In this document: positions 1-52,534 of the stretch, one piece after another
Layout of the letters: each line of letters opens with the position of its first letter
Numbering within the stretch: position 1 is the first letter of the stretch
Source of the DNA: a virus
Taxonomy: Duplodnaviria > Caudoviricetes
Virus record (IMG/VR): IMGVR_UViG_3300027972_000016
Coordinates: 1 to 52,534 of that record
DNA length: 52,534 nucleotides
Reading direction: 5' to 3' (one strand)
Made by a program: the position numbers and the translations under genes
Notes under the pieces: generated by a model
Told to the model about the DNA's origin: nothing
The model's input: only the letters and a program-made list of their open reading frames with translations
Databases searched by the model: none

Positions 1-1
1 A

Positions 2-187
2 GTTGGAATACCTGTATCAGCTATTACTCCAGTAGATGATCCTGTACCTATAATTGTAGGAACTTTACAATTAACAGGAGAAGATTTACTTAATGCAATT
101 TCTACAAGTACTAATGATGTTGCAGAAAGATTAAGAAATGTTTCTACAGTACAAACTACAGGAGATCAAGTTACTGCTTTAAGTTAA
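2..187 (+). CDS. C-terminal fragment of a tail fibre/structural protein (5'-truncated by window), paralogue of 206..1915
   Basis: Open frame to TAA at 185-187 reads ...VGTLQLTGEDLLNAISTSTNDVAERLRNVSTVQTTGDQVTALS*, closely matching the C-terminus of the next ORF (VGTAVLTAEDFLNAISTSTNPMAIRLKNVSTVNTTGGQLAAFS). Confidence 0.8.
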   Translation, partial: VGIPVSAITPVDDPVPIIVGTLQLTGEDLLNAISTSTNDVAERLRNVSTVQTTGDQVTALS

Positions 188-205
188 CTATAAAAGATAT
201 AAAAT

Positions 206-1915
206 ATGGCAAATGTTTTTGCAATAAAATCAGGTAATTGGAATGATAATACTGTTTGGGATAGTCTTATTATTCCAACAAGTTCAGACTATGTATTTAC
301 TAATGGTTATACAGTTACAATAGATACAGATGTAGATGTTAATCAATTAAGAAATGGCAGTAATAATGGTCAGCTTCCAAATATGATTGTTCCAGTAATG
401 ACAAGTAATACTACGCCAAGTGGTGTTGCAAGTGCTTCTGCTAATAATACTACTGCATTTAATGCTTTTAATGGTATAGGGTGGTATCCTGCTACAAGTA
501 TTTTTACTTTACAATATAATTTTCCAAGTCCTGTTATAATTAAAAAATATAGAGTAGTATCTACATATAATAACGCACCTAAAACTTGGACATTTCAAGG
601 ATATAATACAACTACAAGCACTTGGGATAATTTAGATACAGTAACTACAAGTGTTAATGCAACTATTTGTTATATAAGTTCAATTTTAGCAAATCCAACT
701 GCTTATTCATCTTATAGATTAAATGTAACAGCAATTTGGTTTAACCCTGTTGTTATATATAATTTTGATATGACGCAAAGCAGTGCAGTTACAAACGGTT
801 CTGGAGCAGCTCCTACTACATTAATACAAACAGGAGGTACATATTCTGTAACAACTTTACCTGCAACTCCTTCCACAAGAACAATAACAGTTAGAGATAC
901 AACAACTGGAATACAAAATACAGGTGGTAATGTGAATGTACTTCAAATATCAGCAACATCAGGTATTTTAAACATTAATCACGCTACTTTAGGTAACTTA
1001 GTAGGAGGTGGAGGTTTAGTAATAAATCAATATAATATATATGCACTTCCAACTGCTACTTGTACTATAAATATAAATGGAAATTTACAGGGAGATACTG
1101 CAAATACAGGAGGTTCATCAAGAAATAATGCTGCTTTTGGAATTGCGGGGGCAATAACTGCTAATGTTACAGGAATTTTAAGAGCTGGTTATCAGTATAA
1201 TGATACTGGTGCTGCTTTTGGTTCTTCTGCTATTAATGTACTTGGATCTGCTGGTAATGCTATTGTTAATGTTACAGGTAATCTTTTTGGACAAGCTACT
1301 CCTTATGGTAGTCCTGGGAGTGATGTTATTTATTTAATAGGTAATAATGCTACTTTAAATATAACAGGTAATATTACTGCCAATCTTTTTTATGGCATAA
1401 GAACTTGGACTACTTACACAGGTAATATAAATGTAATAACAGGTACAGTACAAGCTTCCTCTCAAGCAATGGGAATATTTAATCAAGGAAGTGGCACAGT
1501 AACATTACTTTCTCCTGTTATTAATACTAATAATACTGTAGGAGTTATGTCTCAAAGAATAAAATTCTATCCTACAGGAATATCTCAATGGAGATTTCAA
1601 GACCAAACAGGAGCTAATTTAACTATATATAGCGGTACTGGTGCTGGTGTTGGTTATCCTGCAGTAGATACTGTAAGATATGGATCTCCTACTTATGGTC
1701 CTACTAACACTGAATACAATGGAACAATGAGAATTCCTGCAGTAACTAATGTTAATAAAGGAGTAGAATATGGTTATGGCTTAGTAGGTACTGCGGTATT
1801 AACTGCTGAAGATTTCTTAAATGCTATAAGTACTTCTACAAATCCTATGGCTATTAGATTAAAAAATGTTTCAACAGTAAATACAACAGGTGGTCAGCTA
1901 GCAGCTTTTTCATAA
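206..1915 (+). CDS. Tail fibre/spike-like protein with a discoidin (F5/8 type C)-like carbohydrate-binding domain and beta-helix-like repeats
   Basis: 569 aa, rich in T/N/G. The segment PVMTSNTTPSGVASAS...AFNAF...YNFPSPVIIKKYRV...APKTWTFQG...YSSYRLNVT resembles F5/8C domains. Repeated (L/I/V)N(I/V)xG(N/I) units suggest a parallel beta-helix. Confidence 0.6.
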   Translation: MANVFAIKSGNWNDNTVWDSLIIPTSSDYVFTNGYTVTIDTDVDVNQLRNGSNNGQLPNMIVPVMTSNTTPSGVASASANNTTAFNAFNGIGWYPATSIFTLQYNFPSPVIIKKYRVVSTYNNAPKTWTFQGYNTTTSTWDNLDTVTTSVNATICYISSILANPTAYSSYRLNVTAIWFNPVVIYNFDMTQSSAVTNGSGAAPTTLIQTGGTYSVTTLPATPSTRTITVRDTTTGIQNTGGNVNVLQISATSGILNINHATLGNLVGGGGLVINQYNIYALPTATCTININGNLQGDTANTGGSSRNNAAFGIAGAITANVTGILRAGYQYNDTGAAFGSSAINVLGSAGNAIVNVTGNLFGQATPYGSPGSDVIYLIGNNATLNITGNITANLFYGIRTWTTYTGNINVITGTVQASSQAMGIFNQGSGTVTLLSPVINTNNTVGVMSQRIKFYPTGISQWRFQDQTGANLTIYSGTGAGVGYPAVDTVRYGSPTYGPTNTEYNGTMRIPAVTNVNKGVEYGYGLVGTAVLTAEDFLNAISTSTNPMAIRLKNVSTVNTTGGQLAAFS

Positions 1916-1937
1916 AAAATAAAAAATAATAAAAGTT

Positions 1938-4382
1938 ATGGATATCCTTAATTATATAAGTTGGGTAAAAGAAAATAAATTGGTTACTACAATTAGTGAT
2001 CTAGATACAACTTTAATTCCATTAGGATTAAAAGATTCAAGAAGAGATGATAACTATTTATCAGTTGGTATATCCATTGCATCTTTAGCTGCTATAATTG
2101 GTGGTGGTACTGGTACAGGTACTGTAACTAGTGTAGGTGCAACAGCAGGTACAGGAATAAGTATTGCTGGTACAAATCCTATAACTACAAGTGGAAGTTT
2201 TACAATTACTAATACTGCTCCAGACCAAATAGTTACTTTAACTAGTGGAACAGGTATATCAACAACTGGTGCATATCCTAATTTCACTATAACTAATACT
2301 CAACCTTCAAGTGGAGGTACAGTAACAAGTGTTGGATTAACTATGCCAAGTGCATTTAATGTTGCTAACTCACCAATAACTGGTAGTGCAACATTTAATG
2401 TTACTGCAGCTGGTGTACCTTCTCAATATGTAAGAGGAGATGGTGTTTTAGCTTCATTTCCTGATATATCTGGAGGTGGCGGTGGACAAGTATACTATTT
2501 AAATGGAAGTGTTTCACAAGGAACAATAGGAGGTAATATTTTTGAACAATTAAGTACAGCTGCAATTACTACTCCTCCTGGTGTTGATTTTACATCAGGT
2601 ACTATAGATAATGTTGCTTTTGCTAATTTTATTACTGATGTAGGAAAACCTACACAAGAAGTTATACCTTCAGGTGTTTGGATATTTCAATGTTACTTTA
2701 CTTCAACAAGTAATACAACTGAAGTTTATGCAACTGTTGAGGTTTATGACGGAAGTACATTTACTGTTATATCTACATCTTTAAATGAAATTATAACTGA
2801 TGGTTCAAATCTACATTTATATACATTTACTTGTGCTGTACCAGAATATAATCCTTTAATTCCTGTAGATAGAATAGCAATAAGATTTTATCCAACTAAT
2901 CTTGGTGGAAACACTATTACATTACATACTGAAGATTCACATTTAGGCAGTATACAAACTACCTTTACTACAGGTGTAGCTTCTATAGATGGATTAACAG
3001 CAGCTGCACAGTATTTATCAGTAGGTACTACTGGTACAGATTTTAATATTGGAACAAGTGGAGTAGATACACATGTATTCAATTTACCAACGGCAAGTGG
3101 TACAGTGAGAGGAGCTTTAAGTAGTAGTAATTGGACTACCTTTAATAATAAGCAAAATGCATTAATTGGTGCAGGATTGGTATTCTCTGCAGGAGGAATA
3201 ATATCTTATGATTCAACTATATATACTCCTGAAAGTAGAACTCTTACAATTAATGGACTTACTTTAAATTTGTCTGGAAATAGAACGTGGAGTGTAGGCA
3301 CTGTAACTTCAGTATCTGCATTAACATTAGGTACAACTGGAACAGATTTATCTTCTACAATTGCAACTGGTACAACTACACCTGTAATTACTTTAAATGT
3401 ACCTACTGCTTCTGCATTAAATAGAGGTGCTTTAAGCTCAACAGACTGGAGTACATTCAATGGTAAAATAGGCGGTAGCGGAACTCTAAGTTATGTACCA
3501 AGATTCACTGGTACAACAACAATAGGCAATGGTGTTATTCAAGACAATGGCACTAATGTAGGTGTAAATGTTGCTCCAAATACTCCTTACAAGTTTAGAG
3601 TTAATACTTCTACCGCTGCTCAATATGCTATTTATGGTGAAGGATTAGGTCAAGGATTTAGCGGTGTAGCAGGTATAACAAATGGCGTTGGAGTTTTCCA
3701 AAATGTTGGTGTTTATGGTAGTTCAACTGGAAGTACAACTTTAAATGTTGGTGTTCAAGGAGAAATTGATAATGCTTTATCTGTTAATATAGGAGGTCAA
3801 TTCAGTGCAGCAAGCGGTAGTGCAAATTACTCATTACAACTTCAAGATGGTACTGAAACAGTTGGTAGATTTTTAAAGTGTATTACTTCTGATGGTAAGG
3901 CAAATTGGTCTGTGTTACCTACTAACGGTATTGGATTTTCACCAATGCCTATTTCAGTATGCGATACCGCTCCAACTGCTGCTACTACTCAATATTATTA
4001 TCAAACAATAAGTGAAGTTACAGGAACTATCTCCAAAGTAAAATTATGGGGTTTTTCTGGAACGGATTTAGTTCTATTTGGAATTTACAGAGGAGTTTTG
4101 GGTGGTTCAATGACTTTAATAGGTCAAGGATCTGCGACTTGCAGTCTTGGCGCAAATGAAATTACACTTGTAGCAGAAGTAGGACAAAATTTAAATTTAA
4201 CAGTTGGAGAAAATCTTGTTGTAGGTTACTATGCTGACGGAACGAGTTGGAGAACAATATATGATGTAGGGATTTCGGATGCTGCATTTGGAATAATTAA
4301 TACAGCAAATATATTAACTATGCCTTCAACACCAACTGGTACTGCTACTGCTATTCGCTTCGCTTGTACTTTATATTCATAA
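1938..4382 (+). CDS. Tail fibre protein
   Basis: 814 aa, rich in G/T/S. Contains repeated GTVTSV(G/S) and TAS..RGALSS..W.TFN.K motifs typical of Bacteroidota phage fibres. Lies next to other fibre genes. Confidence 0.7.
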   Translation: MDILNYISWVKENKLVTTISDLDTTLIPLGLKDSRRDDNYLSVGISIASLAAIIGGGTGTGTVTSVGATAGTGISIAGTNPITTSGSFTITNTAPDQIVTLTSGTGISTTGAYPNFTITNTQPSSGGTVTSVGLTMPSAFNVANSPITGSATFNVTAAGVPSQYVRGDGVLASFPDISGGGGGQVYYLNGSVSQGTIGGNIFEQLSTAAITTPPGVDFTSGTIDNVAFANFITDVGKPTQEVIPSGVWIFQCYFTSTSNTTEVYATVEVYDGSTFTVISTSLNEIITDGSNLHLYTFTCAVPEYNPLIPVDRIAIRFYPTNLGGNTITLHTEDSHLGSIQTTFTTGVASIDGLTAAAQYLSVGTTGTDFNIGTSGVDTHVFNLPTASGTVRGALSSSNWTTFNNKQNALIGAGLVFSAGGIISYDSTIYTPESRTLTINGLTLNLSGNRTWSVGTVTSVSALTLGTTGTDLSSTIATGTTTPVITLNVPTASALNRGALSSTDWSTFNGKIGGSGTLSYVPRFTGTTTIGNGVIQDNGTNVGVNVAPNTPYKFRVNTSTAAQYAIYGEGLGQGFSGVAGITNGVGVFQNVGVYGSSTGSTTLNVGVQGEIDNALSVNIGGQFSAASGSANYSLQLQDGTETVGRFLKCITSDGKANWSVLPTNGIGFSPMPISVCDTAPTAATTQYYYQTISEVTGTISKVKLWGFSGTDLVLFGIYRGVLGGSMTLIGQGSATCSLGANEITLVAEVGQNLNLTVGENLVVGYYADGTSWRTIYDVGISDAAFGIINTANILTMPSTPTGTATAIRFACTLYS

Positions 4383-4536
4383 AATGGATAATGTAGCCAT
4401 AGAAATAAGAGAACAGTTTGAATTATAATACAAGTTAATAATATTAGTTTACAGTTAATTTTGATTATATAAAAAATTTTATTATATTATATTATACTCA
4501 TTTTTGTAAAGTAATTAATATTAATATATATATATA

Positions 4537-4812
4537 ATGGATTTTAGTCAAATAACATTAGTTGCAATATCAGCTGCAATTACAATTATAGGATACTTTT
4601 TAAAACTTGTGCATTCTGATGTAAGAAGAGCTACGGAAGATATGGGAAAGTTAAAAGGTAAGATAGAACTTGTTGATCAAGAAAACAGATTAAAATACCA
4701 AGGTATTCAAGAAATCACTCAGCATGAATTAAAAAACATGGCTCAAAAAATTGGTGATTTGTCTGACACAGTTCATGAGTTAGTAAAATATCAAATAAAC
4801 CAAAGACATTAA
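4537..4812 (+). CDS. Membrane protein with one TM helix plus coiled coil; holin/antiholin-like
   Basis: Hydrophobic N-terminus (ITLVAISAAITIIGYFL) followed by a heptad-rich coiled coil. First gene of the apparent lysis cassette. Confidence 0.55.
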   Translation: MDFSQITLVAISAAITIIGYFLKLVHSDVRRATEDMGKLKGKIELVDQENRLKYQGIQEITQHELKNMAQKIGDLSDTVHELVKYQINQRH

Positions 4813-4816
4813 TACT

Positions 4817-5053
4817 ATGAATATAAAACAAAGATTCTTAGCACCTACTCCAAAGTTTTGGAAAAAGATGCAAAAACTTGGTATTGCTTTAGGAGCAATT
4901 GGAGGAACTTTATTAACTTTACCTGTTTCATTACCTGCAGGAATAGTTACATTAGCTGGTTATTTAACAGCAATTGGAGCTACAGTTGCAGCAGTAAGTC
5001 AAGTAACAGTTGAACCTCAAGTTAATAAAGAAGAAGTAAATGAGCAAAAATAA
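4817..5053 (+). CDS. Putative holin (2 TM helices)
   Basis: 78 aa with a basic N-terminus (TPKFWKKMQK), two hydrophobic segments and a charged C-terminus. Overlaps the start of the putative endolysin. Confidence 0.65.
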   Translation: MNIKQRFLAPTPKFWKKMQKLGIALGAIGGTLLTLPVSLPAGIVTLAGYLTAIGATVAAVSQVTVEPQVNKEEVNEQK

Positions 5054-5636
5054 TGTTAGAATCTATACTGATTCTCAAATATTAGATAGAATACAAAAAC
5101 TTAGTACATTCAAAGCTCTTCCTAAAGAATACTATATAGTAGGTATAAGAAGTACTGAAGATGATACAGATAAGTTTGATGATAAGTTTTACATCTTTAG
5201 AGATAAAGAGTTTGTAACAATGACAACAGGAACTACCAATCCTGGTAAACCTGTTTTAACTGGTGGATTTCTTAAGTATAATAAGAATGGTGCAGCTGTA
5301 GTTAAATCTGATTCTTGGTATTATGATGTATGGTCATATGGAAAACATATGAGTAAAATGCCAGCCTTATTACAAACAGGTCCTATAACTGTATATAGAG
5401 ATGGTGATCAAGATGGTAAAACAGAAGAACAAGGTAAATTAGAAACTGGATACTTTGGTATTAATTTTCATGCTGCTACTTATGATGAATCCTTTAAAGG
5501 ATTACAAGAAAACATTGGTGGATGGTCTGCAGGTTGTCAAGTAGTTAATGATAAGAAAAAGCATTTAGAAATCATAGCTCTAATAAAAGCACAGAAAAAA
5601 ATCAGTTATGTTTTATTAAAAGAATTTGATGTATGA
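5040..5636 (+). CDS. Putative endolysin with a YkuD/L,D-transpeptidase-like catalytic motif
   Basis: Follows the holin-like genes. Motifs TTNPG and GINFH-x18-SAGCQVV resemble the YkuD His/Cys signature. Confidence 0.55.
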   Translation: MSKNNVRIYTDSQILDRIQKLSTFKALPKEYYIVGIRSTEDDTDKFDDKFYIFRDKEFVTMTTGTTNPGKPVLTGGFLKYNKNGAAVVKSDSWYYDVWSYGKHMSKMPALLQTGPITVYRDGDQDGKTEEQGKLETGYFGINFHAATYDESFKGLQENIGGWSAGCQVVNDKKKHLEIIALIKAQKKISYVLLKEFDV

Positions 5637-5791
5637 AATTTAGAAACAATTGGGAATCTCCAAAAAAACAATGGGACAAGGTGTTGATAAAACTAAAACT
5701 TGCAAACCTAGAGTTTTTTGCTATAGAGATTGATGTAACAAGAAACTTTTATTTACTTACTATACTTAACTTTACTGTAAAGAATAGATAA
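5633..5791 (+). CDS. Small hypothetical protein (52 aa; not in ORF track)
   Basis: ATGA overlap with the previous stop codon. Reads MKFRNNWESPKKQWDKVLIKLKLANLEFFAIEIDVTRNFYLLTILNFTVKNR* and is followed by a terminator. Confidence 0.65.
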   Translation: MKFRNNWESPKKQWDKVLIKLKLANLEFFAIEIDVTRNFYLLTILNFTVKNR

Positions 5792-5808
5792 TAATATAAA
5801 GATTAATT

Positions 5809-5845
5809 GAGTCCAGGTACCATAAGTATCTGGATTTTTTGTTTT
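5809..5845 (+). terminator. Rho-independent terminator ending the lysis operon
   Basis: AGTCCAGGTAC-CATAA-GTATCTGGATT stem-loop followed by a T tract. Confidence 0.75.
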
Positions 5846-5899
5846 ACACATTATAGATTTAAACTTTTATTGTATATTTGTTTAAACTTAAAATGTATA
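5845..5899. promoter_or_regulatory. Promoter region with three degenerate TAAAC-N7-GTTTA boxes and a TATATTTG (Bacteroidota -7-like) element
   Basis: Boxes: TACAC-ATTATAG-ATTTA (5845-5861), TAAAC-TTTTATT-GTATA (5860-5876) and TAAAC-TTAAAAT-GTATA (5883-5899). TATATTTG at 5873-5880. Confidence 0.5.
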
Positions 5900-5902
5900 A
5901 AA

Positions 5903-6178
5903 ATGAAAAATCAAACTACAGAAGAGCAATTGAGTCCAGAAGAACTACTTGCTAGAAAAGAAGAAATGAAACAATTCTATGATGAATCTGTTCCATATTT
6001 AGAATCACAATTAAAGTATGAGCATTTACTTACAGAGATTGAGAATGCTAGATTTAAAAGAGCAACTCTACAATATCAATGGGCTAGTATGATGCAAAAT
6101 TCAACTCCAGAAGAAGGTGCTGAAAATGAATCATCAGATAATGAATCTCCTAAAGAAAGAAAATTAAAAAAATCATAA
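5903..6178 (+). CDS. Small coiled-coil hypothetical protein (start revised from 5807 to ATG at 5903)
   Basis: The 5807 start lies within the terminator/promoter. The ATG at 5903 has an A-rich leader and gives MKNQTTEEQLSPEELLARKEEM... Confidence 0.7.
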   Translation: MKNQTTEEQLSPEELLARKEEMKQFYDESVPYLESQLKYEHLLTEIENARFKRATLQYQWASMMQNSTPEEGAENESSDNESPKERKLKKS

Positions 6179-6181
6179 GAC

Positions 6182-6562
6182 ATGGCTTTAGTAAATCAAG
6201 TACAGAAGCGTGTTAAGATGCCCAAATGGGATGTAGTAAAATTTCAAATATTAACTCATTGCTATATTAATCACATAGCAATGAGTGAATCTGATTTAAA
6301 CTGTCTTACTTTACTTAGTTTTAATGAACCACTTGAGTTAACTGATTTTTGTTATGATGCATCTGCTGAAGAAGGATGGATTTTTAAATCTCCACAGACT
6401 GTTAGAAACTGTATTAATAAAGCAGAAAAAAACAACTTAGTAATTAAGGATACAGCTAATAAGAAATTGATTATGCTAAATCCAGATTTAAAAATTCAAA
6501 TTAAAGGAACTGTATTATTAGACTATAAATTTTTAGGCCATGATACCGAAGAAAGCAAATGA
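6182..6562 (+). CDS. Putative winged-HTH DNA-binding protein
   Basis: The pattern MSESDLNCLTLL...SPQTVRNCINKAEKNNLVIK...LIMLNP resembles a MarR-like wHTH recognition helix and wing. Confidence 0.45.
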   Translation: MALVNQVQKRVKMPKWDVVKFQILTHCYINHIAMSESDLNCLTLLSFNEPLELTDFCYDASAEEGWIFKSPQTVRNCINKAEKNNLVIKDTANKKLIMLNPDLKIQIKGTVLLDYKFLGHDTEESK

Positions 6563-6911
6563 GTTATATAAGTCAGTTGCTGAAGATCTAAACATAGAAG
6601 AATCTTTAGTAGAAGATCTAGTAGACTTCATGTATAAAAACTTAAGAAAAAATTTAAGTAACTTAACTCATCCAAGAATTAATCTTGATGGTTTAGGTCA
6701 GTTTGTTGTTAAAACAAAAGCAGTAAATAAATCAATAGAAAGAATTACTACTAACTTATTAAATCATGATACTTATACTTTTAGTGCCTACTTTAATAAG
6801 AAGACTCTAGAAAGTAAATTAGCTAGCTTGATTAAATTAGAGGCAGAAATAACACAGCAAAAATTAAAAAAGGATCAATTTAAAAAGAAAAAAGATGAAA
6901 CCAAATCTTAA
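6540..6911 (+). CDS. HU/IHF-like DNA-binding protein
   Basis: ELYKSVAEDLNIEESLVEDLVDF...RINLDGLGQFVVK matches the HU/IHF helix-helix-strand pattern. IHF-like genes near terL are a recalled feature of crAss-like phages. Confidence 0.6.
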   Translation: MIPKKANELYKSVAEDLNIEESLVEDLVDFMYKNLRKNLSNLTHPRINLDGLGQFVVKTKAVNKSIERITTNLLNHDTYTFSAYFNKKTLESKLASLIKLEAEITQQKLKKDQFKKKKDETKS

Positions 6912-7197
6912 AGAAATCTGGAAAAATAGAAAACAAATAATAGAAGGTATAAAGAATTCTGTTATGAGAGATGCATTTGTAGAACAGATTGCTGCTGAAA
7001 GATCAGAGATCTGTAATGTATGTGTAAGAAAAGATGATGAAGGTGGCTCATGTGTAATGCCCGGAACTCAACCTTGTTGTAATCTATGTGGTTGTTCTTT
7101 ATCTTTTAAACTTAGATCATTGTCATCTGATTGTCCAGATCTAAGATGGAAAGCAATTGTATCAGAAGAAGTAGAAGATAAACTTAATGAACTATGA
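6895..7197 (+). CDS. Cys-rich zinc-finger protein
   Basis: R..ICxxC...C...CCxxCGC.L..K.R.....CP...W motif. Confidence 0.65.
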   Translation: MKPNLKEIWKNRKQIIEGIKNSVMRDAFVEQIAAERSEICNVCVRKDDEGGSCVMPGTQPCCNLCGCSLSFKLRSLSSDCPDLRWKAIVSEEVEDKLNEL

Positions 7198-7484
7198 AAA
7201 ATCAAACATGGACATCAAATGTAACAGAAGAAGTTGATCTATCAATAACATTTAATGGTGGTCAAACTAGTATCATGAATAGTTTAACAGAATTAAGTGA
7301 AACACATGCTACAAATTCTGAAAGAATTGAAATGCTGGAAAGTGAAAACCTATTATTAAAATTAAGACTTCTTAAATTAGAAGCTGTATTTAATAATAAG
7401 GAAGTTGAAAATTTAAAGTGTATGTTGAGATCAGTTGATCCAGCATCAGTACAACTTGCTAAACATATTATTAAAAATGCATAA
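7194..7484 (+). CDS. Hypothetical protein
   Basis: ATGA-coupled 96-aa ORF within a tightly packed operon. Confidence 0.65.
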   Translation: MKNQTWTSNVTEEVDLSITFNGGQTSIMNSLTELSETHATNSERIEMLESENLLLKLRLLKLEAVFNNKEVENLKCMLRSVDPASVQLAKHIIKNA

Positions 7485-7486
7485 TC

Positions 7487-8323
7487 ATGAGCATAATATT
7501 TAATGCTGCAGATCATAGTTACAAAAGTTTAAGTTCTGAAGATAATATCAATTGGATTAGTGTTACTACTTTAATCTCTCATTTTAAAAAACCATTTGAT
7601 GCTAAAAAAGTAGCAGAGAAGGTAACTAAAAATAAAAGATCAAAGTGGTTTGGTCTTGATCCAAAAGTTATCCAAGAAATTTGGGATAATGAATCTAACA
7701 GAGCTCTAACACTTGGTACCTATTATCATAATCAAAGAGAAGCAGATTTATGTTCATTAGCCTCTATTGAAAGAGAAGGTATTACAGTTCCTGTGTTTCC
7801 ACCATCTGGTGAAACAAATGGAGTAAGAGTAGCACCAAATCAAAAACTAGAAGCAGGTGTGTATCCTGAGCATATGGTGTTTCTTAAATCAGCAGGCATA
7901 TGTGGTCAATCAGATTTAGTAGAAGTAGTAAATGGTAAAGTAAATATAATTGACTACAAGACAAACAAAGAGATTAAGAAAGAATCTTATGTAGATTGGG
8001 AAGGGGTATCTGATAAATTAACAGAACCTCTTTCTAATCTAGATGATTGTAATTTTAATCACTATGCTTTACAACTTAGTATTTATATGTATATTATACT
8101 AAAGCATAATCCTAAATTAAAACCAGGAAAGATGTTTATCCATCATGTATCATTTGATATAGAAGGAGAAGATTCATATGGTTATCCAATAGTAAAAAGA
8201 AATAGTAATAATGAACCAATTGTGAAAGAAGTTATTCCAATTGCAATTCCTTATTTAGTAGATGAAGTATTATCAATATTACATTATATTCAAGATCATG
8301 AAATCACAAAGAAAAGAAAATAG
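7487..8323 (+). CDS. PD-(D/E)XK superfamily (exo)nuclease
   Basis: Motifs SVTTLI, GTYYH, E...GICGQSDLV...IIDYKTN and HYALQLSIY follow the RecB/Cas4-like nuclease pattern. Confidence 0.85.
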   Translation: MSIIFNAADHSYKSLSSEDNINWISVTTLISHFKKPFDAKKVAEKVTKNKRSKWFGLDPKVIQEIWDNESNRALTLGTYYHNQREADLCSLASIEREGITVPVFPPSGETNGVRVAPNQKLEAGVYPEHMVFLKSAGICGQSDLVEVVNGKVNIIDYKTNKEIKKESYVDWEGVSDKLTEPLSNLDDCNFNHYALQLSIYMYIILKHNPKLKPGKMFIHHVSFDIEGEDSYGYPIVKRNSNNEPIVKEVIPIAIPYLVDEVLSILHYIQDHEITKKRK

Positions 8324-8561
8324 CAACTACATAGAGATTGAACTTATATTAGAAAATGCTATGTTAAAAGACTTAGGTATTACTGATGAGTTTACTGGTA
8401 AAATGATATTATGTTTGGATAGTATTGAAGGAGTAAGAAATGTGTACAATGAAGATATGGAATTAGTTGATGATGAGGTGTTATTATATTTGAAGAGCGG
8501 GGACATCTTTACAACAAAAGGTACATATGATTATTACAAAAAACTTTTAAATGTATGTTAG
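8298..8561 (+). CDS. Hypothetical protein (start probably ATG 8298 rather than 8262)
   Basis: Fills the gap between the nuclease and the next gene. The 8298 start reduces the overlap. Confidence 0.6.
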   Translation: MKSQRKENSNYIEIELILENAMLKDLGITDEFTGKMILCLDSIEGVRNVYNEDMELVDDEVLLYLKSGDIFTTKGTYDYYKKLLNVC

Positions 8562-9070
8562 TAAAACTATTTGATGTACATAATGGAACAGTAGTACCTA
8601 CTGAACACTGTTATACATTATCTTCTCTAAAGGATTTAATGGATGACTATCCAGAAGATTACATAAAAATATATCAGTATTTGTTTTATATGACATGTCC
8701 TAATCCTGATATGAATCCTTTCTTTCATACACCTGATGTAGAAAAGGAACTTCTTATAATGACAGAGATTAAAGGAGAATTCTCTACAGAAGATGATAAG
8801 ATCTTTACTGCTCTTGCCTTCTGTAAAAAAATGTATGAGACACCTACATCTAGAGCATACAGAGGTATTGCATCTATGTTAGATAGATTAGGTAGATATA
8901 TGGAAACAACTCCTATCTCACATGGTAGAGATGGTAATATTTCAGCTCTGGTAAATGCAGCTAAGAATTATGAAGCTATCAGGACTTCATTCAAAGGTGC
9001 ATACAAAGATCTACAGGATGAACAACAAAGTAAAGTTAGAGGTGGACAAGGTTTAGCATATGACAGTTAA
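8555..9070 (+). CDS. Conserved protein preceding terL; candidate terminase small subunit
   Basis: 171 aa, immediately upstream of TerL, with a helical C-terminus ending KVRGGQGLAYD. Function is inferred from position only. Confidence 0.45.
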   Translation: MLVKLFDVHNGTVVPTEHCYTLSSLKDLMDDYPEDYIKIYQYLFYMTCPNPDMNPFFHTPDVEKELLIMTEIKGEFSTEDDKIFTALAFCKKMYETPTSRAYRGIASMLDRLGRYMETTPISHGRDGNISALVNAAKNYEAIRTSFKGAYKDLQDEQQSKVRGGQGLAYDS

Positions 9071-9072
9071 TT

Positions 9073-11280
9073 ATGAGTGAAATTTATCAAGATATACCCA
9101 CATGGGATAATGGAGTTATTACTACAACTAGTTTTAACTCAAGAGAAGAATTCTCAGATTTTGTATTTTCTATATTTAAAATACCAGGACAATATAACTT
9201 TAATGCTACATCTTCAGAACTATTTACACAAGAATCTAGAAGTTTTAGAAAAAATAAAGTTTATTGTCTTGCTCCATTTAAATCTAAAGACTTTATAACT
9301 TACTGGGATGATAAAAAAATCAAATGCAGAAAAGGTTTTTTAATTAAAGATAAAGGTGACAGCTGGTTTATGACCCGTGAGTATTATATGTGGTTAAACT
9401 TCTTACCTATATTTAATAAGGAAATACAGCAGTTTGGTTTTGCAGATATAAGAGATGCACAGTATCATATGACTCTATATGAACTATTAGCTGAGTTAAA
9501 TTATAAACATGTTGCTATTCTTAAGAAAAGGCAGATTGCTTCTTCTTATTATCACATGGCCAAGTTATTAAATCAGCAATGGTTTGAAGAAGGGGTTACT
9601 CTTAAAATTGGTGCAAGTCTTAAGGATTATATTAATGAAAAAGGTTCTTGGAAATTTTTACAAGAATATGCTGCATTTTTAAATGAACATACTGCATGGT
9701 ATAGACCGATGTCACCAGATAAAGTAATGATGTGGCAACAAAAGATTGAGGTAAGAAAAGGGGATAGAAAAAATGAAGTTGGTCTTAAAGGAACTATACA
9801 AGGTATGTCTTTTGAGAAAGATCCAACAAATGGTGTCGGTGGACCAGTAAAATACTTCTTTCATGAAGAAGCTGGTATAGCTCCAAAGATGAATCAAACA
9901 TATGAGTACATGAGACCAGCAATGAGATCTGGTTTAATTACTACAGGTATGTTTATAGCTGCAGGTTCTGTGGGTGATTTATCTCAATGTGAACCTTTAA
10001 GAAAAATGATTATATATCCAACTGAAAATGATATATATGCAGTAGAGACTGATTTAATAGATGGTAAAGGTACAGTAGGTATATCAGGTTTATTTATTCC
10101 TGAGCAATGGTCTATGCCACCTTATATAGATGAATTTGGAAATTCTAAAGTAACAGAAGGTTTGATTGCTTTAGATAATCAATTTGAGAAATGGAAAAAA
10201 GAATTAGATCCACAGACATACCAGTTAAGGATATCTCAGCATCCAAGAAATATTGAGGAAGCTTTTGCAAATAGAACAGTATCTGTATTTCCTACTCATC
10301 TTATAGCAGCACAACAAAGAAGAATAGAAGATAAAGAATATGCTTATGAATTTTTAGATATATTTCCAGATCCTAATGGTAAGGTAAGAGTTGAACATAG
10401 TAATAGAAGACCAATCAATGAATTTCCAGTAACTAAAAATACTGAAGATAAGACAGGTGTATTAGTTGTTTGGGAAAGACCTATAGCTGATCCTACATTT
10501 GGTCAGTACTATGCTTCTATTGACCCTGTATCTGAAGGTAAGACTACTACATCTGAATCATTGTGTTCTATATATATCATGAAGGCACCTGTTGAAGTAA
10601 CAAAAGTTACTGGTGTAGAGACAGAAACTTATATAGAACAAGATAAGATTGTAGCTGCTTGGTGCGGTAGATATGATGATATAAACAAAACTCACCAAAA
10701 ACTAGAATTAATAATTGAATGGTATAATGCCTGGACACTTATTGAGAATAACATCTCTTTATTTATTCAGTATATGATATCCAGAAAAAAACAAAGATTC
10801 TTAGTACCAAAAAGTCAAATCATGTTCTTAAAAGATATTGGTGCTAATGCTTCAGTATATCAAGAATATGGTTGGAAGAATACTGGTACTTTATTTAAAG
10901 CTCATTTACTTAGTTACTGTATTGAATACACTAAAGAAGAATTAGATGTTGAAACTAAAACAGATGGTACAATAGTAAGAACTAAATATGGTATTGAACG
11001 TATACCAGATATAATGCTACTTAAAGAAATGTCTGCATACTCTGATGGAGTCAATGTGGATAGATTAGTTTCATTTTGTGCATTGGTTGCTTTTATGAGA
11101 ATTCAGCAAGCAAACAGAGGTTATAGTAAGAGAGTAGTCATGGATGATATGGCTAAAAACTTGCAAAAGTCAGAAAATTTGTTTAAATTAAATAACAGTC
11201 CTTTCCGTCATATGGGAGGAATAGGTAAACTATTGAATGGTCAAGGGTTTAAAAAATCCGCATTTAAAAATATTAAATAA
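9073..11280 (+). CDS. terL: Terminase large subunit (crAss-like)
   Basis: Walker A-like ILKKRQIASS, Walker B YFFHEEAG, and RNase H-like nuclease motifs YASIDPV, ENN and NVDRLVSF. 735 aa, followed by the portal. Confidence 0.92.
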   Translation: MSEIYQDIPTWDNGVITTTSFNSREEFSDFVFSIFKIPGQYNFNATSSELFTQESRSFRKNKVYCLAPFKSKDFITYWDDKKIKCRKGFLIKDKGDSWFMTREYYMWLNFLPIFNKEIQQFGFADIRDAQYHMTLYELLAELNYKHVAILKKRQIASSYYHMAKLLNQQWFEEGVTLKIGASLKDYINEKGSWKFLQEYAAFLNEHTAWYRPMSPDKVMMWQQKIEVRKGDRKNEVGLKGTIQGMSFEKDPTNGVGGPVKYFFHEEAGIAPKMNQTYEYMRPAMRSGLITTGMFIAAGSVGDLSQCEPLRKMIIYPTENDIYAVETDLIDGKGTVGISGLFIPEQWSMPPYIDEFGNSKVTEGLIALDNQFEKWKKELDPQTYQLRISQHPRNIEEAFANRTVSVFPTHLIAAQQRRIEDKEYAYEFLDIFPDPNGKVRVEHSNRRPINEFPVTKNTEDKTGVLVVWERPIADPTFGQYYASIDPVSEGKTTTSESLCSIYIMKAPVEVTKVTGVETETYIEQDKIVAAWCGRYDDINKTHQKLELIIEWYNAWTLIENNISLFIQYMISRKKQRFLVPKSQIMFLKDIGANASVYQEYGWKNTGTLFKAHLLSYCIEYTKEELDVETKTDGTIVRTKYGIERIPDIMLLKEMSAYSDGVNVDRLVSFCALVAFMRIQQANRGYSKRVVMDDMAKNLQKSENLFKLNNSPFRHMGGIGKLLNGQGFKKSAFKNIK

Positions 11281-11282
11281 CT

Positions 11283-14018
11283 ATGCAAGTATTTAACGCA
11301 CTACAATTAAAAAAAGGAGCAAAGACTACACAAAATAGGATGGGTAGTATTACTCAACCTTTACAATTTCTTTCTAAAAAAGATAAAGATGAAGAGTGGG
11401 CTGCATGGAATTTAGATTGGTTGGAGTGGAATGGTCTTAAACAGATAAGAAGAAATGCCCGCAAGTTGATGAAGAATTATAAACTTGCAAAAGGTATTAT
11501 AGATAAGACAGATTATATTGTAGAAGAAAACAATGAGATGAGAGACATAGTAGATGTACTCACCAGAGAAGATGCTTCAGCTTTAGAACTTAAGTTTTAT
11601 CCTATTATCCCCAATGTAATTAATGTACTTGTAGCAGAATTTGCTAAGAGATCAACTAAACTTACTTACCGTGCCATTGATGAGTTCTCATATAATGAGA
11701 TGATGGAGCAAAAAAGAAAGATGGTTGAAGATACTCTTATGGCAGATGCTCAGATGAAAATCCAAGCAGCATTATTAGAACAAGGTTTAGATCCTAATTC
11801 TCCAGAAGCACAAGAACAATTAAATCCTGAAAAACTTAAAGCTTTGCCAGAAATAGAAATGTTCTTTAAAAAAGATTACAGATCTATGATAGAACAATGG
11901 GCTGATCATCAACATAAAGTAGATGTTGAAAGATTCAGAATGGATGAGCTTGAAGAAAGAGCATTCAGAGATATGCTTATTACAGATAGAGAGTTCTGGC
12001 ATATGAAAATGATGGAAGATGATTATGAAGTAGAACTTTGGAATCCTCCTGTTACTTTCTACCATAAGTCTCCTGATGCAAGATATATATCACAAGGTAA
12101 CTGGGTAGGTAAAGTAGATATGCTTACAGTTGCTGATGTAATAGATAGATATGGTTTTATGCTTACTGAAGAACAACATGAATCTTTAGAAGCTGTTTAC
12201 CCTATCAGATCTGCTGGTTATACTATAGGTGGTCAAAATGATGGTACATTCTATGATGCTACCAAGTCTCATGAATGGAATACTAACATGCCTTCATTAG
12301 CATACAGACAATATACATCTATGATGGCTGGTTCTGTATATGATGGTGGAGATATTATTAATCAAATCCTATCTGAGGGTGAAGATTATTATGATCAAGG
12401 TACTGCATACTTGTTACGTTGTACTACATGCTATTGGAAATCTCAAAGAAAAGTAGGACACTTAACTAAAATATTAGAATCTGGTGAAGTTATAAATGAA
12501 ATTATAACTGAGGATTATAAGATAACAGATAAACCTTTGTATGATACTAGGTTATTTAAAAACAAAAACAAAGAGAATCTTTTATTTGGAGAACATATTG
12601 ATTGGATCTGGATCAATGAAGTATGGGGTGGAGTTAAAATAGGTCCTAATATTCCATCTTTCTGGGGTATGAATAATCCAGGAGGTTTTTCACCTATCTA
12701 TATTGGTGTAGATAGAAATCATATTAAACCACTTAAGTTTCAGTTTAAAGGAGATAACAGTCTTTATGGTTGTAAACTTCCTGTAGAAGGTGCAGTATTT
12801 TCTGATAGAAATACTAAGTCAACTGCATTACTAGATTTGATGAAACCGTATCAGATAGGATACAATATAGTTAACAATCAAATAGCTGATATTCTTGTTG
12901 ATGAACTTGGAACCGTAATAATGTTGGATCAGAACTCCTTACCAAGACACTCTTTAGGAGAAGATTGGGGTAAAGGGAATTATGCTAAAGCATATGTTGC
13001 TATGAAAAATTTCCAAATGCTTCCACTAGATACATCTATTTCTAATACAGAAAATGCATTAAACTTTAATCATTTTCAGAAACTAGATCTTTCTCAAACA
13101 GAAAGATTAATGTCAAGGATACAATTAGCAACTCACTTTAAACAACAAGCTTATGAGGTAATTGGAATCAATCCTCAAAGAATGGGACAACAGTTATCAC
13201 AAACTACAGCAACTGGTGTAGAGCAAGCAATGAGTGCTTCATATGCACAAACAGAAACTTTCTTTATACAACATTGTGATTACTTAATGCCAAGAGTACA
13301 CCAGATGCGTACAGACTTAGCTCAGTATTATAATTCAAATAGACCATCTGCCAGACTTACTTACCTTACATCAGCAGATGAGAAGGTAAACTTTGAAGTA
13401 AATGGAACAGAATTACTAATGAGAGATCTAAACATATTCTGTACAACCACAGCAAACCATAGAGCTATCCTAGAGCAATTAAAACAAATGGCTCTTAATA
13501 ACAATACTACAGGAGCATCTATATTTGACTTAGGTAAAATAGTTAAATCTGACACTGTATCAGAACTTACTTCTGTACTTAAAGATTCTGAACAAAAACA
13601 ACAAGCTCAGAAACAACAAGAAATGCAACAACAACAACAAATGCAACAAGAGCAAATACAATCTCAAGAAAAACAAAAACAAATGGAGATTGATGCTAAT
13701 GAGGCAAGAGATGAGAAGAATAGACAAAGAGATATTTTGGTTGCTGAAATCAGAGCTGCAGGTTATGGAGCTATGAGTGATGTAAACAAAAATGAAATGT
13801 CTGACTACAATGATGCAATGAAAGAAATCAGAGCAACTGAACAATACCAAGAACAAACAAGTTTGCAAAGAGAAAAGGAAGTAAATAGAATGAATCTAGA
13901 TACTCAAAAGAACCAAATTGAGAGAGAAAAAATACAATCACAGAGAGAGATTGCAAACAAACAACTACAAATTGCACAAGAAAACAAAAATAAATATGAT
14001 AAAAATGCAGGAAAATAA
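11283..14018 (+). CDS. Portal protein
   Basis: 911 aa, directly after terL. Motifs YPIIPNVINVLVAE, LMKPYQIGYNIVNNQI and GINPQRMGQ...TATGVEQA, with a long Q/E-rich C-terminal coiled-coil barrel. Confidence 0.88.
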   Translation: MQVFNALQLKKGAKTTQNRMGSITQPLQFLSKKDKDEEWAAWNLDWLEWNGLKQIRRNARKLMKNYKLAKGIIDKTDYIVEENNEMRDIVDVLTREDASALELKFYPIIPNVINVLVAEFAKRSTKLTYRAIDEFSYNEMMEQKRKMVEDTLMADAQMKIQAALLEQGLDPNSPEAQEQLNPEKLKALPEIEMFFKKDYRSMIEQWADHQHKVDVERFRMDELEERAFRDMLITDREFWHMKMMEDDYEVELWNPPVTFYHKSPDARYISQGNWVGKVDMLTVADVIDRYGFMLTEEQHESLEAVYPIRSAGYTIGGQNDGTFYDATKSHEWNTNMPSLAYRQYTSMMAGSVYDGGDIINQILSEGEDYYDQGTAYLLRCTTCYWKSQRKVGHLTKILESGEVINEIITEDYKITDKPLYDTRLFKNKNKENLLFGEHIDWIWINEVWGGVKIGPNIPSFWGMNNPGGFSPIYIGVDRNHIKPLKFQFKGDNSLYGCKLPVEGAVFSDRNTKSTALLDLMKPYQIGYNIVNNQIADILVDELGTVIMLDQNSLPRHSLGEDWGKGNYAKAYVAMKNFQMLPLDTSISNTENALNFNHFQKLDLSQTERLMSRIQLATHFKQQAYEVIGINPQRMGQQLSQTTATGVEQAMSASYAQTETFFIQHCDYLMPRVHQMRTDLAQYYNSNRPSARLTYLTSADEKVNFEVNGTELLMRDLNIFCTTTANHRAILEQLKQMALNNNTTGASIFDLGKIVKSDTVSELTSVLKDSEQKQQAQKQQEMQQQQQMQQEQIQSQEKQKQMEIDANEARDEKNRQRDILVAEIRAAGYGAMSDVNKNEMSDYNDAMKEIRATEQYQEQTSLQREKEVNRMNLDTQKNQIEREKIQSQREIANKQLQIAQENKNKYDKNAGK

Positions 14019-14060
14019 ATCTAGTTAGCTATATAATGACCAAAAAGTTTTCCTGTATTT

Positions 14061-14090
14061 TAAATTTATCAAGTTTATTTTGTATATTAA
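14061..14090. promoter_or_regulatory. TAAAT-N7-GTTTA box adjacent to a TTTTGTATATTAA promoter-like motif
   Basis: TAAAT-TTATCAA-GTTTA at 14061-14077 and TTTTGTATATTAA at 14078-14090, in the intergenic region before the scaffold/MCP operon. Confidence 0.5.
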
Positions 14091-14114
14091 AAGTATAATT
14101 AAAAACCAACAACA

Positions 14115-15380
14115 ATGAATGAACCAGCACAGAATCTAAATGAAGAGGTACTAGACTCTACTACGGTAGGTCAAGTAGATGTAAACATTGATGAATTATT
14201 TGGTAATCCAGGTGCAGCTAATATAATGTTACCTGAGGATGAAAAACCAAAAACTATGTTTTCAAAAGAAAATATAGACACTACGTTCCTTGATAATACA
14301 GTAAGCACAGCTTCAGAAAGAAAAGAAGCAGCAGAGAAAAAAGCAGAAGTAGAAGATACTATTGCTGAACTTGATGGATTAATTTCTCAACAAGAAGATC
14401 CTACAACTAAAGGAAGACCTAAGGTAGATAAATCTGGTCTCTTTGAATTGGCAGAGAAAATGATTGAAGAAGGTAGTCTTATTCCTTTTGATGATGATAA
14501 ATCTTTAGAGGATTATACTGCAAAAGATTTTAGAGAATTATTTGAAGCTAACTTTCAAGAAAGAGAAAATAAAGTTAAGCAAGATGTTCCAAGAGAGTTT
14601 TTTGAATCTCTTCCTGAAGAATTACAAATTGCAGCTAAATATGTAGCAGATGGCGGAACAGATCTTAAAGGGTTATTCAGAACTCTAGCATATGTAGAAG
14701 AAATGATACAACTTGATCCAAGTAATGAAAGAGATCAAGAAGAAATTGCAAGACAATATTTACATGCTACAAACTTTGGATCAGCAGAAGAAATTGAAGC
14801 TGAGATAGTAGATTGGGCTGACATGAACAAATTAGAACAAAAAGCTAAACAGTTCAAACCAAAATTAGATAGAATGCAAGAAGAAATTGTTGCAAGACAA
14901 TTAGCTGAGCAAGAACATAAAAAAGAACAACAATCAAAGCAAGCAAAAGCATACACTGATAATGTATATAATACACTTGCTACAGGAGAAATAGGAGGAG
15001 TTAAACTAGATAAGAAAATCCAAGGTATGTTATATACAGGATTAGTACAACCTAATTACTCATCTATCTCTGGTAAATCTACAAACCTACTAGGACATCT
15101 GTTAGAGAAGTATCAGTTTGTAGAACCAAGACATGATTTAATTGCAGAAGCCTTATGGTTACTTGCAGATGCGGATGGATACAAAGCACGTGTAAGAGAA
15201 CAAGGAAATAAACAAGCTGTAGAAAAAACAGTTAGGCAATTAAAAACTGAAGAGTCTAGAAAGCTTACAGGTTCTTCTAATAATGGAGAAACTGATGAAG
15301 AAAGAAAACCTCTTTCTAACAATAGATCACAACAAAAAACAATATCAAGACCGAACAATATGTTCAAGAGAACTTTTTAA
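14115..15380 (+). CDS. Acidic scaffolding-like protein between portal and MCP
   Basis: 421 aa, very D/E-rich and helical, in the position of the conserved gene preceding MCP in crAss-like genomes. Confidence 0.6.
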   Translation: MNEPAQNLNEEVLDSTTVGQVDVNIDELFGNPGAANIMLPEDEKPKTMFSKENIDTTFLDNTVSTASERKEAAEKKAEVEDTIAELDGLISQQEDPTTKGRPKVDKSGLFELAEKMIEEGSLIPFDDDKSLEDYTAKDFRELFEANFQERENKVKQDVPREFFESLPEELQIAAKYVADGGTDLKGLFRTLAYVEEMIQLDPSNERDQEEIARQYLHATNFGSAEEIEAEIVDWADMNKLEQKAKQFKPKLDRMQEEIVARQLAEQEHKKEQQSKQAKAYTDNVYNTLATGEIGGVKLDKKIQGMLYTGLVQPNYSSISGKSTNLLGHLLEKYQFVEPRHDLIAEALWLLADADGYKARVREQGNKQAVEKTVRQLKTEESRKLTGSSNNGETDEERKPLSNNRSQQKTISRPNNMFKRTF

Positions 15381-15409
15381 TTTAGTAACAAACAAAAACA
15401 AACAATAAA

Positions 15410-17029
15410 ATGGCAACTCCAATTTTAAACAATGGTATCTTTCTACGGGATACAGCCTACGCGGCAAGTTCACATGTAGACTCTTATCACTTGGTTAACA
15501 TGTTAAAAGATGCACAACCTATGGACTTAGGTCCAGTAGATCTTTGGGCTATGGCTCAAAAGGTTGAAATGCCTCTTTATCAAATGTCTAGCTTTGGTGG
15601 TAAAAATGTAATTATGGTTGATAATGCTCGTGGAGAGTACAGATGGCAAACTCCGGTTTCCATTGACCTACCTTATATCCTTGAGGACATTGAACCAGAC
15701 AATAACTTTAAAGGTATTGAAGGAACAACATTCCGCATCAAATTAAGCAGACGTGAGTTTGGTCATGGTGATATCATCACTTATGATAAATATAATGGTG
15801 TTGAGATGTACATTACTGCAGAAGATATTCTTCCTATAGGTGATGGTTTTATCTATACTGTACAGTTAGTAAACAATGATAACTTCAAATACTTGGATAA
15901 CAAGTATTTAGCCAATGGTACCAAAGTATTCCGTAAAGGTTCTGCTAGAGGTGAGTATGGCGAAAGATTTTCAGACATCCAAACAAGAGCAGGATTCCGT
16001 GAATTCTACAACTTTGTTGGTGGTGCTGAAGCTCACGTTCATTATTCTATCTCTTCTAGAGCTGACTTAATGATCAAAGGTGGAATGAATGCAGATGGAA
16101 CAGTTCCTGTAACTGAAATCTGGAGAACATTTGATTCTAACCTACAAGATCCTTCTGTTGCTAACCTAGAGGATATGGTTAAAAAACTTGGTAAAGACAA
16201 AGTTAAAAAAGCATTTGATAATGGTGATTTATCAAGAACTTTCTTAACTGCTATGGAATCTGCTCACTTGAGCAAAATTGCTACAGATATTGAAACCTAC
16301 TTAATGTGGGGTCAAGGTGGTAGAGTTAAACAAGATGGTCCAGATGATCTTAGATTATCAGTGGGTCTTTGGAAACAATTAGACAACTCTTTCAAAAGAA
16401 TCTATAACAAAAATAACTTTACATTAGATTTATTCCGTGGAGAAATCTACAACTTCTTTAATGGTAAAGTTGAATTCCAAGGTCCAGATCCAAAACGCTC
16501 TCTAGTTGTACAAACTGGTATGGGTGGTATGAGAATGGTAAATGAGGCTATCAAAAGAGAAGCTGTATCTTCTGGTCTATTAATTCAGGCTGCTGATATC
16601 GGAGCAATCACAGGTAAAGGTATGGACTTGAACTTTGGATTTGCATATACTTCTTATGTAATTCCTTTCTTGGCAAATGTTAAGTTTGTACTTAACCCAG
16701 CATTTGACAATGTTCATACAAATGATATTGAGAACCCAATCATTGATGGTTTCCCATTATCTTCTTACTCTTACATTATCTTTGATATCACTGATAACAC
16801 TAATGATAATATCTTCTTATTGAAATTATCTTGGGATAATCAATTGAAATGGTGGTATCAAAATGGTACTATGGACTACATGGGAAGAACTCAAGGGTTC
16901 CAATCTTCAGGTCAGTTCAATGGATACCGTGTAATGATGTCACAAACAATGCCAGCTATTTGGGTAAAAGATCCAAGTAAAGTATTGAAAATTGTAATGA
17001 GAAATCCAATCACTGGAGGATCATTCTAG
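15410..17029 (+). CDS. Major capsid protein (crAss-like)
   Basis: 539 aa after portal and scaffold. Codon usage suggests high expression (TTC/ATC/TAC/AAC/CGT). Motifs include GLWKQL, VQTGMGGM, FVLNPAFD and IWVKDPSK. Followed by a strong terminator. Confidence 0.88.
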   Translation: MATPILNNGIFLRDTAYAASSHVDSYHLVNMLKDAQPMDLGPVDLWAMAQKVEMPLYQMSSFGGKNVIMVDNARGEYRWQTPVSIDLPYILEDIEPDNNFKGIEGTTFRIKLSRREFGHGDIITYDKYNGVEMYITAEDILPIGDGFIYTVQLVNNDNFKYLDNKYLANGTKVFRKGSARGEYGERFSDIQTRAGFREFYNFVGGAEAHVHYSISSRADLMIKGGMNADGTVPVTEIWRTFDSNLQDPSVANLEDMVKKLGKDKVKKAFDNGDLSRTFLTAMESAHLSKIATDIETYLMWGQGGRVKQDGPDDLRLSVGLWKQLDNSFKRIYNKNNFTLDLFRGEIYNFFNGKVEFQGPDPKRSLVVQTGMGGMRMVNEAIKREAVSSGLLIQAADIGAITGKGMDLNFGFAYTSYVIPFLANVKFVLNPAFDNVHTNDIENPIIDGFPLSSYSYIIFDITDNTNDNIFLLKLSWDNQLKWWYQNGTMDYMGRTQGFQSSGQFNGYRVMMSQTMPAIWVKDPSKVLKIVMRNPITGGSF

Positions 17030-17046
17030 TAATAAACAAATTAGAG

Positions 17047-17074
17047 AAGGAGGAGGTAAATCTCCTCCTTTTTT
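17047..17074 (+). terminator. Rho-independent terminator after MCP
   Basis: AAGGAGGAG-GTAAAT-CTCCTCCTT followed by TTTT. Confidence 0.85.
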
Positions 17075-17109
17075 AATATATTTAACCAACAATTAAAAAC
17101 CAACAACAA

Positions 17110-18126
17110 ATGGAAAATTTTACAATGGTAGAAACTGGTAAAGGTGCTATCAAAAAAACAGCTATTGCTGTAAGACCTTATTTTGATAAAACTGCATCTA
17201 ACATGGGACTTGAGTCTTATGGTATGAGCATGTTTGATGGAATAAAACATAATGAACAACTTGCATGTTTAGATAACAATGGTGTAGTAAGATACATAAC
17301 CGGACTTAATGAATTTGCACCTGAAATTAAACTCCTTCCTACAGAAGAAAGAGAAGCTAGGATAAGAGAGATAAGAAATGCAATAGCTGAATTAGAAAAA
17401 GAATTAGTAGCTAATGTATTAGAAGTAGAAGATCCAATGTTCTGGAATAAAGTTAAGTTGTTACAACCTAACAATGCAGAGTTTTGGAATAAGATTACTA
17501 TTGGATGTGGTAATGAACCATTATATTTAAATCCAATTGATCCTTATGATAGAATTAAACTTTATGCAATTGAGGCCGGAGGGTTTTCAATAGTTGCAAA
17601 AAGTTATGAGGATGCAAGATCAAAAGCAGTTCCACCTAAATTTTATTTAGATAAGGAAGAAGAAACTGTAATGGTAAGAACTGAGTATAAAAAACTTAGA
17701 AATAAAGCTCTTGCAGAATTACAAAAATTATTTGATAAAAATAGTACTAAACTATTCTACATTGCAAAAGTTGTAGATATCAATAGTACACAATATAAAA
17801 AATCTACACCAAATGATGTTATCTATGAGAACATGGATAGATATATTAATGGTGAAGGAGGAGAGACTAACAAGGAAAGAGCAGCCAAATCATTTACGGA
17901 TGCAGCTAATTTAGACATGGAAGCATTAAAAATTAAGTCAATTGTTAGGGATTCTGTTTTTTTTAAGTATATTGTTAATAAGGCTGATGGTTATATATAT
18001 CATACTAAATCCGGAGCTATGCTTGGAAGAAATGTATCTGATGTAATAGAGCACTTGAAAAACCCTTTAAATGAGGATGTTTTAAAAGATCTTAACCAAG
18101 CTTGTGAAAAATATTGGAACTCTTAA
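17110..18126 (+). CDS. Conserved crAss-like protein following MCP, function unknown
   Basis: 338-aa ORF in the syntenic position immediately after MCP. Confidence 0.6.
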   Translation: MENFTMVETGKGAIKKTAIAVRPYFDKTASNMGLESYGMSMFDGIKHNEQLACLDNNGVVRYITGLNEFAPEIKLLPTEEREARIREIRNAIAELEKELVANVLEVEDPMFWNKVKLLQPNNAEFWNKITIGCGNEPLYLNPIDPYDRIKLYAIEAGGFSIVAKSYEDARSKAVPPKFYLDKEEETVMVRTEYKKLRNKALAELQKLFDKNSTKLFYIAKVVDINSTQYKKSTPNDVIYENMDRYINGEGGETNKERAAKSFTDAANLDMEALKIKSIVRDSVFFKYIVNKADGYIYHTKSGAMLGRNVSDVIEHLKNPLNEDVLKDLNQACEKYWNS

Positions 18127-18138
18127 AACTAAAATAAA

Positions 18139-18324
18139 ATGGCAACTTACACTACAGGGAAAATTAAAAACCCAAATGCAAAAGTAACAAAACAAACAAC
18201 TCCTAAAGGTAGAGTTGGTGGAACATCTGTTGCACCAGGTAAAGAAGCAGTTAAATCTGCTAAACCAAAAGGAAGAGTTGGTGGAACTAGTACAGCACCT
18301 AAAAAAGCATCTCCTTCTAAATAA
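18139..18324 (+). CDS. Small basic protein with internal repeat
   Basis: 61 aa, K/T/P-rich, with PKGRVGGTS(V/T)AP present twice. Confidence 0.65.
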   Translation: MATYTTGKIKNPNAKVTKQTTPKGRVGGTSVAPGKEAVKSAKPKGRVGGTSTAPKKASPSK

Positions 18325-18354
18325 GGAGATGTTTTAATTTTAAATTTTATTATT

Positions 18355-18615
18355 ATGGCAAGACCTAAAAAAACAGTTGCTGAACCAAAGGTAAAAGCAT
18401 CTAAAGTAGAAAAAGCTCAAGTTAAAAAAGCTAAAGTTGAAGTTGAAGTAAAAGAAGAAACAATAGTTGAGAAAGTGGAAGAAGTAGTAGAGGCTGTTGC
18501 TGAAAAGATTCTTGAAGTTAACAAAGCTGTAGTAGCTGAAAAATCTTCACTTGAAAGTTTAAAAAATAAAATAGTTTCTAAAGCTAGATTTATTTTACAA
18601 ACAATCCGTGGTTAA
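18355..18615 (+). CDS. Small K/E/V-rich hypothetical protein
   Basis: 86-aa low-complexity ORF in the small-protein cluster. Confidence 0.6.
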   Translation: MARPKKTVAEPKVKASKVEKAQVKKAKVEVEVKEETIVEKVEEVVEAVAEKILEVNKAVVAEKSSLESLKNKIVSKARFILQTIRG

Positions 18616-18627
18616 TACTATATAACA

Positions 18628-18777
18628 ATGGCTAAGAAAATGATTAAAAGAGCAGATGGTAGTTATTCACAAAAAGGATTATGGGATAATATCCGTGCTA
18701 ATAAAGGATCAGGTAAAAAACCTACAGCAGAGATGCTGAAGCAAGAAAAGAAAATTAAATCTAAAACTAAAAAATAA
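18628..18777 (+). CDS. Small basic protein (49 aa; not in ORF track)
   Basis: MAKKMIKRADGSYSQKGLWDNIRANKGSGKKPTAEMLKQEKKIKSKTKK*, tightly packed between neighbouring genes. Confidence 0.7.
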   Translation: MAKKMIKRADGSYSQKGLWDNIRANKGSGKKPTAEMLKQEKKIKSKTKK

Positions 18778-18782
18778 ATATT

Positions 18783-18947
18783 ATGAAAAAAGTAATTTTA
18801 ATTTTAAGTGTAATTGCATTAGCATCTTGTCATGCAGTAAGTGAAGGACCTCTTCCAGTAGCTGATTCTACTGCTGTTGATAGTTTAGTAATTGATACTT
18901 TAGTTGTTGTATCTGACTCAGTTAAAGTAGACTCTTTAAAAAAATAA
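18783..18947 (+). CDS. Small lipoprotein (54 aa; not in ORF track)
   Basis: MKKVILILSVIALAS-C is a signal peptide II with lipobox. The mature part is HAVSEGPLPVADSTAVDSLVIDTLVVVSDSVKVDSLKK. Confidence 0.7.
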   Translation: MKKVILILSVIALASCHAVSEGPLPVADSTAVDSLVIDTLVVVSDSVKVDSLKK

Positions 18948-18949
18948 TT

Positions 18950-19240
18950 ATGGCACTTAAGAAAACATCTTCTAAGAAAGATTTACCTAAAGCACAAAAA
19001 GGTAAAAATGTTAACTTTAAAAGTTCTAATTATTGGGCTGATGATTATTCTTTAGATACTACTGGTTTAGCAAAAGGTAAATCAAACTATTATCCTTATG
19101 AAAGAAGTAATGGTACAAAAGGTGTTGTTACTACTAAAGAAGCTAAACAAATTGTAAAGGATGTTAAAAGCGGAAAATTACAAAAATCTGATTATTATAA
19201 AAAATCAGGTGGAGCAATAAAAACTAAAAAGAAAAAGTAA
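18950..19240 (+). CDS. Small basic protein with xxxGG motif
   Basis: 96 aa, Lys-rich, containing AQKGK and KKSGG. Confidence 0.65.
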   Translation: MALKKTSSKKDLPKAQKGKNVNFKSSNYWADDYSLDTTGLAKGKSNYYPYERSNGTKGVVTTKEAKQIVKDVKSGKLQKSDYYKKSGGAIKTKKKK

Positions 19241-19488
19241 TGGCAAAGACTCCAGCTTGGCAACGCAAAGAAGGCAAGGCTCCTTCTGGTGGTTTAAACG
19301 CAAAAGGTAGAGCTTCTTATAATAAAGAAACTGGTGGTAACTTAAAAGCTCCACAACCTGAAGGAGGTCCTAGAAAAAAATCTTTTTGTGCTAGAATGTC
19401 TGGTATGAAGAAGAAATTAACTAGTAGTAAAACAGCTAATGATCCTGATTCAAGGATTAATAAAGCTCTTAGAAAATGGAAGTGTTAA
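19240..19488 (+). CDS. Small basic conserved phage protein
   Basis: AWQRKEGK..SGGLNAKGRASY...LKAP...RKKSFCARMSGM...DPDSRINKALRKWKC resembles a widespread phage family of unknown function (recalled, not searched). Confidence 0.7.
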   Translation: MAKTPAWQRKEGKAPSGGLNAKGRASYNKETGGNLKAPQPEGGPRKKSFCARMSGMKKKLTSSKTANDPDSRINKALRKWKC

Positions 19489-19505
19489 TTTAAAATATAT
19501 ATATT

Positions 19506-19880
19506 ATGAAAAAGTGTATGAAATGTGGTGGTGCTAAAATGAAAAAAGGCGGTTCTACAATGAAAACAACTGTAGGATCTTCTACACCAAAAGGTCAAAT
19601 ATATGGTATTCCTAATGGTGGTCCAACAGGACCAAACTTACAAGGAATTGATACTATGAAAAAAGGTGGTTCTAAAGTAACTGCTGTTAAGGTTGGTTGC
19701 CCTCCAGGAACAGTTAGATCTGAATCAGGTGGATGTGTATCACAAAGACCAAGTCCTTTTTCTAAAATGAAAAAAGGTGGGTTTCCAGATTTAAATAAAG
19801 ATGGTAAAATTACCAAAGCTGATATCTTAAAAGGTAGAGGTGTTATTAAGAAAATGGGTGGTACAACTAAAAAGAAATAG
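19506..19880 (+). CDS. Small basic protein with multiple MKKGG motifs
   Basis: MKCGG, MKKGG x3 and KKMGG, plus an EF-hand-like FPDLNKDGKITKAD segment. Confidence 0.7.
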   Translation: MKKCMKCGGAKMKKGGSTMKTTVGSSTPKGQIYGIPNGGPTGPNLQGIDTMKKGGSKVTAVKVGCPPGTVRSESGGCVSQRPSPFSKMKKGGFPDLNKDGKITKADILKGRGVIKKMGGTTKKK

Positions 19881-19882
19881 TC

Positions 19883-20029
19883 ATGCCAGCTAAGAAAGAT
19901 AAAAAGTGGATACAAAAAGCAGTTAATCCTGAACACAAAGGATATTGTACTCCAATGACTAAACCTACTTGTACACCAAAACGCAAAGCTCTAGCTAAAA
20001 CTTTTAAAAAAATGGCTAAAAATAAATAA
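19883..20029 (+). CDS. Small basic protein (48 aa; not in ORF track)
   Basis: MPAKKDKKWIQKAVNPEHKGYCTPMTKPTCTPKRKALAKTFKKMAKNK*, with 2-nt spacing to both neighbours. Confidence 0.7.
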   Translation: MPAKKDKKWIQKAVNPEHKGYCTPMTKPTCTPKRKALAKTFKKMAKNK

Positions 20030-20031
20030 TT

Positions 20032-20484
20032 ATGAAAAAAACAGATAAAGTTAATCCGTTAATAGCTTTTAGAAAAGCTAATGAAGCTAGACAAGCTGAA
20101 GTAAAAAAGTCAATAAAAAAATATCTGGATGGTGGAACACCTACTCCTTTTCAATCTTATATGAAAACTAAAGGAGCTAAAGCATCTGATACAACTGCTA
20201 CTGACCAAATAGCTGCCAAAGCAAAAGTAAAAGATAAACCTATTTTAAATAAAGCTTATGAATTAACTTATGGGCAAGATTTTAAAAATAGAGAAGTGGG
20301 AATGAAAAAAGAATACACACCAGATGGCCGTATAAAAATAAATGGTAAATTTCCTATTGATAATACAAGAGGAATGCATTCTGGATATTCTGATAAAACT
20401 AATGCATATAGAAAAGAATTTGAAAGTGATGTAGCAAAAAATAAAAAGACTGCTAAATCTAGTGCTGTAAAAAGAAAAAAATAA
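20032..20484 (+). CDS. Basic hypothetical protein
   Basis: 150 aa, Lys-rich, containing KKYLDGG. Confidence 0.65.
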   Translation: MKKTDKVNPLIAFRKANEARQAEVKKSIKKYLDGGTPTPFQSYMKTKGAKASDTTATDQIAAKAKVKDKPILNKAYELTYGQDFKNREVGMKKEYTPDGRIKINGKFPIDNTRGMHSGYSDKTNAYRKEFESDVAKNKKTAKSSAVKRKK

Positions 20485-20490
20485 TAGACT

Positions 20491-21189
20491 ATGTTAAACA
20501 GTGCAATTGAAATAAAAATGAAACAAAGGCTGAACAAATTGGACAGCCAAGATTATGACAACATTTATTGTTGGCAGATTGTTGAATCTTTTAATAAAGC
20601 TCAGGTAGAATGGGTTAGAAGACAATTGCATGGAACTAACATTGTTAAAGAAGGTGATGAGCAGTCTACAAGAAGGAAAGATGATTTACAAGCTTTATTA
20701 GTTACACAACCTATATCTGTTACAGATAAAGAATATTATTACAAAGGTAATCTACCTAGTAATTATTTACAATGGAAAAGAGTAGATGTGTATGCTAATA
20801 AAGGTTGTTGTGATAAAAGAAGAATGACTGTATATCTTGCAGAAGAAGGTAATCTTAATCAACTTCTCAGAGATAAATCTAAACAGCCAAACTTTGAATG
20901 GGCAGAAACATTTGTTACATTAATAGATAATACAATACATGTATATACTAATAATGAATTTGATATTGCTGAAACATCTTTAGTTTACTATAGACAGCCT
21001 GTAAAAATTCAAATAGAAAATTGTTCAGATCCTTACACGGGTGTTATTTCTACCTCAGATGTCCAATGTGAATTAAAAGATGATATAATAGAATTAATAA
21101 TAGATGAAGCTGTAGCAATACTTGCTGGAGATATTGAATCAGGAAATCAATACTCAAGGAATTCTGAAGGAGCTGAACGTAACAACTAA
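20491..21189 (+). CDS. Tail ring / head-tail adaptor protein
   Basis: LNKLDSQ...FNKAQVEWV...LPSNYL...YYRQPVKI...CEL...IIDEAV pattern and position match crAss-like ring proteins (recalled). Confidence 0.65.
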   Translation: MLNSAIEIKMKQRLNKLDSQDYDNIYCWQIVESFNKAQVEWVRRQLHGTNIVKEGDEQSTRRKDDLQALLVTQPISVTDKEYYYKGNLPSNYLQWKRVDVYANKGCCDKRRMTVYLAEEGNLNQLLRDKSKQPNFEWAETFVTLIDNTIHVYTNNEFDIAETSLVYYRQPVKIQIENCSDPYTGVISTSDVQCELKDDIIELIIDEAVAILAGDIESGNQYSRNSEGAERNN

Positions 21190-21197
21190 TATATAAA

Positions 21198-21716
21198 ATG
21201 GAATCTAAACCTAGAATGTTAAAAAGAAATTTTGAATCTGAAAAACCAATTAGCAGACCAGAATCTATAACTACTCAATCAAAAAATGAAGTTGTCAAAC
21301 CAGAGTCTGCATCAAATACAGGAATTGGCGGAAGCTCTTTAGATAATATGGTAGCAGCATGTGCATCAGACTTAATGAATGCAAGAACAAGTTTTCACAA
21401 ACTGCATCTTAAGATAACAGGAGAAGGTTCTTTTGCAGCACACAAAGCACTTAATGAATTATATGATGCATTACCTGATCATGCAGATTCATTATTAGAA
21501 GGATATCAAGGTGCTTCAGAAAAAATATTAAAATATTCTGAGGTTCCTCCAAGAACTTTAGATACTGTAGCTGATGGTATTTTTTATTTAAGAGATATTT
21601 ATGCTATGATAAATAAATTACAAGGTATGTTATCTTATTCTGAAATTGTAAATGAACTAGACAATGTGAAGTCTACACTTAATTCTGCAAAATATAAATT
21701 ACTTTTCTTAAAATAA
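21198..21716 (+). CDS. Ferritin/Dps-like four-helix-bundle protein
   Basis: FHKLHLKITG..SFAAHKALNELYD...HADSLLEGYQG matches the Dps/ferritin-like HxxH...H..L.E.Y...D..E pattern. Confidence 0.7.
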   Translation: MESKPRMLKRNFESEKPISRPESITTQSKNEVVKPESASNTGIGGSSLDNMVAACASDLMNARTSFHKLHLKITGEGSFAAHKALNELYDALPDHADSLLEGYQGASEKILKYSEVPPRTLDTVADGIFYLRDIYAMINKLQGMLSYSEIVNELDNVKSTLNSAKYKLLFLK

Positions 21717-21783
21717 TTTTGAAAATTCAAAAACATTTACTATATTATATAGTATTTATTTATTAACTAAAAACAAAAAAACA

Positions 21784-23418
21784 ATGAGTTATTTTAATCA
21801 TGCGTTTCAAAAGTCCTTTGTAGGAGTTAACGCGGCAAACCCAATGGGTCAAGGTTATACCCAATTAAACTTAGGTGTTCTTGGTACACCAGGAAACATT
21901 TTAGAAACTGGGCAGTATGCTTTTGTTAATGCAAAAACTTGGAAAGTTGTTGCTAAAACTGCTTATTCAAGTATAGGATGTTGTAATCTTATCCTAGCTT
22001 CAGGATCTCTTTATGCTAATGACAAAATTGGTCCATTCCACGGAGGATACAAAGAGTCTAATAAATCAAAAGAGATTAATCCTAAATATGTAAACAAATT
22101 TTATTTTGCTCCAGCTTGTGGTGCTCAAAGTAATGTTATACATGTTGGATATACTCCATACACTGATGACCAAGTATTAACAATTACTGCTCCTTTTACA
22201 AATGCTGGAGCTAATATTGCTGATGGTACTTATACTGATATCAATTTTGGTACTACTGGTACAGGAGTTGGTTTTAAAGCAACTTTAACTGTATCTGGTA
22301 ATGTTGTTACTACAATTACAATTACTAATGCAGGTACTGGTTATACAGCTAGTGATGCGCTTAATTTTATTGGAGTTGATGCTCCAGAAACAGCAGCTTT
22401 AGAATCTCAATTAATTGCTGATGATGGTACTATAGCTATAACATTCCCTGTATTTACTATTGCTACTGTAGGTGCAAAAGAAGGTTGTAAAAAAGATTTC
22501 TTATGTGGTGAAACTTATAACTTACGTTTAGATATTAAAGGTTCTCCTGCATTAAGATTCTTAAATCACAATGCTTACTTAACAGTTAGTGCTTACACTG
22601 GATGTTGTCCAGAAGGAACTATTGTTCCAGTTCCTGTTGATAGTACTTTGGTAATGATTGATTGGGCTTCTCAAATTGTTAACTCTCCATTAATCTCTCC
22701 ATTTGTATTACCAGTTGTTGTTGCTGAAGATAATTCATTATGGTATAAACCAGGTACTAATACTGCTGGATATGTTGCTCCTGTAGGTTACACTATTGGT
22801 GGTACTTGGGATTATTATGTATCTGCTGGTCACACAGTAGGTGAATATGCTGGTCTAGTATTATTTGGTGCTTATGTAGATACTAAATTTGGAGATTGTA
22901 CTTTCCAAGTATCTGATTTCTATGAAAAAGAACCTGTAAGACTTTATGCTTCTGAAACAGATTTAAATGGTGACCCATGTGCATTCAATGGTATATGTGT
23001 TGTTACTGAGTGTCAAGGTAGACAAGCTACTGGTTTAGGTGAAACTGTTTTGAGAGATGTTATTCTTTCTGAGCGTTACAACCAAAACTTCTTCCATTCT
23101 GATTTCAGGATCAGGGAGATTACTCAAGGTAACCAAATCCTAGAAGCTATCAGTAGAAATGCAAGTTATAACAAGTTCTACATTCAACATAATGTACCTC
23201 GTTTCAATAACCCAACTAGTACTTTTGATAATGATCAATATTTATTAGAAGTTATTGTTGCAAGTGATGTTACTCCAGAAAGTGGTGACGGTTTAGCTTT
23301 CACAACTTTTGTTCTTGGATGGTTAGAGGGTTGTAATTCATTCTGTGGTGGTTTAGAAACATTTGATTGTGTTACTGAATGTGAGCCAGTAGTTCCAATT
23401 GCAGCAGCAATACTTTAA
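21784..23418 (+). CDS. Abundant virion structural protein; probably auxiliary capsid protein with an inserted beta-sandwich domain
   Basis: 544 aa with its own promoter-like motif and terminator, in a syntenic position. Insert TGVGFKATLTVSGNVVTTITITNAGTGY resembles repeats of phage structural proteins. Confidence 0.5.
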   Translation: MSYFNHAFQKSFVGVNAANPMGQGYTQLNLGVLGTPGNILETGQYAFVNAKTWKVVAKTAYSSIGCCNLILASGSLYANDKIGPFHGGYKESNKSKEINPKYVNKFYFAPACGAQSNVIHVGYTPYTDDQVLTITAPFTNAGANIADGTYTDINFGTTGTGVGFKATLTVSGNVVTTITITNAGTGYTASDALNFIGVDAPETAALESQLIADDGTIAITFPVFTIATVGAKEGCKKDFLCGETYNLRLDIKGSPALRFLNHNAYLTVSAYTGCCPEGTIVPVPVDSTLVMIDWASQIVNSPLISPFVLPVVVAEDNSLWYKPGTNTAGYVAPVGYTIGGTWDYYVSAGHTVGEYAGLVLFGAYVDTKFGDCTFQVSDFYEKEPVRLYASETDLNGDPCAFNGICVVTECQGRQATGLGETVLRDVILSERYNQNFFHSDFRIREITQGNQILEAISRNASYNKFYIQHNVPRFNNPTSTFDNDQYLLEVIVASDVTPESGDGLAFTTFVLGWLEGCNSFCGGLETFDCVTECEPVVPIAAAIL

Positions 23419-23439
23419 TAATACTTTAAAAATAACTAT

Positions 23440-23478
23440 AAAGGAGAGTGAGAGTTTCAAACTCTTCTCTCCTTTTTT
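23440..23478 (+). terminator. Rho-independent terminator
   Basis: AAGGAGAG(TG)AGAGTT-TCA-AACTCT(T)CTCTCCTT followed by TTTT. Confidence 0.8.
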
Positions 23479-23490
23479 ATTTAAATAGAT

Positions 23491-24060
23491 ATGGCAAATC
23501 ATGTATTAAGTTTAGAGATACCTACTGTATTAAATTCTTGTATTTTAAAGATATTAGATACAAGTGTTTATCAAACAAGTTCTCCTAGTATACCAATTGT
23601 ATGTCCAACATTATCTATAACTGCTCCAGGTTTTACAACTAGTGTAGAAATAGCTGGTACCAGGATGACAGATTTTGTTGATTACGGCCATATTACAATC
23701 ACAGCTTGTGATTTAGGTTTACAGTCAACAAATTGTGGAACATCTTACTATGATATACCAGATGGAATTTACATTGTTAAATACAGTGTATCTCCAAATA
23801 CTCAAGTATATGTAGAATATAACTATATGAGAATCACTAAAGCCCTGATCAGATATAATAAAATATTATGTGATGTTGATGTTGCTGCTTGTGATCCTCC
23901 TTACAAAATAAAAGAAAAGTTAGAAAGCTTAAGAATGATAAGAATGTATCTTGATGCTGCAAAAGCAAAAGTAGAATTTTGTCATGAGCCTCAAAAAGGT
24001 ATGAGTTTATATAACTATGCAATGAAACTTTTAAGTAAATTTGAGTGTTCAAATTGTTAA
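23491..24060 (+). CDS. Structural protein, candidate tail hub/collar subunit
   Basis: 189 aa with an IPDGIYIVKYSV motif and a helical Cys-containing C-terminus. The call rests on position in the tail module. Confidence 0.45.
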   Translation: MANHVLSLEIPTVLNSCILKILDTSVYQTSSPSIPIVCPTLSITAPGFTTSVEIAGTRMTDFVDYGHITITACDLGLQSTNCGTSYYDIPDGIYIVKYSVSPNTQVYVEYNYMRITKALIRYNKILCDVDVAACDPPYKIKEKLESLRMIRMYLDAAKAKVEFCHEPQKGMSLYNYAMKLLSKFECSNC

Positions 24061-24078
24061 ACTTAAAAACCAACAACT

Positions 24079-24273
24079 ATGTCAACATGTTCAAATTGCA
24101 AAGGTAGAATGTCTTGCGGATGTCAAAGAAGGACAGCAAGCAATGGTGTTCAATGTTGTTCTTCCTGTGTTAAAGGATATGAGCAATCATTAAAAAAAGA
24201 TAAACAAGGTACAGAACTTTTAAATACTGTATCAAAAACTATTTGGGGAAAGAATAGATTTACAAATAAATAA
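24079..24273 (+). CDS. Small Cys-rich (metal-binding) protein
   Basis: CSNC...CGC...CCSSC within 64 aa. The leader contains AACCAACAA. Confidence 0.6.
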   Translation: MSTCSNCKGRMSCGCQRRTASNGVQCCSSCVKGYEQSLKKDKQGTELLNTVSKTIWGKNRFTNK

Positions 24274-24282
24274 CTTACTTAT

Positions 24283-25809
24283 ATGTTGTATGAAGTAACA
24301 GAATCAGAATTATATACTACACCATGTTATAGATTATATAACTGTTTTGATCAGTCAGAAATATATGCATCTAATACAGATTTTAGTTCAAGAGTAGGAG
24401 ATTTTGTTACTTTAGTTGACATACCAGGATGCTGGTATGTATCATTAACTAATCCATGTCAAAATCCAGAAACTGTTGAAATAGCAGAATCAGAATGCTC
24501 ATGTGATTTAAAATGTTATACAATAGGTGGATTTGGTACAGTTACTTATGTTAATGATGAAGGAACCTTAAGTACTGTTTCTGCTCCTGCTAGAATATGT
24601 TCATTAATCTATCCTAGAGTTTCAGGAAGTGTAAACAACTATATAGTAATAGATGAAGGAGAATGTGGAGAAACTGGTTGTCCTCCATTATGTTTTTTAC
24701 TAACTAACTGTGAAACTGAAGAAACTAAAATTTCTAATTCACAAAGTTTATTATCTGCATATGCATTTGGTCAAACAGTTACATTAGCTGGATTTAATGG
24801 ATGCTGGCAAGTTTCAGAAGCAGTAACTTGTGATTGCGCAATAAGTGTAACATTACAATTAGTAAAACAAAGTTGTGAAGACTGTTTACCAACAATTGCA
24901 TATAAGTTAACTAACTGTTTAAATCCTAGTAATATAATATATAGTGTACAACCAAATTTAAGTACACATGTAGGTAAAACAGTACAAATAGAATGCGGTG
25001 TTGAAGAAAGTTTTTGTTGGAATGTAACATTAATAGATTATACACCACCTGCAGACCCTCAAGTTGTAGATATATTAAATTCTTTTGAAAACTGTTATGA
25101 GTGTTCAAGAACTTATTATAAACTTACAGACTGTGAAGGTGAACTTGATCCTATTTATACATATTTTAATTTATCATCTTTCTTAGATAAAGTAATTAAA
25201 ATAAATGATTGTCCTACATGTTGGACAGTTGAAGTTACTACAGAACATTTAAATGCAACTAATATAACTGTAGCAGCATCATTTACTAATTGTATTACTT
25301 GTAGTGTAATTGAAACATGTACATGTACAAGAATTACTAATTATGCTACTGGTATAAGAGCATATATATATATTGATTGTTCAGGTAGTGTACAAAACTT
25401 TTCACTGGATCCAAAAGAAACTAAGAAAAAGTTTTGTGTAGGAAGATGGATTACAAGATATCCTACTACAGATAACTTAGAAGAGTTTGGAGATTGTATA
25501 GATAATGAACAAACTAAAATATGTCCACCAGATCCAACTGGAAGACAAGTTAGACCAGGTTATACTACTCCTTCATGTAATCCAGAACAATTTGAAAACA
25601 TAACTTGTAGAGCATCAGAAATACTATACAAAACTGTTCTTCAACAAAGATATGGTATAAGTAACTGTTGTCCTGAAGAAGATGATAAATGGTTAATTAA
25701 AAAAGAATTAATTGATTTAGCAGCATTAGAAGATAGTAACTATATATGTACAGTTGTTAATCCTTGTTGTGCACCATCAACTTGTGGATGTTCAAGTTGT
25801 AATTCTTAA
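24283..25809 (+). CDS. Cys-rich repeat structural protein
   Basis: About four to five repeats of (Y/F)xLxNC...S..VG..V....CWxV...C..C. The C-terminus has RYGISNCC...WLIKKELIDL. Confidence 0.6.
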   Translation: MLYEVTESELYTTPCYRLYNCFDQSEIYASNTDFSSRVGDFVTLVDIPGCWYVSLTNPCQNPETVEIAESECSCDLKCYTIGGFGTVTYVNDEGTLSTVSAPARICSLIYPRVSGSVNNYIVIDEGECGETGCPPLCFLLTNCETEETKISNSQSLLSAYAFGQTVTLAGFNGCWQVSEAVTCDCAISVTLQLVKQSCEDCLPTIAYKLTNCLNPSNIIYSVQPNLSTHVGKTVQIECGVEESFCWNVTLIDYTPPADPQVVDILNSFENCYECSRTYYKLTDCEGELDPIYTYFNLSSFLDKVIKINDCPTCWTVEVTTEHLNATNITVAASFTNCITCSVIETCTCTRITNYATGIRAYIYIDCSGSVQNFSLDPKETKKKFCVGRWITRYPTTDNLEEFGDCIDNEQTKICPPDPTGRQVRPGYTTPSCNPEQFENITCRASEILYKTVLQQRYGISNCCPEEDDKWLIKKELIDLAALEDSNYICTVVNPCCAPSTCGCSSCNS

Positions 25810-25844
25810 GAATATTTTGTATATTATATAATATAAGTAAAGAT

Positions 25845-26870
25845 ATGAAACCTTTAAATTTAGATAATAGTCCATGTAGTCCAACCTCAAGTAACTGTGT
25901 TATTTGGCAAGGACCGGATTTAGTATGTATTAATCTTTGTACAGGAGATACTGTTTCAGATGTGATAGCTAAATTAGCTACAGAATTATGTACAATAATG
26001 GAACAACTAAAAATTAGCAATTATTTAGATAGTTTAAGTTGTTTTAATTTACAAGTATGTCCTCCTTCAGATTTTAAAGCATTGATTCAATTCTTAATTG
26101 AAAAAATCTGTGAATCAGAAGGTCTACCTGTTGTACCATCTGGTATTGCTACTACTGGAAACTGTCCTGATTGTGTAGTAAATGTTGCTCCTTGTTTTGT
26201 AGTAGGAAGTCAAACTACTATGCAGTTAACAGAATATGTTAATCAAATAGGAAATAGAATATGTGAAATTTTTTCTCAGATTAATGTTCTTACAACTGCA
26301 GTAAATGAATTAGATATCAGAGTTACCAATTTAGAAAATACACCAGCTCCAGTATCTATAATACCAAGTATACTAGTAAATTGTACATTAGATAATGCTA
26401 CAATTATTGGTGGAAATGTATATCCTATTAATGATGTCTTAGCTGCATTAGTTAATAATGGAGATCATGGTTATTGTTCTTTATTATCAGCTCTTGGTCA
26501 ACCGGTAGATATTTTAGCAGCAGCAGCTTCTGCATGTATATCAAGTACAGATATATCTTTAGCTGATTCACCTAATGCAATGTCAACAGCATATCCAAGT
26601 TGGATAACTTCACCGTTTACATTAAGTGATACTGTAAATAATTTGTGGTTATCTGTTTGTGACATATATACTTTTTTATCTACATCAACTACATTTGGAA
26701 AAGATGGTAGAGGGGTAGCAGTATTTGTTGGAGGAAGCTACGGAGCTCCTGGACCAACTAATACTAATTTAGCTACTGATTATGCATTAGTACCAGGATT
26801 TGGAGTAAATGCCTTACCAGGAGCTTTAACATTAAAAGCAGGAGATATCTGGATTAGAGTTTGTCCTTAA
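25845..26870 (+). CDS. Cys-rich fibre-like structural protein
   Basis: The N-terminal CVIWQGPDLVC...GDTVSDVIAKLATELC is related to the N-termini of 28873 and 29446. Contains a coiled-coil segment and ends with GDIWI. Confidence 0.55.
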   Translation: MKPLNLDNSPCSPTSSNCVIWQGPDLVCINLCTGDTVSDVIAKLATELCTIMEQLKISNYLDSLSCFNLQVCPPSDFKALIQFLIEKICESEGLPVVPSGIATTGNCPDCVVNVAPCFVVGSQTTMQLTEYVNQIGNRICEIFSQINVLTTAVNELDIRVTNLENTPAPVSIIPSILVNCTLDNATIIGGNVYPINDVLAALVNNGDHGYCSLLSALGQPVDILAAAASACISSTDISLADSPNAMSTAYPSWITSPFTLSDTVNNLWLSVCDIYTFLSTSTTFGKDGRGVAVFVGGSYGAPGPTNTNLATDYALVPGFGVNALPGALTLKAGDIWIRVCP

Positions 26871-26883
26871 TTAATTAACTTAT

Positions 26884-27774
26884 ATGGAAAGATATAGAGT
26901 ATTTGACGGAACCAATTGGAGAAGTATTTGTGGTTGCGGCTATCATGTAAGAGATACATCAGGAAACTGGAAGTTAGTTGATCCTGATAATTGTGATGTA
27001 AGATATTACAATGAAGGAACCTGGAAGCAGATTAACTGTTGTTATGAAACTTTACTTACTTCATGTGAATCTAGTGCTGTATATTGTAGTAGTACAAAGT
27101 TACTTGTAGAAGTAGCTCTTCCTGTTATGTTAAATGATAGAGTAACTGATGTTCCTTCTTGTAACTTATTAGACTCATATCCTTGTGAGGATCCTGTATA
27201 TCAGGCAAATTATTTAACTTGGAGAGTTAATAGAGATACTTTTCTTAGCCGTCAAGGTCAAAATTTTCAAGCTACATTAGTTGGTCTACCTGCTCCATAT
27301 GTATTAAACTATGCAGATGGCCAAACTAGTATATATATGCCATATGTTTGTACATTAAAAAAAGTAAACATATCAGCATGGTGTCCAGCAAGTACATATC
27401 CTGAATGGACAGTACCTGATCCAGTTACTTTATTAAGTCCTGATGATGTAATGCCTTCAGTATATAATTTTACATTTTTACCATCTGTAACAAGTATTGG
27501 TGACTTACCACCTTTTGGTTCACCAGGACAAGCTATATATGTTGTAGATCCTACTCCTGTAGCTTATGCATGGGATCAGAGTACATTATCTTGGTCAACA
27601 ACTTTTTATAATACATATTTTGATCCTATTCAGATAATAAGGATGAGTACATTTAATGCAAACTATGGAAAAAAAATAGGTCTATTTCAAGCATGGGGAG
27701 TTTATCTTTATTCTAATAATTATATACCATTTCATTTGTTAAAGAAAAAAACAATTGAAGCACCATGTTCATAA
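26884..27774 (+). CDS. Hypothetical structural protein, paralogue of the C-terminal half of 29446..30714
   Basis: Shares CPASTY..WT.PD, P.V.N.T.L..V...G.LP...PG.AI and Y.WD..L..WS...Y..YF with 29446..30714. Confidence 0.65.
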   Translation: MERYRVFDGTNWRSICGCGYHVRDTSGNWKLVDPDNCDVRYYNEGTWKQINCCYETLLTSCESSAVYCSSTKLLVEVALPVMLNDRVTDVPSCNLLDSYPCEDPVYQANYLTWRVNRDTFLSRQGQNFQATLVGLPAPYVLNYADGQTSIYMPYVCTLKKVNISAWCPASTYPEWTVPDPVTLLSPDDVMPSVYNFTFLPSVTSIGDLPPFGSPGQAIYVVDPTPVAYAWDQSTLSWSTTFYNTYFDPIQIIRMSTFNANYGKKIGLFQAWGVYLYSNNYIPFHLLKKKTIEAPCS

Positions 27775-27788
27775 ATTTAAAATGTATA
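27772..27788. promoter_or_regulatory. Degenerate TAAAC-N7-GTTTA box
   Basis: TAAAT-TTAAAAT-GTATA, one mismatch from the 5883-5899 box. Confidence 0.35.
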
Positions 27789-27792
27789 ATAT

Positions 27793-28308
27793 ATGTTATT
27801 TGATATAGAAGATTATTGTCTTTGTGGGTACATGGGAACAGGTGCTAATCCAGCATGGGAAGTATTTGATATGGAATGTCCTGGATATAATTTTTGTGAT
27901 TTGAGTGATGCAGCTAGTGTTTTTAGAGCTGTTGGTGATGCTTTTAGAAATGCTTTAATTGATTATATTGGAGTAGCTGGTGCTGTGTTAGGTGATGATA
28001 ACTACGGTGTTACAAATTTACCATGTAATAATGCTGTATGTTCACCAGGACCAATTGTAGATACAGGTTTAGCTGTACCAAATAAATATACACCAGCAGG
28101 ATTTAATAATTTTTATAATTTATATTTTGATCATAGAGCTAAAGTAAATGCATTACTAGATCATTTAATTGATATTCAAGGAGATCCTACTATTCAATTT
28201 AATCAGGCCTTTTATGATGATATGATTACTGCATTTAATTTAATGATGTGTGGATTTAAAGACTTGATGAAAATATTGGATGATGATGACTTTATAAATT
28301 ATTTCTAA
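27793..28308 (+). CDS. Acidic hypothetical protein
   Basis: 171-aa ORF following 26884..27774. Confidence 0.65.
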   Translation: MLFDIEDYCLCGYMGTGANPAWEVFDMECPGYNFCDLSDAASVFRAVGDAFRNALIDYIGVAGAVLGDDNYGVTNLPCNNAVCSPGPIVDTGLAVPNKYTPAGFNNFYNLYFDHRAKVNALLDHLIDIQGDPTIQFNQAFYDDMITAFNLMMCGFKDLMKILDDDDFINYF

Positions 28309-28309
28309 T

Positions 28310-28876
28310 ATGAAAGGTTTATCAGAGTTTATAAATAATATTACTGAATCTAAACCTTTTTTACCAAAAGGCTTAATAAAGGATTTAGAGAGCTTTATTA
28401 TAAATTCTGGTTGTACTACTATAAGGTTTGAAGATATGTCATCTAAGGCCTTAGGATTATCAAATTATGATGAATGTATCTTAGGATACAAATTATTAAA
28501 GTTACAGTTTGAATATGTTCTTTATATAGTAATGCATGAAGTGGTACATCAGTATCAGTATAAGAAATATGGTAAGGATGTAGCATTAGAAGTATATAAA
28601 TCTAATATTAGTTTAGATAAAGCTGTAGATAAGTTATTGTATTTAGAAAAGACTGCTGATAGATTATCTATTGCTAAATTAAAACAACTGTTAAAGAAAC
28701 ATAGAGTACCATCTAATGTGGTAATAAGACCAAGATACTTAGAAGTAACAGATACTAATTATTTTGAAAAATATGTTACTGAGGTAAGAAGAGAAGTAGT
28801 AAAGAATAATTACACAACTATTGAAGATATTAATAGTTACATGTATAACAGAATTAAAAAAGTTGAACTAGTATGA
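28310..28876 (+). CDS. Putative zinc metallopeptidase (HExxH)
   Basis: YVLYIVMHEVVHQYQY followed by LEKTAD, which may supply a third Glu ligand. Confidence 0.65.
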   Translation: MKGLSEFINNITESKPFLPKGLIKDLESFIINSGCTTIRFEDMSSKALGLSNYDECILGYKLLKLQFEYVLYIVMHEVVHQYQYKKYGKDVALEVYKSNISLDKAVDKLLYLEKTADRLSIAKLKQLLKKHRVPSNVVIRPRYLEVTDTNYFEKYVTEVRREVVKNNYTTIEDINSYMYNRIKKVELV

Positions 28877-29439
28877 GTACTTGTAAAAAATGTGGATGTG
28901 AAGATAAATTCTTAACACCTGCTCCTTGCCCAGATCCTATTGGATGTCCAGAACCAGAACCATGTTCTGAGCTATTTGATGCACAGTGTGTTCAATACAC
29001 TGGAACTAGTATAACTTGTGGTGAGGAAACAATTGTACCTACTAATACAGATCTTGCAACAGCATTAAATTCAATAGCTGACTTAGCATGTAACCCAACA
29101 ATACCTGTTGCAAATAAATATGTTCAACTATTTGATAGTGAAATACCAGGTAGAGTTCAAAGTACATTAGTAAATATAACAGGTCCTGTAACATATGAAT
29201 GGAGTTTTGCAGATAATGCTGAAGATTTTACATTCTCAGGTGCTACAAATCTTTCTTATGTTAATTTAGTTTCTGTAGCAACAAACGGTCATTCTGCTGT
29301 TCTTGCAGATACAGCTGGTACAGCATCAACTAAATCTTGGAGAATGATGACATTATTAAAATTAAAAGTAACAGATGCAGCTGGTAATGTATATAGAGAT
29401 ACTTTCTTTTATATTCAAACTATAGGAACTTTTTTATAA
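28873..29439 (+). CDS. Cys-rich N-terminal fibre protein with an Ig/PKD-like C-terminal domain
   Basis: CKKCGCEDKFLTPAPCP...CVQYTG N-terminus, and GPVTYEWSF...LKVTDAAG Ig-like segment. Confidence 0.6.
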   Translation: MSTCKKCGCEDKFLTPAPCPDPIGCPEPEPCSELFDAQCVQYTGTSITCGEETIVPTNTDLATALNSIADLACNPTIPVANKYVQLFDSEIPGRVQSTLVNITGPVTYEWSFADNAEDFTFSGATNLSYVNLVSVATNGHSAVLADTAGTASTKSWRMMTLLKLKVTDAAGNVYRDTFFYIQTIGTFL

Positions 29440-29445
29440 AAAATT

Positions 29446-30714
29446 ATGGCAAATACAAATTGTAAAAAGTGCGGGTGTCAAGATAAGTTCTTAACTCCAG
29501 CACCATGTCCAGAACCTCAAGGATGTCCTCAGCCTGAAAATTGCTCAGAGATATTTAATGCAGGTTGTATAGAATATACAGGAACTAACATTACATGTGA
29601 TGATGAAATTATTGTAGCTACTGGAGATAGAGTATCTGATGCGTTAATTGCTATAGCAGATCTTGCTTGTAATAGTGCACCTCTATGTAATATACAAGTT
29701 ACTATAACTAGTCAATCTGAGTATTTTCCTATATTAGAATCTAATATAGTAGGAGGAACAGCTCCTTATACATATAGTTGGAGTATAGTACAAGGACCAT
29801 TTGTAGGTCACACTATAATTGGAGTAACTAATGCTGCTGATTTAAATTTAGAGTGTATAGGTGCAAATGGTTTACAAAATGGAGAAGAAACAGTTAAAAT
29901 ATCTAGTATAAGATTAGATGTTACTGATGCTGCTGGATGTAAAGAATCTGTATATTATACATATGCTAGTCCATGTTATCCAATATTTACTAGACTACAA
30001 CCGGCTTTACCTCCATATGCAGGTGGACAGGGTGTTGAATTTTTTCCTATACCTTATGGTGGTATTGATTTTATGGATGATGTAACACAAATGCCAACAT
30101 GTGAAGAGTTAACAACTATGATATGTCCAGATTCTGAAACTTATGATATGGAAGAAACTGAGTTTGAAACAGCTAGAGATACATTTAATTATTATACTTA
30201 TTCTAATTTAAATGCTGAGTATTATGGTCTCCCTAATAATGATCCTATAGATTATACAATATATGAACCAGGAGAATTAGGTGATCAATTAGTATTTTAT
30301 AAAGGAGGATTAAAAACTGTAAATATATCATATGCCTGTCCTGCATCTACTTATGTTGGATGGACAACACCAGATCTTTTATTAGGTGGAGACAGTGTTG
30401 CAGATAGACTTCCCACTGTAGTTAATATAACTTGGTTAACTGCTGTTGCTAATGTTGGTTTATTACCTGTTACAGCACAACCTGGAGATGCTATTAAAGA
30501 TTTAAACACAAATATTAAATATTTATGGGATCCAACCTTAACTGCTTGGAGTCAAGATTTATATACAGCATATTTTACTAAAGTTGGAAATACTAAAGAA
30601 TATCAAATTGCAGTATTAAAAGCAGCAACTGATGCTGTAATAAGATCTATGAGACCTTTTACATGGGCCGCTGATTATGCTCCATGCCATAGATTAAGAA
30701 AAGAAATTATATAA
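29446..30714 (+). CDS. Chimeric fibre-like protein (Cys-rich N-terminus, Ig-like domain, domain shared with 26884..27774)
   Basis: The N-terminus is nearly identical to 28873. GGTAPYTYSWS...LDVTDAAGC is Ig/SprB-like. The C-terminal half is paralogous to 26884. Confidence 0.65.
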   Translation: MANTNCKKCGCQDKFLTPAPCPEPQGCPQPENCSEIFNAGCIEYTGTNITCDDEIIVATGDRVSDALIAIADLACNSAPLCNIQVTITSQSEYFPILESNIVGGTAPYTYSWSIVQGPFVGHTIIGVTNAADLNLECIGANGLQNGEETVKISSIRLDVTDAAGCKESVYYTYASPCYPIFTRLQPALPPYAGGQGVEFFPIPYGGIDFMDDVTQMPTCEELTTMICPDSETYDMEETEFETARDTFNYYTYSNLNAEYYGLPNNDPIDYTIYEPGELGDQLVFYKGGLKTVNISYACPASTYVGWTTPDLLLGGDSVADRLPTVVNITWLTAVANVGLLPVTAQPGDAIKDLNTNIKYLWDPTLTAWSQDLYTAYFTKVGNTKEYQIAVLKAATDAVIRSMRPFTWAADYAPCHRLRKEII

Positions 30715-30724
30715 AAAATTAAAT

Positions 30725-31294
30725 ATGGCAGGAAGTTTAAATTTAATTGCTGATTATTATAATAATGGTTTTATTGGAAATTGCAATCCTTTATATTCAG
30801 AGCCTATAACAGCTAATGCTTGGTTTGTAGCAAAACAAGCATTTACTCAAGAAAGAGACACTCATAATGCAGCAGCAAATGCTTTTTTTCAAGCAGCTTT
30901 TGCTATGAGATTATCTTATGATGGAGATGATCAAATTCCACCTAACTGTTTTACAACAGCAGGGATTGCTATTATAGAAGATGCTTATTATGGACCAACA
31001 GGTTGGTGGGAAAAATCTTTTGACTTCCGTAAAATATCAATGTTATTTTGGAACTCATTACAACAAGATCCATATAAATTTTATGGTACTTCCACTAATT
31101 TTATAAATAAACCATTACCAGACGGTACAAGTGTACCTGTTAGTTGGGTAACTGATTATGATTTATACCCTACAGTTACAAGAGCACTATATGAAGAATA
31201 TAGAACTAAATTAGAAAGTCAAATGCATGCACTTAAAGTATTATTTAAATTAATAAATAATGATACTTTTCCAACCTTTAATATACCGTCTTAG
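30725..31294 (+). CDS. Hypothetical protein
   Basis: 189-aa ORF, last gene before the hairpin/terminator. Confidence 0.65.
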   Translation: MAGSLNLIADYYNNGFIGNCNPLYSEPITANAWFVAKQAFTQERDTHNAAANAFFQAAFAMRLSYDGDDQIPPNCFTTAGIAIIEDAYYGPTGWWEKSFDFRKISMLFWNSLQQDPYKFYGTSTNFINKPLPDGTSVPVSWVTDYDLYPTVTRALYEEYRTKLESQMHALKVLFKLINNDTFPTFNIPS

Positions 31295-31332
31295 TTAGTT
31301 AGTTGCAGTTTGTTGGTTACTGTAGCAACAAC
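31294..31332 (+). ncRNA. Candidate structured regulatory RNA hairpin with loop UUGUUGGUU
   Basis: GTT-A-GTT-A-GTTGCAGT [TTGTTGGTT] ACTGTAGC-AAC-AAC pairs into a long stem with G-U pairs and two bulged As. The loop is the reverse complement of the leader motif AACCAACAA. Confidence 0.45.
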
Positions 31333-31367
31333 GGCAGAGCCCCCGCACTTGTGGGGGTTTTGTTTTT
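31333..31367 (+). terminator. Rho-independent terminator
   Basis: GGCAGAGCCCCCGC-ACTT-GTGGGGGTTTTGTT followed by TTT. Unusually GC-rich for this window. Confidence 0.85.
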
Positions 31368-31371
31368 ATGG

Positions 31372-31407
31372 TATATTTGTTAAAGTCATATATTTTTAGT
31401 ATATTAT
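31372..31407 (+). promoter_or_regulatory. Promoter-like elements for the ring/muzzle operon
   Basis: TATATTTG (Bacteroidota -7 consensus TAnnTTTG) at 31372-31379 and TTTTTAGTATATTAT at 31393-31407. Confidence 0.4.
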
Positions 31408-31408
31408 T

Positions 31409-31990
31409 ATGAAAGAATTTAAAAAACCAGATGTAACTGCACCAAGATTTAGACCTGAAGTTTATAACATTTTAAACAAAGAGTTCTTTGAAAAATTTAA
31501 AATAAAATATCCAAAGTATAAGAACATTGGAAACAAAATTTTAAAGAATTATGCAAAGACATTTAACAAGATGGTATATCAGACAGTAATAGATACAAGA
31601 GATGGTGTACAGTTACCTGAACAAATTGGATGGTTATTTATTGGGACTTGTCAACAAAGTAAAAAACAGAATACTGACTTTGCAAAATCCCGGACATATG
31701 GTATGAGAGTTTCAAATAATAATTGGGCTACAGATGGAAAACTGGCCAAGATATTTTTTACAACTTATGCACCAAAACATAAAATTAAAAATAGAGAATT
31801 CTGGTCTTTTGTAGCATGTAGAGATTTTAAAAGAACAGTAGCTAAAACATATCCTGAAAATTGGAACATGTATGTAGCAGTTGACAACTTACAAGAATTA
31901 AAATTAATCTATAATAAAGCTTTATATAAAGACTATAGAATCAAACAAACTAAGGAAGCTTTAAAAAATTATAATGAGTTTGAATTATGA
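31409..31990 (+). CDS. Divergent IHF/HU-like protein of the crAss-like tail module
   Basis: IDTRDGVQLPEQIGWLFIG resembles the HU beta-arm. Its position before the ring/tubular genes fits crAss-like synteny (recalled). Confidence 0.55.
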   Translation: MKEFKKPDVTAPRFRPEVYNILNKEFFEKFKIKYPKYKNIGNKILKNYAKTFNKMVYQTVIDTRDGVQLPEQIGWLFIGTCQQSKKQNTDFAKSRTYGMRVSNNNWATDGKLAKIFFTTYAPKHKIKNREFWSFVACRDFKRTVAKTYPENWNMYVAVDNLQELKLIYNKALYKDYRIKQTKEALKNYNEFEL

Positions 31991-32658
31991 CAACAATAGG
32001 TGAAGCAGTATCAAGAGTTAGAAATACACTAAAAGCAGTTAAGGAAGATGCTTTCTTAACTGACAGAACTATTTATTATTCTTTATATAAATATGGTCAA
32101 ACTCTATTAAAAAGAGAAGATAACCAATATAAACTTATGAAGATAAGTTCAATATTTTCTGTTTTACCATATGTAGAGTTAATTGATGTAGATAGAGTAC
32201 AGGCAGGATGCGTTGGTGTATACTCTGGATGTTATTTCAAAAGATCAAAAGAAAAAATTCCAAATATATTAAGTGGATCATTTGGTCCTATTATCCGTAC
32301 AGTATCATCAATAGATGGTATGACAGAAATGTTCCGTACAGAACCTGGTACATGGGTTTCAATTACAAAATCAACTACATACAAATATAACAAAAGACAA
32401 TACTTTTGGTTCTTAGATGGTTATTTATATTGTCCTAATGTAGATTGGGATGCTATAAAAGTTGAAGCAATATTTGAAGGTGATACTTCTGGTCAAACTT
32501 GTGTTACACAAGATGACTGTAAAATTAGACAAGATCAACCATTACCTTTTCCAGAATATTTATTTTCTGAAATTGAACAGTTTGTAATAAAAGAATTAAC
32601 CATGACTATGCAAGTTCCATCTGATGGTTCTGATGATGGTCAAAACTCATTAAGATAA
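31987..32658 (+). CDS. Tail ring protein
   Basis: 223 aa, ATGA-coupled, with YFWFLDGYLY...VEAIFE...FP. Syntenic with crAss-like ring genes. Confidence 0.55.
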   Translation: MTTIGEAVSRVRNTLKAVKEDAFLTDRTIYYSLYKYGQTLLKREDNQYKLMKISSIFSVLPYVELIDVDRVQAGCVGVYSGCYFKRSKEKIPNILSGSFGPIIRTVSSIDGMTEMFRTEPGTWVSITKSTTYKYNKRQYFWFLDGYLYCPNVDWDAIKVEAIFEGDTSGQTCVTQDDCKIRQDQPLPFPEYLFSEIEQFVIKELTMTMQVPSDGSDDGQNSLR

Positions 32659-33713
32659 TGGACTTTAACTATACACTTAAATATAGAACATTTGACCAGT
32701 TGCTGGAAGATGTTACTATTGATCTACATACTTTTGCTTTAGAGAATATGATAGAGCCTCAACAGCTTATCAAGTTAGCTAGAAAAATAAATTATGATTT
32801 AGGTCTAAGAATAAATCAAACTAAAGAAGAAGTTCTTGAAGTTTGTCATGGTAGAGTAAAATTACCTGATGATTTTTATGTTTGGAACTTTGGTATGACT
32901 TGTCATGAGAGAACAGAACATGTTGGTTATGATGGTATGGTTGGTGGTACTAATATACAAGAAGTACCATATCCTGCTGTAAGATACAATGAAGTTCCGG
33001 GATCAGTTGATATGTGTGCTGCTCCAACTGTAAATTGTAGGACTTGTAATTCTAATCCTTGCAATAATACCGCAGCTTGTGATCTTAATCATCCTATAGT
33101 AGATCCTATACCTACCTCTGTAGATCCTAATAATCCTTTTGGTAATACTTGTATTGCTCCAAGAGTATTTATGAACTGTAAAGGAGATAAGTATGAATTG
33201 ATCCAAGTAGTTAAATCTGGTTTAACCAGAAGCTATAGAGCATTAGTTCCACTAAGAATGAAAGCTAGTCAAGAAATAGATTGTGAATGTCCTAATCTAT
33301 ATTACAATGTATCTGATGAAGGTTGGATAAAAAATGGATTCTTATTTACAACATTTCAAACTGGTACAGTATATATCAATTACCAAGGAGAGATGACAGA
33401 TGAAACTGGTAGTTTAATGGTACCTGATCATCCAAGACTAAATGACTATTATGAGTATGCATTTAAGAAAAGAATACTAGAAAATCTTTATCTTAATGGT
33501 GAAGATGTAGCACAAAGAATACAACTGATAGCTCCTGAATTAAAAGAAGCTAGAAACAATGCTTTAAGTTTAGTAAATACACCAAACTTTAAAGAGCTAG
33601 AACAAATGTGGTGGACAAACAGAAGAGCTCAATACTCTAAATACTATGATATGTTTAAATCATATTCATCTGGCAATTATACAAGATTGAATTTCAACAC
33701 TAGAGTTCTTTAA
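32658..33713 (+). CDS. Tail tubular (ring) protein with a Cys-rich insertion
   Basis: GRVKLPDDF...IKNGFLFTTFQTGTVYINYQG...LMVPDHP...YYEYAFKKRI, immediately upstream of the muzzle-like gene. Confidence 0.65.
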   Translation: MDFNYTLKYRTFDQLLEDVTIDLHTFALENMIEPQQLIKLARKINYDLGLRINQTKEEVLEVCHGRVKLPDDFYVWNFGMTCHERTEHVGYDGMVGGTNIQEVPYPAVRYNEVPGSVDMCAAPTVNCRTCNSNPCNNTAACDLNHPIVDPIPTSVDPNNPFGNTCIAPRVFMNCKGDKYELIQVVKSGLTRSYRALVPLRMKASQEIDCECPNLYYNVSDEGWIKNGFLFTTFQTGTVYINYQGEMTDETGSLMVPDHPRLNDYYEYAFKKRILENLYLNGEDVAQRIQLIAPELKEARNNALSLVNTPNFKELEQMWWTNRRAQYSKYYDMFKSYSSGNYTRLNFNTRVL

Positions 33714-33715
33714 TT

Positions 33716-36700
33716 ATGGCAAAGAAAAATTTACAAGATACTTCTAAAGCAATCACAAACAGTTTTATAAAAGGTCTTAACAAAGATGCTGATCCATCAT
33801 ATGTAACAGAAGGAATGTGGACCCATGCTATCAACATGGTTAATAACTCTAAAATAGGTAAAGTTGGATCTATATCTAATGAGTCTGCAAACTATATTTG
33901 CTTTACTACAGGTTTAACTATGCCACTTACTGTAACTGAGAAATTAGTTATAGGAGTAATATATTTATTTTCTGATAAATGGATTGTGTTTACTGCTGGT
34001 CATGATTCTCAAGGTAGACCTATTTCAGCTGAGATAGGTTTATTTGAAGAAGAGTTATGTTTATACAGACCAATTGTACAAGATCCATGTTTAGCATTTG
34101 ATAAAAGATTTTTAATATCTGGTGCAGCAAGACTAAAATCAGATTGTTCATGGCAAGTGTATTGGGCAGATGGATTAAATCCTGATAGATATTTAAATAT
34201 TGGTGATCCAAAATCTTGGCCTCCTAGTAATTATATTTTTAATGGAGGTACTGGTTTAAATGGTAATTATTACATAGGACCTGCTGGAAGCAAAATACTT
34301 TGGCCAGGTGTACAATGGAATCAAAAATGTACAGATGAAAATGAAATAGTTGTTCCTAAACTTAATTATACTCCTATAGGTTGTATAACTTGTACAAATC
34401 TTAATACTCTTGATTGCACTAGAATAAGAATTGCAAGATTAATGGAAACTCCATGTTTAAATCTTAAACTTGGTGTTCAAGGTGGTACATTAGCTAATGG
34501 TACTTACTTTGCAGTTATTGCATATTTGATTGATGGTCAAAGAGTTACAGATTATTTTTCTCAAAGTAATAACCAACCAGTATTTTATGTAAATGATTTA
34601 GCTGGTTCATTAGATCTTGATGTACATGCAGATTCAGATAACTTTGATGAATTTGAATTAGTAATAGTTCAGAATATAAATCAAGGTACTGTAGCAAAAA
34701 GAATAGGTAATTATTCAACTAAGACAACAAGAATATCTATTGATCAAATTAATCCTTCAAACATAACTGTACCATTAGAACAATTACCTATTGTTACTCC
34801 TGTATATGAGAAATCTGATCAAATGGCTCAACTTAATAGTTATTTGTTAAGAGTTGGTCCAACATCTAAATTTGATTTTAACTATCAACCATTAGCTAAT
34901 TTAATTCAAGCTAAGTGGGCTTCAGTAGAATATCCTGGTGATTATTACATGAAAGGTGGTAACAAAACTAATTACTTGAGAGATGAGGTGTATGCATTTT
35001 TCATCCGCTGGGTATATGACACAGGAGATAAATCTCCTTCTTACCATATTCCAGGTAGAGTTCCTAGAGATTTTAATATTCCTGGTAGCGGAACAATAAA
35101 TGAAACTGCAACAATATATGCACAAGATTCATTAACTACTGATGATAAAACATTTGAAGTATTTAATACTGCTAGCGTAACAACTGGCTCATATGTTGGT
35201 ACTACTACTGATGATGGAGGTACTGTACTTGCTGTAGGAGATATGGGTTACTGGCAGTCATCTGAAAAATATCCAGATAATAGAGCTGATATATGGAATC
35301 CAAGTTATTACTGCTGGACAACTCCTGCTGGTAAAACTGGTGTATATGATCTATGTGGTAAAAATATTAGACATCATAAGTTTCCTGAAGATTATATCAA
35401 TGGAAGTACTAATACTAATGTAACTCATTTTGCATCTAATCCTAATCCTGCTACAGTAGGTAGTCAATATACTATAAGGTTATTAGGTGTATACTTTGAG
35501 AATATTATATTACCAAAAGATAATGATGGTGTTGATATTCCAGGTCTTGTTGGTTATGAAATATTAAGAGGTTCTAGAGAAGGTAATAAAACAATTATTG
35601 CCAAAGGAATGGTTAACAACTTTAGAACCTATAAGTTAAGAGGAGCAATAGGAACTAACCGTACAGGACTGTATGCTAATTATCCATTCAACACTATTAC
35701 ACCTATAACAAGTCCATTAAATGGTCATGCTGCAGGAGTTAATGATCCTTACATACAGTTAAGAGATGCTGATGATAATTACTATAGTCAAGAGATACCG
35801 GAAGATATATTTACTTTCCATTCTCCTGATACTATGTTCCGTACTCCATTTCTTTCTACACAAGAATTTAAGTTGTATGGAGTATTATCTGGTTATAGTA
35901 ATCAACAGTTTCAAGAACCAAGTCAACATCCTAGATTTAAATTACTAGCTGATGATGCAATAAAACCAATGCTTTTACTAGGTATTGCTGAAGCAATTGT
36001 ATCTATGGTAGGTAAAAGAACGGATTCAACACCTAGCATTATTCCTGCTACAGGTGTATCTGATGGTTTAGCTGTTGCTTATGGAGCATATGTAACTGCA
36101 GCTACAGGTCTGCAAACTTTACCAACACCTTTAACTTCTCCAATAACATTATACAATACATTTTTTAATAACTATTATTCATCAGGTGCAGCTATTGCGG
36201 ATATTGGACTAAGTCTTTTAAGTTTACCAACTACAGTAGACGTTGCTGAAGGACTTATAGTAACTGCATTAAATGCTACTTCTATTGCTCAAGTTAATGC
36301 GCCTATTATTAGAACAGGTACAATTGAGTTACCTGACTATGCTTATTTACCAGGGCCCTTAAAAATATTAGGAGGACTAAATCAAGCTTTGTTTTATTTT
36401 TCTGAAGGAGCCGATATAGCATTAAGAATACTATATGCTTCTACTTCTTATAAACAATATGCATTACAACAAATAGCATATGGTTATTATGGAACAATGA
36501 CTCCTCCTTCAATTAATAATCTTAGAAGATTTAAAATTGAAGATAGTTTTTACTTAAGAGATAACATACAAGAAGTTAGTAGATATCAAAATAGTTCTGG
36601 TGCATATGTATCTTATAATATTAACAATCTTAAAAGATCTGCTTCAGTTGTAGTAAGAACAGTAAGTGGTCCTTATAAAGATGCAAGTAAACCTAATGGT

Positions 36701-39145
36701 GTAACTACAGGTCCATATTTATTACCAGATGATAAATCTTTAACTACACTCGGTGGTGTTGTTCAAGGTAATCAATCATATTTTTTACCAGGTACATTAC
36801 CTACATTTGAAAGACCTACATTACCTTTTAGTTTACCAATTCAAAGTCATTATGGAGCTTTAAAAGGTAGAGTAAGAAATCAATATGGTCAACTAGACTC
36901 AATTAAACAAATTGTAATTACTCCTTGTGAACAAACATTTAATACTAATGAAATAGTTCCTACAGGACCAACTATTTGTTTAACCAAACCGTATTTATAC
37001 AAAACAATACAAAGAACTCCTATATTATTTGGAGGAGATACTTATATAAATAGATATACTGAAAAGAACAATATGATGTTCTTTTATGATTGGTTGTATG
37101 ATCAACCTGATGGGTTTGAATATAACTACTATTTAAGAAATATGATTCCTAATCCTAGGTTTAGGCTCAATAGTACTTTGTATGATGTTCAAAATTTAGC
37201 AAGTTTAATTTCTTTTAGTGCAAGTCCTAGTCCTGGTACTGGAGCATTACCTTCTATTTTTTATAATCTTGATTATTACTTTGATAGTATTAGATTTTAT
37301 AATTATAATAATGATACATTAGGAAATCCAGAGGCATTAGCAATTCTATTAGGAACTTATGACGGATTATTTTCTGTTAAAAAGGCTTTCTTTTATTTAG
37401 CTAATTCATCTATAAGAGATTTCTTTGTAGAGAGTGATGTTATTGTAGACTTTAGTCAACAAGGTGAAACTATTGGAGAAAAGCATTATGATCCATATAG
37501 ATACACTGATTACTTTGCAATGTTTGATATGAACCCATTAGTAATGGGTAGAAACAGTGCATACATATATGATTACTCATTAAGTGTATCTAAGTTATAT
37601 AACCAATATTTTTCTGCAGGTCTTACACAAAGTAGATATTATGATCCTAATGTAGCTGCATTATGTTTTACTTATTATCCTAACAGAGTAATATATTCAT
37701 TACCTCAACAAAATGAATCAGTAAAAGATAGTTGGTTTATATATTTAGCAAATAACTATAACCAGTTTTTATCACAAATCAGTGGTGTAAAAGCTATTAA
37801 TAAAAGTGGGGTTATCTTTACTTTTAAAAATGATAGTCCTGTAATGTATCAAGGTGTTGATACTTTACAAACTGATTTAGGTACCAAGATTACAATTGGA
37901 GATGGTGGATTATTTAGTCAACCTCAACAAGCAATCACTAATGCTGATAAAGCATATGAGTATGGAGCATCACAAAATAGACTGTCTGTTATATCTACAC
38001 CAGTAGGTATATATTATATGTCTCAAAGTGCTGGTAAAGTATTTAGTTTTGGAGATGGTTTACAAGAAATATCTCAGAATGGTATGAAGTGGTGGTTTAC
38101 TTTATTCTTACCATATAAATTAACTGAAGATTTTCCAAATTATCCTTATCAGGATAATCCAGTTGCTGGTATAGGATGTCAATCTGTATATGATAATACC
38201 AATGGAGTATTATACTTTGCTAAGAAAGATTATAAACTTAAATCAGAATATGAAGGAAGAGTAACTTATGTTCCTTTAAATCTAAATGGTACAGGAGATT
38301 ATTTCTTATTAGATGGAAACTCAGCTCAGTTCAGAATAGGTAATCCATTTTTATTTGATGATGCATCTTGGACAATTAGTTATGATCCTAAAAATCAGTT
38401 CTGGATTAGTTTCCATGACTGGCATCCAGATTTATTAATTCCAACAAAAGATGTATTTATTTCCACTAAGAAAAATGGAGGTTGGAGACATAATTGGTCA
38501 TGTACTAAATTCTGTAACTACTATGGTACAGATTATGCATGTGAAATAGAGATTCCAATTGTTACTGGTCAAAATGTAATGACTACTAGATCAATAGAAT
38601 ACATACTTGAAGCATATAGAAGATCAAACCATAACTGTGTAGATCAACATCATGTATTAGACTTTAACTTTGATACAGCTGTTATTTATAACTCAGAGCA
38701 AGTATCTGGTTACTTAAACTTAAATATATATCCTAAGAATGATATAAACTTAAGTAGACAGTATCCTAAACTAAATGCTAACAATTCTTCATTTGATATA
38801 CTCTTTTCTAAAGAAGAGAATAAATTCAGGTTTAATCAATTTTGGGATATAACTAAAAATAGAGGTGAGTTTCCAATTGGTTCTAACTATCCTCCTACTG
38901 GACCTGTTATTCCTGGTACAACAGTATTGAATGGTAATTATGAATCTCAGAATACATGGATTACCGCTCCTGATGGTTATACTAGAATATTAAATCCTAA
39001 TAACTTAAGTTATAATAAGTCAGACCTTCAAAGAAAAAAATTCAGACATTACTTGAATTTCTTAAATTTGAAAAGAAATGTATCTAATGACATCAACTTT
39101 ATATTGAAAGTTAGTAATAGTAAAAATGAAATATCCTTCAGATAA
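33716..39145 (+). CDS. Tail stabilisation/muzzle (nozzle) protein
   Basis: 1809 aa. N-terminal FIKGLNKD, YLRDEVYAFFIRW, HHKFP, FGGDTYINRY and WTISYDP...WISFHDW.P are consistent with the crAss-like beta-propeller nozzle. Confidence 0.75.
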   Translation: MAKKNLQDTSKAITNSFIKGLNKDADPSYVTEGMWTHAINMVNNSKIGKVGSISNESANYICFTTGLTMPLTVTEKLVIGVIYLFSDKWIVFTAGHDSQGRPISAEIGLFEEELCLYRPIVQDPCLAFDKRFLISGAARLKSDCSWQVYWADGLNPDRYLNIGDPKSWPPSNYIFNGGTGLNGNYYIGPAGSKILWPGVQWNQKCTDENEIVVPKLNYTPIGCITCTNLNTLDCTRIRIARLMETPCLNLKLGVQGGTLANGTYFAVIAYLIDGQRVTDYFSQSNNQPVFYVNDLAGSLDLDVHADSDNFDEFELVIVQNINQGTVAKRIGNYSTKTTRISIDQINPSNITVPLEQLPIVTPVYEKSDQMAQLNSYLLRVGPTSKFDFNYQPLANLIQAKWASVEYPGDYYMKGGNKTNYLRDEVYAFFIRWVYDTGDKSPSYHIPGRVPRDFNIPGSGTINETATIYAQDSLTTDDKTFEVFNTASVTTGSYVGTTTDDGGTVLAVGDMGYWQSSEKYPDNRADIWNPSYYCWTTPAGKTGVYDLCGKNIRHHKFPEDYINGSTNTNVTHFASNPNPATVGSQYTIRLLGVYFENIILPKDNDGVDIPGLVGYEILRGSREGNKTIIAKGMVNNFRTYKLRGAIGTNRTGLYANYPFNTITPITSPLNGHAAGVNDPYIQLRDADDNYYSQEIPEDIFTFHSPDTMFRTPFLSTQEFKLYGVLSGYSNQQFQEPSQHPRFKLLADDAIKPMLLLGIAEAIVSMVGKRTDSTPSIIPATGVSDGLAVAYGAYVTAATGLQTLPTPLTSPITLYNTFFNNYYSSGAAIADIGLSLLSLPTTVDVAEGLIVTALNATSIAQVNAPIIRTGTIELPDYAYLPGPLKILGGLNQALFYFSEGADIALRILYASTSYKQYALQQIAYGYYGTMTPPSINNLRRFKIEDSFYLRDNIQEVSRYQNSSGAYVSYNINNLKRSASVVVRTVSGPYKDASKPNGVTTGPYLLPDDKSLTTLGGVVQGNQSYFLPGTLPTFERPTLPFSLPIQSHYGALKGRVRNQYGQLDSIKQIVITPCEQTFNTNEIVPTGPTICLTKPYLYKTIQRTPILFGGDTYINRYTEKNNMMFFYDWLYDQPDGFEYNYYLRNMIPNPRFRLNSTLYDVQNLASLISFSASPSPGTGALPSIFYNLDYYFDSIRFYNYNNDTLGNPEALAILLGTYDGLFSVKKAFFYLANSSIRDFFVESDVIVDFSQQGETIGEKHYDPYRYTDYFAMFDMNPLVMGRNSAYIYDYSLSVSKLYNQYFSAGLTQSRYYDPNVAALCFTYYPNRVIYSLPQQNESVKDSWFIYLANNYNQFLSQISGVKAINKSGVIFTFKNDSPVMYQGVDTLQTDLGTKITIGDGGLFSQPQQAITNADKAYEYGASQNRLSVISTPVGIYYMSQSAGKVFSFGDGLQEISQNGMKWWFTLFLPYKLTEDFPNYPYQDNPVAGIGCQSVYDNTNGVLYFAKKDYKLKSEYEGRVTYVPLNLNGTGDYFLLDGNSAQFRIGNPFLFDDASWTISYDPKNQFWISFHDWHPDLLIPTKDVFISTKKNGGWRHNWSCTKFCNYYGTDYACEIEIPIVTGQNVMTTRSIEYILEAYRRSNHNCVDQHHVLDFNFDTAVIYNSEQVSGYLNLNIYPKNDINLSRQYPKLNANNSSFDILFSKEENKFRFNQFWDITKNRGEFPIGSNYPPTGPVIPGTTVLNGNYESQNTWITAPDGYTRILNPNNLSYNKSDLQRKKFRHYLNFLNLKRNVSNDINFILKVSNSKNEISFR

Positions 39146-42100
39146 TGGGAAATAGAAAAGAACTCATAAAAGCTACAAGAGAATTAGATAAAGCTAAAGC
39201 TCCTAAGAAACAAAAAGATATAATCACTGATCCTATGGGTCAGTGGAAATATCCTGGCCAACCAACTAGAATCCCTGGTAGTGATATTACTATGCAGGGA
39301 GTTAATTATCCTGTTATGGCAGTAGCAAGTACTGGTCAAAAACAAATGATGGTACCTGGTGCTGAGTATACATTTCCTGGAGCTGACTATGTAGATGAAT
39401 TTCCTCAGATGAAAAAAGGAGGAGGATTAAAAAGAGGAACTACAAAGAGTCTTTCAGGAACTAATAAGTTAATGAAGAAGAATCCTTTGTTTAAGAATTA
39501 TAAACATAAGTTATTTGATCCTAAGTCTAAACATTTTCAAAATGGTGGTATTAGAAAATTTGATGAAGGTGGTGATACAGAATCTACAACAGCACCAAGT
39601 AAACCATCAATAAGCCCAAAAGAACAATATCAAAATACAATAAAGAATAATTATAAAACATATTTACAATCTGTAAACAATGTTACTCCTTATACAAAAG
39701 CTACAAGAGAAGGAGAAATGAATTGTATACATGGTGTGTGTACAGTTATAGAAGGTTCTGGTGCTAAAAAGTTTGATAGTGAGTATATTGGTAACATGAC
39801 TTTTAATGATGCTAGAAAAAAAGAAGGCTATTATGAGGTAGATCCAAAAATTGAAGGTTTTGAAATAGGTGATATTGTACAATATGCAAGAACAAAAGCA
39901 AATGCAGCTTCTGCAGGAAGATTTAAACCAGGTAGTTCATTAACTCCAGTTAATAAAGATGATCTTATTCCGCAACATGCTAAAGTAATTTTAAATAAAT
40001 ATGTTGATGAAAATAACATTACCAGATATGTAGTTGGTCATAATGAAGGTACAGATAAATTTCTTATAAGTAAAGATGATGATGGTAATGATATAAAAGA
40101 AGAAACTTTATTTAAACATTATTTAGATGGCTATAATACATATGATGGACTTATTGTAAATAGATATGATCCAGAAGCAGTAGAAAAAAGAGAAAAAGAA
40201 AAAAGAACAAAGCAAGATATCATATTTGGGAAAAATAGTTATGCTAATATGTATAATGAAAAACCTGAAATAGTTCTCAAACAAGAAACCTTTGATGATA
40301 AGTTTAATAAAAAAATTGTAGAAAGTTCTGGTAAAAGAAAAGAATTATTAAACTATTACAAAAACAATTATAACAAGTTAGGTAAAACAGCAAACATGCC
40401 ACCTTCTGTTTTAAATAAATTATTTCATAATCAAATAGGTATAGCAGAACAAGAAAGTAAATTAGGTGAAGATTTAGGTATGAAAAATATTGTTCCTGAA
40501 AACTTACTTCCTACAGCAAGAAAACTAAAAGAAGCAACATCATCAAATGATGATTGGATAAAAGACTATTGGCAAAAAAATGCTAATAATGTTAAAACTC
40601 AATATAAAACTATTGATGATTTTAAAAAACATTTAAGTAGCAATAGTAAACTTAGTAAAGAAGCTAAAAACTATTTGTTTTATAATAGTCCAAAAAGTAA
40701 AGGTGTTTTTCAACAAAAAGAACTTTCAGAAAGAGGTAAATTATTAGGTTCAAACTTTGATACAAAAGAAAATGAGTTTTTATCTTCTATGTATTTAGCT
40801 ATTGATAACTATAGTATATTAAAAAATAAATATCCTGATTTATCAGAAGATGAATTAGTTGATCTTACTACTTTAATGCATAATGCTCCAGGAAAAGCTT
40901 TAACAAAAGAATATGTAGATTATTACTTAAAAAATAATGATATAGATTATGTAAATAAAGTTAAAGATCAAAGAGGTGTTATGGAAGTACCTGAGAAAAA
41001 ATCATTATCTAAATTAATACAAAATACTAATGATAATAAAAATAAACTTACAGATCAAGAAGCAGATAAATTAAAAAAATTTATAAACAGTAAACTACCT
41101 GCTAAACAAGATGGTGGTATGACAGGTATGATGAAAGGTAGAATTGCAACTGCTGCTCATTTTGGTAATCCAGCTGCTCAAAGAATGGTGAGTCCTAATC
41201 CTAAAAAAGGAATGACACCTGAAGGTGAAGGTACTCATTACATGGCAAGTATGGGAGAGTATGTTGTTCCATTCTTACAAGATAAAGGAGGAAACCGTTT
41301 AGAGTATAATGAAAATCCAGCACCAGGTAGAGAAGATATGAAATTTAATTCTCCAGAGGAAGCTGCTTATTTTGCAGAGCACTATAAAGAAGTTGCTCCA
41401 ATGATGAAAAATTATATAGAAGCAGAACTTACAGATGATGAAATAGAAGAATATAGAAAAGGTGGATATATTGTTGAAGATATATCTGTTCCTTCTTTAA
41501 ATCAGAGACAAGAGGGTGGAACTGAAAAACCTATTAATGCAGCTAACCCTTATTGGATACTAGATGAAGGAGAACCATTTAAAGTTAGACCATTTGATGC
41601 TCAGCTAGAATATAATAAAGCTAATCAAACTTTTGAGAATAGAATACCACAATCAGGTATGATAGAAGAAAGTGATATAGATCCTACAGATGTATTAAGC
41701 TTAGGAGCTGGTTTAGCTAAAACATTTGGTAAAGGTATTAGTAAAGCTTTATTAAAATCTGGAGCAAGAAGATTAGTAACTAAAAGTATAACACCTATTG
41801 GTTATGATCCATTTACTATAGCAGCTGCTCCTTTAGAATTACTTACACCAAAAGCATTAAAATTTAAACCAAAAACATATGCTACTAAAAATAGATATGA
41901 TGCATGGAAATTATATAATGGTTTAGAGCCTGAATTTAATACTTTTTCAAAAAATTTAGATGGTACATTAGCAATAAATGATTTTAGATTAAGTAAATAT
42001 AACTTACAAAATATAATTGATAATCCTAAAAAATCATTTGGTACTACAGACATAAAAAATGAATTTAATTTTGGAGGTGTTCATGGAAATGGATGGATCA

Positions 42101-43848
42101 CAAAAGGAGTAGATGAGAAAGGTAAAAAATTTATTGATTTTACAGATACTTGGGATTTACAACCTTTAAAAAATGTGAAAGGTTTACCTGATAAACTTAA
42201 AGAATTTGAAGTATCTTCTTTAACAGGAGGAAAACCTTTTGATTTAAAGAATAGAATTTATTATGATGATGCTGGTAATTTTTTTGATCATAAAGGAACT
42301 AAACTTGTTGAAGAAGTTCAACATTTTCCTAAGGGGATTGTGAAACAAAATGAAGCAGTAGATGAAATAATGTTAAGTACACCAAATGTTGTTGGAACAA
42401 AACAAATAGATGTATTAAAAGATTGGAACAAGGCAGTTAATCAAAAATTTTTTAAAGGGGCAGCTGCAGGATTTGGAAGTGTATTTGCAGGTCTAGAGTA
42501 TCATCTTAATAAATTAAAAGAAAAATCAAAAAAAGATTTAGATAAAAAAGCATATGGAGGTACTATAAAAAAGTTTGGTAAAGGAGGTAAAAAAGATTTA
42601 GATATATCAGTTAATCCAACTAAGCAACCATCTGCTTTTACTTTTACACCTTCTAGAATTCCAGGTAGTAAACAAGAGGCAGAAAGTATGTTAGCCTCAG
42701 GAGAACTTAAAGAAAGAAGTAATCCTCTTACTAAAGAAGATGTTAAACTTGCAGTAGATGCAGCTAGTGTAGGATTTTATCCAGCGGCAGTATTAGGATC
42801 CGCAATGGATGCTGCTGAAGGAAATTATATATCAGCGGCTTTGGGTTTAATACCTGTAGTAGGTAAAGCAGGTAAGCATGGAAAATTTTGGGGAAAAGCT
42901 TATACTAAAGCTATAAATGCAGGAGTTCCTAATGCTATTGCCTACCCCGCAAAAAAATATGGTAAAGCTTTTACACAAGGAAGTTCTATTGGTACTAATA
43001 TTCATGATGTTTATAATGATTTTAATCAAAACAAAAAAGCATATGGTGGATACATGCAAGAAGGTGGTATTAAAAATACACTTACTTTTCAAGAAGATGA
43101 AGAATCTACTTTATCTGATGAAGAATTTTTTAATCAACCTAATGAAAATGAAATATCTGATAAACCTACAAGATCAATGTATATTAGTGATCCAAGAAAA
43201 ATAAGAGCTACAACTGGTAAAAAAATAAGACCTAATGTTGATTTAAAAAGTGGAGAATATGATGTAGATGCAATTGAAAAATTAGCTGAATATGCAGTTT
43301 TAAGAGGTATAAATCCATATAGAGCAATTGCACAAGCATTGGCAGAATCAACTTTAGGAACAAAAACTCCTGATAATGTTGGTCATACCCGTCATGGTAA
43401 AAATAAAAACATGTATACTAATATGATGGATGCTATTATAGAAGGAGATTCATTAGCTAAAGTAAAAGGAAAAACTAAACCAGAAGAAATTATACAAGGA
43501 TATAATAGATATGGTAAGTTAACTTCTGATACTGAAAAAGATTATCATGGTGGTAAAGTTACTGGATTTTATGGTGTAAAGTTTCCAAAAGAAACAGGCT
43601 ACTTAGATATGAATAAAACTCCTTTGTATGGAATAGAAGTATTGGATTTACAAAAAAATGTACTTGAACCTAATGAAAAGATTAGAAGTATTGTACAACC
43701 ACAGCTACATCCTAGACCTCCGAAACCTGCAATACAGTACTTTAATAAAAATAGACCTGAGTTCTCTAAAGGTGGTGTAGTTGCTAAACTGAGTCAGAAA
43801 GAAATTGATGATTATATAAAACAAGGTTATATTGTAGAAGAAGAATAA
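39145..43848 (+). CDS. Multi-module internal virion (cargo) protein with NlpC/P60-CHAP-like and two lysozyme/SLT-like modules
   Basis: NCIHGVC...IGDIVQY...QHAKVI; GIAEQESKLG...SKGVFQQK...MHNAPG; AIAQALAESTLG...QGYNRYG. Modules are separated by xxxGG motifs. Follows the muzzle gene. Confidence 0.55.
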   Translation: MGNRKELIKATRELDKAKAPKKQKDIITDPMGQWKYPGQPTRIPGSDITMQGVNYPVMAVASTGQKQMMVPGAEYTFPGADYVDEFPQMKKGGGLKRGTTKSLSGTNKLMKKNPLFKNYKHKLFDPKSKHFQNGGIRKFDEGGDTESTTAPSKPSISPKEQYQNTIKNNYKTYLQSVNNVTPYTKATREGEMNCIHGVCTVIEGSGAKKFDSEYIGNMTFNDARKKEGYYEVDPKIEGFEIGDIVQYARTKANAASAGRFKPGSSLTPVNKDDLIPQHAKVILNKYVDENNITRYVVGHNEGTDKFLISKDDDGNDIKEETLFKHYLDGYNTYDGLIVNRYDPEAVEKREKEKRTKQDIIFGKNSYANMYNEKPEIVLKQETFDDKFNKKIVESSGKRKELLNYYKNNYNKLGKTANMPPSVLNKLFHNQIGIAEQESKLGEDLGMKNIVPENLLPTARKLKEATSSNDDWIKDYWQKNANNVKTQYKTIDDFKKHLSSNSKLSKEAKNYLFYNSPKSKGVFQQKELSERGKLLGSNFDTKENEFLSSMYLAIDNYSILKNKYPDLSEDELVDLTTLMHNAPGKALTKEYVDYYLKNNDIDYVNKVKDQRGVMEVPEKKSLSKLIQNTNDNKNKLTDQEADKLKKFINSKLPAKQDGGMTGMMKGRIATAAHFGNPAAQRMVSPNPKKGMTPEGEGTHYMASMGEYVVPFLQDKGGNRLEYNENPAPGREDMKFNSPEEAAYFAEHYKEVAPMMKNYIEAELTDDEIEEYRKGGYIVEDISVPSLNQRQEGGTEKPINAANPYWILDEGEPFKVRPFDAQLEYNKANQTFENRIPQSGMIEESDIDPTDVLSLGAGLAKTFGKGISKALLKSGARRLVTKSITPIGYDPFTIAAAPLELLTPKALKFKPKTYATKNRYDAWKLYNGLEPEFNTFSKNLDGTLAINDFRLSKYNLQNIIDNPKKSFGTTDIKNEFNFGGVHGNGWITKGVDEKGKKFIDFTDTWDLQPLKNVKGLPDKLKEFEVSSLTGGKPFDLKNRIYYDDAGNFFDHKGTKLVEEVQHFPKGIVKQNEAVDEIMLSTPNVVGTKQIDVLKDWNKAVNQKFFKGAAAGFGSVFAGLEYHLNKLKEKSKKDLDKKAYGGTIKKFGKGGKKDLDISVNPTKQPSAFTFTPSRIPGSKQEAESMLASGELKERSNPLTKEDVKLAVDAASVGFYPAAVLGSAMDAAEGNYISAALGLIPVVGKAGKHGKFWGKAYTKAINAGVPNAIAYPAKKYGKAFTQGSSIGTNIHDVYNDFNQNKKAYGGYMQEGGIKNTLTFQEDEESTLSDEEFFNQPNENEISDKPTRSMYISDPRKIRATTGKKIRPNVDLKSGEYDVDAIEKLAEYAVLRGINPYRAIAQALAESTLGTKTPDNVGHTRHGKNKNMYTNMMDAIIEGDSLAKVKGKTKPEEIIQGYNRYGKLTSDTEKDYHGGKVTGFYGVKFPKETGYLDMNKTPLYGIEVLDLQKNVLEPNEKIRSIVQPQLHPRPPKPAIQYFNKNRPEFSKGGVVAKLSQKEIDDYIKQGYIVEEE

Positions 43849-43890
43849 ACTTTATAGGTTTATCAAAATTAATAAAATTTATTATATTTA
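43846..43890. promoter_or_regulatory. TAAAC-N7-GTTTA box plus TTTATTATATTTA promoter-like motif
   Basis: TAAAC-TTTATAG-GTTTA at 43846-43862 and the motif at 43878-43890. Confidence 0.55.
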
Positions 43891-43906
43891 GTATATATCA
43901 ATTACT

Positions 43907-46201
43907 ATGGAAAAAAGAACAGTTAGAATTTACAAAGCTCCAGATGGTGAAGGTAAATTCATAAACAAAACTTCTCAGTTTTTACAAAAGGCTCAGCAAG
44001 GTGCGCAAGTACAGAGACCTGAGGATAAGATGTTGAAATATGCACAGTTTGTTTATAACAGATTAAGCAGAGAAGATTCTCCAGAAGAGATATATGATGG
44101 ACTTATGCAACAAGGATTATCTCCTGAAATTGCACAAGGTATAATCAGTCAGGTAATGGATAAAATGATTGATGCTGGTGAGTTAGATCCTGATTATAAT
44201 AAACAAGATGAGGAACAAGCTGCAGAACAAGAAGCTCCAGAAGAAGAAGAACAAGTTAGTGATAGTCAAGAAGAGGAAGAAGAAGTCTTGTCTAATATGA
44301 ACTATGCGGAAGATGAAGAGGAAGAAGGTACTGAAGAAGAAGGTAATGAACCTTGGGCTACAGATATGTATCAAGATGGAGGAGAACTTATTTCTACTGA
44401 AGGTGCAGAAGAGGAAAGACAAATACAGTTTCCTGGTGTAGAATCATATCTTCCTGATTATAATCCTATTGTTTGGGATAACATAGATGCTTTACAACCT
44501 CAACAATCTTTAAAACATGGTGGTATGCCATCTAAGAAAAGCTTTGTTAAGAATGTAATGTCTATTATTAAAAGACAAGCTGGTGGAGAAGGAGCGGATG
44601 CATCTAATGATATTGGTAAAGGAAATCCATTTGATACTGCTACTAATACTTTAGAAAAAAGAAAAAGTGGATTTTTAGATACACTTAAAAATCAAACTAC
44701 TAAAGCTAAGACAGAAGATATATACAAAAAATTAGTAAGTTCAAATGATCCTGACTTACATAAAGTAGCATCAGTATTAGCTGGACAACAACAAGCTCCT
44801 CAAGACTATAACTTTCCTGAACAACCCTATGCTCAAGTAGGTGGTTTTACAGGTGGAGAAGATCCATTATATAAATTTGTATATGGTGGAGATGATGAAG
44901 TTAATCCTGAGTATTATGAAGAAGATTATTTACCTGAAGCTCAAGATGGAAAAACAGTAGAAAAGAAAGATACAGAAAAAAAAGATACAGATAAAAAAGT
45001 TGTGGATCCTTGGGAAGGATATGAAATTAGAAAAGCTAAAGTTTCTTATACCCCAAGAGTAAAGACAACTGCAGGCGGGTTGAGGGGAACCTTATTACCT
45101 TGGAATCCTATTGGGCGTGTGACAGGTCAAACTGCTGAACAAGTAGGTCAACCTTATAACATAAAAGATAATACACCTTACACAGGTTCAGTACAAGGTC
45201 AAACTCCTATTGCTAGATATACAACTAAAACTACAATGTTTGGAAGAAGACCAAAAGAATGGATTGATATCTATCAAGCTCCAACTTATCCTGGCCGTAC
45301 TCCAGAAAAAGTTTTATCTAAAGAAGAGTTAGCTGCTTTAAAAAAAGAAGAAGAAGTTGTAAAAATGCAGGAAGATACTAGAAAAAAACAATTTCAACCA
45401 TCTGTTAAACCTGCAACTATAAATACAACTAACACTGATAATCAAACTGAAACACTTGGTGAATCAAAATATGGTTATCAATATGGTGGTGCTTTAAGTA
45501 AATATTTTCCAGGTGGTATTACTGATCCAAGAGAGATAAGTAAAAAGAAATCTGATCCTACTAGTTATATGACAGAACAAGAGGGTTATCTAGGTAATCC
45601 TTTTGGAAGACCTACTTTTGGTAGATCAGAATCTTATGCTGATCAAAGAAATCCTTCATTATATGATAATGGTGTAGCTAATACTAATACACAAAGTTTT
45701 GATCCTACACGTATACAACCAATAAATGCATCTCCTACAGCAAATTCAACAGAAGAAGCAACTGTAAAACAATCAAATTTACCTCAACTTGGAACTGAGC
45801 CAGAATATTATGGTATAAAAGGTAAAGCAAAAAATCAAAGATCATTTGATGGTGAAGCTGCTGTAAATGTTTTCAATGCTGGTACTCAAGGAGTATTAGG
45901 TATGATAGAGAGAAGACAACAAGGTAAACAAGAAAGAAAGATGATGGAGAATGAGTTTAATGCAGATAACTTATATGCAACATCTACAGATAAAGATAGA
46001 GGAGATTGGGTAGACTATGGTTCTCAACTTGGTCAATATAGATTTGATCAGATGGGTCAAGATAGAAGTGGTAGATTCTCTTATGGACAAGAAGGTGGAT
46101 ATATGCAAGAAGGTGGATTTACAGAAGGGGAAGAAGTAGAAATGACAGAAGCTGAGTTAGCAGATTTTATTGCTAATGGAGGTGAAGTAGAATATATTTA
46201 A
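43907..46201 (+). CDS. Acidic, low-complexity internal virion (cargo) protein
   Basis: 764 aa with an E-rich tract and about ten xxxGG motifs. The C-terminal EVEMTEAELADFIANGGEVEYI is shared with the previous gene. Confidence 0.55.
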   Translation: MEKRTVRIYKAPDGEGKFINKTSQFLQKAQQGAQVQRPEDKMLKYAQFVYNRLSREDSPEEIYDGLMQQGLSPEIAQGIISQVMDKMIDAGELDPDYNKQDEEQAAEQEAPEEEEQVSDSQEEEEEVLSNMNYAEDEEEEGTEEEGNEPWATDMYQDGGELISTEGAEEERQIQFPGVESYLPDYNPIVWDNIDALQPQQSLKHGGMPSKKSFVKNVMSIIKRQAGGEGADASNDIGKGNPFDTATNTLEKRKSGFLDTLKNQTTKAKTEDIYKKLVSSNDPDLHKVASVLAGQQQAPQDYNFPEQPYAQVGGFTGGEDPLYKFVYGGDDEVNPEYYEEDYLPEAQDGKTVEKKDTEKKDTDKKVVDPWEGYEIRKAKVSYTPRVKTTAGGLRGTLLPWNPIGRVTGQTAEQVGQPYNIKDNTPYTGSVQGQTPIARYTTKTTMFGRRPKEWIDIYQAPTYPGRTPEKVLSKEELAALKKEEEVVKMQEDTRKKQFQPSVKPATINTTNTDNQTETLGESKYGYQYGGALSKYFPGGITDPREISKKKSDPTSYMTEQEGYLGNPFGRPTFGRSESYADQRNPSLYDNGVANTNTQSFDPTRIQPINASPTANSTEEATVKQSNLPQLGTEPEYYGIKGKAKNQRSFDGEAAVNVFNAGTQGVLGMIERRQQGKQERKMMENEFNADNLYATSTDKDRGDWVDYGSQLGQYRFDQMGQDRSGRFSYGQEGGYMQEGGFTEGEEVEMTEAELADFIANGGEVEYI

Positions 46202-46211
46202 TTTTTATATT

Positions 46212-49058
46212 ATGCCAAAAGTTAGGATAACAAAATTGCCAATGGCAAGAACTGGATACCAAGTAAAGTATTCATTAGCTAATGATGTACCAGCAATGGG
46301 TGGTGCAGACTATAATGTTTACACGGGAGAGAAACAACTCAGACCAAGTAAAACTATCAGGGCTGTTCCTAGAGAAGAAGCTAATCTAGAAGCTGAAGGT
46401 GGTGAAACTGTATTTGGTGATCTTAATGGTGATGGAATGCCTGAGAGCAAAACCATTGTAGGACCAAGACATAGAGATGGTGGTGTTCCTTTAAATCTAC
46501 CAGATGATACTTATATCTATAGTGACTTTAGAGGAATGAACATTAAAGATCCTAAGGTACTTGCAATGTTTGGTAAAACTGGAAAAAACAGAGGTTATAC
46601 TCCAGCAGATCTAGATAAGCAATATGATATAATGAAGTATAGAACTATACTTCAAGATCCTAACTCAGATGATATAGATATTAAAACTGCTGAGTTAATG
46701 ATTAAAAATTATATCATGAAGAAAGGTGCATTAGCTCTAGCGGCTGAAGCTTCTAAAGGATTTCCTCAAGGTATCCCTGCTGTAGCAAAACCTTATATGC
46801 AAGCTAATGGTATTCAAGAAACAGATTTAATTCCTGAACAATTAGCAAATTTATCTAAACAAGTTGATGGTCAGTTAAAATCTCAGAACAGACAAGCTGA
46901 AGATGAAACAGATGAATCATTTTCAGAATATGATGCTGCTCAAGATATAAACCAAGGTCAACCTGTAGCTCAACCTACAATGGCTCAGTATGGAATGACA
47001 ATGGGTGGTTATGATATGCCATTTACTGATGAGGCTGGTACAGATTATAGTATTCCTGCTGCAGAGTATGGTATGTCTATGGGTGTTAATTCTAATAACT
47101 ACCAAGGTAGAACTAGAAGCATTTCCGGTAGCGGTCCTGTATATCCATTTAATACTAGAAGAGTTCCTGTAAGAGCATATGGTGGTGAATTAAACACATA
47201 TCAAGATACAGGTGCAGTTAAAGAATCAGAAAATAAACCTATTGATGTAACAGGTAAAACTGATGCTGAAATTTATAGGTTAATGTGGGATGCTAAACAA
47301 AAAGATTCTAAGGCTCAACCTGTGTTTACTAGAAATGGTAAAAAATTAAAATATAAAGAAGCTGCAGAATTTAAAGGAGAAGAAGCTGGAAAAAAAGTAA
47401 CTGCTGATGAACTTAAAGATTTAAATATTAAAGATACACCAACTAATAGAGCTGCTGCAGCTCAACATTTATTATTAAAAAAAGAACTGAGTGATCCTAA
47501 ATCAAAAGTAAGAGCTGAATATATTAAGCAAACAAGAGAATCCTTAAATGATCCTAATACTTATGGAAAAAAAAGAGGTAAAGAATTACAAGAACATTTT
47601 AAAACTAATGCTCCATCTGATGATGATATAATAAAATCAGCATTAAACATTAACAAAAGAACCCATATGCTTGCTGCAAATGGATTTGATGCAAGAATGT
47701 TTAATAATGCTGGTACAGGATTAGATACTCCTGAAAATTTAGTAAAAGATGGTGTTTATAAATCAGTTGATGAAGCTAAAAAAGCTATAGCTGATTATAA
47801 AACAAAAGGATGGACAGATAAGGATAAAGTTATTTCTAGTATAGGTGCTGAAGCATTAGGTAAAGATACAGATATTGCTTTAGAACAAGCAACAACACAT
47901 GGTTATAGAAGAATGCAAAATAATCTTTTAACTGGTGCATATAAAAATGATGCTGATGCAAATTATGCATTATCAGGTTTCTTAGGTGATCAAGGTAGAG
48001 AAATGAATGAAGGTAGATCTGATGAAAGAGATATTTATGGTGGTAAAGGTTCTAACATATCTCCTATTGATGCTGTAGCAGGTAATACTACATTAGCACA
48101 GAAACAAGCATCAGGTACTCAAATGGGTACCTTTGAAGAAGAAGCTGCTGCTTCAGCACCTACTAAAAAATGTCCAGTATGTGAAAAATCAGATGGTACA
48201 AAAGTTCTGTTAACAGTTGATCCAAATACAGGAGAATGTTATCCATGTGAAGAAGATGTACCAGTAGACTATGAAAAACCTGCTGAATGGTGGTTACAAG
48301 ATACAATCAAAACAGCCGGTGCTTTTGGTGACTTGATGAGAGCAAAGAAATATATGCCTTGGGCTCCTACTGCTAAGTTGGAAACTCCTAAAGCTACATT
48401 CTTAGATCCTACTAGAGAGTTAGCAGCACAAGCTGAACAAGCAAATATACAAACTCAAGCATTAGGACAATTTGCTGGACCTCAAGCTTTATCTGCAAGA
48501 TCAGCTGGTATACAAGGACAAGCTGCTAAATCAGCTGCTGATACTCTTTCTAGATATAACAATGCTAATGTTAATCTAGCAAATCAATATGAATCTGCTA
48601 ATGTTAATATTAGAAACCAGGAACAAGCTGGTAATCAAGCTATCAAAAAAGGATTGTATGATGCAAACACAATTGCTAATCAACAATTTGATAATACTAA
48701 AGGAGCTTTAAGAGGTAACTTCAGAAATCAATATGCCAATGCAATTACAAACCGTTGGAAAACTGATGCACTAAATCAAATAAATCCTCAGTATGCTGTT
48801 AGCGCAGGTGTTGGTGGTAAATTACAATTTACTCAAGGTAAGAAATTTAAACCTGAAGCATCTGGTAAAACATTTGATGAGTTGTATACATACTATAAAG
48901 ATCTAGGAGATCCGGATCCTTCAAAAGCTGCAGAGAGAGCGCTGCGCCCAAGAACTACATCAAAAGATGATAAGTTAGCAGCTTTAGAAGCACAGTATGG
49001 ACAAATGAAAAGAGGTGGGTTTATATATGCAGATATGATAACTCCATTCTTACTATAA
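46212..49058 (+). CDS. Internal virion (cargo/ejection) protein
   Basis: N-terminal ANLEAEGGE...GPRHRDGGVPL...IYSD domain and a Q/A/N-rich helical C-terminus, typical of crAss-like ejected proteins (recalled). Confidence 0.55.
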   Translation: MPKVRITKLPMARTGYQVKYSLANDVPAMGGADYNVYTGEKQLRPSKTIRAVPREEANLEAEGGETVFGDLNGDGMPESKTIVGPRHRDGGVPLNLPDDTYIYSDFRGMNIKDPKVLAMFGKTGKNRGYTPADLDKQYDIMKYRTILQDPNSDDIDIKTAELMIKNYIMKKGALALAAEASKGFPQGIPAVAKPYMQANGIQETDLIPEQLANLSKQVDGQLKSQNRQAEDETDESFSEYDAAQDINQGQPVAQPTMAQYGMTMGGYDMPFTDEAGTDYSIPAAEYGMSMGVNSNNYQGRTRSISGSGPVYPFNTRRVPVRAYGGELNTYQDTGAVKESENKPIDVTGKTDAEIYRLMWDAKQKDSKAQPVFTRNGKKLKYKEAAEFKGEEAGKKVTADELKDLNIKDTPTNRAAAAQHLLLKKELSDPKSKVRAEYIKQTRESLNDPNTYGKKRGKELQEHFKTNAPSDDDIIKSALNINKRTHMLAANGFDARMFNNAGTGLDTPENLVKDGVYKSVDEAKKAIADYKTKGWTDKDKVISSIGAEALGKDTDIALEQATTHGYRRMQNNLLTGAYKNDADANYALSGFLGDQGREMNEGRSDERDIYGGKGSNISPIDAVAGNTTLAQKQASGTQMGTFEEEAAASAPTKKCPVCEKSDGTKVLLTVDPNTGECYPCEEDVPVDYEKPAEWWLQDTIKTAGAFGDLMRAKKYMPWAPTAKLETPKATFLDPTRELAAQAEQANIQTQALGQFAGPQALSARSAGIQGQAAKSAADTLSRYNNANVNLANQYESANVNIRNQEQAGNQAIKKGLYDANTIANQQFDNTKGALRGNFRNQYANAITNRWKTDALNQINPQYAVSAGVGGKLQFTQGKKFKPEASGKTFDELYTYYKDLGDPDPSKAAERALRPRTTSKDDKLAALEAQYGQMKRGGFIYADMITPFLL

Positions 49059-49100
49059 ACTTAACATGTTTATTAAACATATAAAATTTTAATAGATTTA
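49056..49100. promoter_or_regulatory. TAAAC-N7-GTTTA box in an intergenic region similar to 43846-43890
   Basis: TAAAC-TTAACAT-GTTTA at 49056-49072, a half box TAAAC at 49074, and a downstream ATAAAATTT...ATTTA like the 43846 region. Confidence 0.55.
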
Positions 49101-49123
49101 CATAATAGATTATAAAATAAATT

Positions 49124-52100
49124 ATGGCTACTTATTTACAAGGTGTTACAGATTATATACCTGATTATCAACCATTTCAGCCGGATCTGAATTTTTATGC
49201 TAATGTACTTCAGACAAAGCAGAATCAGTATGATACAAATTATAAAGCTGTAAATAACTTATACGGTCAATTATATAATGCTGATTTAACTCACGGTGAT
49301 AATATAAAGAATAAATCAGAGCTCCTAAAACAAATAGATTTTAATTTAAAAAGAGTTTCAGGACTTGATTTATCTCTAGAGCAGAATGTAGAACAAGCTA
49401 CTCAAGTATTTAAACCTTTCTATCAAGATCAATACTTGATGAAAGATATGGCTTGGACTAAAAACTTTAATTCTACTTATGGATCTGCACAAGCTCTTCA
49501 AAATCATCAAGATCCAAAAAGAAGAGCTGAATACTGGGATACTGGTTTAAAAGAAATGCAGTATAGAAAAGAAGAATTTAGAAATGCAGATCTAGAGAAA
49601 ACATTAAATATAGGTAATGCACAATATACTCCATATGTAAATGCAGCAAAATTTTACGGTGAGTTAATGGATAAAGCTGATATAAATATGGTAACTAATT
49701 TACCAGATGCATCAGGTATGTATATGGTAAAACAAAAGAATGGTCAATTAGTATTACCAAGTTTACAACAATTACTTGTAAGTGAATATGCAAACAATCC
49801 TGCTTTACAGAAAGTATATGCCTCTAGAGCTTATGTTGAAAGAAATGATAGTGCGGTACAAAATGCAGAAAAATTTAATGGAGATAAATTAGCAGCAGAA
49901 AAAGACTTCTTACAGCAGAGATATAACTACTTATCAAACTATGCAGCCAAAAGAGCAAAAGAAAATAAACAATCTGAAACTGCTGTAGTCAAAAAAACAA
50001 ATGCAATAGAGAATGATATCCAATCTGGTAATGTTAATCCTATGCAAGGATCTTACTTAGATAGATTAAACTCTGCACTTAAAGTTGAATCAGCTGCAAG
50101 ACAATATAGTGATAAAATAAATGAAACTATTAATGGTGAATCAAGAACAGCAACTACAACTGGTCCTTCAGGAGCATCAGCAGGTTTAGATTTAACTAAT
50201 ATGGAATTAGCAAGACTTAAAGTTGATGCTGCCACTGCTTCTCAATTAGCTGAAACAGATATATTAAGTAGTGCTAATTATTATGCTACCAAAGGTCAAT
50301 CTATTGAGTATTCTGTAAATCAAATTGGTTTAGAAAATTTAAGACATTCTCATAACATACAAAGAGATATAATAAAACAAGAATATACTAAACAAAATTT
50401 AAAAGAAAAAGCTAGTGCAGATAGAGAGAATGAAAAAATTAAACATTATATATCAACTGGCTATTATGTTTATGGTGAAGATGGTGCTCCAAAATTAAAT
50501 CCTATATATGCCGCACTTGGTGTTGAACCAGGAACTACAGGATCAATAGCTGATGAGTCTATTAATATTGAAAAATACAATGAAGAACATATCAGTAAAA
50601 TAACACATGAAACTACTGATCCCTTCATTGGTACTTGGATTGGTAATATTTCTGACTTGATACGATCAGAAGAAATTTCTGAACAAGAACTTTATAGTAT
50701 GATGAATGGAGATGCAAAAAGTATTCCTTATGCAGCTTCAACAGATGCAAGAGATCCTTATGATGCATCAAATGTTTTCTCTAAAGCTTTAAGAAAACAA
50801 TCTGCTATTCAACAATTTGGAGATTTAAAAGCTGCTTATGAAAAAGATCCTGTTGCTGTAGCAAATAAATTAGTTAATAATAAACAACTTGAGAATATTT
50901 ATAATGGATTTACAAAATGGACTAATATAAACAATGGTCATAGTGTAAGTTTAGGTTATAATACGTCAGGTGCTAGATTAGCTATGCATAAACTTATGAG
51001 AGCTCAAAAAAGCTTTGATGAAGTTCAAAAACAAAATGATGACAAAATAATTAACAGATTATCTAAAGTACCTATTCTTAATTCAGAATTTAAAGGTTTA
51101 AACAAAGATGATATGACCTATTTAAGTTCATTATTTGCAAATGGTAAAACAGAAGAAGATTTTGTTAAAGAAGCTGTTGAATATGATAAAATTAATAAAC
51201 CAGTTACTACTACTACTATAAGACAATTTGATCCAGAATCAAGAACATGGACTGAAAGACCAACAAGTAGTGCAGGTTGGGGTACTAAAGATCGTTATTA
51301 TTCTCAATTATATAAAGCATTAGATGCTGAGTATAAAAAAGTTGCTTATGATCCAAATCCAGAAACAGGATTAAAATCAATTGTACCTACTATAGCTAAT
51401 AAAGCTGGTGAAGCTGGATTAGCTGCAGATACAGGATTTAAAATGGTAAATACAGCTATTCCAACTACCACAGGTACATTAACAGGTTTATATAATGATA
51501 TTAATAGAATTAATTGGAAACAAGGTGATGGTAATAAAATATCTATTGGTGGTATAACAAAGACCGGTATAGAAGATGAAGATAACTTATTAGAACCTGA
51601 AGTTGCAAAAAGTATAATAGCTGAACTTATGGGTGAAATAAAACCAAGTTCAAAAATAGGAGCTTTTAAAATTAGTCAAAATCAAATTGCTTTAGAAAGT
51701 AAAAATCTTGGTGCAATGACTGTTTATCCTCCTTTAGAATTTTTAAAGAAAAATATATTAAATGAAGCTGGAAAAGCAGATATGCCAAAAATTGATAAAA
51801 TTTTAACAAATGGTATTGCTTTTATTGCACCTAAAGATAGTTGGAACAATGACTTATTTAAACAAAGTCAAATTGGTATAACTGAATCTGTTCTTAATCT
51901 TAAAGGTGAAATTACCTATAATGATCCTAACAATGCAGGTGCTTATACAATTAAAAAAGAAAAGAATGTTCCTGGTGTAGATTATGGTGTTACTGCTAAT
52001 ATATATGCAATGGATGATAATGGAAATAAACAATTACGTCCTTTTGTCCCTATACAAAGTAATAGAGGTAATAGAGTAGATGATGCTGAAACATATGTAT

Positions 52101-52237
52101 TCAACATGCTTAATGTTATGGCTATGAAAAATTTAGAAAAGTACCGTTCTTTTCAACAACAAGGTAACTATGAAGCAATGAAAAATGCTGAAAAAAACTT
52201 TGGTCTTACACAATCAAATATAAACTGGAACTATTAA
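49124..52237 (+). CDS. Large internal virion (ejection) protein
   Basis: 1037 aa. The N-terminal Y.PFQPDLNFY..VLQTKQ.QYD is typical of crAss-like cargo proteins (recalled). Helical composition. Confidence 0.55.
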   Translation: MATYLQGVTDYIPDYQPFQPDLNFYANVLQTKQNQYDTNYKAVNNLYGQLYNADLTHGDNIKNKSELLKQIDFNLKRVSGLDLSLEQNVEQATQVFKPFYQDQYLMKDMAWTKNFNSTYGSAQALQNHQDPKRRAEYWDTGLKEMQYRKEEFRNADLEKTLNIGNAQYTPYVNAAKFYGELMDKADINMVTNLPDASGMYMVKQKNGQLVLPSLQQLLVSEYANNPALQKVYASRAYVERNDSAVQNAEKFNGDKLAAEKDFLQQRYNYLSNYAAKRAKENKQSETAVVKKTNAIENDIQSGNVNPMQGSYLDRLNSALKVESAARQYSDKINETINGESRTATTTGPSGASAGLDLTNMELARLKVDAATASQLAETDILSSANYYATKGQSIEYSVNQIGLENLRHSHNIQRDIIKQEYTKQNLKEKASADRENEKIKHYISTGYYVYGEDGAPKLNPIYAALGVEPGTTGSIADESINIEKYNEEHISKITHETTDPFIGTWIGNISDLIRSEEISEQELYSMMNGDAKSIPYAASTDARDPYDASNVFSKALRKQSAIQQFGDLKAAYEKDPVAVANKLVNNKQLENIYNGFTKWTNINNGHSVSLGYNTSGARLAMHKLMRAQKSFDEVQKQNDDKIINRLSKVPILNSEFKGLNKDDMTYLSSLFANGKTEEDFVKEAVEYDKINKPVTTTTIRQFDPESRTWTERPTSSAGWGTKDRYYSQLYKALDAEYKKVAYDPNPETGLKSIVPTIANKAGEAGLAADTGFKMVNTAIPTTTGTLTGLYNDINRINWKQGDGNKISIGGITKTGIEDEDNLLEPEVAKSIIAELMGEIKPSSKIGAFKISQNQIALESKNLGAMTVYPPLEFLKKNILNEAGKADMPKIDKILTNGIAFIAPKDSWNNDLFKQSQIGITESVLNLKGEITYNDPNNAGAYTIKKEKNVPGVDYGVTANIYAMDDNGNKQLRPFVPIQSNRGNRVDDAETYVFNMLNVMAMKNLEKYRSFQQQGNYEAMKNAEKNFGLTQSNINWNY

Positions 52238-52247
52238 TTAATTCAAA

Positions 52248-52534
52248 ATGGCAGAAGAAACTACAACTCCAAATGATGGTTTAAATGATTTATCTTTAAA
52301 TAGTACATTTATAAAGCCTGCTTCTATTGAAATGAGAGAACCTATGAGTTTACCATCTCTTAGTGCTCCTCTTCCTTCTAGTATTCAATCATTACCAGGA
52401 GGAAACAATGTTCCAAATAAAACATTTGATACTAAAGACTTTACTGTAGGTTCAACACCTACTTATCCTAAAAATATAGCAAGTAAAAATGTAAGTACTT
52501 CTGATTACATGGATGCATTAATTAATAAAACTAA
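52248..52534 (+). CDS. Start of a further large protein (3'-truncated by window)
   Basis: ATG at 52248 with an A-rich leader. The frame MAEETTTPNDGLNDLS...SDYMDALINKT stays open to the end of the window. Confidence 0.7.
   Translation, partial: MAEETTTPNDGLNDLSLNSTFIKPASIEMREPMSLPSLSAPLPSSIQSLPGGNNVPNKTFDTKDFTVGSTPTYPKNIASKNVSTSDYMDALINKT

What the first reader, a model, noticed from the sequence alone, without database searches (positions are those of the whole stretch)
31294..31367. Terminator-linked RNA hairpin whose loop is exactly antisense to the leader motif of late genes
Seen: a long stem (GTTAGTTAGTTGCAGT / ACTGTAGCAACAAC) presents the 9-nt loop TTGTTGGTT (31310-31318), directly followed by a strong intrinsic terminator. 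Seen: the exact complement AACCAACAA lies 2-3 nt before the start codons of the scaffold gene (14104-14112), the post-MCP gene (17098-17106, with a second copy at 17084-17092) and the small Cys-rich gene (24068-24076). Related AACAAAC/AAACAA runs precede MCP (15387-15405) and 21784. By eye I found no AACCAACAA inside coding regions. Inference: a 3'-UTR-derived or stand-alone phage sRNA pairs through its loop with translation-initiation regions of morphogenesis mRNAs. It could repress them, or guide them in a host that largely does not use Shine-Dalgarno pairing. I know of no described equivalent in crAss-like phages.
Basis: partly seen in the sequence, partly recalled or inferred. Interest (0 to 1): 0.8.

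Follow-up and report, generated by a model that had tools for sequence, protein, structure and literature searches.

The report
Conserved phage RNA hairpin antisense to leaders
A small RNA hairpin at the end of a tail-gene message, kept in a large group of uncultured phages, has a loop that can base-pair with the ribosome-loading region of three virion-assembly genes, so it is a strong but untested candidate for a phage RNA that tunes their translation.

Summary
The hairpin (31302-31326, loop TTGTTGGTT at 31310-31318) and its intrinsic terminator fold far better than shuffles. AACCAACAA sits 2-3 nt before three start codons and nowhere in sense-strand coding sequence.

The element occurs once per genome. 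I found it in 171 related phage records, giving 90 distinct stem-loops. Of these, 79 carry TTGTTGGTT and all keep TTGGT. The stems change by compensatory and G-U-tolerant substitutions, so it is a plus-strand RNA structure. Sequence 5' of it is unconserved, so it belongs to the 3'UTR of a hypervariable gene.

The complementary leader motif is co-conserved before the scaffold-position gene, the 338-aa gene after the capsid gene, and the small Cys-rich gene.

Best reading (about 0.5): a 3'UTR-embedded antisense RNA that pairs with these translation-initiation regions, probably repressing them. The limits are that no RNA data exist, loop-leader covariation is not significant within the one clade where the loop varies, and the 'crAss-like' and 'IHF-like' labels were not confirmed.

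It is a new variant of a known kind of regulator.

The parts
31294..31332 (+). RNA hairpin: lower stem 31294-31300/31327-31332, upper stem 31302-31309/31319-31326, loop 31310-31318
   Evidence: Fold. The hairpin alone has -9.0 kcal/mol. The stem is supported by covariation in 76 distinct relatives.
31310..31318 (+). Loop UUGUUGGUU, the proposed seed. It is invariant in 79 of 90 distinct stem-loops, and the TTGGT core is kept in all 90.
   Evidence: The loop is predicted unpaired with probability 0.93.
31333..31369 (+). Intrinsic terminator: 14-bp G+C-rich stem, ACUU loop and T-run
   Evidence: All 8 modelled pairs show double-sided changes in relatives.
31372..31406 (+). Conserved block downstream of the terminator: TATATTTG (31372-31379) and ATTTTTAGTATATTA (31392-31406). 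It is probably the promoter and leader of gene 31409 and is not part of the RNA element.
   Evidence: Conserved in 80 of 80 loci. Its function is inferred only. TANNTTTG is not enriched in the window overall.
30725..31294 (+). Hypervariable upstream gene (189 aa). The hairpin forms the 3'UTR of its mRNA.
   Evidence: No relatives were found. The sequence 5' of the hairpin is unconserved in relatives.
14099..14114 (+). Leader of the scaffold-position gene, holding AACCAACAA (14104-14112), 2 nt before the ATG
   Evidence: Duplex with the loop -11.2 kcal/mol. Conserved in relatives.
14115..15380 (+). Target gene 1: 421-aa acidic protein between the portal and capsid genes (scaffold by position and composition)
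   Evidence: portal; capsid; translation. No family hit.
17084..17109 (+). Leader of the 338-aa gene, with two tandem copies of AACCAACAA (17084-17092 and 17098-17106)
   Evidence: Duplex -11.8 kcal/mol. One or two copies in most relatives.
17110..18126 (+). Target gene 2: 338-aa protein directly after the capsid gene; function unknown
   Evidence: No Pfam or PHROG hit. The Atlas shows only viral hypothetical-protein clusters.
24068..24076 (+). AACCAACAA in the leader of the small Cys-rich gene, 2 nt before the ATG
   Evidence: Duplex -11.2 kcal/mol. The same gene carries the motif or its AAACCAA core in G003, G001, G011 and G048.
24079..24273 (+). Target gene 3: 64-aa protein with 8 Cys in its first 30 residues
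   Evidence: Translation. No family hit.
35547..35555 (+). Second TTGTTGGTT on the + strand, inside CDS 33716-39145; judged a chance occurrence
   Evidence: It has no hairpin context. G001 and G003 have no such extra copy, while G005 has two others at different places.

Best explanation
The element is a plus-strand RNA hairpin fused to the intrinsic terminator of the mRNA that ends with the hypervariable gene 30725-31294. It presents a U/G-rich loop of 9-12 nt.

The loop is the Watson-Crick complement of a conserved A/C-rich word, (A)AAACCAACA(A). This word lies within the last ~12 nt, and as a second copy ~25 nt, before the start codons of three virion-morphogenesis genes: the scaffold-position gene, the 338-aa gene after the capsid gene, and a 64-aa Cys-rich gene.

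The most likely mechanism is as follows. The hairpin-plus-terminator acts as an antisense regulator, either as part of the long mRNA or as a stable ~70-nt 3' fragment left after decay or processing. Its loop pairs over 9-12 bp with these translation-initiation regions. These leaders have no Shine-Dalgarno sequence and presumably depend on being unstructured, so the duplex would block 30S loading and lower translation of the three proteins. Repression is therefore more likely than activation.

Shown: the structure, its conservation, its strand, its single copy per genome, the absence of its own conserved promoter, the co-conserved complementary leaders, and the favourable duplex energy.

Inferred: that the two RNAs meet, that a discrete RNA accumulates, and the direction of the effect.
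For: **Structure**
- The fold has z = -4.9.
- On 76 distinct sequences, 98.8% of cells are paired. 11 of 14 pairs show double-sided changes, and 0 of 500 shuffles or slid registers come near.
- Stems differ completely between clades: GUUACAG/CUGUGAC, GUCGCAG/CUGUGGC, GUGAUGG/CUAUCAC, GUAGAG/CUCUAC, GCAAUA/UAUUGC.

**Strand**
- 89 of 456 cells of the hairpin helix are G-U pairs. These would be A-C mismatches on the other strand or in a DNA cruciform.

**Loop constraint**
- The 9 loop columns have 0-0.12 bits of entropy, while the flanks reach 1-1.9 bits.
- 79 of 90 distinct stem-loops carry TTGTTGGTT, and all 90 keep TTGGT.

**Copy number**
- There is one copy per genome. The model hits once each in the window, G001, G003 and G005 at E <= 2e-17, and the next best hit has E = 0.065.

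**Targets**
- Exact AACCAACAA lies within -30..-1 of the 338-aa gene in 56 of 60 distinct leaders and of the scaffold gene in 45 of 65. It never lies before the capsid gene (0 of 56).
- In a second clade, AACCAACA is in 47 of 59 scaffold leaders and AAACCAA in 41 of 49 leaders of the 338-aa gene.
- No TTGTTGGTT occurs on the gene strand in the 80 capsid loci.

**Specificity in the window**
- Loop-leader duplexes are -11.2 to -11.8 kcal/mol for the three targets. The next best of 48 is -6.7 and the median is -4.25.

**Matching boundaries of conservation**
- Where leaders keep only AAAACCAA, the loop keeps only UUGGUUUU and its position -3 varies.
- Loop -3 = A never co-occurs with leader +3 = C (my reading of the 11 A-type genomes listed).

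**Precedent**
- In the Shine-Dalgarno-less Bacteroides thetaiotaomicron, the sRNA GibS represses targets by annealing to their initiation regions (PMC7366714, passages read).
Against: - There is no expression evidence at all: no RNA run holding the sequence was listed.
- Loop-leader covariation is not demonstrated. Within the 24 genomes of the clade where the loop varies, own loops pair no better with own leaders than shuffled loops do (281 of 2000 shuffles for Watson-Crick pairs only, 633 of 2000 with G-U allowed).
- The significant result over all 52 genomes (0 of 2000) follows clade structure and is not phylogenetically independent.
- Some changes are not compensatory. G048 has loop UUUCUUGGUUU with leaders AAAAACCAAAAAA, leaving 7 bp. 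L499's own loop pairs less well (9 bp) than the canonical loop would (11 bp). G005 keeps the canonical loop although two of its leaders read AACCAAACAA.
- In that clade the shared duplex is only 7-8 A/U-rich base pairs.
- The leader words are predicted only 11-31% unpaired in a 129-nt context.
- A repressor of very abundant structural proteins carried on a tail-gene mRNA raises a stoichiometry problem, unless a stable fragment accumulates.
Confidence: 0.5

Rival explanations
1. The hairpin is a protein-binding or stability element. It protects the 3' end of the mRNA or is bound through its loop by a phage or host RNA-binding protein. Its complementarity to the leaders has no function of its own.
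For: An invariant loop on a covarying stem is the usual signature of a protein-recognised hairpin. Loop-leader covariation is not significant in the variable clade. The hairpin sits next to a terminator, where 3'-end protection is plausible.
Against: This does not explain why the independently conserved word at three start codons is the exact complement of the loop over 9-12 nt in about 80 distinct sequences. It also does not explain why the conserved part of the loop shrinks to UUGGUUU exactly where the leaders shrink to AAACCAA. Only the shifted versions of the real word reach 3 leaders among the 83 other orderings of the same nine letters.
Confidence: 0.2
2. The block of hairpin, terminator and promoter is a conserved boundary cassette that serves as a homologous-recombination junction for swapping the hypervariable upstream gene. 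This would resemble the promoter-stem-loop cassettes described for T4-type phages (recalled, not checked in print). Its conservation would then reflect frequent exchange rather than a function of the loop.
For: Conservation starts abruptly about 12-20 nt before the loop and continues to the next gene, while the upstream gene is unrelated between relatives. In other clades a different gene follows the same element.
Against: Recombination would homogenise stem and loop alike. Instead the stems diverge completely with compensatory changes while the loop stays fixed. The G-U pattern points to selection on the RNA. This reading is compatible with, rather than an alternative to, a loop function.
Confidence: 0.12
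3. AACCAACAA is a double-stranded DNA site for a phage regulator, such as a late-gene activator. The copy at 31310 would then simply be a site in the opposite orientation.
For: The same 9-mer occurs in both orientations. The scaffold leader lies just downstream of a promoter-like TTTTGTATATTA...TATAAT.
Against: In leaders the word is always on the coding strand and 0-5 nt from the ATG. Two of the three targets have no such promoter-like motif upstream. The inverted copy always sits in the loop of a hairpin whose stem relies on G-U pairs, which are mismatches in DNA.
Confidence: 0.04
4. The leaders pair with a host RNA such as 16S rRNA as a translation enhancer, and the hairpin loop mimics that host RNA as a decoy or competitor.
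For: The precise conservation of the leader word suggests sequence-specific recognition rather than mere lack of structure.
Against: Three Bacteroidota 16S rRNAs (two Flavobacteriaceae and Marinoscillum) contain no TTGGTT or longer part of the loop. The host is unknown, so this is a weak test.
Confidence: 0.04

Closest known systems
GibS and other trans-acting sRNAs of Bacteroides thetaiotaomicron (PMC7366714; passages read)
   Same: A conserved single-stranded seed anneals to the translation-initiation region of mRNAs that lack a Shine-Dalgarno sequence, and represses them.
   Different: GibS is a chromosomal, intergenic RNA with its own promoter and long seeds in its 5' part. Here the seed is a hairpin loop in the 3'UTR of a phage gene, the targets are the phage's own morphogenesis genes, and nothing has been tested.
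3'UTR-derived sRNAs that share the terminator of the parental mRNA. The class definition was read in PMC7366714; enterobacterial examples such as CpxQ are recalled.
   Same: The element lies between a stop codon and the mRNA's own intrinsic terminator. It has no conserved promoter of its own, and its seed lies just upstream of the terminator hairpin.
   Different: No processing site or discrete RNA has been shown. The parental gene is hypervariable while the RNA is conserved, which is the reverse of the usual situation.
Hairpin-loop seeds that pair with ribosome-binding sites in Gram-positive bacteria (C-rich loops of Staphylococcus aureus RNAIII and RsaE; recalled, not checked in print)
   Same: A loop presented on a stable stem pairs with the ribosome-loading sequence shared by several mRNAs, so one RNA controls a small regulon.
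   Different: Those loops read the G-rich Shine-Dalgarno sequence. This U/G-rich loop reads an A/C-rich leader word in a system without Shine-Dalgarno sequences.
Phage antisense RNAs processed from the transcript they regulate (P1/P7 c4 RNA, P4 CI RNA; recalled, not checked in print)
   Same: These are phage-encoded RNAs. Loop sequences pair with complementary words at ribosome-binding sites elsewhere on phage mRNA, possibly on the same transcript. Here the small Cys gene leader and the hairpin lie between the same two terminators.
   Different: Those RNAs control immunity and antirepressor genes in temperate elements, whereas this one would act on late structural genes. There is no sequence or Rfam relation.
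Rfam families
   Same: None reaches its gathering score.
   Different: The best sub-threshold match is RF01772 (rnk leader) at 28.1 bits against a cut-off of 55. It is driven by the terminator-like shape.

Membership tests
Intrinsic (Rho-independent) terminator | G+C-rich stem-loop directly followed by a U-run on the transcribed strand | tested here: met
   The stem has 14 bp with 7 G-C pairs and a 4-nt loop, followed by TTTTGTTTTT. It is conserved with compensatory changes.
3'UTR-derived base-pairing sRNA | Located between a stop codon and the parental mRNA's own terminator, without its own conserved promoter | tested here: met
   The stop codon is at 31292-31294, the hairpin starts at 31294 and the terminator ends at 31364. 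Entropy is 1.8-1.9 bits from -21 upstream of the loop.
3'UTR-derived base-pairing sRNA | Conserved, accessible seed | tested here: met
   The loop is invariant in 79 of 90 distinct stem-loops. Its predicted probability of being unpaired is 0.93.
3'UTR-derived base-pairing sRNA | Complementary, conserved target sites at translation-initiation regions | tested here: met
   In the window 3 of 44 initiation windows hold the complement, against 0.04 in controls. The sites are conserved in relatives.
3'UTR-derived base-pairing sRNA | Seed and target covary, or compensatory mutations restore regulation | tested here: inconclusive
   0 of 2000 shuffles reach the observed value over all 52 genomes, but 281 of 2000 do within the 24-genome clade where the loop varies. 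Individual cases go both ways: L458 reaches 13 bp with its own variant loop, whereas G048 and L499 lose pairs.
3'UTR-derived base-pairing sRNA | A discrete, stable RNA species is made | not testable with these tools
   No RNA holder was listed, and read laying was not run.
Any curated RNA family (Rfam 15) | Score at or above the gathering threshold | tested here: not met
   There were 0 matches at gathering thresholds over the window. The best sub-threshold match was 28.1 bits against 55.
   There was no DNA match in the phage collection. Capsid tblastn hits are Leptolyngbya phage Lbo-JY46 (28.6%), one unannotated human-faecal record (23.7%) and Cellulophaga phi17:2 and phi4:1 (27% coverage), with no named crAss-like record. 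The gene order terminase-portal-scaffold-capsid and the giant downstream ORFs do not decide the matter.
   No Pfam or PHROG hit. The only lead is an Atlas cluster in which 27% of members carry PF00216, at score 0.85.

The most novel reading that the evidence does not exclude
The loop does not repress. Instead it works as a phage-supplied substitute for Shine-Dalgarno pairing. The hairpin RNA would tether the A/C-rich leaders of the most needed morphogenesis mRNAs to the ribosome or to a factor bound to the hairpin, or join 5' leader and 3' end as the 3' translation enhancers of plant RNA viruses do. Late phage messages would thereby gain preferential initiation in a host whose ribosomes ignore Shine-Dalgarno sequences.
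Probability: 0.06. Interest if true: 0.92.

Novelty: new variant of a known kind. Interest (0 to 1): 0.64.

Why it matters
Very few phage-encoded RNAs are known to regulate the phage's own late genes. My literature searches found none for phages of hosts without Shine-Dalgarno sequences.

This element is present in at least 171 environmental phage records. It comes with a ready-made, co-conserved target word at three assembly genes. That gives a directly testable model of how translation initiation can be controlled when there is no Shine-Dalgarno sequence to mask. It also suggests how production of scaffold and accessory capsid proteins might be coupled to expression of tail genes.

The element marks the sharp boundary between a hypervariable gene and conserved modules, which makes it a useful landmark for annotating this phage group. 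A covariance model (R1) now exists to find it.

Tried and rejected
**Database searches without result**
- DNA search of 30000-33000 against the phage collection gave no match.
- Rfam gave nothing at gathering thresholds and only sub-threshold chance-level hits at permissive thresholds.
- The upstream gene 30725-31294 has no relatives in IMG/VR.
- A 17-nt stem-loop word scanned in 185,579 prokaryote genomes gave 86 stretches, about the number I estimate for a 17-mer in that much sequence by chance. 0 of the 80 loci I searched match model R1. The element was therefore not found outside viral records.

**RNA evidence**
- No RNA holder was listed. Read laying was not used, because nothing held the stretch.

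**Earlier notes of the scan**

**16S rRNA mimic idea**
- Three Bacteroidota 16S genes lack even TTGGTT. The host is unknown.

**Bacteroidota -7 promoter word**
- TANNTTTG is not enriched in the window (71 found, 83.6 expected). I therefore make no claim about the host from promoters.

**General enrichment of 8-mers of the target word**
- This was not informative, because the words are too common in A/T-rich DNA and gene strands are mixed.

**Covariation of loop with leaders**
- G011 first looked like a compensatory case. Its leader type is, however, common in genomes with the canonical loop, so I do not count it.
- G048 is not compensatory.
- The permutation test within the variable clade is not significant.
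- Start codons of a few scaffold genes were mis-called by my simple ORF rule (for example L094 and L505). Two stem-loops in the tally were anchored on the wrong TTGGTT (L492, L520/L521). From both are canonical, so I count 79 rather than 77.

**Literature**
- The motif words occur only in unrelated papers (listing only).
- The searches for phage sRNAs in Bacteroidetes and for crAss-like transcriptomes gave no description of this element (listings and abstract starts only).
- PMC7366714 was read in passages.
- Supplements were not available.

**Protein function**
- The function of the target proteins and of 31409-31990 could not be assigned.
- No structure prediction or complex prediction was run.
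Full report
**What is in the window**

All long ORFs of the 52.5-kb window are on the + strand. The order is terminase (9073-11280), portal (11283-14018), an acidic 421-aa protein in the scaffold position (14115-15380), the major capsid protein (15410-17029), a 338-aa protein (17110-18126), many small and tail-like genes, and then giant ORFs.

The finding lies in the 114-nt gap between ORF 30725-31294 and ORF 31409-31990. Starting at the stop codon, the RNA folds into a hairpin with the 9-nt loop UUGUUGGUU (31310-31318). This is followed at once by a 14-bp G+C-rich terminator hairpin and a T-run. The fold has -36.8 kcal/mol and z = -4.92, and 0 of 200 shuffles fold as well.

The word AACCAACAA occurs six times, against 1.06 expected. 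Four copies are on the + strand, all intergenic. Three of them end 2-3 nt before the ATGs of 14115, 17110 (which has a second copy 14 nt upstream) and 24079. The loop is one of two copies on the other strand. The other copy (35547) lies inside a gene and has no hairpin.

The three leaders share the longer word TTAAAAACCAACAAC. Three of 44 initiation windows hold the 9/9 complement of the loop, against 0.04 for windows inside genes. The predicted loop-leader duplexes are -11.2 to -11.8 kcal/mol. The next best of the 48 leaders is -6.7 and the median is -4.25.

**The hairpin is a conserved plus-strand RNA structure**

The protein downstream (31409-31990) has 130 relatives in IMG/VR. All 80 fetched loci (63-74% protein identity) carry the same hairpin, terminator and downstream block, although the gene upstream is unrelated from one phage to the next.

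In 57 distinct sequences the nine loop letters are invariant while the stem varies. RNAalifold recovers both helices. A covariance model built from this alignment (R1) behaved as follows:
- It finds exactly one copy in the window and in three complete relatives. The next best hit has E = 0.065.
- It finds the element in 4 of 4, 16 of 16 and 4 of 4 progressively more distant relatives.
- It finds the element in 13 of 33 records chosen through the capsid gene of a distant relative. All 3 records that are at least 90% complete are among the 13.
- By the contig coordinates, most of the other records end before the expected position.
- One record (G028) has the element below the score threshold.

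On 76 distinct sequences, 98.8% of the cells are paired and 11 of 14 pairs show changes on both sides. No shuffle (0 of 500) and no slid register comes close. The alignment was fitted to the model, which favours the structure. However, the stems seen by eye are entirely different words in different clades.

In the hairpin helix, 89 of 456 cells are G-U pairs. These would be mismatches on the opposite strand or in DNA, so selection acts on the + strand RNA.

Anchored on the loop, sequence entropy is 0-0.12 bits in the loop. It rises to about 1 bit in the stem and is 1.8-1.9 bits from 21 nt upstream onwards. No conserved promoter therefore precedes the hairpin, and it must be transcribed as the 3' end of the upstream, hypervariable gene.

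Over everything fetched there are 171 records and 90 distinct stem-loops. 79 of these carry TTGTTGGTT and all retain TTGGT (with the two mis-anchored rows corrected).

**The complementary leader word is co-conserved**

In 80 loci fetched through the capsid protein (90-95% identity):
- The 338-aa gene has exact AACCAACAA within 30 nt of its ATG in 56 of 60 distinct leaders, often twice.
- The scaffold-position gene has it in 45 of 65 distinct leaders.
- The capsid gene never has it (0 of 56).
- TTGTTGGTT does not occur at all on that strand in these loci.

In a second set of 80 loci, scaffold leaders keep AACCAACA in 47 of 59. The 338-aa gene keeps only AAACCAA, in 41 of 49.

The small Cys-rich gene carries the word or its core in G003, G001, G011 and G048.

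The word is always on the coding strand and 0-5 nt from the ATG. Two of the three targets have no promoter-like sequence in front. It therefore acts at the RNA level, as part of the translation-initiation region.

**Do loop and leaders change together?**

This was the test most likely to decide the matter, and its result is mixed.

In most clades neither partner varies. Around a 392-aa gene that follows the element in a distant clade, I found real loop diversity. The variants are UUUAUUGGUUUU, UUUUAUAUUGGUUUU, UUUAAUUGGUUUU, UUUAGUUGGUUUU, UUUCUUGGUUU and UUUUUGUUUGGUUUU. Variation is concentrated at the third letter before GG, which is G in 25 of 32 distinct sequences. UUGGUUU stays invariant.

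In the same clade the leaders keep only AAAACCAA and vary after it. The conserved segments of loop and leader therefore shrink to exactly complementary pieces.

Some cases are compensatory:
- Four of six genomes with loop ...A-UUGG have leaders AACCAAUAA(A).
- L458 pairs 13 bp with its own AUAU-type loop, against 8 bp with the canonical loop.
- By my reading, a leader C at the partner position never meets a loop A.

Other cases are not compensatory:
- G048 keeps only 7 bp.
- L499 pairs 9 bp with its own loop, where the canonical loop would give 11 bp.
- The three other AUAU-type genomes do not gain pairing with their own loop.
- G005 keeps a canonical loop beside AACCAAACAA leaders.

Shuffling loops among the 24 genomes of that clade equals or beats the observed mean helix length in 281 of 2000 trials (Watson-Crick only) and in 633 of 2000 trials (with G-U). 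Over all 52 genomes the figure is 0 of 2000, but that follows clade structure. I therefore treat covariation as compatible with pairing, not as shown.

**Most likely mechanism and its rivals**

The anatomy is that of a 3'UTR-embedded base-pairing RNA. It has a stable 5' hairpin presenting an accessible, conserved seed (predicted unpaired with probability 0.93), a short A/C-rich spacer and the mRNA's own terminator.

Pairing would cover positions about -2 to -12 of the three start codons. No leader in the window shows a Shine-Dalgarno word. Such a duplex should therefore hinder 30S loading, as shown for GibS in Bacteroides thetaiotaomicron (PMC7366714, passages). I put 0.5 on this reading, with repression more likely than activation.

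The + strand terminators I could find lie at 17046-17074, 18304-18335, 23440-23473 and 31333-31364. The Cys-gene leader and the hairpin may therefore sit on one transcript, while the other two targets would be reached in trans.

The rivals are:
- **A protein-bound or protective hairpin whose complementarity is incidental (0.2).** This does not explain the matching conserved segments.
- **A recombination boundary cassette next to a hypervariable gene (0.12 as the sole explanation).** It explains the sharp conservation edge but not a fixed loop on diverging stems.
- **A DNA site (0.04).** The strand and position rules and the G-U pairs argue against it.
- **A mimic of a host RNA (0.04).** Three Bacteroidota 16S genes lack the word, but the host is unknown.

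**Comparison with what is known, and verdict**

No Rfam family matches. No copy was found in prokaryote genomes. My literature searches found no description of the element (open-access text only).

The principle is known: a loop or seed that masks ribosome-loading regions, 3'UTR-derived sRNAs, and phage antisense RNAs such as P1 c4. The last is recalled and was not checked in print.

What is new is the combination. The RNA is phage-encoded and sits at the end of a hypervariable gene. It is aimed at an A/C-rich leader word of the phage's own scaffold and capsid-accessory genes, in a system without Shine-Dalgarno sequences. It is conserved across a large uncultured phage group whose nearest cultured relatives are only distantly similar. 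I file it as a new variant of a known kind.

Interest is 0.64. The conservation evidence is unusually clean and the model is directly testable. However, every functional step is still inferred, and the one evolutionary test that could have shown pairing was inconclusive.

Noticed in passing
window about 14078-14094, 25815-25826 and 31392-31406; also scaffold leaders of L081-L160: A recurrent promoter-like word TTTT(N)GTATATTA, followed before the scaffold gene by AAAGTATAA(T), lies 3-27 nt before several ATGs and is conserved in relatives. It may be the late promoter of this phage group. It does not fit the Bacteroidota TTTG/TAnnTTTG spacing.
   Followed up: partly
window 30725-31294 against L001-L080: The gene before the hairpin has no relatives, and the sequence before the element differs in nearly every relative, while the genes after it are 63-74% identical. 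A sharp module boundary, perhaps at a host-range gene, coincides with the 5' edge of the hairpin.
   Followed up: partly
G011 (L252/L253), G048 (L454-L456), L255-L258, L457-L536: In the more distant clades a conserved 392-399-aa gene lies between the element and the homologue of 31409-31990. The hairpin is therefore tied to the end of the variable gene, not to the gene downstream.
   Followed up: partly
window 15380-15409 and the capsid leaders of L081-L160: The capsid gene leader is A/C-rich (GTAACAAACAAAAACAAACAATAAA) and conserved. It never holds the loop complement (0 of 56 distinct leaders, longest match 6 nt). The most abundant protein is thus outside the proposed regulon.
   Followed up: yes
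G073 (record of 245,646 bases; loci L488, L498, L553, L561): One IMG/VR record holds two capsid genes and two copies of the 392-aa gene at different places. It is about twice the usual genome size and is probably two related phages joined in assembly.
   Followed up: no
window 33716-39145 and 39145-43848: There are two giant ORFs of 1809 and 1567 aa. The first matches phrog_37948 (virion structural protein) only near its C-terminus, and the second matches nothing. They could be ejected or cargo proteins.
   Followed up: no
window 24079-24273: The 64-aa target protein has eight cysteines in its first 30 residues (CxxC...CxC...CCxxC), which looks like a small zinc-binding protein. It has no family match.
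   Followed up: no
L353, L356-L359 (second clade) and window 31327-31332: A CAACAA-like stretch flanks the hairpin. It lies 5' of the hairpin in the second clade, where it pairs with a 3' GUUGG to form a basal helix, and 3' of it in the window's clade. It resembles the target word and could compete with targets for the loop. This was not analysed.
   Followed up: no
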